From Lytechinus pictus (Eukaryota): 64,000 nt of DNA. The stretch covers positions 9,734,001 through 9,798,000 of the forward strand of contig NC_087263.1 in the NCBI RefSeq assembly GCF_037042905.1, given 5' to 3'. The position numbers and the translations under genes are program-made. Position 1 is the stretch's first letter. The number at the start of each line of letters is the position of its first letter. The notes beneath the pieces are model-generated. The model worked only from the letters and a program-made list of their open reading frames with translations. It searched no databases and was not told the DNA's origin. Shown here in pieces: positions 1-64,000 of the stretch.

Positions 1-660
1 GAATGTGCAATTCTTATGATTAATTTACTAATTATGGGCACCAATAAATGAAATACCTTTAAAAATATAATTCAAGATTACTATTGGCGATGATAACACT
101 TTTTTGCAATTAACGATGATTAATAAAATAAAATTGAAAAAAATACACATGCCTGGAACGAAACCAGCAGTACAAGCTTTAACGAACGTCAATAATACGG
201 TATACCAAAGTCTATACAATGAAAAGATTGGACACTTCACGGACTTCGCGTAATGCCTTGCGTGGATTTGCGTGTAAAATAGTGTAGACCTGTGCCTAGT
301 CTTTCCCTTGTCGTGTCTTTGATATGAATATAAATCGCGCGCCCTCTTTAGGAGAAAATTGATATCCACGCCAACCAATTTTTATCTCCGTGAAATCTTC
401 ACTAAAGATCAAGAAAATATACATATTTTTTAAAAGAAACTTCGAGGAGAAGTCACGGAAGGATCTCAATGATTCGGTAAGTGTCATAGCAGAATGTGAA
501 ATACCAGATTATGCGTGATATTTTATGTGGGCAAAAGCCCAATATATTTTCAATGTGTCGTGTGAATATGACTGATATTCCTTCGCACGCGAGACGATAT
601 GAACCCATGGGTGGGTTGATCCCGTCTATTTCGGTCCGTGCCCCTAATAATCTACATGTA

Positions 661-2081
661 TGGTTGGGGGTCCTAAAGCTACGCGGGTCCTAAAGCTACG
701 CACCACTCATCGCGCATGCAATTCCAATGGCAAAATAAATGCACACTCTAGCTCTGTGTGTGAAGCTGTGACTGCAGAGTGACGAACGATCCCTATTCAA
801 TTTTTCTACAGAGGCTGCAATAAATCCTTGAATGCAGAGAAAACCACTCCTAGTACCAATGAGGTCCAAACATTAACATGTATGGACCTCATAGGCGACA
901 ATGCGTTAAAAACAGGTTAGAAGTCCTGCACCCAAGTATTTTTATGATATTAGTGATTATTACTCGAAAAATGCAAGCTTTGTCCTCATTTGTTTAGCAT
1001 TTATTAAAAAATTACCCATTAACTATAATCCTACTCATACTTTAAATGTTATAAAATAAAGGGAAACTTACATTTGAGTCCTTTTTCGATCTTTTCTTGG
1101 CAGTCAGTCCGGTCCCGTCGAGTGCGATCAAAGCGGTACGAAGCTGATTTTCAGATCACGTGATACGAGTAGTCATCACCTGATCGATCGACTATCCTTT
1201 TTTAAAGACCGCAACAATTATAAATTTTATTATAAAATATATATAGAATAAATCATTGCATGATATTATATATATTTCTACAATTAAAAATATTTTGTGA
1301 TATGAATTTAATATTTGACGTAAAAATCGCTATTTAGCAAAATATTTATTAAAAAATAAAAAAATCAAACAAAATAAAAACGCCTTGGACACAGTGCAAA
1401 AAACCTAACAATTTGGCCGCGTTCTTAACAACTATCGTAAGGGGCGCTCTATTTATAAATAAAAAAGAATGTACAGCTGTCTACGTGGTTTGTCGCAAGA
1501 TTTGGGACAAATCCGTGGGAATTCTTGAGAAAATACATCAAAAGAACTGGTGAGTACCGATTAAACATTATCAAAGTAGTAAATAGGTTATACATAACTT
1601 GTAGATATATATTTTAAATTGATATTGATGCTTAGTTCCAAGCTAGGGCGGCCCAAATGTGCGTGAGTGGAGTCCCAGTTTATTAACACGGGTAAGTATT
1701 GGGGTGTCGCCTAGAGTGGAGAAAACCAGCAAATGTTTGGAATTTCGGAGTTATATTCACTTTGATTTCATATTTTCCTATAATAATACGGACATATTTT
1801 AGAAATTGAGGGACAGGAAATACTATTTCTTTGCATGATAAATTGAGTGCGTAGCTTTAGGACCCCTTCTAGAAGTTCTACATCTGGCGGCGAAATTAAG
1901 AGGTGTTCGGAAAACACGGCGGGATTTTCGTATTAGTGAGTTTTGTGATATTTTCTTCTTAGTTAAGGATATTTAGAATATTTATTACAAATTAGTGAAA
2001 GGTGATTGTTCAAATATTACAATTGGCATAGTTTTTATCGTTTTGAAACAAAGTGCGTAGCTTTAGGTCCCCCCCCCATCA
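661..2081. mobile_element. Non-autonomous DNA transposon (MITE) with duplicated terminal motif and probable TA target duplication
   Basis: Left end tggttgggggtcctaaagctacgc (GGGTCCTAAAGCTACGC twice in 668-701) is mirrored by gtgcgtagctttaggaccc at ~1847 and gtgcgtagctttaggtcccccccccatca at 2053-2081. TA flanks both ends. No transposase ORF. Confidence 0.75.
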
Positions 2082-2411
2082 TACGTCCTACGACAGTCAT
2101 GTACCACGGTCTCGCCCGCTGAACTCAGCGAGGGGAGAGAACTCGTTCTCGGTAGAGTCTGGCTGTGCAAGTTTTTAATCAAACATTCACGTAAACATTA
2201 CAAAAATAAGGTCAACTGAATAAATTTACTTACACAAATGTCAATATGTGCTGTATGACAACAAGTCCGACAAAAGAAACCAATAGAAATTTCCACATCT
2301 TGAGTAAAATCTCGATATCAAATTTCTTATCGTCTTCTGCTACTGTTTTGCTTTGTCTAGATTTCGGCCAAGCCTAGCCGTAGATGGCGCTCTCTTCTTC
2401 ACACTTTCAGC

Positions 2412-2652
2412 GAATGAATGAAGTACATTTATTTCCAACGATAAAAGCATCAATACATTTTATGAACTTGAACAAACAGTGGAGGTAGCAACTCAGAAAG
2501 CTCAGCTTGTGATGAGTGAACCGTGACATAAACAATAAATACATAGTAGGCCTACACGAAAAAAACTTATCTAAATAGAGTACAATACAAAACAAGGGGG
2601 AAAAAAAGGGGGGGGGGTGCAGGGCAACTTTATACAAAATACTAGTATGTCT
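2412..2652 (-). mobile_element. 3' UTR and tail of an L2/Crack-type LINE whose RT region lies at 13079-14600
   Basis: Minus strand has the ACAAGCT..GCTTT motif also seen in the LINE 3' UTRs at 11843 and 41441, then AAATAAA and a TTCATTCATTC tail. Joining 2652 to 13079 restores the ORF2 end FKTKLKTY. Confidence 0.65.
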
Positions 2653-2882
2653 ACTTTAATTTTAGTTTACTTTACTTTTATCCAACGATGCTTGCAGGTC
2701 TGCAGGACTATGTCTGTTCATCGATCCAAGGGAATAAACAGTATGCTCCACACTATCAGTTACAATTAGTTGCATGTGGCAAGCAGGGGCCGCAGAACCG
2801 GGGGGGGGGGGGGGGCTGGGGGGTAACTTGTCAGCCCCCCACTTTTTTCCAAAACCGTGTACAAAAACGTAAAAATGACCAT

Positions 2883-3090
2883 GAGGAGGCGCGATAGCTC
2901 AGTCGGTAGAGCGGGGGACTCGTATTCCGGTGACCCGGGTTCGATTCCCACTTGGTGCGCTAGTGTCCTTTGGTAAGGCATTAATCCTCAGTACCAGGTC
3001 CTTCGGAGGGGACCTTAAGCCGTCGGTCCTCTGGTTGCTTGCTTACAAGCATTCATGCTTTCTTAGCAATCAGGTAAAAAAATCACCACC
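2883..3090 (+). mobile_element. tRNA-derived SINE (SURF-1-like)
   Basis: Pol III A box TAGCTCAGTCGG and B box GGTTCGATTCC, then a non-tRNA body and A/CAC tail. ACCAT is duplicated at 2878-2882 and 3091-3095. The MITE copies at ~5600 and ~21130 show the empty site. Confidence 0.9.
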
Positions 3091-3571
3091 ACCATATGAT
3101 TGTGATTTTTAGCATGGTCAGCCCACTTTTGGCTCAGCCCCCCCCCCACTTTGAAAACCGTTCCGCGGCCCCTGTTTAGTACGTTATTCTAGACATATTC
3201 CTGGACCTATCCTAAACAAAAATCAACAGAAATTCCCAAGTTAAACCTAATGCTCTTGGTCTAATAATGCGATTTTTAATATAGCAGTGTTTCAACATTT
3301 AAGAACAATATGTAACAATGTAAAAAAAAGCTTTAACATCTTTAACTGGAATCCATAATGGCATAATACATGGCATTAGTGATCTCAATATTCAAATGCT
3401 CATAACTTTCTTATTATTCATTTCTTCCTCAAGCTTTCAACAATATGTTTCTTTGATTTTTCTCTTTGATATGGATTCAGCTGGTTTCAAGGGTTTCATT
3501 CTCCTTTAAAGTGTCAACAATTTCCAATTGAACGTGTGCAGGGCCCACTGGGCCGGATGAACAGAGTAGAC

Positions 3572-3628
3572 GTTATTATTATTATTATTATTGTTATCAT
3601 TATTATTGTTATTATTATTATTATTATT
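3572..3628. repeat. (ATT)n microsatellite
   Basis: Direct inspection. Confidence 0.9.
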
Positions 3629-5756
3629 CAAAGATTTAAATAATTGTCTCAGAAAAGTGTTCTAAATGTTTTATTGTAAGCAAGGAATACGCCCATGTGC
3701 CTATTCAAGGCATCGCTGATCAAACAATACGTTCACACTTCCTTTTTTGTGTGGTTGAATCATTGTTCCGTCTCCAAATCATAAATTTCCCCAAATTCCC
3801 CCCCAAAAATACATCGATCTGATTTTTACACGAGGGGAATCATGCTTACAAAAATTTTCGTTGACTTTGCTCGCTTACAAAATCTTAAGAAACTTACAAA
3901 CGCTTACCTGGCCTACCTGGCCAACTTTGTTAGGAGGAGAAACTTAAAAAAAATATATATTCACCCTTAAGTAACACCAAATAGATTATATGAAAAGATT
4001 TTATTCTTATTACAACTAAGATGATAGAGATATATACAAACTTTTGTTCCGTAACTAAGCAAATACTATTTCTATCAGCCGTAAAAGCCTACTATATACT
4101 GTACAAAGTGACCTTCACAACAGCGTGGCGCCGCGGCGACTAGTCACGTGATGGAAAAAACCGTCACATGACTGTACCCGTACTTTTTATCCGAGCTGGT
4201 GAAGAGGCATATACGGAAATGAGAAAGAGATGTTAGAGAAGGGGAGAGAGAGTGAAGGAGTTGGAGGGAGAGCCCGAAATATAAAGAAATAAGCCGGGGA
4301 GAGATTATATTACCTCTTCAATCCCAATCTCTAGATATCTTTCCCTCTCGCTCTTTGCTCCTATCTCTCTCTCTCTCCATATCTCTTACTCTAATCCCTT
4401 TTCAATTTTGTATTTTTTTAATTTCTTATTTATTCATTTTAATTTAATTTAATTTAATTTTATTATCATTACGATTTATCTAATTTCATTTTTAGGTGGA
4501 TCCTCCTAAATGAGCCCATTTAATGTCCCAAATGGTCTATAATAACGACATGATGTTCAAACGATTAATCTGCACCAGTTTTAAATAAAGTTTGTAGGCT
4601 TACTGAAAAATGCACTGTACCAGACCGTGCGCGGAGATGCAGGGTCATTCGCACACATCCCGCCCCAATAGTTTTCCAATCTTTGTCAATTACCTATTTT
4701 TCAAACTAACTTTCATCATCATTTGTTATGCTTTGTTTTGTTTACATGTCCCGGATGTGTCATGACTTTTGACTGACTGTCCTTGTGTTCTCACACTGTA
4801 GCCCAGTTATAGAAACAGAACGAGTCAAATTTAATTGCAACGTACCACGCCTGATCCAATGGCAATCTGTTGTTCACACACATTTCATTGTCAATCAGTA
4901 CTTTATTTTCTTTTGTTTGGCATTTCTAATGGTTTCACAGAACTATACGTTTCTATATTCAGGCCTACTAGTTTGTGCAAGTTTGTCTATATCGTGCTTC
5001 TTTCGTATATATATATATTTTTTTCATTTTAAAGTGCATTATCACGCACAATACACGGAGAGACGGCGAAGGTTATGTTTCTAGAATGCACCGGATGTGT
5101 CTTTTTTGTCAAAGTAAAAAAAGAATTTAAATAACGTTATTATTATAGTTCACCGTTCAAACACTCTGTAAGAACTCTTTCTTCTTTTTCTTTTTTCTTC
5201 TTCTCGTTCCTTTCCTGTTTAACTTCACTTAACATGTCATCATCTCGAATACTCACAGTCGCCCCTGCCCCTGCAGGACCTTTCCCTACGGTGAAGCAGC
5301 CCTGCATGCGCCCCCTTTTAGAAGAATCCGTATTCTGATGAAGGGGGAAAACGATGTCTAATAACTATCTATAGAAATTGCTTGCTTTAGACGTAATGAG
5401 TGGTGAAAATACAATACAGAATAAAAATGTATTCTATTTATTGAATTCCTCATACATTACGGTCTTTTCATGCAAGTTGTATAGAGAAGTAATATTATTG
5501 AGAGAAATACAAGAAACGTGACAATTTATTTAATCGATTTACGGGGTGAAATATCTCATAATACCACTTTTTTCCAAAACCGTGTACAAAAACGTAAAAT
5601 TTACCACATGATTATGAATTTTAGCATGGTCAGCCCCCCACTTTTGGCTCAGCCCCCCCCCACTTTGAAAACCGTTCCGCGGCCCCTGGCAAGTAGTAGC
5701 ATGTGGCAAGTAGTTGCACGTGGCAAGTAGTTGCATGTGGCAAGATATAAAGTCCT

Positions 5757-8500
5757 TTACTCAAAGTCGTAAACAGAAGCAATATCCTTCCAGTGACTAT
5801 CAAGCCGATTCTTAAAGGTATTTACAGAAGGTGCATGCTGAAACCACATTTTCTGGTAGACTGTTCCAAGAACTAATAACTCGATTTGAAAAGAAGAACT
5901 TCCTAACATCAAGCCTTGCATACTGCTTCCCAAGTTTCTGGGAATGGCCTCTACGGTCCTCCCTTCCTTACTTCGTACAAGTAGATCTTTGCTAGTGTCA
6001 TAGATACATGCATAAACTTATAAACATCTATCATATCTCCTCTTCTACGTCTATGTAGAAGAGATGGTAGTTTCAGGTGTTGCAGTCGCTCTGAATAGGA
6101 CAAGTTCCTCAGTCCAGGGATTAGCTTGGTAGCTCTTCGCTGCACACTCTCTAGCCGTTTCCTATCACCTATTCTGAAAGGTGACCAAACTGAATGGCCA
6201 TATTCTAACAACGGTCTTATCAGACCCTTAAACATAAGCTTCACTGTTTCTTCATCCAAATTTACAAAAGATCTCCTGATTAAGCCCATCAATTTATTTG
6301 ATTTAGAGACAGCTTGTGAGATATGGTCTTTGAAGGTGAGCCGTGCATCAACTACACCCAAGTCCCTTTCTACTTGACTTTCACTAAGAATTACAGAATC
6401 ATCTTCTTTGCCCATATGATATTCAAATGCAGGCTGCATACGACCAACTTTCAGAACAGTACACTTGTCTGGGTGGAAGCGAAGTTGCCATTTCTCAGCC
6501 CAGCTTTCTAACAGTGACAGGTCATTTTTAAGCTGCTGACAAGACCCAGGTAGATCCGAGCAGGCATAAAGCTTTGTATCATCCGCAAAAAGCTTGATAT
6601 TTGATTGCACTGTATTGGGAAGATCATCAATGTATGCCAAGAACAGACAGGGACCGAGCACACTACCCTGGGGAATACCACTTGAGACTTCACACCAGTT
6701 CGACTCCTGACCATTTACATAAACACGTTGCCTTCGCCCAAGAAGAAAGGCCTTAATCCACGCATGGACATGTCCCCGAATACCATATAAGCCTCTAGCT
6801 TTGTCAGTAATCTTTGGTGTGGCACAGTATCAAAAGCCTTATGTAGATGGCATCAATTGTGCCGTCATCATCTAATCGTACTCGAGTCCATTTATCAATG
6901 ACTTCCAACAGATGTGTGGTGCATGACTTACCCACAACAAATCCATGGTGATGAGGAGTAAGAAGTGCATTTCTATAGAAATGTTCCATGAAAACTTTCC
7001 TTATAAAAAATTCAAGTACCTTACAGGAAATACATGTCAAACTAACTGGCCTATAATATTCTTACTATGACTTTTACTCCCCTTCTTAAAATGGGGGTAA
7101 CATTTGCAGATCTCCAATCTAATGGTAATTCACCTCTCTCTAAGCTTGTCTGGAATATCATAGCTAGTGGAACTGAAAGCACGTCAGCCAACTCGTGGAG
7201 TGAACGAGGATGTAACATATCAGGGCCAGGAGACCCCGCAGGAGACTTGCTTGGGTTGAGCTTCCGTAAGAGCTCTGAAACATCACTCGATGTGATTTCA
7301 AGATTTTCTAAAGCAGAATTATAGACCACAGCTGGGGGAACAGACAAGGATTCCACATCTTCCTGAGTGAACACAGAAACGAAAAAATTCTGTAAAACTT
7401 CTGCCTTTTCTTTATCCGAAGTTGTCATGTTACCATCTGGTTTGACTAGATTTGAAACAGTTTGCCTGGTGGATGCCTTAGACTTCATGTATGTCCAGAA
7501 AGGTTTAGAGTGGCGTTTTACTCCTGAGGCAATGCTCCTTTCATATTCTTTAACTGCATTCCTACATGCAAAACTCTATACGGTCCGATTCACATTTTGA
7601 GTGCTGCCCTGTGTTTCTTTCTCACACATTCCAGTGTCTTAGCATTCATCCAAGGTTTCTTTCCATTCTCCATTCTTCTATCCTTCTTTGGCGTATATCT
7701 TTCAAACAACACAAGTACATATCCTTTGAAAAAAAAAGCCACATCTCTTCCAAGGATATGCCAGAAAACTTTGACTGCCATGAAATTTTCTTTAGTTTTT
7801 CTGCCATAGAGTCATAATCTGCTCTGTTTTTGTTCTCTGTGAACTGGAATCGCCTTTACATTAAACAAGAGAGTACAGTGGTCACTCTTTCCAAAACCTG
7901 CCAAGGTCTGGATATCAGAGATCATATCCTCATCATTAGTGAAAACCAAGTCAAGTGTGTTAGAACGCTGATCAACCCTGTGTCTTGTTGGCTCATGCTG
8001 ATGTTGAATAAAATATGCATCTCTTGTACTTTCAAGAAATTTAAACGAAGAATGATCCATACTGGAGTTACAAGATTCATTTTCCCAAGAAATTTCTGGA
8101 TAATTGAAATCACCAACAAGAAGAATGTTATCAAAATCACTCATGCCAATTTCTCTAATCAACGAGCACAACTTATCATGATTGGTGTCATCACTATTTG
8201 GACTCCGGTAAAAGAATTAAGCCTATAAGAAGTATCTTTTTGTCTGAAATCCTCAACAGAGCAAAAACTGCCTCAGAAAATCCAATAGTATCAAATTGAG
8301 TATAAACATCCGGCCTTAAACTACTATGTATATACAAATATATTCCACGACCATTGTCCTCTAGACTATGGAAAACTTCATAACACCATTTATATGAATT
8401 TCACTTAACAACAAACTACAACGACTGTTTTTTGTTTAACTTCGGTAATACCTATACTGGGTTATATAACAATAAAAAGCATTAAATTCGTGTCTTTTGT
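5757..8500 (-). pseudogene. CR1 ORF2 (APE endonuclease + reverse transcriptase), frameshifted
   Basis: ORF fragments contain LVGDFNYP, TLDLVFTN, GKSDH, SPGPDMLHP, LFADDTK and LEYGHSVWSP. Confidence 0.9.
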
Positions 8501-8631
8501 TAAGAAAACTATCTACATTGGAATACATGTTAGGTCAACCGCATCAACCTTTACTTTGGACCTACTAGGTCCGGAAACTCTTGACGGTTTCCCAGCTGAG
8601 GGGGCTCGGGATTCACGATCAAGTTGTCTGA

Positions 8632-11600
8632 TTAACCTTCTGCTCCCCGATCCCTGCTCGGATTGATAACAGAACCTATGTTCACTACCCTGCCCCTCCT
8701 CCTCACCCATTTGGCATTCGTATCGCCCTCTCTGACTGACACTCCTTTTTTTTCTTCCCATTCTCTTCGCAACTTTTTTCCTCCTCCTTTTGGAGACGGA
8801 GGTGTTAGATCTTTACGCACAACAATGCGGCTGGTTTCCTCATAGTTTTTTAGCTTGCTAGCTGATTTCAGAACAACATCTCTTTCTGCAGCAGTTGATG
8901 TGCTGAACCGGAGAGGTCTTGGTTTCCTACTCGCAGACTCTCGCTTATATGGGCCAAGACGCCTGCAATCCACAATGGTGCAGTCCACCTCAATTTGAGC
9001 AAGGATTGCCTTCATTTTCTGCAGAAACTTTATTCATTGAAATTAGTGATCGTGATAACAGAAAAACTGTATTGGGAGTTGTTTACAAGCCCCCTCGCAG
9101 CAAGAGTGCTGATTTTCTAGACACTATGAATAATAATTCTACATTATCATTCTGTTCAAAACAAAAGATGTATCATAATGGGAGACTTTAACTATGACCT
9201 GTTAGCGAGTGATACTAATATTTTTGCAAATGACTTTTCAGAGACATACCTTTCTGCCTCCTTTTTGCCACTTATTTCTAGACCCACTAGAATTACTAAT
9301 ACTTCCGCAACTCTGATTGACAATTTTTTCTCCAATATACGTTCAGAATTTAAAGCTGGTATAATTATCTCAGACATGTCTGATCATTTCCCAATTTTTA
9401 TGTATTGTTCTAATCAATATCAGCCAAACAACTTTCCCGATTATGTACCTAAGAGGCGTGTATATAGTGATATAAATATATCTCGTTTGAAACAGAGTTT
9501 AGAAGAAGAAACTTGGAATGATGTATTTAGTACAGAATGTGTTGACGACTCCTACGAAACATTTATTGATATCTTCATGAGTCATGTTAATGAAAATATC
9601 CCTTTCGCAAAGCCCAAGTCCAAAAATTATAAAAGATCACCTAGATTACCTTGGATAACGAATTCAATTCTTCGTTCGATAAATAAAAGAAATTGATTAT
9701 ACTATAGATATATATCAAAACTAACTGAGAATACTCGGAGCCAATATACTAATTATAAGAATATACTAACCATGCTAACAGGGGTCATCCGTACTGCTAA
9801 AAAGGCATATTACCGTGATCAATTTAATCAATGCAAGAATGATCTTAAAAAACATGGAAATTGATCAATTCTACCATCAATAATGGACCAAAGTTTTCAA
9901 AGATAACTAAGCTTATACATAATGATTCTATTATTGAAGATAAAGTTCAGATGGCAAATATTTTCAATAATTATTTTTCACAAGTTGGATATGAGCTCTC
10001 TAGAAGTATACCAACAAATTCCCTTTCATTTCATCAATATCTGGGGGATAGAAATCAAAGTTCTATGTTTTTCTCTCCTACGAACGCACAGGAGATAATT
10101 AAAATTATATCTAGCCTAAAATTAAATACAAGTGCAGGATTTGATAACATTGATAACAACCTTCTACAGAAAACTATGAATTATATAATTGACCCTCTTA
10201 TTTATATATTCAATTTGTCATTATCATCGGGAAATATTCCCAAATCAATGAAAATTTCTAAGATAATACCAGTCTTTAAAAAGGGTGATAGTTCTTTAGC
10301 AAGTAACTACAGACACATTTCATTGCTTACAAACTTATCTAAATTTCTTGAAAAATTGGTTCACATACGAACCATATGTTTTTTTTAAAAAGCACAACAT
10401 CCTATCCGATACTCAATTTGGTTTCAGGGAAAAGGGTAGCACTTCCCATGCAATACTTTCTTTAGTTCAAACAGTTGCCAAAGCTTATGACAAGTCTTCG
10501 AATACGATTGGTTTGTTCTTAGATTTTTCAAAAGCATTCGATACAGTTGATCATAACATTCTCCTTTATAAACTTTCTCATTATGGAATAAAGAGGGCAA
10601 CCACTAAAGTGGTTCAAGAATTATCTAACCGGGCGTTCACAGTTCGTTTCACTTGATCAATGTTGATGGTAATATTTCTGAACGTAAACCTGTCCTTTGT
10701 GGAGTTCTACAAGGCAGCATTCTTGGCCCACTTTTGTTCATTACTTATATAAATGATATTGATATGTCATCAAGATTGCTTCAATTTATACTTTTTGCTG
10801 ATGACTCTAATATATTTCTGTCGCACCCCGACCCAGAGCAATCGACGCAAATATTCAATGACGAATTAAAAAATGTTTCTAATTTGATAACAGCTAACAA
10901 ACTCTCTCTTAACCTAGAAAAAACTAGCTACATGCTATTTAGCAACAAGATTACGACTGTACCAAAAGATGTAATTTTAAATGATACTGTTATTCAGAGA
11001 GTGCGATCTACTAAATTTTTGGGACTGATCATTGACGAAAACCTTTCTTGGAAAACACATATTGATAATATTTGTAAAATCATTGCTCGCAACATTGGTG
11101 TCATTAGAAAATTAAGCCACTTCCTACCCCAACATATATTGTTATTATATTCAACGTTAATTTTACCTTATCTGAATTACGGAGTTGTTGCATGGGGTAA
11201 CGCAGCGAATTCTCAAATTAATAGTCTTTTTATATTACAAAAAAGAGCGATTCGTATTATTAGTCATGCAGAATTCAGGGCACATACAAATATTCTGTTT
11301 TTGAAAAATAAAGTCTTGAAGGTTAAAGATTTATATTCTTTTCAACTCGGACAGTTAATGTACAAGTTTATCAATAAACAATGACCTTTACATAATATGT
11401 TTGTAAAAAATGATACAATTCATAAGCACTTCACTCGCCAGGCGAGTTCCTTTCATTTACCTCTGTATAGAACATCGTTTGCACAGAAGACATTTGTTTT
11501 TACTGGTCCAAAATTATGGAATGTTTTTTCAAAGGATATTATACAATGTAATTCAATACAAAATTTCAAAGGAAAACTTAAAAAATATCTTCTGAATTCA

Positions 11601-12560
11601 TACTAGATTATTGTTTTTTCACAAAGTAATGTAATTCAGAACTTAATATGTAAATGTATTTATTAATTTCTCTTTGTGTATATGTTTAATCGTTTTATGA
11701 TTTCTGTATACAGTGTATACTGAATCATTTATTTTTATTATTATTATTATTATCATAATTTTTTTTTTAAATTCAAGATATATATATATTGTTTATTTCT
11801 TTATTTTATCTTATTTTTTTATTCATAAAATGTACTTCTGAAAGGGGGCCTTCACCCTACAAGCTCTGCTTTTTAGTTGGTCTCCTTCTCTTTCGATTTC
11901 ATAGTATTATTGTATTATAGAAATGATTTAAATGTTATATTTTGTAAATATGTATTTTGAACTATCATTGTAAATGTATAAAGATTGAAAGAGAAAATAA
12001 ATGAATTGTATTTTGTCAGTGTCTTCCTGCTTCCTTGTACTGCCGTCGGCGCTATCACTCTCTGCGACGTTAAAAGCAATTGCATTCAGTTTCCTCTCAT
12101 CCCTTGCTTCCTTCTCTCTCACACACGTGTCTAATTGTTTGTCTATGTCTTGATGTTGTTTAGTTTTAACTAACTCTAGCTCAGACTGAACTTCCTCCAG
12201 TTTAGTGGTAAGTGATTCAATTTCAGACCTGTCTGCTTTTTGATCAATTTTCTCTGCCATCACTTTGAAACTATTACTAAACATTTGCATTGCCTGGTCT
12301 AACCTTTTTCAATGCTATCAAGCCTAGCTAGCTGCTGGCCATGTCAGATTATCCTTTGTCGGATAAGAAGTCTAAAAACCGGAGGTTTTTTGAGACAATC
12401 TGGACACCTCCATTGAACTTCTAGTTTACTTAGTAATTTATTTTCTCTGATCTATTGTATGGCAAGCAGCCAAAACACATTAATCCTTTACAGTCTGGGC
12501 CAATGAAGACAAGCGGCTTAGAATGACCAACACTAGCAACAGCACCTCTGCTGATGAAGG
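8632..12560 (-). pseudogene. CR1 ORF1 (coiled coil + RRM-like) split by an L2-type LINE
   Basis: ERKLNAIAFNVAES...KQEDTDK (12010-12290) continues as MKAILAQ...RRLG...PRPL...KDLT (8632-9015) when 9019-12009 and one ATTTT copy are removed. Confidence 0.8.
9019..12009 (+). mobile_element. 5'-truncated L2/Crack-type LINE (degenerate APE-RT ORF2 plus 3' UTR)
   Basis: VYKPP, MGDFN, PTRIT..SATLIDN, SDHFP, FLDFSKAFDTVDH, QGSILGP and LFADDSN motifs; AATAAATGAATTG tail; ATTTT at 9014-9018 and 12010-12014. Confidence 0.92.
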
Positions 12561-13078
12561 CATTTCTTGAAACTTTGAAATATCAGTCATATTTTCAACA
12601 TCTAACTAAACCTCAAATAACGAATTCAGTGATTAAAATAATCAGAGAAAAGAGAAGTGAAGACAAAATCAAAAGACACACTCAAATACACAACCACAAA
12701 AGTACACAACACTCCCGAACCGGATGCCACATGAATAAAAAACACTACAGGAAATTCAATACATGGGACCAGTGTAAAAAAAAAAGATGCTGCCATGTGT
12801 AATCACATCCCCATAATGGAGAGTTCAAAGCTTATGAATAAGCTAAAATCCACTGAAATTAGAATAATGACATCACCAACATAAAAAATAGTAATTTATA
12901 CCAGATATGAGAAACAACTAAAAGCATGAACCTGAGAAATCCGCCTAATACAAACCACAATCTACATGCTAAACTTTCCCACAATCCACATGCTCATTTG
13001 AAACAGAAAATAAATCGTCAAACCAATCATCCAACAATTAAATCTATAAAGCAAATTACAAAATTTAGTGACCAGACG

Positions 13079-14600
13079 TAAGTTTTGTCTTAAAGTTATT
13101 TAAAGTTGATGCATTTCTGATGTCTGTAGGCAGTGGCGGACCGTGACCCGAGGAGACAAAGCATTGGAGGGGCACTGTATTGTTTGTGAACAATGCTGTG
13201 CCCCTCCAATGCTTTGTCTCCTCGGGGTCACGGTCCGCCACTGTCTGTAGGTAAATTGTTCCACTTTTTTGACATATAAAACGAATATTATGTTGATAAG
13301 AACAGGTCCTGTGTCGTGGCAAATGAATTAATACAGAGGAGCGTGTATTGTATTTATATGAATTCTGATTTGTATCAAACAAGTGAGAAGAATTATGAGG
13401 CATAAGCCGATTGATATACTGATAAATAAAAATAGATTGCTGGTAGGTTGTAATATCTTCTAAAGTAAGCAGTTTAAACTCAGAGTATAATGTGCTAACT
13501 ATAGATATTGGGCTTTCTCCAGCTATGATTCTAAACTATTTTATTTTGTTTTGTAACAAGTTTCTTAAGGTTAGACGGAAAAGTACTACCCCAAACTTAG
13601 TTACAATAAGACAAATGTGGCAATATAAGTGTGGAATACAACATTCGCAATACATAAGCTGGTAAAAAGTAACTTAATCTGGATATACCAATATTCTTTG
13701 ATATTTTCTTCTCTATATTTTGTATGTGAAATTTCCGAGTTAATTTTTAATCAATGGTTACTGACACCAAGAAATTTTGTTTTTTCAACCTTATGAATCT
13801 CAATGCTATTCATTTGTAATTTAAAACAATCAGTGTCATATTGCTGGTTACGATTACTGAAAACAATGAAGTTACACTTATGGGGGTGACAGATAGCCTA
13901 TTTGCCTGGAACCATGCACATGCCCAGTTTGAAGAGATTATCATTTACTTGTTCTTCCAAGGAACTTATATATCTTTACCACTAAACAGTATTTGTATCA
14001 TCCGCATATAATATGAATGATGGGATATTTGACACATTTGCAATATCATTTATGTACAATATAAATAACAAAGGCCCTAACAAGGACCCTTGCGGAACTC
14101 CACACACTATTTTCTTAGGTTCTGACAAGCAGGTATTATATTTAGTACATTGAAATCGATTTGAGAGGTAGCTACTAAACCAACTATGTGCTAGTCCTCG
14201 TTAAATTAACATGATCTCATGATTAAAAGTGTCAAAAGCCTTTGAAAAATCAACAAAAGCACCAACAAGAAAATAATTACGTTTAAACGTGTCCACAATC
14301 TTGTTTACGATATCAGTAAGAGCCATACTTGTTGAATATTTTTTTCGAAAGCCATACTGATAGCTACCCAAAATATTACATCTATCTAGGAGCTTGGCAG
14401 TGCGTTTAAAAATAAACAATCTTTTCCAAAACCTTTGAAAAACAAGATAGAACAAATATAGCACGGTAGTAAAAATTCACATTTATCAATATCACCACTC
14501 TTAAATATAGGAGTTACCCAAGCAGTTTTTAGTTTATCTGGAAAGATTCCCTTCGAAAGAGATACAAAAAAATCAGTAAAAGAACAGATTTCAAAGAGAG
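13079..14600 (-). mobile_element. Old, degraded L2/Crack-type LINE RT region
   Basis: QYGFRKKYST, FVDFSKAFDT, GVPQGSLLGPLLF and YADDT on the minus strand, with many disruptions. Confidence 0.85.
13131..13243. mobile_element. 113-bp hairpin hAT-type MITE
   Basis: Near-perfect palindrome CAGTGGCGGACCGTGACCC...GGGTCACGGTCCGCCACTG with exact 8-bp TSD TCTGTAGG. Confidence 0.92.
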
Positions 14601-15247
14601 CATTTTATATCTAATACCCCGAAACCAAGGCGACAGGGGGTACCCGCCCCTTTTAGTTTGTAAGTAGTGAAGAAGTTGGGAGGGGGGGGGGGGCTGAAAA
14701 AAAAACCTGGGAAAAGAATGGAAGAAAGAAGAAAGAAGACTACGAAATAACTTGTTGATTTTTTGGGGGAGGGGGCGGGGGGGGGGGTGATGTCATCTTT
14801 ATTAAAGAGTATTTGACGTCTTCTACACATTTCAAACTACCATTGCCATTCTGTCAATATTAGCCATTCTGAGAAAATAAAGTTTTTTTAATTTCATTTT
14901 GTGCACTTGTTTCTAAACGTTAAATAACGGAAAATCAACAAGGGAAAATAAAATCAAATTTAGAAAAACCAAATCCACCAGTCTTCAGCTTTTTCTTCTT
15001 TTCTAATTGTCATTTCTTTTCACGAAACCTCTTTTGGACATAAACTGGATCAAACCGTTTGTGTGTGTGTGTTTGTGTGTTGGTGAGTGTGGGGGTGATG
15101 GTGCGTGCTTGCGCGTGTGTGTAGCTCGAAGGAGTAGCTGAATTACGCATATCATGCTCAGCTGTAATTTAACAGTCATCAGTTTGAACCAATCGATGGA
15201 AAGATCTGCGAAATAAGACAGCCAGGAAAGGAGAATAATTTTCGTTA

Positions 15248-15356
15248 AGGCCTTGTCACATCGTTCCGTGCAAGCCTTTCGGGCGACTTGCGGGTAACTA
15301 TTTTGGCTACCCGCAGATCGCACGCAAGGCTTGCACGGAACGATGTGACAGGGCCT
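15248..15356. mobile_element. PIF/Harbinger-type hairpin MITE
   Basis: AGGCCTTGTCACATCGTTCCGTGCAAGCC paired with GGCTTGCACGGAACGATGTGACAGGGCCT; TTA on both sides. Confidence 0.85.
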
Positions 15357-16230
15357 TTAGTAATGTTTCTATGATTTCATATTGTATGACAAAAACCCCG
15401 ATGCTTTGATGATTCATGTGTCAATACTGGTAAAGGGATTCCAGGGATCATGGGCACAATAAAGGCAATGCCGTGATGAAAAGGCAACTATAGTATCAAA
15501 AGAGTCACATAACTACACGTAGTTATTTTCTTTCACCCTAGCACAAGAAAGCCAGTCGAGAGTAAGTAAATCAACTGGCGCTTAACGTAGTTAGATCCCA
15601 TCATAGACAATCATTCTTGGCTAATAGGATTCGAAAATTGTGGAGTGTCTTTTCGTTTTCCAAGTTATGTTCAAAGTTATAGTTAAGCTGGTGAGTGAAA
15701 ATATCATTAGGTTATGGAATAAAGATATGGGCAGATTAGCATGCGCCCTAGTACATCAAAACAAAATTGCAATGTAAGATTCATTCAACCTCCATTTTTG
15801 TCATACACTTTTTCATGAACTAAATACCACAGGACAATTCAATTGACGCTATATTATTGGTCATGAAGTTTTTAAAACATTAACACACCAAGGTAACATT
15901 CACACAAACACACATCAAACACCCTTCCTCGTAACATGCATTTATACCGTCTATATATACATGTACATTAAGGAACACTGTCCTACTCTCACACTCATGC
16001 GCTCACACAAAAAACACACACACGCACACCCTCACACACACACACACTGTCACACATGATTGTATACAGAAGCATACCACACATCCACACGCAATCACAC
16101 ATAATACAGAAACACACGTGTACACTCGCACCAACCCACATGAACGGTAATTTGTCTGTGTACTATACTAGTTTGGGAACTTGGTCATTCATGGAACCAA
16201 ATGTTACTCCCTTTTATGCGATCCTCATAC

Positions 16231-17442
16231 CACTGGCGTAAATCCCGGGGGGGATGGGGGGATATATCCCCCCCACTTTTCGAGGAGGGGGGGGGGATGG
16301 CCTGTACAAACACCCCCCACTTTTTACGAAAGAAATGAAAAAAAAATCACAAGAGATAATTGTTTTATTGGTGAAAATTCTTCCAAAAATACCGCTTAAC
16401 AAATAAAATAATATTATTGAATCATAAAATGCAAATAAAGAGCCAGTTTACCATTTCCAAACGAAATACTTATGTCATTATTATAACATTGAAGAGAAAC
16501 CCCCGGTTTCTTCCAATTCATCAATGTTGGGGTCTTTGGGAAGGGATTAAGATGCCAAATGTCAAAATTTTTTGAATGTAATCTCTAATAAAACCATTAA
16601 ACCATCATGGGGTAAAAAAGATAATAATAATTGGAGGTGTAACTACGGGGGACATGGGGGGCACATCCCCCCCATCAGCTGACCAAAAAAAAAAACGGGG
16701 AAAGGGGGAAAAGGAGAAAAGAGGGGGAAAGGAAGAGAAACGTAGTGGGAAAGAACAAAATATTATTCATTACAATGTTATATTATATTATAATTATGTT
16801 AAGTTACATTACATAAGAAACATTTTTTATTTTTTATGTTAAGGTCTTCGTATATATGAAATATTTCCTGTCCGTGATTACGTTCGCATTAGTGGATTGG
16901 TGAGATATGTCTGCTCTTCATGAATTCCTGAAATCAGTCCTTAAAATGTCCCTTCTTCTGATCTAAATATCAAAAATTTTCAGCTCGCATCATTTGGTTA
17001 ATGAAATACGTATGGTCCTAGTTAGTTCCTACAAAGAAACCTTAGAATGCCCCAATTCAGGTCTGAATTATCTAAGTTTTCAGCTCGCACTTCGTGCTCG
17101 CATTCTTAAGCGAGACAGGTACCTATCATGATTACACAGATTTGATTATAATGTCCCTTTTTATGTGTGAATATAAAAAAATTTCAGCTCGCGCTTCGCG
17201 CTCGCATTATTTGATCAGTGAGATACATCCGTTTAATGACATTGTCCTTAAAATGTCTCTATTAGGTCACTCACTCAGTCATTCAAACATTTTGCTGGTG
17301 CCCCCCCCCCATGCCGTGACCCACGGTACGCCACTGTGGACATATCAATGACAATTCCTTGCATATCTAAAAACATGATTGCAAAAATATGCCAAAATAT
17401 TTCAGTCATCCCCCCACCCATCAACACGGACTTACGCCAGTG
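16231..17442. mobile_element. hAT-type MITE containing a second MITE (~16632-17336)
   Basis: TIR CACTGGCGTAA...TTACGCCAGTG with 8-bp TSD CCTCATAC. The inner element ends GGTACGCCACTG and carries GCTCGCGCTTCGCGCTCGC motifs. Confidence 0.85.
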
Positions 17443-17621
17443 CCTCATACTGTACCTTCCCTTTCTTAAATCAACTGGTTTCAACTGGTTTCAGAATACA
17501 GTGGAATCATCTGTGGGTGCGACAGATGAGTAGATAGAAACTTGCTTTCCCATAAATGCACTGCATAATTTGAAAATCGGTGAAAAAGATTTTTAACGCA
17601 TATAGCTTACATAGGTTTTAA

Positions 17622-18178
17622 AGGGATACTCCAGGCTGGAAACTATTATATTTAAATAAATAAGGTAAAATTTACAAAGTTAAATACTGAGAATTACGTC
17701 AAAATCTGATATCAAATAAGGAAGTTATTTAATCGTAATCTTTAGCAATATTTTGTGAAAAACAGCTATATGCACGTCGTCTTGAACATTCCCTTTATGA
17801 TTATTACATGAAATCATTATTATTACATATTTGTTCACTCATGTGTGTATGATATGCATTTCTTGTAATGAATTTAGTTGCAACAATGTGTATCGAATGC
17901 ATTAAATCAGTTGTCAATTCATCTAATTCTTGAAGGTAAAAATTTGAATAAACATAATTTAATATAAGGAAATACAAAACAACAAGTAGGGATGTGACAA
18001 TTTATTTGTTATATATTCGTAAAGACATGCGTAGAACTGTTTAATCGAAATAATGCAAATCTTTAAAATATTATAACGTTGTTATTCCTTATCCAATTTG
18101 ATCAAATTTTCAGTGTTTTGTTTGTCTGATTTTCCTTGATCTATTCAAATCATATTATTTTCAGCTTGGAGTACCCCT
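17622..18178. mobile_element. TTAA-targeting (Kolobok-like) MITE
   Basis: TTAA|AGGGATACTCCAGGCTG...CAGCTTGGAGTACCCCT|TTAG; interior resembles 49404-50005. Confidence 0.75.
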
Positions 18179-19539
18179 TTAGATTTGAGGAGAAGCGAAC
18201 TAGGTACAAGAAATTTGTTTTTTTTGTTATATTTATATGATTTATTTTTGTTCTATATCATTATGCAATGAAAGCATTCTTTTTATATACATACAATACC
18301 TGGGGTGAAATTGATAATGATTAATAAGGTAAAAGTAAAAGCCCATAACATAGGATTGAAACGTAAAGGTGCATATCAATCTAATTTTTACATGATGAGT
18401 TTCCCATTGGTTTGGTTACCTTAAAGGAACAGACTAATAATGATTCGATTTGTAAAAAGTCTGAGTTGCAAGGTTCCATTTGTCACCTGAATCTGTAAAA
18501 GTTATAAAAAACTAAAGCTCAGAAAAAAAATCGCGTCGCCCAGAGCACTTATTTCGGACATGAAGACGGTGAAATAGAAAAAGACCGGAACTGACATGTG
18601 TTAGTAATCTTCCCATCAGGAGATAATGATGATTTTTAAGTCCCAGATATCGAATTTAATTTGTTTCTTCCGTAGTTATAGGCAGGCCCTATCTTTTAAA
18701 CAAAACATCTGTGATGTTCGCCACAAGCAAAGCGAGTGAGTGCCGCCAGACAGGCTATTCGATTCTATTCTTCCTCGTTTTTTCTTTACATCTCTTTCTT
18801 TCTTTCTCCCCCTCTTTTTTAAATACCCGCACTCGCCCCTCCCCCAATACGCCTTAATTTGTGCATGAGCAGATTCAATCCGCTGTAAAGCTCTGAATAG
18901 CCAGTTCTTGTATATTTCAACGTCATTTGAATTCGTTTAGGATTAAAAAAGTGACATTTATGGTTCTGTTCATCGATATAAGTCTTATCAGATTTACAAT
19001 GATTTTTTTTACGATTTAATTTGTCTTTGTTTAAGCTATTCGAAGCAACCCGATATGTACATTGTCATCTGGTCATAAACATGCCTACAAAATTATATTT
19101 ACCCAACTATTGATTTTCTTTTGCTACAGTAAATTTTTATGAACACATTTTGCTGACTCTGTCGTCATCAATACAACCACATTTGGTATCAGAAAATAAA
19201 AAGGACCGTCAGGTTCGCTGTAAAAATAGTGTTTACCAAATCATGTACATTTAAGGATGAATACACACCACCAATTATTTCTCCGCCATGATATCTCGAG
19301 ACTTGGTTGCACCGGTGAAAAGTATTCTTGGGCAATTAATTAACTCCCTAAAAAGAGACTTGGTTGCACCGGCGATAGGTTTTCTTGGGCAACTAATAAA
19401 GTCCCCAACAAAACTCATAGGATCGAATCATACTACAACATTATAATTACCTGGAGCAGTAAGAGTCCCCATTTATGTTCGTGCTTTAAAAGAAATCTTC
19501 TAATAAGCATAATTGATTTTGTATCAATTCATTTATCAG

Positions 19540-19705
19540 TGGAATCTGTGTACGGGTCGGGGGATTCCCCGACAGAGTCAACGACGGAGAAGGACGTTGC
19601 GCGAAGTGTTATCTGACTGAAAAGTTGACAAACGTAATAGTACTCCAACGCTGGATGAACATAGGACAAAAGCATTTCCAAAGACCACCTGAGTGCTCCT
19701 TAAAA
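19540..19705 (+). other. Candidate non-coding (5' UTR) exon
   Basis: GC-richer island between acceptor atttatcag and strong donor AAAA|GTAAGT. No ORF support. Confidence 0.3.
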
Positions 19706-21064
19706 GTAAGTATCATCAGAATTTTATCTTGTAAATTATATACTCACAGATTCTGAAAACAGCAGCTCCATGAAAGGATGCAGAAACATTTTTTTAATTC
19801 AATGTTCACCGGTAGAGCCAATGAAAATGGTCGTCAGTAGAAATGATTGCTATCGATACCGATTTCGAATAACATTTATTTATTTGAAGAAGAAAATAAT
19901 AAGAATAGTTACACATAGCACATATTTCTATGCCATTATTTAATAAAATGAAAACTTCTGAGAATGCCTGATTTATATACTAATTAAGTTGCAATTTTTA
20001 TGTACTCATTTTATTAAAAAAAAATCCTACCAGGTACTCTGTTACAATATTTGCAATTGAATAAAAATGTTCATGGATATCAAACAGGGTATTCAAATAA
20101 TTTTCTCATTCCCTTTTAGCAAAAACATCAATTTCTTCAAACAATGTATTTTTGTTGTGTCCCAAAATTTGGAATTCTATACCGTTAGAGATAAAACTAT
20201 GTCCATCATAACATAGTTTCAAAAGGAAAATGAAATTTTATTTACTTCGAAACTTATACACGTGTGCATTTATTCTTATTCAATAACACGTATGTGGTGT
20301 GGGTGTGTTTGTGTGTGTGTGTGAGCTGGTGTGTGTATTTGCGTGTGAAACGTAAATAAGGATGTTTGTAAACTTGTGAAAAGGTGTTCATTATTGCATA
20401 CATGCATTACCCAAATTTTATATTTTTGTCTATTTCTGTTATAATCTATTTTAATGTACATGATTTAGTTTATTTTTTGGAGCTTGGCTTCTAATAAGGC
20501 ACAGCATTCCTGCCTCGCCTTTCTCCACTCTTGTTTTTTGCTCATTCGCTTGCTTTTATCATAACATAATTGTTCGTAGGATAATTATGTATTTGTGTCT
20601 TGTGATTTTTAATGAAAGTTTTAAATATTAGGTGAACTGAACTGATTATAAATTGTTAAAACAATGTGCACAGTTTTTATTGCATTCCACTTATTCTGAA
20701 AGAAACATATTGTAATAATTCGAATTAGTTTAGTCTATAGCAGGGATTCTCAAACTACGGCCCGCGGGCCGGATCCGGCCCGCGGAGCTTCTCAATCCGG
20801 CCCGCGAGACTCTGCTGGGTTTTTTTAATAACTTTTAAGTCACAATATGAAACATAGCCATGATAGCTCAATATGATTACAATGTGTATCCGTGTAGACC
20901 TAACCGTAATAAAAGTAATGGCAATCAAATTAATTTGACTTTTAAACAAAGTTTAGTGTCTTTTAGAGTATTTTCTGTCTGTTCGATCTACTATTTTATT
21001 AGATTACCAGCGCTGTTCTCACCATATGTTTGGACAAGAATTAACTCATATCGAAGTACCTTGA

Positions 21065-23958
21065 CAGGGGCCGCGGAACGGTTTTCAAAGTGGAGGGGGG
21101 GGGGGGGCTGACCATGCAAGAAATCACAATCATATTGTCATTTTACGTTTTTGTACATGGTTTTGAAAAAAAGTGGGGGGCTTAAACCTCCCTGTTACAC
21201 CCACAAATGTAATAATCGCCCACAAATGTAATAACGCCCACAAATGTAATAACACTTTACCCACAAATGTAATAACGCCCACAAATGTAATAACACTTTA
21301 CCCACAAATGTAATAATTTTGATCGCCCACAAATGTAATAATGACTTTACCCACAAATGTAATAATGACTTTACCCACAAATGTAATAAATTTGAAGGGA
21401 TTTTTGGCGAATTCGTTCTAAACTGAAATCCTATAGTAATACGTTCATATAGCACAAAAGTGCAAAGTCTTTTTTTCCAGACCCGGTTAATAAAGAAAGT
21501 ATAATATAATCCAAAGTCTTTTCTTCCAGACCCGGTTGTTTCAATAATTATAATATAAGTTCAAAGTCTTTTTTCCAGACCAAGTTGTTTAAAAAATTAT
21601 AATATAAGTCCAAAGTCTTTTTTTCCAGACCCGGTTGTTTCAAAAATTATAATATAAGTTCAAAGTCTTTTTTTCCAGACCTGGTTGCTTAAAAAATTAT
21701 AATATAAGTCCAAAGTCTTTTTTCCAGACCCGGTTGTTTCAAAAATTATAATATAAGTTCAAAGTCTTTTTTCCAAACCCAGTTGTTAAAAAAATTATAA
21801 TATAAGTCCAAACTAAGATATGATAATGATATTCCAGTGGAATAATAATGAGAATCAAGCTTAGTCTTTTTCCAGACCCAGTTAATTAAAACTAGTGGAA
21901 TTAGTGTCTTTGTTGTTGTTTTCACTTATACGGCGCAAATTGTGAATATATGCGCTAAGAGTAAATTGAGAATCAAGCATAGTCTTTTCTCCAGACCCAG
22001 TGACTAAAAACTAAACCCTATAGTAATGTGTTCGTATAGCACAAATGTGCAAAGTCTTTTTTCCAGACCCGGTTAATTCAAAAATTATTATAAGTCCAAT
22101 GTCTTTTTTCCAGACCCGGTTGTTTCAAAAATTATACTGTAAGTTCAAAGTTTAAAGTTTCGCTTAATTTGTATTTTTCAGAGAACTGGGTGTGGGGTAC
22201 AGACAACACTCTAAACCCAAGCATTTTAACTGGGCTTAGTTTTGAAATTTGGTCTTATTTTTTTTTTTCTTCAATATTTCTTTATTTTTTAAATAACCGG
22301 GTCTAGACGAAAGACTAAGCATAATACTCGTGTTATTCCACAGGAATAAGAATATGACAAAGTCTTGTGTTTTTAAGACTGTTTGAATTATTTTTTAAAT
22401 GACTGGGTCTGGAATAAAGACAACGCTCTAAACATGTGCTTTTCTACATGGTCTTAATTTGGAGGATTGTTGGTTCTTAGATTCGTTGTTGGGGTTGGGT
22501 TTTATTGCTTTTTTATTCTTGAAATAACTGTGTCTGGAGGAAAGTCTACAATCGATCTTCATGTTATTCCACAGTAATTAGATTATTGGGTATTCGTTTT
22601 AGAATATTTGTAAAAACTATCTTTTTTTTCAAATAATAACCAAGTCTGGAGAAAGGATGTTTGCTTTACCCATGCATTATTACAATGTTTTGTAGGGGTC
22701 TTAGTATTATTAAAAAAAAAACTGGCCTGGGTGCGGAGTAAATACATATTTTTAAAACCAGTAAGGGTGTAGCTTTTGAAGATTGGTCTTAGATTTGAAC
22801 TGTTGAAATTTTTTTTATTCATTTTTTTTAAATAACCGGGTCTGGAGAAAAGAGTACGTTTTAAAACTTGTGTTATTCCAGAAAAATTAGAATATGATAT
22901 AGTCTTACGTTAGAAGATTTTTTTTTTGTAATTTTTTTTTATGATTAGGTCTGGAATAAAGACAATGCTCTAAACCTCTTTTTAAAACAGGTTCTTAGGT
23001 TGAAGGATTGTTTGGTCTTAGATTTGGAATTTTCTTCTTATTACTGTTAGCGTTATTTTGAAAAAAAAATAACTGGGTCTGGCTGAAAGACTATGCTATA
23101 TGTCCATGTTATCCAGCATTAATAAGATTATGGGGTCTTTATACTGTTTTTGTTGTTGTTGTATTGTTATTTATAATTTTCGAATAACAGGGTTTGGAGA
23201 AAAGACTAAGCTCGATTTTTATTTTTATTCCACTGGAATATCATTATGGTATCTTAGTTTGGACTTATGTCATAAATATTTAATTAACCAGGTCTGGAAA
23301 AAAGACTTTGCACTTTTGTGCTATATGAACGCATTACTATAAGGATTTAGTTTTTAGTTTTAAGTAACCGGGTGTGAAGAAAGACTACGCTTGATTCTCA
23401 ATTTACTCTTAGCGCATATATTCACAATACGCACCGTGTAAGTTCAAACAACAACAAAGACATTGATTCCATCAGTTTTAATTAACTGGGTCTGGAGAAA
23501 AGACTAAGCTCGATTCTCATTTTCATTCCACTGGAATATCATTATCGAATCCTAGTTTGGATTTATTTTATATTTTTTTCAATAACCGTGTCTGGAAAAA
23601 AAAGACTTTGGACTTATATTATAATTTTTGAAATAACCGGGTCTGGAAAAAAGACTTTAAATTATATTATAATTTTTGAATTAATCGGGTCTGGAAAAAA
23701 GACTTTGCACTTTTGTGCTATATGAACGCATTACTATAGGATTTTAGTTTAGAACGGATTCGCCAAAAATCCCTTCAAATTTATTACATTTGTGGGTAAA
23801 GTCATTATTACATTTGTGGGCGATCAAAAATTATTACATTTGTGGGTAAAGTGTTATTACATTTGTGGGCGTTATTACATTTGTGGGTAAAGTGTTATTA
23901 CATTTGTGGGCGTTATTACATTTGTGGGTGCAACACTCCCCCGCTTCCGCGGCCCCTG
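21065..23958. mobile_element. hAT5-like MITE (same family as 2784-5688), middle layer
   Basis: CAGGGGCCGCGGAA...TTCCGCGGCCCCTG with 5-bp TSD CTTGA (21060-21064, 23959-23963). Confidence 0.88.
21193..23935. mobile_element. 2.7-kb foldback element with TGT...ACA ends (Ginger2/TDD-like), inner layer
   Basis: CTCCC on both flanks. Nine left and seven right copies of CCCACAAATGTAATAA, then inverted arrays of ~60-bp AAAGTCTTTTTTCCAGACCCGGTT units. Confidence 0.85.
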
Positions 23959-24504
23959 CTTGACCAGTAAACATTTGCACCAGTGCCTTCGTCTGGCAAT
24001 TACACCTTTTGTGCCAATGTTCAAACACCTTGTTGCTGACAGACTGTCACTTTTTCCACATTGATATTGACTAGGAGACTGACACCCTTGTTAGAGTCTA
24101 CAACAGACATGCTCTATTATTCATTCTACTTTGACTACACAAAATATTGATACTTCAAGACATTATCTGTTTCCCCAATACCAGGTATGTATAGGTACAA
24201 TCTAGATTCCTTTTAACAAAGTACTACATTTTTTATCATTAATAATGACTCTCGCAGTATTTTGATTTTTTTCTAATTTTGCCTACGTTCCATATGAAAC
24301 TGTTATAAATTTGTTGGATTAAATGCTCCAAAAATAAGACCAGATTGTACATGAGGGCATCCAGGACCCCAACCGCATGGGTCTTTGCGCTTCGCGCACA
24401 TTTTATTTTCTAAGTATCCACTTCACCCTGGCCCTTTCAGGTTTACTTGGAGTCTCATCTGGCCCTTCAAAGAAAAAGTTTGAGAACCCCTGGTCTATAG
24501 TATT

Positions 24505-24520
24505 AGTACTACTACTACTT

Positions 24521-24560
<40 letters not shown>

Positions 24561-24590
24561 CACTACTTCTACTACAATTACTACTAATCA
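24505..24590. repeat. (CTA)n microsatellite
   Basis: Direct inspection; explains the poly-Leu and poly-Ser ORFs. Confidence 0.95.
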
Positions 24591-24592
24591 TA

Positions 24593-25250
24593 ATAGGGGA
24601 AGGCGAGGTAAGTTTTTACACGTTTAGCTTTTTGCATGTTATAATTGATAAGATTAACAATCTTGTCGTAATAAGTACCTTGTCTAAAAATTTAACTCTT
24701 CTGAAATATTTTTCACCTATATATAACTTTCTACCCCCACACTGAAAGTCATTGTCACCTTTATAAAAAAAGATGTCAAATGGCTCAAGTTGCCCATCTG
24801 TGGGGGTCAGTTGAGCCACCCTCTGTGGTAAGTTGAGCCACAAAAACTATGTACAAAATGTATGGGGGAAACAACGGAATGTCATTTTTTATTTAAAGTC
24901 TGTTCACTTGCTAATTCTCTATAGGCCTAAATACTAACATCCTCTAAAAGTAAAAGATCAGTTTGGTAAATTTGCTCCTTTCTTCCTGCATATCGATGGC
25001 CTTTTAAAGTTTTTTCAATATTCATTACCATAGGATCTACCATGGCTCAACTTTCCCTATGTTGGCTGGCTCAACTTACCCCAGTTCGAATTTAATGCGA
25101 TAATTTCGCATCCACACATTTCTTATGCGTCCATCATGTAAAAGACTATGACAAGAATGAAGATCCATACCTGGATTTACAATGTTGTTCCTATGTCTTT
25201 AATTATATTTAAAGACGTGTGTGTGTAAAAATCAATTTTAGGTTTTAACG
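24593..25250. mobile_element. Truncated MITE with inverted GGTAAGTTGAGCCA motifs
   Basis: GTTGAGCCA motifs at ~24810-24840 and inverse TGGCTCAACTT at ~25043-25082. Confidence 0.5.
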
Positions 25251-25259
25251 TCAATTATT

Positions 25260-26936
25260 CATAAATCTTTTTATACTAATTGTAGGTTTGCGATTGATTG
25301 ACTGTTGGCTTGCTTCTTGTGTTGACGGAAATTAATGGACTCGCATTGGTTGAGGTTTATCTGCCACTTGTGAATTTTACAACTGAATTTTGCATTTCGG
25401 GTTGCAGATACTTTCTTGCAACGCCCCCCCCCGCAAATAAATCAAAGTGCATTTGTGTAACTTGTACCCTTGACAGGGATCTGAATTACCTCAGTATGTT
25501 CAACCTTTAATAGATTCCATCATTTACATGTATTATTTTTCAGGCATTATGCTTCTGCGGTTCCTGGCATCTATACGTCGTGGAACGGAGTTCAGGTGCG
25601 GTGCGGGTAGGCTCGGCCGCTGAAGTGCTGCGTTTTGCTGTGTCGCTGGGCACTGTCTTGGTCGGTTCGGCGTCGCCCTCTCTTCTGGCTCTGCAGGGTC
25701 CCCTACGGCGATAATTCTTTTTCGGAGTCCTGATGCTTGCCGAAGGCTGTGGGCGATGTATACCTGAGGTTGTCGGTGGGGTCTGGGGTCCGGGAGTGTG
25801 TCGTTGTTGGGGGTTCTGTTCGGTCGGCTGGGGGTGCGGTGTTGGGCTGGTGGAGGCGGTGGTCGGGGTGGGCTGTTGGACGTGGTACTTTGCGGACCGG
25901 GCTTGCCTTAGCGCTCTGGTCTCCGTCCCTGGCGCATCGGGGCCGTTAACCGCGAAGGAATGTATTACCCCCTGGTTTAGATTATTGCACAGTACACTGT
26001 ACATATGGCTTGGTCCACCATACTTGATCATTACCACTTTTTATATATACTTTAATGTAGATCTATTTGTATGCATGCACATTACTTATTGATTTACCAA
26101 TTTATATATGTTTATTTATTATTTATTACAAAGTATAGGAAGTTACAGTGTCATAAATACCCCCTCTCTCTCTCTCTCTCTCTCTCACTTCCTTGCTCTC
26201 CTACCTCAGCCGCGCAGCTTTTGATTTTTTTACTACAGTATTACATAGGTGTTTTTATTGCTATACAATGGATGATTTATTGTCTCTATGTCTCCATCTA
26301 AGCATCCTCACACCAGGGTGCCCTTCATATTGACTTATGTTTGAGTGGATGTACGGTGTGAGCCTGTGTCCGAGCGTATGATTGACATATTTGTAGAGGA
26401 GTGTACATGGGGGGGGGGGGGGGGGGTTTGTGTGTAGAATGTGAGGAAATGTGCGTGGTTCTTTTGACCACTGGGTAGCTGTTGCATGGTGATTACGGTC
26501 ACGACAGAAGGGTACTCTGGTGTGGGGGTTGCAGGGTGGAGGTACAGTGCCATTCGTACGTCCTTGACACCCGTTTGCCTGTTTCGGTCAGAGAGCATTA
26601 AATAATCTATCGTTCTCTGGTAGGACGGTTACGCGGGTGTTGAGATGTGTGACTGGTACTGTGCAAGTAGGTTGCACAATTGCATTGTCCTATTTCTCTC
26701 TGACTTCTCTTTTATTATCTTCTATTTTTCTCATCTATCCACTATGATCTCATTCTCCCCCTTACCTTCTCTCTCTTTTCTTCTCGTACAGTTGTGCAAT
26801 ACATATTTTAACAGTTATGATTGTTTGTTAAATGTATTATTTATGGCATTGTTTATTGTATTCATGTTTGTAACTTGCCCGAAAGCGAATTTTGTGTATT
26901 TTATGCAGGACAATAAATTATCTTGAATCTTGAATC
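25260..26936 (+). mobile_element. Non-coding retroposon-like segment with a GC-rich block and LINE-type tail
   Basis: Ends in AATAAA plus (TTGAATC)2 at 26913-26936; GC-rich block at 25540-25960. 5' end and TSD not found. Confidence 0.45.
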
Positions 26937-29752
26937 AGGAATATGTATTGGGATAATGGGTTTGGGGGACATTTTTATAGTACCCGGGTGGATTATATCC
27001 GTCGTCACATCGGTGGGTGATGGTATCAAGAATTTCCGCCCAGATTATAATAAAGGGCACATTGTATTAAAGGCAAATACTCATGAAAGAACCATGGAGA
27101 TTGGTTAATAAGGAAATAGTGCACTTTTATCATCAAATCAGAGGAGATTTTCTTTGTTATAGTGATGTCCGAAGAGCAAACCTACACTCGACGTGCATTC
27201 AACATATAGGGCTGGACAGACCTTTTGTGTACGTCAGTGTATTGTTCGAACCACAGCGGTTTTCTAGCTCTTTCCATTGCAGTGCTGAAAATTTATTAGG
27301 AATATATAAATATATATACATTGTCAGTCCGAACTATAGATATTAATTTATCAGATACCGTTATTTTTGCCAACAAAAATCAATTTTATTCTCTGAAAGT
27401 TGGATATGTCTCTGAAAACTGTGACGGGTCAATTATGTATACGAGGGGTGCATCCTAGATTACCACTGCATAGGTAAGGCTGAAAATTAAGTTTTGTTTA
27501 TTCCTTTCACTTTATAATGATGTTTTAAGTGTTCAACAACGATAATTTATGAAATCGACACAAAATATTGCGAATCAACGCTGAAACATTATTTGTGTAT
27601 ACATTTTATCCCTCTGCAATACCAGTTCCCCCCATAAAGCCACAATGGCACATTCTGCACCACTAGTCATACAATGATCGCGAAGTCTGCAAACGTCGTC
27701 TGCTATGTTTTTACATGTCCGGTACACTGTGTGCAAGTTTTATATATGGGGTGTGGGTGGGTGTGTGTTGGTGTGTAAGGGAGGATGGACATATATCTTT
27801 CTGCCTTTCATTCTTTAATAAGGCAACTTAGGGCAACTTAGATTTTAAGACCTACTGGAAAATGTCTCGTATTTATACTTCAGACGAGACAACTTCAAAC
27901 TGATGGCTTTTTTTTCTGACTCACTCTGTAGTATTACACGAGTCACATAACAACACACACAGTAGTTATTTTCTTTTTTTTTCCAAGGCCAAGTAAGCTA
28001 GTTTAAAGTAAGCCATTAAAATCACGCCGAATTGTTAAGGGGTATGGTTCTACTTTATTTTCAATGAATTTTCCAAGTTCTTCTTCAAATTATATTTAGG
28101 CAGATAAAAGAAAATATCGAAAAATTACACATAAAGATGAATTTATGTCACAAAATCATGCGCCCAATATATGTCATATATATGCCCCATAAATTGCCAA
28201 ATGATATAATAATAGCAATAATAATAATAAAAACAAGAAAAATAAAAAGAATAATAGTAAAAGAATTAATAATGATAGTCCATATACCAATAATGAAAAA
28301 AAAGATGATCGTGATGAGTGATTGCCATAAAAAAGTGTGTGTGTGTGTGTGTGGGGGGGGGGGGGTGATAACTCAGATTTTCTTGCACTGTCTTGTTTGC
28401 ACTAAAGACATAAACCTTTCTCAATTTTTTCTTGATTATATTTGTAAAGAATTTTTTTTTTCTTCAACGCCCGGGAAATGAATGAAAATAAATCACATCA
28501 TATTGGCTCGTATTCTCAAATAGGGATTAATCAAAACCTTGGCTTAAAGTTGTGGTTTAACTATAGTATGGACAGCTAATACAAACATACGTCTTATAGT
28601 ACAAGGTAGGGGCTTCAGCCCCATTCAACTTTAAAAAATTAAACATGTTAATTGTTAAAATGTTGAATAGCCATCTGATTGTCCTTTTTGCATGGTCAGC
28701 CCCACACTTCTCAACTTAGCCCCTCCTTCACTTTCAAACCAGTTCCGCTGTCCTTATATACATTAAATAATACTGAAATTGTTTTGTTTATTTCTGTATC
28801 ACTTCACACCCAGCAGGGATCTGTCCACATATAAACTATAGTGAGAGCATGAGGATCACAGCGAGCAGATATCGTGGCTATTAGTCAATGAGGTAAGTAA
28901 ACTATAATCATATTTACATAAGGTCGAAGAAGAGACCTTCGTCATAGCAAGTTGACATAAAACGCGATGAATTTTCCTGATTTTATTTGTGTCTCGCCTG
29001 CGTAGCGGAGCGATACTATAGGCGCGCTTTTCCGACGGCGGCGTCGTCAACATTGAAATCTTAACCAAGGTTAAATTTCTGAGATATCATCATAACTTAA
29101 GAAGTATATAGACCAAGAAAATGAAACTGGAACATAAGGGCAATCAAGTATTATCTAACATCCTCTTTGAGTTTCAGGTCACATGATGAAGGTCAAAGGT
29201 TATTTAGGGTCAATGAACTTAGACCTTGTTGGGGGAATCAACATCAAATCTTAACCTAGGTTCAGTTTCTGAAACGTCGTTATAACTTTGAAAGTTTATG
29301 GATCTAGTTACTGAAACTTGGACATAAGGGTAAATGGGTAATGGCATTACACTGAACACCTTATCTGAGTTTCAAGTCACATGACCAAGTTCAAATGTCA
29401 TCTTGGGTCAACGAACTTTGGCCATATTGGGGGTATTTACTGAATTGCCATTATAACTGTGTGAGTTTCAGGCCACATGACCAAGGTCAATTAGAGTCAA
29501 TGAACTTTGCCAATGTTGGGGAAACTTTTTTAATTTGCCATCATTGCCATCATAACTTTAAAAGTTTATAGATCTAGTTAATATATGAGACCAATCAAGT
29601 ATCAGATCAATGTGATGGCGCTCTCGTAACAAGAACAGCAAATTATCCGTCTCTCCTGATTTTCACATTGTTTTGAGGTCTAAATTGCAGTTATATGCAG
29701 GATTACCAACCAAGGACAACTACATAACGTTTCTAATCTTATATTGGATAAG

Positions 29753-32700
29753 ATGTCTTACGACCTAAGAAAATCTCAGAAGGGAAAGCCTACAAAAAAC
29801 ACTGGATCTGTACCAACGAAAAGGCAAAACCCGTTCTCGCACAACATGTACAGAGCTCTACCGGATCAGCTTACCCCCAGCCAGAGACCTGGGGAGCCAA
29901 GCCAGGTAAGCAGTCCTGACAACACATCCGTGATTACACCTGTTAACGGAACTAACACCTCTACGCCTGACCGCACATTCCAAGATCAAGACTTCGAACA
30001 ATCTAAATTGGATTTATTCCTAACAAAGAAATTCGAAGCTATGCTTGAAAGGGCTGTTGATCGGCTTGTTATGAAGATTGAAGCTGTTGAGTCACTACTA
30101 GGGGCTTCCCTGGAGTTCGAGCGACAAAGGGTCAATGACCTTCAGGTCAAACAAAATCATCTAGAGACCAGGATCAAGAACTTGGAAGAAGAAGTGGCAA
30201 AGAACGGAGCTGCTACTAACAAATCGGAACGATTCTCCAGGAGAAATAACATTCGTCTGGTTGGGATCGACGAGTATCGGCAACCAACATCTCTTCTCGC
30301 CGAAAGCGCATCTTCATCCGAGATTTCATCAGCTTCTGAACCTCACCAGGAAGATTGTATCACGCTAGCCGAAGACAAACTACGATCTTTCTTCGATATT
30401 ACGTCGAAGGTTGAACGAGCTCATCGTGACGGTAGGAAAACCAACGGAAGACCTCGCCACATTCTTGTGAGGTAACCCGACACATGCTCCGGCGACGATT
30501 GCTCCGGTGACAAATGCTCCCCAAAATGTGACATTTGCTCCGCGACATTTGCTCCTCGACATTTGCTCCACCGACATTTGCTCCGCCGATATTTGCTCCG
30601 CCGACTGTTGCTCCGCCGACAGTTGCTCCGCCGACAATTGCTCCGCCGACAGTTACTCCGCCGACAGTTGCTCCACATTCAGCGACAAATGCTCCGGCGA
30701 CAAATGCTACCCGAACGACACATGCTCCGGCGACATTTGCTCCGCCGAAATTTGCTCCGCATGTAGGGACAAATGCTCCGCTGATAATAGCTCCGCCGAA
30801 AATGCCATCCACCGAAAATTATTAATTTTTTTGTTGTTGTAAAACTAACAATGCTTCTTCTCCAAAGCTGTATGGTCATTATCATTATTCTATATATTTT
30901 TAACATTCCTAATTGAATTGCTCAGCGGCAAAAATAGTTTGGCTCAAATTAAATTTCCCATCAGCGCTTTTATCTCGATTATTTCTCCCTTTCTTTCCTT
31001 GAAAACCACCCCGGGAAAACCACCTTCTCCCATTCCTTTCTCTCCCGTTTAAATTTTTTTTTGTCTCTCTGCATTCCTAGTTACTTCTATTCCTATTTCT
31101 TTTACAACCTCTCCCTTCTTCTCTTATCTCTTTCTTCTCGCTCTTATGCTATTTTGGTCTGTTTTCACTGTTATTCTTCTAACTTTTTCCTACCCCTCTA
31201 ATGGAATTGAAAACTAATGAAGTTTTTACAATCTTGTTAGAAAGGTGTTTCATGTCACTTTCACTCCATTTTCTTTTATTATTTTTTCCCTTCAATTACG
31301 TGCAGTGTAAAAAGAACTCTCCTCTAAAAGGACATGTCCACCACAAGAAAAAGTTGATTTGAATAAAAAGAGAAAAATCAAACAAGCGTAACACTGAAAA
31401 TTTCATCGAAATCAGATGTAAAATAAGAAAGTTATGATATTTTAAAGTTTCGCTTAATTTCACAAAATAGTTACATTATATGCACATCCTGGTCGGTATG
31501 CAAATGAAAGAACTGATGACATCACTCACTCACAATTTCTTTTGTATTTCATTCTAAGAAATATACAATATTCAAATTTTCTCCTCATTTTCCCGTGAAA
31601 AAAAGTTTTATTTCTCCCTGAACATGTGGAATTATCATTGTTTAACATTTCTTTGAAGAGGTAGTCCTAATAGTCACTTCTTAGCTTTATTCTTATAAAT
31701 CAACATAAATATATGATATCATAATCCTTATTTGAATAATGCAATCGCGAGCGAGAACAATTTTTTTTTAATTTTATGTGTTTTGTCCTAAAATTTGAAT
31801 ATTCTGGGCAATGTTATCATGAAAAGATGTGTATGCAACTGGATAAAAAAACTACGAATGCGAAGCGCGAGCAGAAATTGTTAATACACGCTTTAAACTG
31901 ATGGAAAAGGTACTACTAAGGTTTGCCTGCAGGTTAGCCATAAAGGAGTTACATATCAAATAATGCGAGCGCGAGCTGAACATTTTTACCTTTCTACATA
32001 AAGAATGAAAAAAATTCAATCAATTTCTTTAATCGTGAACAGGATAGCTATATAACTAAACGATTGATGCGAGCGCGAAGAGCGAGCGACAAAATTCGAA
32101 ATTTAGTCCTAAAAACGGGACACTCTATTCTTGTTTTGTAAATCATTAATAGGATGAGTAAATAGGGGATCTTCCTATATTAATAATGCAAGAACAGAGC
32201 ACGAGCAGAAAACTGTTGATATTGCAATCTGAAACTGGATAATGATTTAAATAAAGAACAAGTTGCGTATCTGATGAAACATGCTTGCGTGTGTTTCATA
32301 TTTAGACCTAGAAACTAGGCATTCTAAATATATCTTTTATCATGAAAATCAATAAAAAAGGGTGTATTTCAGCTCTATATTTCAAACAATTTGTAGGAAA
32401 ATTGTGAGGTGGATATGGATCGTACTTAAAAAACAGCTAAAATTTTTCATTATTATTACTTTATGTTTTGACAAGAGACCGGGACATCATTAGGACAAGT
32501 CATCACATGATCTTCCTATTCCTCTTGCTAAGTGTGAGATGAAACAAAAGGGACAATCTAATTATACAATTATTTATCTTATTTATACAATTATTTATCT
32601 TCAAAGCGCCTTGAGGATTTAATCAAAATGGAAAAGACGCTATATAAATCATATGTATTATTATTATTATTATTAAGCTAATATGCCTTAGTAGGGCACG

Positions 32701-34199
32701 AAAATCATGGCCTGAAAACTGGATATTTCAAGAACTTTGGTAATTATTAATAAGATGCATGAGTAAATAAATTTTTAACAATTAATGCAAGCGCAAATCG
32801 CGAGCCGAAACTTTTGATAGACTGTCACGAAATGTGGATTTTAAGAAGTATGTTGAATGATTAATATCGAGACATACATTACTTGCCAATCAAAATGCGA
32901 GCGTGCAGCGCTAGCTGATACGTTTTGACAATCAGACCTGCAAAGGGATATTTTGAAAACTTTATGGAATGCACGAGAATAATAAAGGTAACTGATATAA
33001 GATAACATTTGCAAGCGTGCAGAACGAGCAGAAAATATTGATGTTCAGATCGTAAAACTAACATTTTAAAAAATCTCTTTAAAACAATCAATTTGTAAAT
33101 CAAACAAAATAATGAAAGTTCGATTTCCGCGGCAAAATATCTTTTGCATATTGACTTCCAAACTTGATATTTAAGCTCCATATTGAACAAGATATGTAAA
33201 TCAACTGAAAGGCAATGCAAGCACGAAGTGCGAGCGAAAATTTAATATAGTGAAATATGAAAGATTCTTTTTATTTTCCAAGTCTTTCTCTTTTTTTTCT
33301 CTCTTTTCCCTGTTTTTTTCTCCCCCCCCCATTTTTCTATGTTTTTGCTCCGCCAATAGGGGGGACCTGGGCCCCTCGCCCCCTGGATCCGCCTATGATA
33401 TAAAGTGGCACAACTACTTGAATGATAAAACCAAACAATACAAAAAAGTATGTAACGCAAAAGGATGTAACAAATATTTCCGTCAGATCAAGTGTCTTGT
33501 CTTCCTTTAGGCCTAGTAACTGTTTTTTAAAGCAACATGCCGAGAAACTGTCGATGGAGCAATTGTGGACGGAGCTATTATTGGCGGAGCATTTGTCCCT
33601 ACATGCGGAGCAAATTTCGGCGGAGCAACTGTCCCTACATGCGGAGCAAATATTGACGGAGCAATTGTCGCCGGAGCATTTGTCGCTTAACGTGGAGCAA
33701 TTGTCGGTGGAGCAAAAGTCGGCGGAGCAAAAGTCGGCGGAGCAAATTTCGGCGGAGCAATAGTCGGCGGAGCAAACTTCGGCGGAGCAATAGTCGGCGG
33801 AGCCAATGTCGGCGGAGCAAATGTCGAGGAGCAAATGTCGCAGAGCAAATGTCGTATTTTGGGGAGCATTTGTCACCGGAGCAATCGTCGCCGGAGCATG
33901 TGTCATGGATTCTCTTGTGAAGCTTTTGTCATATCGCGATAAAGTTGATGTAATGAAAAGAGGCCCGCTCCGTTCTGAAAAATCAGAGCTTCTTCGTCAT
34001 CGACGACCTTACCAGCGCTGACCTCCAGGAAAAACGTAAATGGTCCAAACAGGTCCAGGCCCTTTACGCCCAAGGAATCAAATTGCGTTTTTATGCAGGA
34101 AAATGGCGACTCCGTGGAGGTGACCCTTTTAATTTCGAGTCTTCATCCGACGACACCTCTCGCGTCACAACCATTGGTCACGCTGGAGTAGAGTTCTAA
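29753..34199 (+). pseudogene. LINE ORF1 (coiled coil, L1-like RRM, CTD), interrupted and frameshifted
   Basis: ERFSRRNNIRLVGIDE...VERAHRDG...PRHILV|KLLSYRDK...IDDLT reads through once 30471-33912 and one TSD copy are removed; one frameshift near 33963. Confidence 0.88.
30471..33912. mobile_element. Foldback (MULE-like) non-autonomous transposon with 15-bp repeat arms and internal MITE fragments
   Basis: TSD TCTTGTGA (30463-30470, 33913-33920). Inverted arrays of TTGCTCCGCCGAC at 30480-30800 and 33555-33905. Kolobok-like fragment at ~31326-31650 and a MITE ending CCCCTGGATCCGCCTATG at ~33398. Confidence 0.88.
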
Positions 34200-37100
34200 T
34201 TTTCTCAACCGCTGTATGAACCAAGGTCAGTTTCAATTTCCCTGTGACGGCAACATTCCTTCTTCTTTTTTGCAAATATAGACATAAAGAGATCAACGTT
34301 TTCACCATCGTTTTTTTCCTTTTTTATCGCTATTCATTTCGATAATGAGATATCATCCTTCTCAAGTGATTAATTTTAGTCTTCGAATCATCTGAAGACC
34401 TGTGGTTTTGATTTTTTGTGGGATATTTACAACTTGGCAACTGAGATTTCGGACTATTATCATGATTATACAATTATTATTATCAATAACTTCATCGATC
34501 ATTCTCAAGACGGCATGAATGAATTCTACTTTTTAGCATGTTTAAGGTGTTTTCGCATTCATGATTTTCCTCCAGGTCAAGCCTCAAGTACTTTTTTTGC
34601 AACAATGATGTCGACTCTTTAACGAGAGAAAATTTACAAATTTGATGTTCATTTTTATTTTGATTCAACTATAATTATGTCGAGAAGAAATAACTCGATG
34701 TTCGTTATAATTTTACTATGACAATATGCATCTCCTCGATCTGGATATCAAGGTTATTATTCGTATATATGCTAAAAAGGGGAAACTCTTTTATTATCTT
34801 TCACTCTCTATAACATCTAAGTGCTGTTAGTGGATATTTCAATTAAAGTAGGCCTACCATGTACTAAATCATTCTTATCTCGTCTATATACGATGCATTC
34901 AATTGGCACCCATTCACTCACAGGCTCCACTTTTATATTTCCCAACATTGATCCGTTTATGCATCTAGATACCTTATTCGTTTGTATATTATGTGTTCAC
35001 CTAGCTTTAGGTCCAAGCCTGAGGCAAACCATAAATTTATAAATCGAAATCATAACTGGATCGCACAAAAAATCTCGTTCATCAAAAGTAGATTATGTTG
35101 CTTATTAATTATAATCCATGTATAAATCACTTACACGGATGTTTGTGTGATGTGCTTTTAAGTCTTATAGCATGTACCAATTCTAAACAATCTAGCTACC
35201 CTACTTTAGTTATCAAGCAGTTAAGGGTGGATGCAGCAGGATCTTACACACTCTGATTTACCGGCCATCAATCATTTGTATCTATTTAATGCAGAATCGT
35301 TATCCCACATGATATTGGCACCTGTTTTTTTTTTGTTCTTTTTGTAATATGTGCAATCCAATCACTTATATATACTGGTTTTATTGTTTTCCTTTCTCGT
35401 ACGTTCATGATTTTCTCAAAATGAGTTGACTAGAAACCACATGCGCTTTAGCACCATGTTTACAAAACACATTGACATGATAGAGGCATTTACTTTCTTG
35501 TACCATAATTTCTCACAAATAAGTCTCCCTACCAAATTTGAGAAATCACAACGTTGAAGCTTACAGGGTATGATTGTCTCTTTTTCATGTTCATCCAATC
35601 AAAGTGTCAACGAGATCCAATGTATAAACAGTGTTTACTTTCTGATTGATAACAATTGCCATCTATTTTGAACAGAATCATGCATTTCCTTTTCACGTTG
35701 GTCATCAGTATTTGATTTCTGTTCTATTGTTACAGTTTTCCCCACTTCGAACATGCTGCTTTGTAATTTCTCTTCCCTGTTATATATCTGAATTGATCAG
35801 TAGCTATTTTAGCTATTTGCTATATACTACGTTTTATTTTCCTAAAATCATACTCAATTTCAGTAAAATCAAACTCATGGCTACGCGCCTCTCGTTACTT
35901 CTATCAAGATACCTATACTGTTTTATCGCCCAAGGTGTGCTTGACGTTAAGCTTAATGTTCATCCAATTTCAAGTTTATCAGGAACCAAATTTGCAAATT
36001 TGTTATGTAAGGTTAATACGACTAATTGAAGTACATTTCATTGCTAATTTACTTATTACTCCTTGATACGGATAACACATTTTGCAGATGTCTCCTTTTG
36101 TATTCTTTACGCACCAGCAAACTTGACAGTAGGCTACATCAGAAATGGAACTTTACTGAATTAAGCGCGCTTGGAGCGCAAAGCCTTATCATTGTCTTGC
36201 TAATGACCTCCTTTTCTCTTTTGTTTGGAAATGACTCATTAAAGGGTTAAATACAGTGAATTGTTGTTTTATTTGTCGATTCAATATCAGTGACGAAGGG
36301 AAACTCCCTGGTATATTTGGACTTATCGAATTTACCGCGTAGATGCCCCCTGCATCGCGCCGGTTCCTTGGGGTGCAGTTTGGGTCGCGGTGGGGAGCTG
36401 TGAGGCTTTTTGCCGGGGGTTGGTGGACCGGGACAGCACCGGAATCCCCAATTCTGGGTGGCGACATGTTTGCGTCTGTTCGTGTGGTGCAAATATTCGA
36501 GTTTTCTGCTGTCCCGGTCCACCGGCTTTCGGCGGGAGCCTCGGGCTCTCCGCTGCAACTATGGCTGCATTTTCGGAGGACTCGGTGCGTTTCGCGAGCG
36601 TCCCTACAGTGAATTTGAGAACAACCTAGATCTTGCATCGTTAACACAACCTTTAATCATTGCAATGTTTTGGGTATTTTTTTAATATTATGCTTCTTGT
36701 CCCCTGAGAAGCACTTACCACTGACGCATATTTACGCAATGATTTCTTGTATGTATATTCATATGAATTTTTCTTGTAGTGCTTTTCTGCATATGTTTTG
36801 TGTAATCTTGCGTTAATTTGTCAAAAACTCTGCAAAAGGCCTATATTTGTGCCTTATTGAGTATTATGCGGCTCTTTTTTTTTGGGGGGGGGGATAATTT
36901 TTCTCACTCGGGCAAACTATTTTTTTATTTATTTATTTTATTTTTTTTTAATCCAGCATCCTTGAATAAAAATGTCATTAGAGGTTTCATAGAGTGTTTT
37001 TGCTCTCCGGCATTTTTTTTTCTTCTCTCTTTCAAAACACACAAAAAATGCCAATCGCATGACTATCTTTTTTTGTCAATTCTTAAATAACTTAGCAATT

Positions 37101-37900
37101 GTACTATAAAAATTTAGCATGTACATTTTTTTTATTGAACCATGGGGTATTGTGTCTGTAGCCATTCATGTGTATATTGGGTACACTACATTTAATGCTG
37201 AATTAGCAGATCTGCAAGCATATACAAGTTACGGGTTCTTTCTTTTCTTTGTAACCATCATTCGGACTGCAGAATCTTCTTTGCTTTTGTGTTGTATACA
37301 CATATCACGACATGTATTTGCGGATAGACCACTAGATTACATTCATTGATCGATCTTTCTTATTCTACAGATCACATATGCTTTCTGCTTTCCTTTTTTT
37401 TAAAATTACTATTTAGCTTTCTCCATTTGATATGACCTCGTTTGCGATTTTTTTAAATAGATTTTATCACGCTTCAGGAGAGACGGACACAGTATGATTA
37501 TTTTTTTCTGTCCTTGCCTTATTTTGCTTACTTACGTTCTTTTTTGATATTTGTTGCTTGTTTTTTTACATTAGGCCTATTCTTAGCAATTCACTAAGGA
37601 TCGGTCAAGTTTGTTTTGTTTTCTTTTTTGTCCTGTTTTTCATCACCTTTATTTCCAACCCCCCCCCCTCTCCAAATTTTGCACTGCACAAGGTCATTAT
37701 ATATCTTACACTAGTTTTCGATTCCCCTGCTTTATTTTTGTTCTTTCTTCTTTTACTCCTCTTATATTGCCTTCTCACTGACACACATTTTTTTCTCCTT
37801 CTCTTCTACACATACTCGGGAACAGGCACGTAGCACAGTGTATCGTTTCCTTTAGGTTTTATTTAACCATAGAGCTATTTAACCACCATCTCCCCTGTTA

Positions 37901-40900
37901 ATGACGGATTTTTCTAGGTTTCCATTTAGCTCTTTAAATAACGATGACTTGTTGTCTCTCTCAGCGCAACATGGCGTTACCCGCACACTAGATAATCATG
38001 ATAACTCCAACTATAATGCACACATACAGAATTTCATGGACAATAATACATCAGATCTTAATTACAACTTGGATGCAAATGATCACTTCGGACAGCTCAC
38101 TACATCACATTATTTCACAGAACAACATTTCAAATCATACATTACATCAGATAACACTGGCGAAAGTTTTTTTTTCTTCTCCATTTTAATTTCAGAAGTG
38201 CCAGTAAAAACTTTGATAAACTTAAACTATTTCTAGATAAAAACCGGTTTCCGAAATCTTCATTTATTGGTTTAACCGAAACATGGTTCTCTGATAATCC
38301 ATGTTCCCTCTTCACACTCCCTGATTTCGATTTGATTGTTAACAATAGAACGCTAAGACCTGGTGGTGTTGTCGCTCTTTACATACCGCAACAATACGAC
38401 CACACTCTTATAGCTAACATGACCATATCAAACGACGTTCTAGAAACCTTATTTGTTGAAGTCACAAACCCCAGAGGCAAAAACTTAGTACTTGGTGTTT
38501 TTTATAGACCCCCTCAATCTAATGTTAATACTTTTTTAGAATCTCTTAATGAAATTTTATCAAATCCTGTTTTGAAAAATAAAGATAGCTTTTTTATGGG
38601 TGACTTTAATATTAACTTAGTAGATTGTAATTCAAATAGCACCTCACATGAGTTTCTTGAAATGTCTCTTTCATATTCTTTTTTACCGCTTATCACTAAA
38701 CCCACAAGAGTGACAGATAACTCGGCCACTTTAATTGATAATATTTTTAGTAATATAACTCAACAAATTCCCAAAGCCGGTATTATCCTAAGTGACATTA
38801 CTGATCACTTTCCAATTTTTGCTAAATTATCTACAAATAAAATTATCATGAAAGAAACATTCAATACTCCATTTCGAAAGATAACCGATGACAACATAAA
38901 CAATCTGATTAATACTTTAAATACAACAGACTGGTCAACTGTTTTTGAATCCACAGATGTTGATGACGCTTATAACTTTTTCATTTCCAAATTAACCTCT
39001 TCTCTAGATACCCACGTTCCTTTTACCACTAACAGAAAATCAAATTATAAAAAGGTTCCACTCCACCCTTTGATTACTAAATCACTTTTGAGATCAATCA
39101 ACCGAAAGAACAACCTTTACTATAAATACATAACTAAACAAAGTAACGAATCTCGCTCTAAATATACTTCATACAAAAACACACTTACTACTTTATTACG
39201 CATTGCAAAAAGAGAATATTATACCTCCCAACTCAATTTGTTAAAAAACGATATGAGGAACACATGGAAAATCATTAATGGAGCATTAAATAAAAACAAA
39301 AAAAGTACTCCTATAACAAAAATAGAAGTAAACAATACAATTACTGACGAAAACATATCAATAGCACAATAATTTAATTCATATTTTTCAAACATTGGCA
39401 ACAATCTGGCAAGCAAAGTTCCTCAAACTCCTAAATCTTTCAACAGTTTTCTTGACAACCCAAATCCAAACTCTATATTTTTTAATCCTACTAACACAAT
39501 AGAAATTATTAATATTGTTAATAATCTACATACCAAGAAGAGCCCAGGTTTCGATGGTATTCCTAACTTCTTACTTAAGAAAATTATTTTAACTATCGTC
39601 GATCCTCTGGTCCACATATTTAATGTTTCTATGAACACAGGAAAGGTACCTAACCTAATAAAAATAGCCAAAGTCATCCCCCTTTACAAAAAAGGTGATA
39701 ATCAACTTGCTTCTAATTACCGTCCTATTTCATTGCTCACTTCGTTATCTAAAATTCTCGAAAAACTTATACATACTCGTACAACTACCTTCTTTAATAA
39801 ATACAATACTTTTTCGAATTCGCAATTTGGTTTCCGCGAAAATCATAGCACCTCGCATGCAATTTTGACTTTTATCAATAAAATTACTTCTTCCATAGAT
39901 AAAGGTTGTCATACTGTTGGTATTTTCCTGGACTTCTCCAAGACCTTCGATACCATTAACCACGAAATACTTCTTCATAAACTTTCTTTTTATGGTATCA
40001 GGGGAAAGGCCTTGGAGTGGTTCAAGAGCTACCTAACAGACAGATCTCAATTTGTGTCAGTCAACAACATTGTTTCTTCTACTCTTCTTATTACATGTGG
40101 TGTACCACATGGTAGTTTACTTGGTCCTCTTACTTTATTACATATATTAATGACATCCAAAAAAGTTCTAATTTACTAACATTTGCATTGTTTGCTGACG
40201 ATTCGAACATTTTCTTTTCTCATGATAACGTAAACCAACTTGTAAGAATTGTAAACTCAGAATTTATACATGTCACTGACTGGATTAAGGCGAACAAACT
40301 ATCACTTAACTTACAAAAGACAAATTTTATGCTTTTTAGTAACAGAATAAATACAATACCTGATAACATAATTTTTGATAATACTGTTCTTGAAAATGTT
40401 TCAGACACCAGATTTTTGGGGGTTACTATTGATAATAAGCTATCATGGAAACCACACATCAATAATATATGCAAAACAATTTCAAGAAACATCGGAATTA
40501 TCAACAAACTCAAATATTTTCTCCCATCTCACACTTTACTTACACTGTATCATACATTAATACTACCATACATTAATTATGGCATTTTGGCATGGGGCTG
40601 TGCGATCCAAGCACAATTACAAAGAATACTGTTGCTGCAGATGAAGGCTCTTAGAATAATTTTTCAAACCCAATTTAGATCACACACAGATATACTATTC
40701 TTCCAAAATAATATTCTTAAAGTGAGCGATTTATATATTTTCCAACTCGCCCAATTTATGTATAAACTAAACAAAGATGATCTCCCAACATTTTTTTCAA
40801 ATATGTTCTGTAAAAACTCCTCTATACACGATTACCCAACGAGACAACGTAACTGTTATCACCTACCCCCTACCCGTACTATATTAGCGAAAAACTCTTT

Positions 40901-41039
40901 TATATTTTTTGGACCTGTGTATTGGAATTCTCTGCCCGACGACTTTAAAGAATCTACAAACCTTAATATTTTTAAACGCAAACTTAAAAAGATGCTCATT
41001 TGTCAATACTCCACACCAACAAGTCAAGCTAACACATAA
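37901..41039 (+). pseudogene. L2/Crack ORF2 (APE + RT) with a few frameshifts and stops
   Basis: ETWFS, FYRPP, MGDFNINL, TDHFP, FLDFSKTFDTINH and FADDSN motifs; ends FKRKLKKML. Confidence 0.92.
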
Positions 41040-43050
41040 CCTAAACTAAAACTACATAATAACTTAAACTTTAACTACCAATAAATTTGTCAAACTTTAC
41101 TTATAAAAAAAACACTACAACATGATACAATACATTACGACCTGTGCACCTGCCATGTTCCTCTGTTCATTTGCACTTTTTATTTGCACCTCCCTTTCTC
41201 CCTCTTTCTTTCCTTTGCCACTTTTCCCTCCCTACTATGATTTCGTAAGTACTTTTTTTTTGTGTTACCACTTTAATTATTACTATTTGAATTACTTTCT
41301 CTTATTGTTTGTTGTCGCTCATTCGTTTTATTTTTTATACTTGTGGATTGCTTGTTTTAAGTTTGTCTTCTGTGTCCGTCTCGATTTATGTATAGAGTTG
41401 TATATATAGTTTGTTTATAATTAGTATTGAAACTAAGTTTAGGGGCTTGCCTTCTCTACAAGCTTTTGCTTTTCTTGGCAAGTCCCTCCGTTCATTTCTT
41501 GTTTGTCTTCATTGATAAAATTACTGTAACAAATTGTAGTTTTAATTTAAATTCGTTACGAAATTTCATTGATTTGTCTGTATTACCGATTATATTGTAT
41601 ATGTATTGTTATTTTGTTTATATTTTGAAAAAAATTTGAACGGAAGTAAATAAATCTAAATCTAAATCAGCAAACATATGTGCAAGTTTTAGGTCACATG
41701 ACCAAGGTCAAAATTTCTTAAGGGTCAACAAACTTTGGCCATGTTGGAGGTTTTTGCTGAATTGCCATAACTTTGAAACTTGATAGATGTAGTTCATGAA
41801 ACTTAGACATAAGAGTAATATCATTGAACATCCTGTGTGAGATTTAGTTAATATATGAGACCAATCAAGTATCAGCAAACATCTGTGCAAGTTTTAGGTC
41901 ACATAACCAAGGTCATATAGGTCATTAAGGGTCAATGAGCGTAATATTTTATCATAATATGAATTGTGTTAAAAAAATAACTATTCAATATTTGTTTTTT
42001 CAAAGTCAGCACTGCTGCTATATTGAATGGCGTAAGGCAGGCAAAACTGCCAGAGACACTCTACTTCTTTTTACTCTTTGAATAAAACTGACTCATCCGC
42101 CCTTAATTATTTGTTTAATTACTTCATATAACAATTATACACGTTTTATTTTGTTGTCATCTAGTTAATGTTGTTTGGGTCGCTATAAACACACCGTACA
42201 AACAAAATACAATGAGATCTCAGTGTCGATTCTAATTGGTAAATTATTTTGGAATTTAAGTAATTGATGATTTATTTAAACGTTCTCACTCTGCTAGAAT
42301 TTGATTTATTTTTGAGTTTTAGTTCCTGTGTCAGGTCCGTATATACGGCGGTGATATCCGGGGTTAGCTGCAAGAATTGAAAATGATTAAAGAAAACAAA
42401 ACAGTCCCATTATTATTCACACACGCCATCGCCCTGTCATGGCACCCAAATAATTCATTAAAATAAACTAATTTTCACAATATCAAAGTAATGAGCATTT
42501 CTCGTTTCACTCACTCGTAAATTATATGTACCACCAAGGCACCGAACATCTCTTTACTCCATTTTATAAAATTACTTACATAATGCTAATGCTAAAGATA
42601 AATAAATACCATTATCACTTATGTGTTTACGTCTTGCTTTTTTTATGTTTCGGCTTTATTATTGTGCTTGTTCGTATAATCTAGGATCCCGTAGTTGTCA
42701 GTATTTATATTTGACTTCATATTTTACCAACCCGAGTCTATACGACCTTTTTGAAATAATTTTAATGTACTTTTCAACATCATGATTTCCGAAGATTTAC
42801 AAAATGTGTATAGATAGATATTAACTCCTAAACAGAAGAAGAATTAGAAAGTATTGGAAACTTGTATATTTTTAGGGGTGGAGGCCAGCTGTTTTAGACG
42901 CTCACTATGTTTCAAGAATAGTTCTGCGCTATACTAGTCAGTATATTGTTTAAGAATAAGACGCAGTATTCAAACCTCTGCCCCTCAATAATATTTCTAA
43001 CCTCTTTACGTTTATTTTATGGATACGTTCCTAAACATGTAAGCCCTTAT

Positions 43051-43255
43051 GGGCATTTTCACGGTAACTGACGTTACATGACACAATTTTATACACTTTT
43101 CATTGTGTGTAATATATGATTATTTCTAAAACAACAAATGATGGGAGTTTGCTTTTAAGCAAATTCCCATTATTTGTTGTTTTAGAGATAATCATACACA
43201 CAATGAAAAGTGTGTAAAATTATGCCATGTAACGTCAGTTACCGTGAAAATGCCC
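43051..43255. mobile_element. 205-bp palindromic MITE (Harbinger-like)
   Basis: GGGCATTTTCACGGTAACTGACGTTACATG...CATGTAACGTCAGTTACCGTGAAAATGCCC, paired almost to the centre; TA-rich flanks. Confidence 0.85.
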
Positions 43256-44799
43256 TTATACTCAATCGCTTTGCTTGCACAAACATACTCAGATCTACCT
43301 TTTTTCATAATGTTATTAACCCCGAATCAAATAAAATATTAGCCACCGACGATTTTGCCTCGTCGGATCGCGCTCGACTCATGGGACACTGATGTAGATG
43401 GTTTCAAAGATTTACAACAATATGGCCATGCTGATAACCTTGCCATTATTGTAGCTAGCATGGAATTGATTATCATTGGCTGTTGATCATGTAACTTCGT
43501 ACGTGACGGGCCCCCGAGAGTTGAACAACACGAATCTCATGTTGCGATGGCTTTCATGGGTGACATAAAAATCCCTTTTTGACGAGTATCTGATGAACAA
43601 GAAAGTTTTTTAGAAAATGTGTACTGGAAACAAATTTTGTTGTGTAGTGCAGGCGTTTTTTTTATTTATTTTTTTTAACTCTAACGAGAAGAAGAAATAA
43701 TAACAGATTGGGAATAAAATGATACTGTTGGGTCATTTCCATAGTCTCTTATTTTCCGCTTATAGAATGGTCCAATGTATTTCTTTTCAGTTCTCATGTT
43801 AATAATTATAATCTGACTTCATTTAAGAATTTATTTGTCTTTTTTCCAATCTAGTACAGGAAGGTATAGAAAAAGAAAGAGATAGAGTGTGTGTGTGTGA
43901 GAGAGAAGGGGGGGGGGGTGGGGGGTCTTGAATGAGATTAAGGATTGAGAAGCGAGAAATAGCAGTGTATTAATAATTCTAAATCAAATTTCTTTATTCT
44001 AAAACTGAATGTAATGATGAGTGTCCCAGCTTACCAGGCATTGGCATGAAATTTAAGTACATAGAAGTATCGTCATTTGACATTTTAAAAATCAGGATTT
44101 TAAAGTAAAGATAACTGGAGACACTGACGAAACTGCACGTACAAGAATAATTCATGTTACATCGTCATCGCTGGGAAGTATTTGGAGCGTGACTATTGAA
44201 CATGTTGAATGAGAAACCTTTGAAATGTACAAATAGGAAAAATGCGTCCCATTGCCTGAACAGAAAAAAGTGAAAAACCCATTTTTTTTCAATAACAATT
44301 GTGTGATCTTAGAAAAAAACGGTACTTAATGAGTACAAAATAATAACATTTGACTTTGCAGGGGTTGTGTGTCTTTCCACCTTTAGACTTGTGTCCATAA
44401 AGATAAGCAGTTAATAAAGAAATGAATAACAAAAGATTAGTTTTAAAATTAATTAATTGGTTTGCTTAATTATGGCAAATTATAAATTATTAGACAACTC
44501 TTTCATTCCGTAAATTGCAGTTTGACATAGTTTTCTCCAGCTTTGCTGTTAATAATAATTCCAAATGTATTATTTCACTTTAAGAATTCTAGCCTGGGTC
44601 CCTCACCAAACCCACTGATAAGAGTAAAAATGATTAGGTTTTCAATTAAAGTGTTTGATATTAGAGTTAAAACCCAATTCACTGCAACAGCCTATTAACC
44701 CAGTTATGTATTCAAAGTTTTGTCCTAACTGTTAAGTTTTATTAATCGTTATTTTAACTCCTAATACTCATTGGACGCATCCAAGAATGAATCAACAAT

Positions 44800-45420
44800 G
44801 CTACTCCGGGCTTTGCGTTCCTACATGAGGGTTGGTAGATCATGTAGCAAGTTTTTTGTTCCCCTACATGTGCAATAAAATAATAAAGGTATACGTCCTG
44901 TGATTTTTTTGAGGGAGGCTCGACAAAAGTACATTCTTACTACGGAAACAGCGACCATGCAGCAAATCTTATTTTACGTTTAATTACAGAGGTGGAGATG
45001 GGTGGAAGATCTCCATAAATTTGAGCTTTTGTTTTGTGATATATCCTAGTAATATTTTGTACCCTCATTAAAATTCGTGTATATGGGCCATCTAATCTAT
45101 CTTTCCTAGACTTCTTGACAGTCCATGTTTCTATATCATACAAAAGGATACTTTCTACTCATGCCCTAAACAGGGAGAATTTTGTTGATAGAGAAATATT
45201 TGATTTTAAAATCAAGTGCAGTTTTTTAAAGTATTCCATGCAAGAGCTTTTCTTAAAAGTCTTGAGTAGCATATGTATGACCCTAAATATTTAAAATCAA
45301 CTTCTTTAAGCTCGGTCCCTTTTCTTGTATAGATGCATGGTCATGTTCTTCATTGAATGTCATATACTCGGTCTCTTGGAAGTTTAAGTACATACCAAAT
45401 TTGTTGTTTTAAAATTGGCC
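44800..45420 (-). mobile_element. Degraded RTE-clade LINE fragment (C-terminal RT region)
   Basis: ETWTV...RLDGPYTRILMRVQNI...IYGDLPPIS...IRFA resembles the RTE ORF C-terminus. Confidence 0.65.
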
Positions 45421-45965
45421 CTTTTTTATTAAAATTCTTTACATCTATCTTGTAAAGCGATGTGGCAGAACCTGGCTATTATGTATAGAGATAAAATGCT
45501 TATAAAAGGCGTTCTTAAACAGTTGGAATGAAATTTCTTCACGGTCGCTACGTTTCCTAGCATTACATCTGAAATTATTTTATAATCGGGTTGAGGTTAG
45601 AAACATTCTTACCCATCTGCCTAGTGAATAGTTTCCAATCCCCATGCTGTCATTTTCCTTCTTCGTATGTGGCCAACGTCACATATTTTTCAAACCACCC
45701 GAAACCCCAAACCTTCTCGAAACATTGCATAAACATTTGCATCTGATTTGAATGATATTTCAACAATTCAGCTTACATGATTCTATCACTACTGATTTGA
45801 ACAATTTCTAGCCCTTTAAAATTATCAGGGGGTAATTCAATTCAAATACCACAATTCAAATTATGATTAATGTAGTGATGATTACAAGTATTGTTTTCTT
45901 ACTCTTTTCCTTACAGATGAAAAGGAAACAATGGGGAATTTATAAAAACCCATTAGAACACAACT

Positions 45966-48068
45966 ATGCAACCAATATTAGGAGTTGGGAATACTGGGCA
46001 AAGTGGCAGGAACGCGTACACCCCTAATGGAGGAGATACTCTTTCGTGTAACCTCCCTACATCACAACGACCTGATGCAGATGTAGACGACATGATGTCG
46101 ACACTGTCTCAGGGCAGCGATAACGCTCCAATATCTCCAAAGGCCAACGATGGGAACACCATCTCTAAGGAAGAATGCATCATTGAGAATCAGGTTGCCC
46201 TTCCAAGCGTTACTTTGCAGCATAGCGATGACTCAAAACGCGGGTCTACAGAACAGAGCGAATCTCTTCTTTCGGTCTCACCAGAACGATCGCTCAACCC
46301 TGACATAGACCAGGCAGATGAGGAAGGATGCAATTCGCTCTACAAAGCGGCTTCGAGAGGTCACATCGATGGGGTTGAAATCCTCGTTGAAAAAGGAGCA
46401 GACCCAAATAAAGCAAATAAAGACGGACGCAGGGCTCTCCATGTAGCTGCTGAAGAAGGACATGGAGCTATCGTAAATTTCCTCTTGGATCAGGGAGCAG
46501 ACATAAATGCCCAATGTGATCTGGGTCAGACGGCTCTCCATGCTGCAATACACAAAAATCAATGCTACTCTTCATTAATTCTTATTAGGAGCGGAGCAGA
46601 TGTTCACAGACGAGATAATGATGGAAGAAACCCTTTACACATGGCAGCAGCAGCTGGGTACACCCACATCTTTCAAAACCTCAGAGATGAAACATGTGAC
46701 ATAAATGTGAAAGATGACATGGGTCTAACAGTTCTTCATCATGCAGTGATAAATGGACATTCCAATGTTGTCCATCATCTTCTCAAGACAGGGGTTAAGG
46801 AGAGACCTTATGAAGGAGATAGTCTAAGCTTTGCGTTAACATCGTTTGGCAAGTTAGATTTGCTCCAACTTTTTATTTCCAGAGGCGGTAGTGTGAACAA
46901 GGAAAACAGCATCGGACAGAATCATCTCCACGTAGCAGCTTTGAATGGATACTTTGACATTACTAGATGTCTCGTTCAAGAAGGATGTGACATGAATAAG
47001 GAGGATTGTAAAAATTTCACACCAGTCCACGGGGCAGTGTTAAACGGACATTTGGATGTACTTCATTATCTCATAACACAGGGAGCCAAGATCACCATGT
47101 ATGATGGAAAGAGTGTTCTGCACTTGGCAGCTATCTATGGTCACCTCGACATACTCCAATACTTCATGAAGATGGGAGCTGATGCCAATGAGCTCGACGA
47201 CATTGGACAAACTCCTCTTCATGTGGCAGCAGGTGTGGGTCACTTTGACGTCGTGAAATATCTCACTAAACAAGGATCAAAGACTGACAAACAAGATCAC
47301 CTTGGTTACACTCCTCTCCACATTGCAGCCGCAAAAGGTCAACCTGAAATCGTCAAATATCTTGCAGATCAAAACTGCTACGTGGAACATTTCGATATCG
47401 AAGGTTTGACACCTTTAACTCTAGCAGCTAAACATGACCATTTAGATACTGTCAAGTGTCGTGCGGATGGAAAAGCTGATGAAGCGAACTCACTCTGTGA
47501 AGCAACATTATCTGGTCATTTGGATATTGTCAAGTTTTTAATGGAGGAAGTCGGTCGTCTAAAAAACAGAGTCGAGTCGCTAGAAGCTGCAGCTGATGAG
47601 GCGGAGCAGTATTCACGCCGCAATTGCCTGATTTTCAGTGGTATTGCTGAATCTGCAAACGAAGATACTGATGCCAAGATCATAGAGGTGTGCCAGAGGA
47701 ATCTGGGTGTTACAGTGAAACAAGAGGACATCGATCGTTCCCACCGCCTCTCCAGCCATGCTGCGCTTGAGAACAAGCTGAAGGATCCACGTAAGCCCCG
47801 GAATATCATCATCAAATTTTCCAACTACAGGGCAAGAGAGGCTGTATACGCATCTAGGGCTAAGCTGAAAGGCCTTTCAATTTACATCAATGAAAATCTA
47901 ACACGGAAGCGATCTCAGCTGTTCTGGCAAGTGAAGAAGGGAAACCTCCCGCAAGTCCACAAAGTCTGGACTCAAGACAGAAGAGTAATAGCGATGAATA
48001 AGAGTGGGAAAAGAGTTGCTATTTCAAGTGTAAAGGACCTCGGAAAACTTGATCAATTGAAGGAATGA
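45966..48068 (+). CDS. 700-aa ORF: disordered N-terminus, ~12 ankyrin repeats, fused in frame to LINE ORF1p (coiled coil-RRM-CTD)
   Basis: Repeated TPLHxAAxxGHxxxVxxL motifs to ~47540, then EQYSRRNCLIFSGIAES...DIDRSHRL...PRNIIIKF...IYINENLT. Splice acceptor ttttccttacag ends at 45916. Confidence 0.85.
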   Translation: MQPILGVGNTGQSGRNAYTPNGGDTLSCNLPTSQRPDADVDDMMSTLSQGSDNAPISPKANDGNTISKEECIIENQVALPSVTLQHSDDSKRGSTEQSESLLSVSPERSLNPDIDQADEEGCNSLYKAASRGHIDGVEILVEKGADPNKANKDGRRALHVAAEEGHGAIVNFLLDQGADINAQCDLGQTALHAAIHKNQCYSSLILIRSGADVHRRDNDGRNPLHMAAAAGYTHIFQNLRDETCDINVKDDMGLTVLHHAVINGHSNVVHHLLKTGVKERPYEGDSLSFALTSFGKLDLLQLFISRGGSVNKENSIGQNHLHVAALNGYFDITRCLVQEGCDMNKEDCKNFTPVHGAVLNGHLDVLHYLITQGAKITMYDGKSVLHLAAIYGHLDILQYFMKMGADANELDDIGQTPLHVAAGVGHFDVVKYLTKQGSKTDKQDHLGYTPLHIAAAKGQPEIVKYLADQNCYVEHFDIEGLTPLTLAAKHDHLDTVKCRADGKADEANSLCEATLSGHLDIVKFLMEEVGRLKNRVESLEAAADEAEQYSRRNCLIFSGIAESANEDTDAKIIEVCQRNLGVTVKQEDIDRSHRLSSHAALENKLKDPRKPRNIIIKFSNYRAREAVYASRAKLKGLSIYINENLTRKRSQLFWQVKKGNLPQVHKVWTQDRRVIAMNKSGKRVAISSVKDLGKLDQLKE

Positions 48069-51000
48069 GACAACAATATCAATCAAATTCACTGAACTGT
48101 AATACTTGGTCTGCTTGAGCACACAGGCGTTCCTGTTTACTATTTGCTTTTAAATTGCACTATTAAATATACGATTTGTTTTTAATAACGTTAATCACTA
48201 GAACTTGGTTCTTATTTTATTGAATATTTGTATAAAATTACATTCATTACTTACACGTAATACTTTTCACTTGTTTTAACCTATTTTCAACATAAGATTT
48301 AATGATTAAATACCCATGTTCAATTTGTAATAAATCTGTTAAAATAAATCAAAAGGCTTTGTTATGCACTGTATGTTCACAGTGGGTGCATATAGTTTGT
48401 GGCGGGGTCTCAAGAGAGACCTATGATTCAGATGAACTGTTTGAAAATTGGCAGTGCCCGAAATGTATTCTCCAAAGTGTATTACCTTTTTGGAATGATC
48501 CTGATCTATCTACTGAAGGCATGTATAACTAATAATATTTCTGTCGACGCACATGATGATAGGTCAACCGAAACTAATGATTTTGCTCTAAAAGATATTA
48601 AAGGTATAAAATTAGCTCATCTTAATGTCAGAAGCATTGTTAATAAAGTTGCTGATTTACAATGTTGGCTGAATAATAACCCTTATGATCTACTAGGAGT
48701 GTCAGAAACATGGTTAACAAAAGAACATTCTGATAGCTTGATTTCTGTTAAAGGTTATAAGTTTGAGAGGAAGGATAGATGTACTCATGGAGGTGGAGTG
48801 AGATGTTTTATATCAGAAAATCTATCGTATATAAGGAGATTGGATCTTGAATATGTTGCCTTAGAAAAAAATTTGGTTGGAGTTGCAACGTAGCAATAGT
48901 AGCTCATTATTAATTGGTATATTGTATAGAAAACCGGATAATCATTTAGATTTTTTTTACAGTCTTGAAAGTAATCTTGAGAAATTGTATAGAGTTACAA
49001 ACAACGTCATCCTTCTTGGTGATTTTAACTGTAATATGCAAACCGTAAATAATCTTTCTAGAAAAGTTTCCAGTCTCCTTACTACAGTGCAAATGACACA
49101 GGTTATATCTGCACCCACTAGAATTTCACCACATAGCCAGTCAGTAATCGATTTGGTATGTATTTCTGATGCGCTTGTTGACAATATTATTAAGTCAGGA
49201 GTGCAGTAAGCTGGACTTAGTGATCACTCTGTGATTTTTACTGCAATTAAAGGGAAACATCAATCCCTTTCTCCGAAAATAACTAAATGTCGTTCATTCA
49301 AGTACTTTGACAGTGAGAAATTTAAAGATGATGTAAGGAAAGTTGATTGGCATGAGTTTTATTCCTGTGGGACTGACGTTGAAAAATTGTGGCACTACTT
49401 TAAAGGACAAGTCCACCCCATCAAAAACTTGATTTGAATAAAAAGAGAAAAACTCAACAAGCAAAATACTGAAAATTTTATCAAAATCGGGTGTAAAATA
49501 AGAAAGTTATGGCATTTTAAAGTTTCGCTTCATTTCACAAAACAGTGATATGCACATCTCGGTCGGTATGCAAATGAGGAACTGATGACATCACTCACTC
49601 ACTATTTCTTTTGTATTTTATTATATGAAATATGAAATATTTTTATTTTCTCGTCATTGTCATGTGAAATGAAGTTTCATTCCTCCCTGAACATGTGGAA
49701 TTCCATTATTTCAACATTTTGTGCTTCAGGCAAGGAGGTCCTAATTGTCAAATTCGTAAAAATTGAAATATTGTATAATTCAAACAATAAAAAACAAAAG
49801 AAATAGTGAGTGAGTGACATCATCGACTCTCTCATTTGGATGTAACTGGCTCATTCATATAACTATTTTGTTAAAAATAAGCGAAACTTTGAAATGTCAT
49901 AACTTCCTTATTTTACATCCGATTTAGATGAAATTTTCAGCATTGTGCTTGTCTGATTTTTCTCGATTGATTCAAATCAACATTTTTCTGAGGTGGACTT
50001 GACCTTTAAAAACACACTCCTGGACATTTGTGACAGGCATGCCCCCGTGATATCAGTGCGGCAAAAACAAAGAGGGGTACCTTGGATAAATGATGATTTT
50101 TTGGTGTTACCACGCGAAAGGGATTATTATCGAAAGCAATTTAGAAAAACAAGATTAATTTATTGGTGGAATAAATTTCAGTTTTCCCGTAACAGAGCTA
50201 ATAACTTGATTAAAAATTTGAAAAAGAAGTATTATCAGGACAAATTTAAGGACTGCGAAAATGACATAAAAAAGAACTGGAACATTTTATCGAAGTTTAT
50301 ACCTAAGAAAAATAAAACCACGAGTCATGATGTTAAATTAACAATTGATAATGATCAAATACCTAACAATGAAATAGCTCACGTTCTAAACAAAGCCTTT
50401 AATGAAGTCGGAGAGCAATACATGATAAATTGTATAAGTACTTAAATGTAAATGATCTACTTGCAAATTGTCAGTCTGGCTTCAGACCGTCTTATTCTAC
50501 TGCCACTTGTCTAACTGAGATTACAGATTTTTTGTATTATAAATTGGACTGAAAACATGTTACTGGTTGTATTTTTTTGGACTTACGCAAAGCTTTTGAT
50601 GTTATTCCTCACAATTTTATACTTGCAAAACTTAAGTACTATGGTATTACTGGCAATGAATACAACTGCATGGAATCGTATTTAACAGACAGAAGGCAAT
50701 TTGTAATGATTAACAGTTGTCGCAGTGAATTTTTGAAGATAAAATCAGGTGTCCCACAAGGATCTATACTGGGTCCACTGATATTTTGTATTTTTATTAA
50801 TGACATGTGTAATTTGAAATTGCATGTACATTATAAAATGTCTCTTTACGCTGATGATACCGCCATTTTTTAATCACGGTGAATCAATTAAGGAGGTACA
50901 AAAGTATCTGCAAGATGATTTTGATTCAATAAGTAAATGGCTAGACTTAAATAATATGCATTTACACCCGCAAAAAACAAAAGCCATGGTATTTGGTCAA

Positions 51001-51940
51001 AAGAAAAAGTTGAGGGGTGCTCATTTGTCAGTGAAATTCAGGAACGTACAATTAGAAAATGTAAAAAAGATTAAATACTTAGGTGTCATGCTCGATACGG
51101 GCTTGACTTGGTGCGAACATATTACTAATATCGTTTGTAAAATATATCGGGCAATAGGTTGTGTAAGGCGGATTAAGCACTTAATGTCCTTTGATATCAT
51201 GAAGAAGCTGTACTTTTCTATGATTTTACCTTACATTGATTACTGTATTACATCTTGGGGAAGCAGTGCAAAAATACATTTAGATAAGACACAAAAACTT
51301 CAAAATAAATATGCCAGAATGCTTTTGAAAAAAAGATTATAATACATCACAAATTTCTTTGTTGCAGTCACTGAAGTGGCAATCAGTAGATCAGCGTATA
51401 AAATATAAGTATTGTGTACTTGTATATAAAATAATGAATGATTTAGTTCCAAATTATTTAAAACCTTTAGTATGTAAACGGCCCGTGAAATACAGGACAC
51501 GGTTTTCTTTACGATGCCCGCTTCAGCTTCCCAAAGCTAGAATTGAACATAAAAGAAAATCTTTCGCATATGTCGGACCCAAATTTTTTAATGTACTTCC
51601 TTCAAATTTACAAGTTTGTACCTCCTTGTTAGTTTTTAAAAAAATATGCAAAGCCTTTCATATGAATTGATATAGAGCGAAATGATATTCTATTGATTTA
51701 CAATGCTATGTATGTTAAAATTGTCACTTCCCACTCTATATTTTGGTGTTAATTGTTTCTGATGTTAGATATTTTGTATTTTGTATTTTTGATGTTGTTT
51801 GTTGTTGTTGTAGTTGTTCATAGTTATCTTGACATGTATTTTAAACTGCAGGGCGCCTTTGTAAAGCATTTTTAAAAACTGAACAGGCCTACCCTGCAGT
51901 ATAATATAAATAAAACAAAAATTAATAAATAAATATAAAT
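47541..51940 (+). mobile_element. 5'-truncated CR1/L2-group LINE inserted in the ankyrin exon; ORF2 with N-terminal PHD finger, APE and RT (disrupted)
   Basis: CSIC...CTVC..WVHIVC...WQCPKC PHD; HLNVRS, VSETWL, LGDFN, DLRKAFD, GVPQGSILGP and YADDT motifs; AATAAA-rich tail at 51901-51940. No TSD seen. Confidence 0.9.
49404..50005. mobile_element. TTAA-targeting (Kolobok-like) MITE inside LINE ORF2
   Basis: TTAA|AGGACAAGTCCACC...GGTGGACTTGACCT|TTAA; removal restores LWHYFKNTLLDICDRHAP. Confidence 0.92.
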
Positions 51941-53036
51941 CGCTTTGAACTTCGTCTTGCAGCTTCTAATGGGAACTTAGATACCGTGAAGTATCTCGTG
52001 CAACAAGGAGTTGATATAAACAGCAACGATGAGAAAGGCTGGACATCGTTGGAGTGTGCAATCCAGAATAACAATTGTGAGGTCATAGACTATCTGCTTA
52101 CGAATGGAGCTAAAGCGAACCAAGGAAATGAAGAGAGTCCACTCTACATGGCATCTAGACTTGGCCACTTCGATGCAGTAAACGTTCTTATTTCAAGAGG
52201 GATTTCGGTAAATGCTGAGAGTCACAGAGGACAGATTCCTCTTCACGCTGCTGCTACCACCGGCAGAATTCAAGTCGTTGAAACCCTCATTCAAAGGGGA
52301 TCAGATTTGAACAAGACTGACATCGACGGTTGCACACCACTTCACGCAGCGGTCCAAAAACGGCCACCTCGAAGTCGTTAGGTATCTCATATGGAAAGGA
52401 GCGATCGACATCAAATATAGAGGAATGACCTCTCTACATTGCAGCTCAAATTGGTCACCTATATACATAGTCGATCTCCTCCTTTCTAATGGCGCTGATG
52501 TAAATGAGGAAAATGACACTGGGTGTATTCCTCTTCATGCTGCAGCAGCCAATGGTTCACTTGAGATAGTCCAAAAGCTCATCAATCAAGAATCAGACGT
52601 GAACAAGATGGCCGACAATGGATGGACTCCATTACACGCTGCAGTCCAGAGTGGCAGGTTAGATGTCGTACGTAATATGATTTCCCATGGAGCTACAAAA
52701 ACGAGGTTCGAAGGAATGACTGTTCTCTACATTGCTGCCCAGCGTGGTCACATAGACTTAATCGAGTACTTTGGCACCACAGGCTGTGATGTAAATGACG
52801 GAACAGATAGCGGCAAAACTCCTCTTTTGGCTGCCTGTTATAATGGTGCATTAGATTCTGTGGAGATGCTGGTCACCCAGGATGCCTGTATTAATCATGC
52901 TGACAGAAACAAAAGGACACCAGTCCATGCAGCGGCAAAAGAAGGACACTTGCCTGTCGTTACCTACCTGGTAGAAAATGGAGCAGACACAAATGCTAAA
53001 GATACAGATGGAATAACTCCACTTCAAGCAGCATAA
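51941..53036 (+). pseudogene. Continuation of the ankyrin-repeat exon (~11 more repeats), disabled
   Basis: Ankyrin motifs continue; +1 frameshift in the A-run at ~52356-52360 and TAA at 53034-53036. Confidence 0.88.
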
Positions 53037-56000
53037 GATGGAGACAATGAAGATGTCAAACAATGTCTCCTCCGGTTAACAGCAAAAGCGCAAGATGAAC
53101 GGCATAACGATATTAAGAAGACAGATGGAATGACACCCCTTCAAGCAGCAGAAGATGCAGGTCTTCAAGATGTCCAACAATGTCTCATTCAGTTCAGAGG
53201 AGGAGTGCAAGATGAACGGCATAAAGGTACAGAGAAGACAGATGGAATGACACCACTTCAAGCCGCAGAAGATACAGGTCATTAAGATGTCCAAAAATGT
53301 CTCATTTAGTTCAGAGGAGGAGTGCAAGATGAACGGCATAATGGTACAGAGAAGACAGATTGAATGACACCACTTCAAGCCGCAGAAGATGCAGGTTATC
53401 AAGATGTCCAGCAATGTCTCATTCAGTTCAGAGGAGGAGTGCAAGATGAACGGCATAAAGGTACAGAGAAGACAGATTGAATGACATCACTTCAAGCCGC
53501 AGAAGATGCAGGTCATCAAGATGTCCAAAGATGTCTCATTCATTTCAGAGGAGGAGTGCAAGATGAACGGCATAAAGGTACAGAGAAGACAGATGGAATG
53601 ACACCACTTCAAGCCACAGAAGATACATGTCATCAAGATGTCCAAAAATGTCTCATTCAGTTCAGAGGAGGAGTGCAAGATGAACGGCATAATGATACAG
53701 AGAAGACAGATGGAATGACATCACTTCAAGCCGCAGAAGATACAGGTCATCAAGATGTCCAAAAATGTCTCATTCAGTTCAGATCAAAAGTGCAAGATGA
53801 AGAGCATAAAGGTACAGAGAAGACAGATGGAATGACATCACTTCAAGCCGCAAAAGATACAGGTCATCAAGATGTCAAAAAATGTCTCATTCAGTTCAGA
53901 GGAGGAGTGCAAGATGAACGGCATAATGGTACAGAGAAGACAGATGGAATGACATCACTTCAAGCCGCAGAAGATGCAGGTCATCAAGATGTCCAACAAT
54001 GTCTCATTCAGTTCAGAGGAGGAGTGCAAAATGAAGGGCATAAATGTACAGAGAAGACAGATGGAATGACACCACTTCAAGCCGCAGAAGATACAGGTCA
54101 TCAAGATGTCCAAAAATGTCTCATTCAGTTCAGAGGAGGAGTGCAAGATGAACGGCATCATGGTACAGAGAAGACAGATGGAATGACATCACTTTAAGCC
54201 GCAGAAGATACAGGTCATCAAGATGTCCAAAAATGTCTCATTCATTTCAGAGGAGGAGTGCAAGAAGAACGGCATAAAGGTACAGAGAAGACAGTTGAAA
54301 TGACATCACTTCAATCAGGAGAAGGTGCAGGTCATCAAAATGTCCAAAAATGTCTCATTCAGTTCAGATCAAAAGTGCAAGATGAAGAGCATAAAGGTAC
54401 AGGGAAGACGGATGGAATGACATCACTTCAAGCCGCAGAAGATACAGGTCATCAAGATGTCCAAAAATATCTCATTCAGTTCAGAGGAGGAGTGCAAGAT
54501 GAACGGCATAATGGTACAGAGAAGACAGATGGAATGACATCACTTCAAGCCGCAGAAGATGCAGGTCATCAAGATGTCCAGCAATGTCTCATTCAGTTCA
54601 GAGGAGGAGTGCAAAATGAAGGGCATAAATGTACAGAGAAGACAGATGGAATGACACCACTTCAAGCCGCAGAAGATACAGGTCATCAAGATGTCCAAAA
54701 ATATCTCATACATTTCAGAGGAGGAGTGCAAGAAGAACGGCATAAAGGTACAGAGAAGACGGATGGAATGACATCACTTCAAGCCGCAGAAGATACAGGT
54801 CATCAAGATGTCCAAAAATGTCTCATTCAGTTCAGAGGAGGAGTGCAAGATGAACGGCATAAATGTACAGAGAAGACAGATGGAATGACACCACTTCAAG
54901 CCGCAGAAGATACAGGTCATCAAGATGTCAAAAAATGTCTCATTCAGTTTAGAGGAGGAGTGCAAGATGAACGGCATAAAGGTACAGAGAAGACAGATGA
55001 AATGACATCACTTCAAGCAGGAGAAGGTGCAGGTCATCAAGATCTCCAACAATTTCTCTTTCAGTTCAGAGGAGGAGTGCAAGAAGAACGGCATAAAGGT
55101 ACAAAGACAGATGAAATGACATCACTTCAAGCCGCAGAAGATGCAGGTCATCAAGATGTCCAACAATGTCTCATTCAGTTCAGAGGAGGAGTGCAAGATG
55201 AAGAGCATAAAGGTACAGAGAAGACGGATGGAATGACATCACTTCAAGCCGCAGAAGATACAGGTCATCAAGATGTCCAAAAATGTCTCATTCAGTTCAG
55301 AGGAGGAGTGCAAGATGAACGGCATAATGGTACAGAGAAGACAGATGGAATGACATCACTTCAAGCCGCAGAAGATGCAGGTCATCAAGATGTCCAGCAA
55401 TGTCTCATTCAGTTCAGAGGAGGAGTGCAAAATGAAGGGCATAAATGTACAGAGAAGACAGATGGAATGACACCACTTCAAGCCGCAGAAGATACAGGTC
55501 ATCAAGATGTCAAAAAATGTCTCATTCAGTTCAGAGGAGGAGTGCAAGATGAACGGCATAAAGGTACAGAGAAGACAGATGAAATGACATCACTTCAAGC
55601 AGGAGAAGGTGCAGGTCATCAAGATCTCCAACAATTTCTCTTTCAGTTCAGAGGAGGAGTGCAAGAAGAACGGCATAAAGGTACAAAGACAGATGAAATG
55701 ACATCACTTCAAGCAGGAGAAGATGCAGGTCATAAAGATCTCCAACAATTTATCTTGCAGTTCAGAGGAGGAGTGCAAGATGAACGGCATAAATATGCTA
55801 AGAAGACAGATCGAATGACATCACTTCAAGCCGCAGACGATGCAGGTCATGATGATGTCCAAAAATGTCTCATTCATTTCAGAGGAGGAGTGCAAGATGA
55901 ACGGCATAAAGGTACAGAGAAGACAGATGGAATGACATCACTTCAAGCAGCAGAAGATACAGGTCATCAAGATGTCCAAAAATGTCTCATTCAGTTCATT

Positions 56001-56460
56001 ACAGAGAAGACAGATGGAATGACATCACTTAAAGCCGCAGAAGATGCAGGTCATCAAGATGTCCAAAAATGTCTCATTCAGTTCAGAGGAGGAGCGCAAG
56101 ATGAACGGCATAAAGGTACAGATAAGACAGGTTGAATGACGTCACTTCAAGCAGCAGAAGATACAGGTCATCAAGATGTCCAAAAATGTCCCATTCAGTT
56201 CAGTGCAAGATGAAAGGCATAAAGGTACAGAGAAGACAGATGGAATTACACCACTTCAAGCCGCAGAAGTTGCAGGTCATCAAGATGCCCAAAAATGTCT
56301 CTTTCAGTTGAGAGGAGTGCAAGATGAACGGCATAAAGATACTAAGAAGACAGATGGAATGACACCTCTTCAAGCAGCAGGAGATGCAGGTCATGAAGAT
56401 GTCCAACAATGTCTCATTCAGTTAAGAACAGAAGTGCACGATGGACGGTATGATGATACA
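53005..56460 (+). repeat. Coding-type tandem array, ~30 x 117 bp (39-aa ankyrin-derived unit)
   Basis: Unit TDGMTPLQAAEDTGHQDVQKCLIQFRGGVQDERHKGTEK; several units contain stops. Confidence 0.95.
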
Positions 56461-57133
56461 GATGACAGCTTTAGATCTGACGGAAACTGCCCAGAGATGG
56501 TCCGAGGTTCTGGGATGTCCAAAGTGTCCGCTTATGATAGATTGTCTGGTATTAACGGAGAGTCCGACTACCCAATGCCCTTAAATGTCACGACGGCTTC
56601 TATTCCTATGTAAGTAAGTATACTTAACGCTTGCTTAAAATGATCTTCACACCCTACAAGAATACCGTAACAGAATAAAAAGCAAGGCATTAGAAATATA
56701 AAATCATTGTAATCTCAAAGTGTTGATTACATTTAGTCTCTTTTAGTGATAAAACTAAATGTAAATACATTTTCCGAATATAAATGCAGCATTCTTAAAT
56801 CATATTCGAACAAGCAGCCAAGTCACACTACATCAAGTCCTCAACTACTTACATCTGGTCCGGTTCCTAACCCATAATGCAGTATTATGAGCAGTGTAAA
56901 CTTGTAATATGTAACCACGTGAATGATAAATTCGCTACTCAATACTCTATACAGCAAAAACTATTCAACCTGCAAAAAATTTAGTACCTTTCATTTCAAC
57001 AAAATGTTCCATCTTCGCAATCTAGTTACTTAGACAATTTTATTAGATTAAATCCATTAGTCCTAGTTTTTAAAAGACAACTACAAAATATCATACTTGA
57101 ACATGACATGTCATGTTTATGTTTCACCCACAG

Positions 57134-57198
57134 AATCCCTGGCGAACGAACCCTGATAGCCTTTCCCGACATATCAAGACAACTATTCGGCCTCCTCG
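57134..57198 (+). CDS. Linker exon 1a (65 bp, NPWRTNPDSLSRHIKTTIRPP)
   Basis: tttcacccacag acceptor, GTAAGA donor, phase 0 to 2; paralogue at 57953-58017. Confidence 0.75.
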
Positions 57199-57533
57199 GT
57201 AAGAGCCAGTACTTTGAGGCTTTTTGTGTTGAGACATAAATATACCACCTTACATTATCTTACATATAGAAGTTGAAATTGAATGAATTCATATACAAGC
57301 AAGAAAATAAAATGTTTGATAAAAGGGGATCACCAAAATAGCAATAGCTGCTAATAGTGTGACGCACCCTGTACATAATAATATGTAGCTCTTCCAAATA
57401 AACAGATACATACTTATTACCTAATGTATTCCCAATGAGTACATTCAATATACTGACAAATAATTATATTAGTACATTCACGAAAATCACCCTAATTTGC
57501 ATATAACCTATGCTATTTCGTACTATGTTTCAG

Positions 57534-57648
57534 TGAGTCATGTATCGCCAAACCAAAAACACAACTCCATGGAGGTGAGGTACCAGCTACTGATGATTTT
57601 GCTATCAACATAGAAAACGGCGCAGGAGATCCAAAATCCGTAATAAAG
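57534..57648 (+). CDS. Linker exon 2a (115 bp, ESCIAKPKTQLHGGEVPATDDF...)
   Basis: atgtttcag acceptor, AAG|GTAGCC donor, phase 2 to 0; open in the frame set by exon 1a. Confidence 0.75.
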
Positions 57649-57952
57649 GTAGCCTTTTATACGATTACCGGGAATAGGGCAGCCACAAAGATCTCCGTGT
57701 TGTATAAATCGTTATGATCCATTGTAATTAAGGAATTAAGGGCATGTCCTAATATATTATAGTTTCACTATACAAATGAAGTAATGACACTCTTGGCTCC
57801 TCCGCTAGGATCTATTATCCATGTTTTCGTGTAATCTAATGTCATTTAATTAAATATAACTTTAACAGATTTAATAATTCGTTAGGCCTATTTTTAAAAG
57901 ACAGCTACGCAATACCATTCTTGAACATGATATTCTTACGTTTCACCCACAG

Positions 57953-58017
57953 AATCCCCGGCGAACGAACCGTGATAGCCTTTCCCGACAAATCAAGACA
58001 GCTATTCGTCCTACAAG
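57953..58017 (+). CDS. Linker exon 1b (65 bp)
   Basis: Duplicate of exon 1a with intact splice sites and open frame. Confidence 0.75.
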
Positions 58018-58397
58018 GTAAGAGCCTGTGGGTTGAGGCCTTTTGTGTTTAAGACATAAATAAACCACCTTACATTATCTTACCTGATGAAGTAGAAATA
58101 GAAACTTTATTACCGAAAATATTGTTGTACAAGCAAGAAAATAAAATATTTGATAAAAGGGGATCACAAAATAACAATACCTGCTAATAGGATGTGGCAC
58201 CTTGTATATGATAATGTAAAATAAACAGATATACACCTAAATGAATTACTTAAGGGGTACATTCAATATACTGACAACTAATTCATAACAGTGCATTTAG
58301 GAATGTCTTCGTCAAACGTGTTTTTAAGACATTCACCTCAGAAATGAAATTCACCCCAATTTGTATTTAACCTATTCTATTTCGTATTATGTTTTAG

Positions 58398-58521
58398 TGA
58401 GTCATGTGTCGCCAAACCAAAAACACAACTTCATGGCGGTGATGTACCAGCTACGGATGATTTCCCTGTTATCCGCATGACCGATGAAAACGACGCAGTA
58501 GATCCAAAACCGGAAATAAAG
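58398..58521 (+). CDS. Linker exon 2b (124 bp)
   Basis: Duplicate of exon 2a with a frame-preserving 9-bp length difference; AAG|GTAACC donor, phase 0. Confidence 0.75.
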
Positions 58522-58743
58522 GTAACCTTTTATAGGATTACCTGAAATAGGACAGCCACGCAGATCACTGTGTTGCATAAATTGTTGTCATCAAATGAAA
58601 TTAGGAAAGCAAGGCCATCCCCTAAAACATTTCTAAAGTACGCCCCTGACTTTTTAAAACCCAAGATGCATTTTATTGCCAATTTTATGCAATACTCTAC
58701 CATACATGTAGCTTTGTTGGTTTATTGTTAAGTTTAGTTCTGA

Positions 58744-59280
58744 TTAAATGAGAATCCAACCCAAACAAAAGCTTGTTTTTAAAGAGAAATGAAAAATGAG
58801 ACAAGTTGATATGTGAAAGTTTGAACAATATCGGACAAACAATAAAAAAGTTATCATTTTACCAATGAAGACTTCAAATTGGCCGCATATGTGATGTCAT
58901 AGCGATGTAAGGCAAGGACTACTCTTCCATGTACTCCAATACAGAAATATTTCTGAGATAACATTTTATCCGAAGTTTGTACTTCATATTATATTTTCTT
59001 TCATGAGGATATAAAATGATATACTACCTGGGTTATATTTAGATTACTGCCCCTGGGGAATGGGTACTACAGCGAAAACCATAAATACCTGATAATTAAG
59101 GTAGGAAAGTTGTCCTTGCTCAGTGCCAAAATTTATTTACCCAGTTACCAATTTGGAATATACACCGTATCCGTATATCAATTTTGCCCGATTTCTTTCA
59201 AACTTCCAGCATTCTGTTTTATTTATTTTTCTTCTTCCCAACACAGCATTTTATGACCAAGGCTGGATTCTGATGTTCAT
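58744..59280. mobile_element. Degenerate Kolobok-like MITE in the last intron
   Basis: TTAAATGAGAATCCAACC...GGCTGGATTCT imperfect TIR; interior motifs resemble the other TTAA MITEs. Confidence 0.5.
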
Positions 59281-59539
59281 GTTGCATTTATTTATTGCAA
59301 ATTTATCAGTGACATGGAACAATGAAATTCGTTTACTCTCTTGTTTGACTTATGTTCAGATCCCTCGATCCTTTGCAACATGTCATCAATTAGATATCGT
59401 TTGATTAACAAAGTAACATATCGTAATACAAGATGACGACATGTGAAAAAAAAAAATAAATGAACCTCCGATCCAAGTTCACCACATGGCATGAATAATT
59501 CCTATTGTTACTTTTGACCATTGTATACTCTTCTTGCAG

Positions 59540-60478
59540 AGCGAACGACGGAACATTGAGAATGGCCATTCGATCCCGACCCTCCTCTGTTGGCATTATT
59601 GGGCGATTCTCGCTTTGGCCTTCTTCTCTGCTTGTCCAATACTTGTAGCAGGCAACTCAAGGTGGACCGAACCGGTTACGTTGGATGTGGGTACTCGTGG
59701 CGTAGTCACATTCCATCTTCAGCGACCATCCAGTACACTACAGTTTTCTCTTTTCTACACGATTCAGTTCGGATCAAAGGGTCGTCCTTTCTGCATAGAT
59801 GGACAATATGATGTTGATGGCTTCAAAAATCCTCAAATATCAAGATTCACTACCACTGTCATAGACATAGGTACATCTCCCTGTGTGAATATGACAATAG
59901 ATGACGTTGATACCATAGACGGAGATCAGTACATACTCACGGCTGTGTGGCGTAATTTGGAGAACGTTCTGTATGATACTCAAAAGAAGGAGGTAGTTGT
60001 ACAGCGTCCTCCCGGTCCGGCAGATTGCTTCATCACTTTGATTGATAGTGAGTATCCGTATGAAGTACATTGTTGGGCCAAGACTGGACGTATGCCAACC
60101 AAACTGACGTGCTTCCAGAACGACCGAGAGCTCGTCAAAGTGCAGATCAGTACAGGTAAGAGGCACACCACCACAGCTATCTTCCTCCTACCCCATACGA
60201 CACATTTCTCCTGCTGTTCAAATGCCAAAACATCTACCGTAGATGCTGCAACCTGCAACGACTTTGAGTGGCCCTCTGGTTATTCTGGTATTTCTAGTAC
60301 AGAGGCTACCAGTAGGAGCATGCTTGCCGATGAACAATATGATTGGCCTACTGATCCGACAACTAATACCGATACAATAGGGTCTGGAGCTTGTAGACCA
60401 TTCATGATTCCATCACAATGGCACTTTCTGTACCTGCTCATTTATCTTCTTGTCTTTGTTAAAACTATAATTTGTTAG
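59540..60478 (+). CDS. Terminal exon: hydrophobic helix, V-like and C2-like Ig domains, Ser/Thr stalk, C-terminal hydrophobic (GPI-like) tail
   Basis: ctcttcttgcag acceptor in phase 0; WAILALAFFSACPILVAG; SRF...VNMTIDDV..IDGDQY; HCWAKTGRMPTKLTC...FSCC; GSGA...WHFLYLLIYLLVFV. Intact frame. Confidence 0.8.
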   Translation, partial: SERRNIENGHSIPTLLCWHYWAILALAFFSACPILVAGNSRWTEPVTLDVGTRGVVTFHLQRPSSTLQFSLFYTIQFGSKGRPFCIDGQYDVDGFKNPQISRFTTTVIDIGTSPCVNMTIDDVDTIDGDQYILTAVWRNLENVLYDTQKKEVVVQRPPGPADCFITLIDSEYPYEVHCWAKTGRMPTKLTCFQNDRELVKVQISTGKRHTTTAIFLLPHTTHFSCCSNAKTSTVDAATCNDFEWPSGYSGISSTEATSRSMLADEQYDWPTDPTTNTDTIGSGACRPFMIPSQWHFLYLLIYLLVFVKTIIC

Positions 60479-62364
60479 TCATTAATGAATTCTTATGTCA
60501 CTGCATCACGATTTCTACTATCAATACAATCAGGAATAGTCTAATGATTATACACAGTTTGTTAAACCTGCTCCACAAAGGAGAAAGAAACTAAAATACT
60601 GTAAGAATTCTCACCAAACGACCATTCAACAATTTGATTGACAGGAAATCGGACAAGATATACAGATTTAAGATATTGAAGAGCTTTCGTGGGATTGGCA
60701 TATTGGTAAAGCTCTCTCTTAATTCAATTTTAATAATGATTTACATATCACGTTATCACTTTAGCCAGTTTTAGGGCTCCAATTTGGAGAGTTAAAACCT
60801 GATCATCTTGCAGGCATGCTATTCTAGTTTGCTATAAGTCTGGTTAGTTCGTGTACAGGCCTACAGTCACTTTGTTTTAATTTGTTTTAGAGAATTGTGT
60901 ATATCTGAATATATTTTACAAATCACAATTTAAGTTATTCGGATTGTCCAGTGCTTACGAAGTAATTTCCTCAAATTTACAAGATTCAAGGTTTGAAACT
61001 GACGAATTCAATGTTATTTCAATAGTACATATGTATATATAGTTATAATATGAAGCCAAATTTATGTTTAATTATCTGTGGTAGACTATGAAGTAAGATC
61101 AGACAAACAAAACACTTGATCTTGATCAATATCAGACAAGGAATAACGAAGTTATGACAGTTTAAAGATTTGCATTATTTCGGTAAAATGATCCAGTGCA
61201 TGTCTTCAATTTAAAAGAAAGCTGATAATATCATAGTCCCATTCATCCTTGTGTATTTTATTTCATGGAACTGTATTTATTCAAATTCTGTCCTCCAAGA
61301 ATTAAAAAAAATCTTTAAAAGGGCCGATAAATTAATAGGGATGGAAAACGCGGTAACTCCTCGCCCCCTTCTCACCCATTTCGCATTCTGTATTTGTAGA
61401 GTGTACTGATTTAATGAGTAAAATATTATTGCATCTTATCTTATTACATGGGTTGAATATACACAAAAGTACGATAATATGAAATGATCAGTATTTCATG
61501 TGAATTCTATTGCATATTCATAAGTTAATCACTAATTATCAGTCGGGAGTACATGTTTTACAAGGTGTGTCGAAAATTTTCATATTCGCATCTCATTCGC
61601 TGCAATGTCACAAAGGTAGATTATTAAAATCATAGGTTCAAGTGTGATGGTAGTAATGCATATTGAAATGTAGCATGTAATGTCAGATTAGATTATTTTC
61701 ATTTTATTTGAAACAAAATGTTCCCGTTTTATTCACGAGATGCCATACTTTGTGTGTGTGTGTGTATGTGTGTGTGTGTGTGTGTGTTTATATATATATT
61801 TCATATTTGTATGTGTTTATATGTATGAAAAATATCTATTCGTAAATGTAGTCTTACTCTTTTGTTTGAAAATTATATGAAGCGTACACAATGCGTGCAT
61901 ACTAAGAAAATATACACCAGTTAATCGTTTACCGTATGCATAATGATAGCCTTTTTAATAAAGTATTCTATTCTGCAGTAACTTTTTTTGGTAAATAACG
62001 TATCGTACACAGTTGATTTACTATCCTCTCGTATAATTCGCTTCACTTCGCGTAATTGCGTAACTTTGATAGGCATCCTAGAGCGAAATGTGAACATAAT
62101 TTTCATTTCTTAGTTGTATAAACTGATATGCAGATCGGTACTGTGTTTGAAGACACTACATACCAGAGGGGTTTTTCTCAAAAAGGATGAAAATTGAAAT
62201 TTGAGAGAGCGTTAAGAACAAGATTTTATATGTTCTCGTGTACATGCATGGCATGTATATCTTGTGAAAACTGTATTTATTATGTTTATTTATATGAAAT
62301 AATATTTTCGATGTTTCTAATGTGTATATATAATAACCATTCAAGTACCCATGGTAATATATTT

Positions 62365-64000
62365 AGATTGAATATCTGCACTTTATTTTTGATTGCTTTG
62401 ATATTCAAGTATAATATATTGTCAAATTGTATTTAATGTTTGATGTTGCGGATTAAAGATTTGTGTAGACAAGTAAAAAGTCTATACTCTAATTGGTTAC
62501 GATAAAGGGATCTCGAAATATTTGGATCTGTAAAGATATAGTTTTGGTTATGTAAACGTCAAAACTAGATTTTCTCTTGTTTACATTGCATTTAGAAATA
62601 TACGGAAACTATTTTGTAACTACATTTTCGATTTGACGTGCATGAATTTTGTTCAGAATAATGTTATTTGAGAATAAGATATTTTGTAGATGGCTTATAA
62701 AAGGCTTGCTTATAAAGTTTATTCAATCTAAGATCTGTAAGTGTTCATAAAAACTGATCGCGTTCTAATCTCAAAATATTTTTCGCTTCCATGTACTTTT
62801 TTTTCCCGTCATACTCAGATGTGTACATACTACATAGTGCGAATCTTTGATTTTGAAGAAAATTGGTACTAGTGTTTGTTTTAGATGAAATATAAGTGTA
62901 AACATTCGCAAGACCTGCGAAAATTTATTCATACAGAAACCTAGCTGTAAATACATTTTCGATTCAAGATTCCGCTGAAAATTAATTTAATTTCCATCAT
63001 GTATATCAATTATACCAAATATATGTGTCATGCACGGATTGCACGAAAATCAACATTATTTGGGAATTGCTCACATTCTTGTTTTGTTTCCTGAATAGAG
63101 AAATATACCTTTTTCCATTATTCATAATATATTTGCTTGAAAACTTGAGTCAAAATTATCTTTCGATAATTTATAATCATAACCAATTATCAGGTCTCAG
63201 TCTGTATTTACTAATTTCCATTAATTTCCATTCATTGTTTTTGCTCATACACAGATTTGTACATAGTGTGAAGCTTTTATTCTTTGTTTAGAAGACATTT
63301 CATTTGTTCATTGTTTTAGAGAAAATTATGGTGTGAACATTTACAAAAGCTGCGAAAAATTTGTAGTTTTCATATGTGATATGTATGCTAAGAATACTTA
63401 ACTCTACTCACGTAGGTTGTGCAGAATTAGAGGAGCAACGTTATGAATAAGGGCCTAGGAAAGTTTTTTTTACCGGGGGTGCTGATGTAGATTTTAAAAG
63501 CAAAAAAAGTTTCAATTTAAAATGGAGGGTATTTTGGTTTCCACTGAGAAAGTTGAAATCCTCCCCACCCCCAAAAAGGGGGATTTCACCACAAAATATA
63601 GGTCATTTGTTACATTTCGCCATGTTTTAATTTGGGATGCTTCAGCCCCTCCAACACACCTGCTTACCAGGGCCATGACTAAAATAACACATAATTAAGA
63701 TCAATCAATATTTAGTGATGGTTTACTAATTAAACAGTTATATATGTGCAGGGACACGAACAATTCCCTGGTTTGTGTAAAAAAAGACTTAAACTTCCTT
63801 CAGGGAGTGGTCTGTCAATGTGAGCGGAATATTATATATTTATTATTAATACACATATATGTATGTATATTGAATATGTGAACGTTATTTTCGATTGCTT
63901 CGATATTCAAGTAATATATTGTCAGATTGTATGTAATGTTTGAGGTTGCGGATTAAAGAATTTGTAAACTAGTACATAGTCTTTACTCAAATTGGTTACG
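62365..64000 (+). repeat. Diverged direct repeat (62365-62500 vs 63870-64000) within a degenerate AT-rich repeat region
   Basis: Shared gatattcaagt..aatatattgtca..ttgcggattaaaga..aattggttacg, ~1.5 kb apart. Confidence 0.7.

What the first reader, a model, noticed from the sequence alone, without database searches (positions are those of the whole stretch)
45917..60478. Spliced gene model predicts an ankyrin-inside / Ig-outside membrane protein with two membrane anchors
Seen: the ORF track shows the ankyrin and Ig ORFs as unrelated, but four small exons bridge them. Exons 57134-57198, 57534-57648, 57953-58017 and 58398-58521 have canonical splice sites, alternate phases 0-2-0-2-0, stay open, and splice in frame into 59540 (...PEIK|SERRNIENG...). 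The last exon has no in-frame Met before its hydrophobic helix, so that helix is probably an internal membrane anchor. Two Ig-like domains, a Ser/Thr stalk and a GPI-like tail follow. Inference: more than 20 cytoplasmic ankyrin repeats tied to a type II-oriented Ig ectodomain anchored at both ends (the topology of tetherin/BST-2). I do not recognise this architecture from named families; it could be a lineage-specific recognition or immune receptor family. Caveat: the phase-0 donor of the big exon (56614) directly follows a TAA, so this copy looks disabled and the ankyrin-to-linker join is the weakest link.
Basis: partly seen in the sequence, partly recalled or inferred. Interest (0 to 1): 0.85.

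Follow-up and report, generated by a model that had tools for sequence, protein, structure and literature searches.

The report
Decayed ankyrin–Ig membrane gene copy
The proposed splicing of a huge ankyrin-repeat exon onto a membrane helix and two-Ig-domain exon is real for this sea-urchin gene family, since RNA shows it in a sister copy, but the copy in this window is a pseudogene broken by a young LINE, frameshifts and stop codons.

Summary
The four small exons (65, 115, 65 and 124 nt) have AG/GT borders and read in frame into the last exon at 59540. TAA sits on the last codon of the big exon.

The genome is Lytechinus pictus. Four sister copies on the same chromosome keep the order ankyrin exon, linker exons, Ig exon. 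Three have CAA, GAA or CAG where the window has TAA.

In one sister copy, spliced RNA contigs from two studies join the ankyrin exon donor to the linkers and then to the Ig exon. The resulting 1610-codon frame matches a 1608-aa RefSeq model with a generic ankyrin name. Fused models also exist in L. variegatus and S. purpuratus, and the fused Ig modules form one clade.

AlphaFold2 and Foldseek place the last exon with IgV-IgC ectodomains such as butyrophilin, nectin-like and PD-L1. Pfam finds nothing in it.

It carries a 4.4-kb young LINE inside the ankyrin exon, three frame changes and several stops.

Ankyrin inside and Ig outside is likely. The tetherin-like double anchor is unproven: the helix descends from a cleavable signal peptide and keeps a V-A-G cleavage motif. 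The architecture is unusual and uncharacterised, and automatic models of it already exist in public databases.

The parts
45917..47543 (+). 5' part of the big ankyrin-repeat exon (frame 3). A conserved acceptor lies just upstream. The homologous start ATG runs into a stop after 4 codons, and the next ATG is at 45966.
   Evidence: tblastn of the sister copy's ankyrin frame: aa 2-533 match 45930-47552 at 66% identity. Pfam Ank families reach E 1e-77. Acceptor comparison.
47544..51938 (+). Young LINE (non-LTR retrotransposon) inserted in the ankyrin exon. It carries an ORF1-like part, a PHD finger, an endonuclease, a reverse transcriptase (itself frameshifted) and an A/T-rich 3' end.
   Evidence: Pfam PHD, Exo_endo_phos_2 and RVT_1. 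The sister copy is continuous across the insertion site. At least 30 dispersed genomic copies are 95-99% identical.
51939..53237 (+). Ankyrin repeats resume in frame 2 up to about 52357, then continue in frame 3. About 97 residues are missing relative to the sister copy, and there is a stop at 53034.
   Evidence: tblastn; stop list; Pfam Ank.
53004..56462 (+). Tandem array of a 117-bp (39-aa) ankyrin-derived repeat, about 29 copies against 2 in a sister copy. It is interrupted by stops at 53283-53478, 54195 and 56133, and by a frame change near 56135.
   Evidence: Tandem Repeats Finder; Pfam Ank_2 E 6e-34 on the 54258-56132 translation; stops.
56236..56613 (+). Non-repeat tail of the big exon. 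It ends in TAA (56611-56613) directly before the GTAAGT donor at 56614. Sister copies have CAA, GAA or CAG at that codon, and the closest L. variegatus model reads Glu.
   Evidence: DNA alignment of four copies; L. variegatus model ends ...ASIPME|NSW; the tail has matches only at the sister loci.
57134..57198 (+). Linker exon A1 (65 nt, phase 0 in, 2 out).
   Evidence: AG/GT borders and open frame. The homologous exon is spliced in RNA contigs of a sister copy.
57534..57648 (+). Linker exon B1 (115 nt).
   Evidence: 79% identical to the L. variegatus model.
57953..58017 (+). Linker exon A2 (65 nt), a duplicate of A1.
58398..58521 (+). Linker exon B2 (124 nt), a duplicate of B1. It holds the only in-frame Met upstream of the helix.
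59540..59650 (+). Start of the terminal exon: a basic stretch (SERRN...) followed by a hydrophobic helix ending P-I-L-V-A-G. This is an internal signal or signal-anchor sequence.
   Evidence: AF2 helix at residues 12-31. It aligns with the N-terminal signal peptides of stand-alone relatives. The acceptor is used in RNA of a sister copy.
59651..60004 (+). Ig domain 1, V-like. It has the D-x-G-x-Y motif but lacks the canonical Cys pair, and carries one N-glycosylation sequon (NMT).
   Evidence: AF2 pLDDT above 90 and Foldseek matches to butyrophilin, nectin-like and PD-L1 chains. Pfam V-set hits in distant relatives. Sequon.
60005..60274 (+). Ig domain 2, C-like, with six family-invariant cysteines (C163, C178, C191, C225, C226, C239).
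   Evidence: Alignment A1; fold matches.
60275..60478 (+). Disordered Ser/Thr/Pro-rich stalk, then a conserved G-S-G-A, a spacer of about 10 residues and a 19-residue hydrophobic C-terminus ending the protein (GPI-signal-like), then the stop codon.
   Evidence: pLDDT below 50 for residues 250-291 and a helix at 293-311; conservation of GSGA in the close copies; composition.

Best explanation
The window holds a decayed copy of a gene from an echinoid family. The family's intact members are single transcripts with this layout:
- one very large exon of ankyrin repeats (about 900-1100 residues);
- one to several duplicated pairs of small exons coding a low-complexity linker;
- a terminal exon coding a basic stretch, a hydrophobic helix, an IgV-like and an IgC-like domain, a Ser/Thr-rich stalk and a GPI-signal-like hydrophobic end.

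Shown:
- the exon structure;
- the splicing, in a sister copy;
- the open fused frame in several copies and species;
- the Ig fold.

Inferred:
- The helix, with positive charges on its N-terminal side, inserts N-in/C-out when it emerges from the ribosome. The ankyrin array and linker then stay cytoplasmic, and the Ig domains face the lumen and cell surface.
- The protein works as a surface recognition or adhesion module tied, at least during biogenesis, to a cytoplasmic ankyrin scaffold.

Open: whether the helix stays as a second anchor (tetherin-like) or is cut off by signal peptidase.

In the window copy the ankyrin part can no longer be translated. It carries a young LINE insertion, three frame changes, several stops and TAA on the last codon before the donor. 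The linker and Ig exons are still open, and I found no protein model for them.
For: - Exon borders and frame.
- Sister copies on the same chromosome keep the order ankyrin exon, linkers, Ig exon. They have a sense codon before the same GTAAGT donor.
- RNA-derived contigs of runs X1 and X6 (two studies) cover exons and not introns. They show CT..AC joints (GT..AG on the gene strand) for all seven introns from the ankyrin exon to the Ig exon of copy L031.
- The exons joined at those joints give 1610 open codons. This equals RefSeq model P0001 of 1608 aa.
- A second intact copy equals P0006/P0153, which maps 100% on L032.
- Fused ANK plus Ig-module models also exist in L. variegatus and S. purpuratus.
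- All ANK-fused modules fall in one clade of 20 rows, support 99.
- Fold: mean pLDDT 80.9, and Foldseek E about 1e-9 to 1e-10 to butyrophilin, nectin-like-4 and PD-L1 ectodomains. The atlas features also point to the Ig superfamily.
- Damage in the window copy.
- No identical protein model for the window's Ig exon. Run X1 holds only 0.06 of the window stretch's words against 0.33 for the sister copy.
Against: - No RNA was laid on the window copy itself, so its own transcription is unknown.
- No single contig spans the whole sister gene. The chain is built from overlapping pieces.
- X1 and X6 are not on record as RNA. Their origin is inferred from the joints and the empty introns.
- Two raw RNA-seq runs gave almost no reads.
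- The transcribed sister copy includes a 98-nt mini-exon that adds a second hydrophobic helix. By simple rules this would put its Ig module inside the cell.
- One S. purpuratus model was shortened from 1341 to 434 aa between annotation releases.
- Topology, the GPI anchor and function rest on sequence features only.
Confidence: 0.85

Rival explanations
1. Cleaved precursor. The internal helix acts as a true signal peptide and signal peptidase cuts after V-A-G. The gene then yields two products: a GPI-anchored two-Ig surface protein, and an ankyrin protein left with a C-terminal membrane helix, which may later be released. The mature Ig protein would not be anchored at both ends.
For: - The helix aligns with the N-terminal signal peptides of stand-alone family members that start with Met.
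- Its strictly hydrophobic core is no longer than theirs (median 12 against 13 residues, p = 0.86).
- The end P-x-x-V-A-G or V-S-G, with small residues at -1 and -3, is conserved in all fused copies and species.
Against: - The uncharged stretch around the helix is longer in N-extended members (median 23 against 17). That is long enough to span a membrane, though the sequences are related and so not independent.
- Cleavage of signal sequences lying more than 1000 residues inside a cellular protein is unusual (general knowledge).
- No predictor or experiment was run.
Confidence: 0.4
2. Uncleaved double anchor. The helix is a type II signal anchor and the C-terminus receives GPI, so the Ig ectodomain is held at both ends as in tetherin/BST-2, with the ankyrin array inside the cell.
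For: - Positive charges precede the helix (SERRN, KKRK in Diadema).
- Uncharged stretch of 20-35 residues in fused members.
- C-terminal hydrophobic end with no cytoplasmic tail, behind a conserved G-S-G-A.
- Continuous open frame kept across species.
Against: - Same data as for the cleaved-precursor reading: signal-peptide ancestry and a retained cleavage motif.
- GPI addition is not tested.
- The sister copy with two helices does not fit a simple model.
Confidence: 0.35
3. Two separate genes in this window. The ankyrin gene ends at TAA 56611. An independent small gene (linker exons plus Ig exon) starts from its own promoter, using the Met in linker exon 4, and makes an ordinary secreted or GPI-anchored Ig protein.
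For: - The linker and Ig exons are intact while the ankyrin part is wrecked.
- An in-frame Met lies about 30 residues before the helix.
- RefSeq has short models that start inside linker exons for other copies (P0005, P0003).
Against: - Sister copies have a sense codon at the TAA position and their RNA uses that donor.
- No protein model and almost no RNA words for this copy.
- Some short models include intron read-through, which suggests ab initio artefacts.
- dN/dS of the window's IgC part is higher than among the other copies (0.54-0.83 against 0.15-0.46). This fits relaxed constraint.
Confidence: 0.12

Closest known systems
Butyrophilin / B7 / nectin-like IgV-IgC cell-surface proteins
   Same: The two-domain V-then-C ectodomain fold gives the best Foldseek matches: BTN3A1, BTN2A1, Necl-4 and PD-L1, at E 5e-10 to 1e-8. 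In both cases a membrane-bound ectodomain is coupled to a cytoplasmic protein-interaction domain.
   Different: Those proteins are type I, with an N-terminal signal peptide and a cytoplasmic domain after the membrane helix. Here the cytoplasmic domain (an ankyrin array) comes first and the C-terminus is GPI-signal-like. Sequence identity is 12-15%. Pfam gives no hit for this sequence. The canonical V-domain cysteine pair is absent.
Tetherin / BST-2
   Same: The possible topology: an N-terminal cytoplasmic part, a membrane helix, an ectodomain and a C-terminal GPI signal.
   Different: There is no homology. Tetherin has a short cytoplasmic tail and a coiled-coil ectodomain. Here there are about 1000 or more residues of ankyrin repeats and two Ig domains. 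Whether the helix stays attached is unknown.
Proteins with N-terminal ankyrin arrays before the first membrane helix (TRPA1, NOMPC)
   Same: A long cytoplasmic ankyrin array is made first, and a later internal hydrophobic segment does the membrane insertion (general knowledge). This shows that the order is feasible.
   Different: Those are multi-pass ion channels. This is a single-pass, or cleaved, protein with an Ig ectodomain.
RefSeq automatic models named 'ankyrin-1-like' and 'serine/threonine-protein phosphatase 6 regulatory ankyrin repeat subunit B-like' in L. pictus, L. variegatus and S. purpuratus
   Same: They are the same gene family and the same fused architecture.
   Different: The names describe only the ankyrin part. 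The Ig module, helix and tail are not annotated. The window copy has no such model.

Membership tests
Ankyrin-repeat proteins | Tandem 33-residue ANK repeats recognised by the Pfam Ank models | tested here: met
   Ank_2 E 1e-77 (45966-48065), 9e-28 and 4e-43 (51986-53033), and 6e-34 for the 39-aa array. In this copy the repeats are spread over broken frames.
Immunoglobulin superfamily (V-C ectodomain) | Two beta-sandwich Ig folds in tandem | tested here: met
   AF2 model with pLDDT above 90 over residues 40-245. More than 500 PDB matches at E below 0.001, topped by butyrophilin, nectin-like and PD-L1 ectodomains. AFDB clusters named Ig-like.
Immunoglobulin superfamily (V-C ectodomain) | Sequence match to Pfam Ig, V-set or C-set models | tested here: not met
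   No Pfam family for the window exon or for P0001:1296-1608. Only distant family members (P0018, P0029) reach V-set.
Immunoglobulin superfamily (V-C ectodomain) | Canonical B-strand and F-strand cysteine pair in the V domain | tested here: not met
   The F-strand motif reads D-x-G-x-Y-I with no Cys. The invariant cysteines all lie in domain 2.
Tetherin-like double-anchored proteins | Uncleaved N-terminal membrane helix together with a C-terminal GPI anchor on one polypeptide | not testable with these tools
   Both hydrophobic segments are present. Cleavage and GPI addition need SignalP, NetGPI or experiments.
Tetherin-like double-anchored proteins | Homology to BST-2 (coiled-coil ectodomain) | tested here: not met
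   The ectodomain is two Ig folds, and no coiled coil is present.
GPI-anchored proteins | C-terminal hydrophobic stretch reaching the last residue, preceded by a short spacer and small omega-site residues | tested here: met
   G-S-G-A, then a spacer of about 10 residues, then 19 hydrophobic residues to the end. GSGA or DSGA is conserved in the close copies. More distant relatives instead have a helix plus a charged tail. This was read by eye; no predictor was run.
Functional gene (this copy) | Uninterrupted reading frame across all coding exons | tested here: not met
   LINE insertion, frame changes 3 to 2 to 3 to 1, eight in-frame stops including the last codon, and a broken homologous start.

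The most novel reading that the evidence does not exclude
Echinoids have evolved, by exon shuffling, an Ig-superfamily surface protein built the 'wrong way round'. A giant cytoplasmic ankyrin array (spectrin repeats in Diadema) is translated first. A former signal peptide then serves as an internal membrane anchor, and the V-C ectodomain is held by a second, GPI anchor. This would be a double-anchored, cytoskeleton-linked recognition receptor with no counterpart among described families. The variant reading is a cellular 'polyprotein' that signal peptidase splits into a membrane-tethered ankyrin protein and a GPI-anchored Ig protein.
Probability: 0.35. Interest if true: 0.75.

Novelty: new variant of a known kind. 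Interest (0 to 1): 0.55.

Why it matters
Almost all membrane proteins of the Ig superfamily are type I. A conserved family that places more than 1000 residues of ankyrin repeats ahead of the membrane helix and ends in a GPI-like signal is therefore an unusual way to couple a surface recognition module to the cell interior.

The family raises a clean cell-biology question: what happens to a former signal peptide once it lies deep inside a protein?

The family is expanding and decaying quickly in sea urchins. This cluster holds five copies: two intact and three damaged, with linker exons amplified 1 to more than 6 times. That is typical of lineage-specific recognition genes.

The public names of these models hide the Ig part. 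Surveys of urchin immune or adhesion genes that rely on names or Pfam will miss them.

For the window itself the result is ordinary: a pseudogene.

Tried and rejected
- Pfam on the Ig exon and on the linker: no hit.
- RNA runs for the window's own stretch: only X1 holds any of it, with 0.06 of the words.
- Raw RNA-seq runs X8 and X9: one partial read each on the sister copy, which is uninformative.
- Search for a protein model of the window's Ig exon: none identical among proteins of 172-546 aa or among the fetched proteins.
- Diversifying selection: pairwise dN/dS is about 0.5 in the Ig domains and about 1 only in the stalk. This gives no support for an arms-race signature.
- Helix length as a test of anchor against signal peptide: core length is equal and the uncharged stretch is longer in fused members, but the sequences are related. 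Inconclusive.
- The idea that the 700-aa ORF 45966-48068 is a functional ankyrin–LINE ORF1 fusion: rejected. The LINE is a young dispersed repeat, and the sister copies are continuous across the site.
- Retrocopy as the source of the spliced contigs: rejected. The ankyrin tail matches only the four cluster loci in the genome.
- Literature: two full-text searches found nothing on this family. This does not prove that none exists.
Full report
**What is in the window.**
The region is animal DNA of 31-45% G+C. A large frame with ankyrin repeats starts after a conserved acceptor at 45916/45917. Alignment with the intact ankyrin frame of a sister copy shows how it runs:
- The window follows that frame from 45930 to about 47543.
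- About 4.4 kb of foreign sequence then interrupts it.
- It resumes at about 51941 in another frame and shifts frame again near 52357, with about 97 residues missing.
- It then runs into a 117-bp tandem array (53004-56462, about 29 copies).
- It shifts frame once more near 56135.

In-frame stops lie at 53034, 53283, 53307, 53361, 53478, 54195, 56133 and 56611.

**The foreign sequence is a young LINE.**
The inserted piece carries a PHD finger, an endonuclease and a reverse transcriptase. The genome holds at least 30 copies at 95-99% identity, spread over many chromosomes. The 700-aa open frame at 45966-48068 is therefore ankyrin read by chance into the LINE's first ORF, not a captured domain.

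It is correct in every detail that I could check.
- The exons 57134-57198, 57534-57648, 57953-58017 and 58398-58521 have AG/GT borders and lengths of 65, 115, 65 and 124 nt. They read openly into 59540.
- They are two copies of one duplicated exon pair.
- The big exon ends ATG TAA followed by GTAAGT.
- The last exon has no Met before its helix.

**Sister copies.**
The genome (812 Mb) holds at least 54 matches to the Ig exon. The four closest (66-78% identical) lie within 300 kb on the same chromosome.
- The non-repeat tail of the ankyrin exon occurs only four times in the genome. Each time it lies just upstream of one of these Ig exons, on the same strand, with linker exons between.
- At the codon before the shared GTAAGT donor, the sister copies read CAA, GAA and CAG.
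- The closest L. variegatus protein reads Glu there (...ASIPME|NSW).

**RNA evidence.**
I laid four runs on the sister copy L031, whose gene is on the minus strand. Contigs of X1 and X6, from two studies, cover the exons and leave intron bins at zero depth. They show seven CT..AC joints, which are GT..AG on the gene strand:
- 4471>4122, from the ankyrin exon donor to the first linker exon;
- 4058>3905, 3791>3489, 3449>3302, 3179>2700 and 2603>1912, between linker exons;
- 1798>1309, onto the acceptor just before SERRN.

One X6 contig holds 1332 nt of the ankyrin exon, the whole 65-nt exon and part of the next. Joining the exons at these joints gives 1610 open codons with a single terminal stop.

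Caveats on this evidence:
- A retrocopy is excluded, because the ankyrin tail has no fifth genomic match.
- The runs are not on record as RNA, so their nature is inferred from these joints.
- No single contig spans the whole gene.
- Two raw RNA-seq runs gave almost no reads.

**Public models.**
A search with the tail of the sister ankyrin frame found a 1608-aa RefSeq protein of Lytechinus pictus on a contig of exactly this chromosome's length. It is identical to my spliced frame and is named 'serine/threonine-protein phosphatase 6 regulatory ankyrin repeat subunit B-like'. The same search found a 1564-aa L. variegatus protein.

A profile of the Ig module, run against 1.84 billion representatives, found 658 proteins.
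- Most are about 300 aa, stand-alone, with their own Met and signal peptide.
- Several are long with the module at the C-terminus. Of these, P0004, P0006, P0007, P0012, P0043 and P0155 carry ankyrin repeats.
- The named long models come from L. pictus and S. purpuratus.
- P0006 ('ankyrin-1-like isoform X2') maps 100% on a second sister copy. It has one linker pair and one internal helix.
- In a FastTree of 149 modules, all ankyrin-fused ones fall within one clade of 20 rows with support 99. This is consistent with one fusion event before Lytechinus and Strongylocentrotus split.
- Two Diadema models carry spectrin repeats instead of ankyrin repeats.
- All named hits in my two samples are echinoid, except one generic molluscan titin-like protein.

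**The last exon.**
Pfam finds nothing in it. The AlphaFold2 model, built with 25 family sequences, has a mean pLDDT of 80.9 and exceeds 90 over residues 40-245. It shows a helix at 12-31, two beta-sandwich domains, a disordered stretch at 250-291 and a terminal helix at 293-311.

Foldseek places the model with IgV-IgC ectodomains. The top PDB matches are BTN3A1/BTN2A1, nectin-like-4 and PD-L1, at E 5e-10 to 1e-8. The AlphaFold DB clusters it hits are named Ig-like or butyrophilin-like. Language-model features agree.

The family alignment shows six invariant cysteines, all in domain 2. Domain 1 has no canonical V-domain cysteine pair but keeps a D-x-G-x-Y motif. Two distant members reach Pfam V-set.

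The tail is G-S-G-A, then a spacer of about 10 residues, then 19 hydrophobic residues to the very end. The small-residue motif is conserved in the close copies. More distant relatives have a membrane helix plus a charged tail instead.

**Topology (inferred).**
Basic residues precede the helix in all fused models: SERRN, KRR, and KKRK in Diadema. The Ig part has a conserved glycosylation sequon, conserved cysteines and a GPI-like end. Ankyrin inside and Ig outside is therefore the natural reading.

Whether the helix stays attached is open.
- For cleavage: the helix is homologous to the N-terminal signal peptides of the stand-alone relatives. It keeps a proline-containing end with small residues at -3 and -1 (V-A-G or V-S-G). 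Its hydrophobic core is no longer than theirs (12 against 13 residues).
- For a retained anchor: its uncharged stretch is longer (23 against 17 residues). The sequences are related, so this is not an independent test.

I rate cleavage and retention about equal.

One fact fits neither reading. The transcribed sister copy includes a 98-nt mini-exon that duplicates the start of the Ig exon, and this gives a second helix 38 residues before the real one.

**Status of the window copy.**
- The ankyrin part cannot be translated.
- The linker and Ig exons are intact, with all invariant cysteines present.
- No identical protein model exists among those I could search.
- Run X1 holds 0.06 of this stretch's words against 0.33 for the sister copy.
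- dN/dS of the window's IgC part against the other copies is higher than among those copies (0.54-0.83 against 0.15-0.46).

I read it as a pseudogene in a birth-and-death cluster. Of the five copies, two are intact. One has its ankyrin exon split over three frames. One has that exon collapsed to about 120 codons and its linker pair amplified. The fifth is this one.

**Novelty.**
The fused architecture already sits in RefSeq under names that describe only the ankyrin part. Two full-text searches found no paper on it. It is not a new fold or a new kind of domain. It is an unusual arrangement of known domains, hence 'new variant of a known kind'.

The scan had already noted two overlapping stretches in this window: the ORF that runs into the LINE, and the 39-aa array. 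The second agrees with my results. For the first, I do not support the 'capture' reading.

Noticed in passing
L031:2603-2700 (minus strand; G000:C19:10030603-10030700): A 98-nt mini-exon that partly duplicates the 5' end of the Ig exon (basic stretch plus helix) is spliced into the RNA contigs and into RefSeq model P0001. That protein therefore has two hydrophobic helices 38 residues apart, which does not fit a simple Ig-outside topology.
   Followed up: partly
G000:C19:9838629-9848087 (L034 end, L035): In the next copy downstream, the linker exon pair with its introns is amplified as a tandem unit of about 1.83 kb at least five times. The ankyrin exon there is collapsed to about 120 codons. 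RefSeq model P0003 (717 aa) consists of linker repeats plus the Ig module.
   Followed up: partly
P0103 and P0047 (Diadema antillarum models): The same helix plus Ig module follows spectrin repeats (Nesprin-like) instead of ankyrin repeats. This could be a second, independent fusion of a cytoskeletal repeat array to this module, or a gene-model fusion.
   Followed up: partly
window 47544-51938: The LINE inside the ankyrin exon belongs to a very young family, with at least 30 copies at 95-99% identity. The window copy lacks about 137 bp that the other copies have, between positions 718 and 719 of the query (about window 48277).
   Followed up: partly
window 57288-57480: The intron between linker exons A1 and B1 holds a short dispersed repeat with matches on many chromosomes (70-90% identity).
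   Followed up: no
P0157 versus P0008 (S. purpuratus XP_011669521 versions 1 and 2): The same locus was modelled as a 1341-aa ankyrin-fused protein in one release and as a 434-aa protein starting at internal Met 978 in the next. The automatic evidence for the fusion is therefore not uniform across species.
   Followed up: partly
window 53004-56462 versus L031:4630-4864: The 39-aa ankyrin-derived repeat is present about 29 times in the window copy, about 6-7 times in the L. variegatus relative and only twice in the intact sister copy. The array expanded strongly in the copy that is now dead.
   Followed up: partly

What the first reader, a model, noticed from the sequence alone, without database searches (positions are those of the whole stretch)
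45966..48068. LINE ORF1p captured in frame by an ankyrin gene: unbroken 700-aa chimera amid decaying neighbours
Seen: the frame runs without a stop from host ankyrin repeats (GHLDIVKFLM) into a truncated LINE ORF1 (EEVGRLKNRVESLE...SRRNCLIFSGI) and ends at the ORF1 stop. The same LINE's ORF2 has at least six frameshifts or stops plus a MITE, and the downstream ankyrin and tandem sequence has several more, yet these 2.1 kb have none. Known: ORF1p of this type is a trimeric RNA-binding protein, and mammalian L1TD1 is a domesticated ORF1p. Inference: a nascent ankyrin-scaffold/RNA-binding fusion, possibly able to co-assemble with LINE RNPs, that can use the LINE's poly(A) signal. An in-frame landing occurs by chance one time in three, so selection is not proven.
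Basis: partly seen in the sequence, partly recalled or inferred. Interest (0 to 1): 0.8.

Follow-up and report, generated by a model that had tools for sequence, protein, structure and literature searches.

The report
LINE insertion truncating a sea-urchin ankyrin gene
A young LINE retrotransposon landed in frame inside the big coding exon of a sea-urchin ankyrin-repeat gene, giving a real, annotated 700-residue ankyrin–ORF1p hybrid reading frame, but the LINE-derived tail shows no sign of selection.

Summary
Window 45966-48068 (+) is one 700-codon ORF. Residues 1-526 are host sequence, a unique N-terminus plus about 12 ankyrin repeats. Residues 527-700 are the C-terminal 55% of a LINE ORF1.

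Three paralogs on the same chromosome are contiguous across the site, so window 47543 abuts 51938 in them. This is therefore a precise, sense-oriented, 5'-truncated LINE insertion into a continuous coding exon.

The tail folds with high confidence as helix + RRM + CTD, and its best structural matches are the human LINE-1 ORF1p trimer.

The rest of the LINE is broken: five frameshifting indels (one a 367-bp deletion) and a 611-bp MITE in ORF2, plus a 137-bp deletion in the ORF1-ORF2 spacer. The downstream host exon is broken too, by one frameshift and at least seven in-frame stops.

The same 700-aa chimera, 693/700 identical, is a RefSeq model for Lytechinus pictus (ANKRD50-like). RNA-like contigs carrying this copy's private alleles cover the locus at low depth.

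The insertion is young, with about 1.1-1.3% private divergence. The tail has 4 nonsynonymous and 2 synonymous private changes. One replaces a glycine found in all 36 aligned homologs. Most of the coiled coil is lost.

Openness of the tail alone is unremarkable (P 0.2-0.35). Openness of the ankyrin part is mildly unexpected (P 0.01-0.13).

Verdict: an accidental chimera with a passenger tail. No case for domestication is made.

The parts
45917..45965 (+). Start of the large host exon: putative splice acceptor (...ccttacag|) followed by a short leader with an in-frame TAG at 45954
   Evidence: Sequence read. The acceptor is inferred from the polypyrimidine tract plus AG, and was not checked with RNA.
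45966..47543 (+). Host part of the chimeric ORF (aa 1-526): about 120 aa of unique N-terminus plus about 12 ankyrin repeats
   Evidence: Paralogs align at 74-80% identity up to 47543. The last 2 nt (TG) are microhomology shared with the LINE.
47544..48068 (+). LINE ORF1 remnant (aa 527-700 plus stop): the last ~24 residues of the coiled-coil helix, the RRM and the CTD
   Evidence: 96-98% identical to about 30 genomic copies. AF2 pLDDT is 92 and the best structural match is the human L1 ORF1p trimer. It has 6 private substitutions and no private indel.
48069..49399 (+). LINE inter-ORF spacer, PHD finger (48314-48478) and the APE-domain part of ORF2. Broken by a 137-bp deletion (48277), a 2-bp deletion (48529) and a 1-bp insertion (48865)
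49400..50009 (.). 611-bp foldback MITE inserted into the LINE ORF2
   Evidence: More than 6,900 first-look candidates in the genome, and each copy matches on both strands. Very high contig depth in all runs.
50010..51937 (+). Remainder of LINE ORF2 (RT) and the 3' UTR with an A/T-rich tail. Broken by a 367-bp deletion (50410) and 1-bp insertions (50866, 51328, 51917)
51938..53003 (+). Continuation of the host ankyrin exon, now cut off from the ORF. Has a 1-bp insertion (extra A in an A-run) at about 52357
   Evidence: Paralogs are contiguous across 47543|51938. tblastn shows the frame change.
53004..56632 (+). 117-bp (39-aa) tandem array of about 29 units plus the C-terminal end of the old exon. 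Has 7 or more in-frame stops, and the frame is lost near 56170

Best explanation
A sense-oriented, 5'-truncated LINE inserted recently into the large coding exon of one member of a local family of ANKRD50-like ankyrin genes. The host is a sea urchin, Lytechinus pictus or a very close relative. The LINE is L2/CR1-like: an L1-type ORF1, then a PHD finger at the start of an APE-RT ORF2.

The 5' junction uses 2 bp of microhomology. No target duplication or deletion is recognisable.

The truncation point fell inside ORF1 and happened to be in phase with the host frame. Translation of the host exon therefore runs through 526 host residues into 174 residues of ORF1p and ends at the ORF1 stop. The old protein had about 1,000 residues or more; the downstream ankyrin repeats and the 39-aa repeat array are now excluded and have decayed, as has the LINE ORF2.

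The product, if made, is a truncated ankyrin protein with a passenger RRM-CTD tail. The tail is drifting neutrally. Whether the ankyrin part is still constrained is unresolved.

Shown: the anatomy, the insertion, the youth of the insertion, the decay of the flanks, a second open allele, and the fold of the tail. Inferred: transcription (from contig depth ratios), the chance nature of the in-frame landing, and neutrality of the tail.
For: - Paralogs at about 9.92, 9.96 and 10.03 Mb on the same contig are contiguous across the site. Two of them have intact open frames of 981 and 1123 aa.
- LINE homology begins at 47542 and ends at about 51935-51940.
- Private divergence is 6/527 in the ORF1 tail and 42/3201 in the rest of the LINE, plus 8 private length changes. 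The two large deletion junctions are unique in the genome.
- The tail has 4 N: 2 S private changes. Gly is replaced by Arg at a position where 36 of 36 homologs have Gly.
- P(open | neutral) for the tail alone is 0.21-0.35.
- Only about 24 residues of helix precede the RRM, whereas full copies have a 319-aa ORF1.
- The exact protein is in NCBI/UniRef. A 99% identical 700-aa L. pictus RefSeq model shares the same private tail residues.
- In run X2, the depth of the LINE 5' part is about the same as the depth of the unique ankyrin part. In the DNA-like run X1 the LINE 5' part is 4- to 23-fold deeper. X2 contigs carry this copy's private alleles at 47741-47779 and 48278-48800.
Against: - Zero disruptions in the 1.58-kb ankyrin part is mildly unexpected if it were fully neutral since insertion (P 0.01-0.13). 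Some constraint on the chimeric ORF as a whole cannot be excluded.
- Two haplotypes keep it open.
- With only 6 private substitutions in the tail, a dN/dS test has almost no power.
- Some of the LINE's defects could date from retrotransposition or from the source copy. That would inflate the neutral rate used.
Confidence: 0.78

Rival explanations
1. Nascent functional fusion. The ankyrin scaffold plus ORF1p RRM-CTD is maintained by selection as a new RNA-binding protein, and it possibly interacts with LINE RNPs.
For: - The ORF is open over 2.1 kb while the flanks carry about 2 disruptions per kb.
- It is open in two haplotypes.
- The tail still models as a well-folded L1-ORF1p-like RRM+CTD with pLDDT 92.
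- There is low-level RNA-like coverage.
- Host-ORF1p fusions are known elsewhere: Lyosin (PMC12129022) and L1TD1 (PMC4161310, listed).
Against: - The tail has 4 N: 2 S private changes, including an invariant Gly replaced by Arg.
- Most of the coiled coil needed for ORF1p trimerisation is missing.
- The tail's openness is expected by chance.
- The insertion's private divergence (about 1.1-1.3%) is well below the 4-10% divergence of organism-B contigs over the ankyrin part, so there is no cross-species conservation to lean on.
- No other protein with this architecture was found.
Confidence: 0.08
2. The LINE is removed from the transcript as an intron, and the full-length host ankyrin protein is still made. 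On this reading the chimeric ORF is only a genomic reading artefact.
For: A polypyrimidine tract plus AG lies just after the LINE 3' end, at 51950-51962. Another note of this scan (s1-306787) models a spliced gene across 45917-60478.
Against: - The downstream exon has a frameshift and at least 7 in-frame stops, so no full-length product is possible.
- The one plausible donor I checked by eye (GT at 47550) would join out of frame.
- No joint 47543->51938 appeared among the joints listed. Most joints were not shown.
- X2 contigs carrying this copy's private alleles extend into the LINE to at least 48800.
Confidence: 0.03
3. Assembly artefact: a LINE copy was mis-joined into the ankyrin exon, or the flanking frameshifts are sequencing errors.
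For: Several flank defects are 1-bp changes in homopolymer runs (48865, 51328, 52357). Short-read contigs could not confirm them.
Against: - An independent RefSeq model from another haplotype or assembly has the same junction and the same stop.
- X1 contig record 3 runs 46720-47571 with 0 differences.
- An X2 contig reaches 47550.
- An X2 contig covers 48278-48800 with 0 gaps, which confirms the 2-bp deletion and starts at the 137-bp deletion edge.
- Stops made by substitution, the large deletions and the MITE are not homopolymer errors.
Confidence: 0.02

Closest known systems
Lyosin (MYL4-L1 ORF1p fusion isoform of sauropsids; Kitao et al. 2025, PMC12129022)
   Same: A host protein joined in frame to an L1-type ORF1p module (RRM/CTD) derived from a LINE insertion.
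   Different: Per the paper's abstract, Lyosin is an alternatively spliced exon. It is ancient (pre-Sauropsida), under purifying selection, and expressed in testis. Here the LINE sits inside a coding exon and truncates the host protein. It is species-young and its tail shows no constraint.
L1TD1 (mammalian gene domesticated from L1 ORF1; McLaughlin et al. 2014, PMC4161310)
   Same: A host-encoded protein with ORF1p-derived RNA-binding domains.
   Different: L1TD1 is an old, stand-alone gene conserved across mammals. This description rests on title/abstract lines and on general knowledge. The present case is a recent exon insertion in a single species, with the decayed ORF2 still attached.
Ordinary gene disruption or exon truncation by a 5'-truncated LINE insertion
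   Same: Sense insertion in a coding exon, a microhomology 5' junction, premature termination inside the element, and decay of the cut-off downstream exon.
   Different: The truncation point fell inside ORF1 and in phase. The premature stop is therefore the ORF1 stop, and a complete RRM+CTD fold is appended instead of a few junk residues.
L2/CR1-lineage LINEs with type II (Tnp22) ORF1 and a PHD finger at the start of ORF2 (type IIB, 'L2 subgroup 5', Metcalfe & Casane 2014, PMC4120745)
   Same: An L1-ORF1p-like ORF1, then a stop, then a PHD finger leading into APE-RT (paper text).
   Different: Clade membership by RT phylogeny was not tested here. Pfam PF02994 itself does not hit this ORF1.

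Membership tests
L1-type (type II) LINE ORF1p: coiled coil + RRM + CTD | RRM fold followed by a CTD, structurally like human L1 ORF1p | tested here: met
   AF2 model with pLDDT 92 and pTM 0.81. Foldseek ranks 1-10 are human L1 ORF1p entries (2YKO/2YKP/2YKQ, 2LDY) at E 3e-8 to 4e-5, TM 0.5-0.62 over about 185-190 columns.
L1-type (type II) LINE ORF1p: coiled coil + RRM + CTD | Long N-terminal coiled coil that mediates trimerisation | tested here: not met
   The chimera keeps only a helix of about 24 residues before the RRM. Full copies and a 74%-identical relative have about 140 further N-terminal residues. The feature is present in the family but lost in this copy.
L1-type (type II) LINE ORF1p: coiled coil + RRM + CTD | Sequence match to Pfam Transposase_22 (PF02994) | tested here: not met
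   No hit even at E<=5. There is only a sub-threshold Baculo_FP_2nd match at E 1e-3.
L1-type (type II) LINE ORF1p: coiled coil + RRM + CTD | RNA binding and trimer formation | not testable with these tools
   Needs biochemistry.
Domesticated ORF1p-derived host protein (L1TD1 / Lyosin kind) | ORF1-derived sequence is part of a host coding transcript | tested here: inconclusive
   The chimera is annotated as a 700-aa protein in two assemblies. RNA-like contigs with locus-private alleles lie on both sides of the junction. None bridges it by 31 nt or more on both sides.
Domesticated ORF1p-derived host protein (L1TD1 / Lyosin kind) | Conserved as an ortholog across species | tested here: not met
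   Only the window's own protein and its L. pictus cluster mate carry the tail. Private divergence of the insertion is 1.1-1.3%, against 4-10% for organism-B contigs over the ankyrin part. The empty site in the sister species was not seen directly.
Domesticated ORF1p-derived host protein (L1TD1 / Lyosin kind) | Purifying selection on the ORF1-derived part | tested here: not met
   4 N: 2 S private substitutions, and Gly replaced by Arg where 36 of 36 homologs have Gly. Power is low.
L2/CR1-lineage LINE, ORF1 type IIB (Tnp22 ORF1, PHD at ORF2 start) | Domain order: Tnp22-like ORF1, stop, PHD, APE, RT | tested here: met
   (PHD E 1e-8; Exo_endo_phos_2; RVT_1). The architecture is described in PMC4120745.
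L2/CR1-lineage LINE, ORF1 type IIB (Tnp22 ORF1, PHD at ORF2 start) | RT/APE phylogeny places it in the L2 clade | not tested
Ankyrin-repeat protein (annotated ANKRD50-like) | Tandem 33-residue ankyrin repeats | tested here: met
   Pfam Ank_2 E 1e-77 and Ank E 1e-66 over aa 120-525. Orthology to vertebrate ANKRD50 was not tested; the name is the source's.

The most novel reading that the evidence does not exclude
The chimera is a very young functional gene. On this reading a soluble ankyrin scaffold has gained an L1-type RRM-CTD RNA-binding module and is kept open by selection. It would bind RNA, possibly RNA or RNPs of the still-abundant parent LINE family. That would make it an invertebrate, exon-insertion counterpart of L1TD1 and Lyosin, caught near its birth.
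Probability: 0.07. Interest if true: 0.7.

Novelty: new member of a known kind. Interest (0 to 1): 0.3.

Why it matters
If the fusion were functional, it would be a rare snapshot of ORF1p domestication at birth. It would sit in an experimentally tractable sea urchin: L. pictus has knockout lines (PMC9245184, listed).

As the evidence stands, it mainly matters for annotation. A RefSeq "ANKRD50-like" protein is in fact a LINE-truncated paralog with a transposon-derived C-terminus. It is also a clean example of how in-phase 5'-truncated LINE insertions create chimeric ORFs. Such ORFs can look like new genes.

Tried and rejected
1. [quoted passage not shown]. I rejected this. The copy I used as reference (L003) is itself 5'-truncated, and other copies carry about 319-aa ORF1 frames.

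2. Splicing out of the LINE from GT at 47550 to AG at 51962. By my reading of the sequence this join is out of frame. The downstream exon is broken in any case.

The analysis used the +/-1.5 kb loci already held. About 56 bp (50010-50065) of the LINE had no comparison copies.

4. The search for an ortholog in the sister species by protein returned only generic ankyrin hits.

5. The search for junction-spanning partial proteins in public assemblies returned none. An exact look-up of the RefSeq allele's contig also returned nothing.

6. Read laying listed no contig bridging the junction by 31 nt or more on both sides, and no empty-site joint. Most joints and loose ends were swamped by the MITE and not shown, so absence proves nothing.

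7. Long-term pairwise dN/dS against paralog A gave omega 0.73 for the upstream part and 0.31 for the first downstream segment. This says the N-terminal ankyrin region evolves fast in this family. It cannot isolate the time since insertion.

8. No target-site duplication could be identified.
Full report
**Observation.** Window 45966..48068 (+) is a single 700-codon ORF. Pfam finds strong ankyrin-repeat matches over about residues 120-525 (Ank_2 E 1e-77). In the last 175 residues it finds only a sub-threshold Baculo_FP_2nd match.

The exon seems to start at a splice acceptor at 45916. An in-frame TAG lies at 45954, so the ATG at 45966 is the first usable start.

The C-terminal 527 nt are 96-98% identical to about 30 other places in the 812-Mb genome. 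Homology to those copies begins at 47542.

**It is an insertion into a continuous exon.** Three paralogs lie on the same contig, at about 9.92 Mb (+), 9.96 Mb (-) and 10.03 Mb (-). They match the sequence upstream of the LINE up to window 47543. They then continue directly with the sequence that follows the LINE from 51938. The short alignment shows ...TTCATG|AATCGC... in the paralogs, against ...TTAATG|[LINE]|AATCGC... in the window.

The ancestral frame therefore read ...GHLDIVKFLM-NRFELRLAASNGNLD.... The 5' junction has 2 bp of microhomology (TG). No target-site duplication or deletion is recognisable.

Paralogs A and C have uninterrupted open frames of 1123 and 981 aa, and B is broken. The ancestral product was thus much longer than the 526 host residues that remain.

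**The element.**
- The 3' end lies at about 51935-51940 and has more than 600 candidate matches.
- Mid-ORF2 has about 170 candidates and the ORF1 region about 30. This is the usual 5'-truncation gradient of a LINE.
- ORF2 pieces carry Exo_endo_phos_2 and RVT_1.
- A PHD finger (E 1e-8) sits just after the ORF1 stop, at 48314-48478.
- This order, a Tnp22-like ORF1 and then a PHD at the start of ORF2, is the one Metcalfe & Casane describe for their L2 subgroup 5 (PMC4120745). I did not test clade membership by RT phylogeny.
- Full copies have ORF1 frames of about 319 aa, and a 74%-identical relative has 311 aa. The window copy keeps only the C-terminal 174-175 residues.

An earlier inference of mine, that the family's ORF1 lacks a start codon, was an artefact. 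The reference copy I had chosen is itself truncated.

**Fold of the tail.** I modelled the tail with an alignment of 37 homologs. AlphaFold2 gives pLDDT 92 and pTM 0.81. The model has a 24-residue helix, a beta-alpha-beta RRM-like domain and a C-terminal alpha/beta domain.

Foldseek against the PDB puts the human LINE-1 ORF1p trimer first (2YKO/2YKP/2YKQ; E 3e-8 to 7e-6; TM 0.5-0.62 over about 185-190 columns). The isolated RRM-CTD and RRM structures follow.

However, most of the coiled coil that trimerises L1 ORF1p is missing from the chimera.

**Age and decay.** I compared the window copy column by column with 16 other copies for 47542-49399, and with 4-11 copies for 50066-51940. I counted only states that no other copy shares.

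| Region | Length | Private substitutions | Private length changes |
|---|---|---|---|
| ORF1 tail | 527 bp | 6 (1.1%) | none |
| Rest of the LINE | 3201 bp | 42 (1.3%) | 8 |

The eight length changes are:
- a 137-bp deletion at 48277
- a 2-bp deletion at 48529
- a 1-bp insertion at 48865
- the 611-bp foldback MITE at 49400-50009
- a 367-bp deletion at 50410
- 1-bp insertions at 50866, 51328 and 51917

The two large deletion junctions occur nowhere else in the genome.

Downstream of the LINE, the host exon has an extra A in an A-run at about 52357, relative to all three paralogs. A 117-bp (39-aa) tandem array of about 29 units follows. It carries in-frame stops at 53034, 53283, 53307, 53361, 53478, 54195 and 56133, and the frame is lost near 56170.

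**Is the open frame more than chance?** I used 1.1-1.3% divergence and the ORF's own P(stop | substitution) of 0.033-0.042. Indel rates came from the same LINE copy. As an alternative I used the disruption density of the downstream exon.

| Segment | P(stays open) |
|---|---|
| Whole ORF | 0.002-0.07 |
| Ankyrin part | 0.01-0.13 |
| ORF1 tail alone | 0.21-0.35 |

Two caveats apply:
- Some LINE defects may date from retrotransposition or from the source copy.
- AT-rich LINE sequence with homopolymer runs probably gains 1-bp indels faster than the 45%-GC ankyrin exon does.

The tail's intactness therefore carries no information. The ankyrin part's intactness is a mild hint of residual constraint.

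**Selection on the tail.** Of the six private substitutions, two are synonymous (47741, 47750) and four are nonsynonymous (47779, 47979, 47989, 48021). That is about the neutral ratio.

The change at 47979 puts Arg where all 36 aligned homologs, down to 29% identity, have Gly (chimera residue 672). In the model this position lies between two strands of the C-terminal domain. This is what drift looks like, not maintenance of the module.

Over the long term, the N-terminal ankyrin region of this family also evolves fast. Omega is about 0.73 against paralog A, compared with 0.31 for the first downstream segment.

**Other alleles and expression.** The exact 700-aa sequence is in NCBI/UniRef. Its 90% cluster holds one other member, XP_054774551.1, [quoted passage not shown]. 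That protein is also 700 aa and is 693/700 identical. It has the same junction, the same stop and the same private tail residues.

The host is therefore this sea urchin or a very close relative. A second haplotype or assembly keeps the ORF open, and the insertion predates the split of the two alleles.

Laying four public runs on 46150-52149 gave the following.

- **X1** (organism A) behaves like DNA of the source sample. Unique depth is about 4, the LINE 5' part is at 15-93, and the contigs are identical to the window. One contig covers 46720-47571 and reaches 28 nt past the junction.
- **X2** (organism A, another sample) behaves like RNA.
  - The LINE 5' part (2-9) is no deeper than the unique ankyrin part (1-16).
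  - It holds contigs with this copy's private alleles at 46462-46667, at 47741-47779 and at 48278-48800.
  - The 48278-48800 contig has 0 gaps, which confirms the 2-bp deletion.
  - One contig ends at 47550, 7 nt past the junction.
- **X3** (organism B, RNA-like) covers the ankyrin part with 90-96% identical contigs at high depth. A related gene is therefore well expressed in the sister species.

No listed contig bridges the junction by 31 nt or more on both sides, and contigs cannot show strand or 3' ends. Transcription through the junction is therefore likely but not proven. Use of a LINE poly(A) signal is untested.

The insertion's 1.1-1.3% private divergence is well below the 4-10% divergence of organism-B contigs. 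This implies that the insertion arose after the species split. The empty site was not seen directly.

**Comparison with known cases.**
- Host-ORF1p fusions exist. Lyosin is a MYL4-L1 ORF1p fusion that is ancient, spliced and under purifying selection (PMC12129022). L1TD1 is another example (PMC4161310).
- The present case shares the architecture idea but fails the tests that define domestication. It is not conserved across species, and its ORF1-derived part shows no purifying selection.
- Searches found no other protein with this ankyrin + ORF1 tail.
- Another note of this scan reports a different ORF1p chimera elsewhere in the genome (s1-311576). I did not check it.

**Verdict.**
- The best reading is an accidental in-phase LINE insertion that truncated one paralog of an ankyrin gene family. 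It appended a passenger RRM-CTD tail.
- The chimeric ORF is annotated and probably transcribed at low level.
- The tail is drifting.
- A selected fusion remains possible at roughly 7-8%.

Noticed in passing
window 53004-56470: A 117-bp (39-aa) tandem array of about 29 units with consensus like TDGMTPLQAAEDTGHQDVQKCLIQFRGGVQDERHKGTEK. Paralog A has about 2 units and paralog C about 6, so the array expanded strongly in this copy. Two adjacent units share the same GGA-to-TGA stop, which suggests the stop was copied along with the unit.
   Followed up: partly
window 49400-50009: A 611-bp foldback MITE. Each genomic copy matches the query on both strands (about 97% and about 74%). There are more than 6,900 first-look candidates, and contig depths are 10^4-10^6 in all runs.
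   Followed up: partly
G000:C19 about 9.917-9.922 Mb, 9.960-9.965 Mb and 10.031-10.037 Mb (L044/L056/L057, L048/L055, L049/L050/L054): A local cluster of paralogous ankyrin genes. A and C have intact 1123- and 981-aa open frames, and B is broken. Paralog C has a 95%-identical 3' fragment of the same LINE family just upstream.
   Followed up: partly
window 50528-50576: Six private substitutions within 49 bp of the LINE ORF2, all to T (from C, G, A, C, G, C). This is an unusual cluster for point mutation and is unexplained.
   Followed up: no
window 47098: The window (and the RefSeq allele) has T (Met378). Run X2 of the same organism and both organism-B runs have A (Lys). So this is a derived, polymorphic nonsynonymous change in the ankyrin part.
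   Followed up: partly
chimera residues 410-413 (window about 47193-47204): Three of the 7 amino-acid differences between the two alleles fall within four residues (LDDI against IDGS). This could be a multi-nucleotide event or gene conversion between repeats.
   Followed up: no
window 38332-41039 (+) and 10653-11384 (+): Further LINE ORF2 remnants (Exo_endo_phos_2 / RVT_1) from other insertions in the window.
   Followed up: no
window 59534-60478 (+): A 314-aa ORF with no Pfam match. Another note of the scan (s1-306787) treats it as a later exon of the same host gene, but I did not test this.
   Followed up: no
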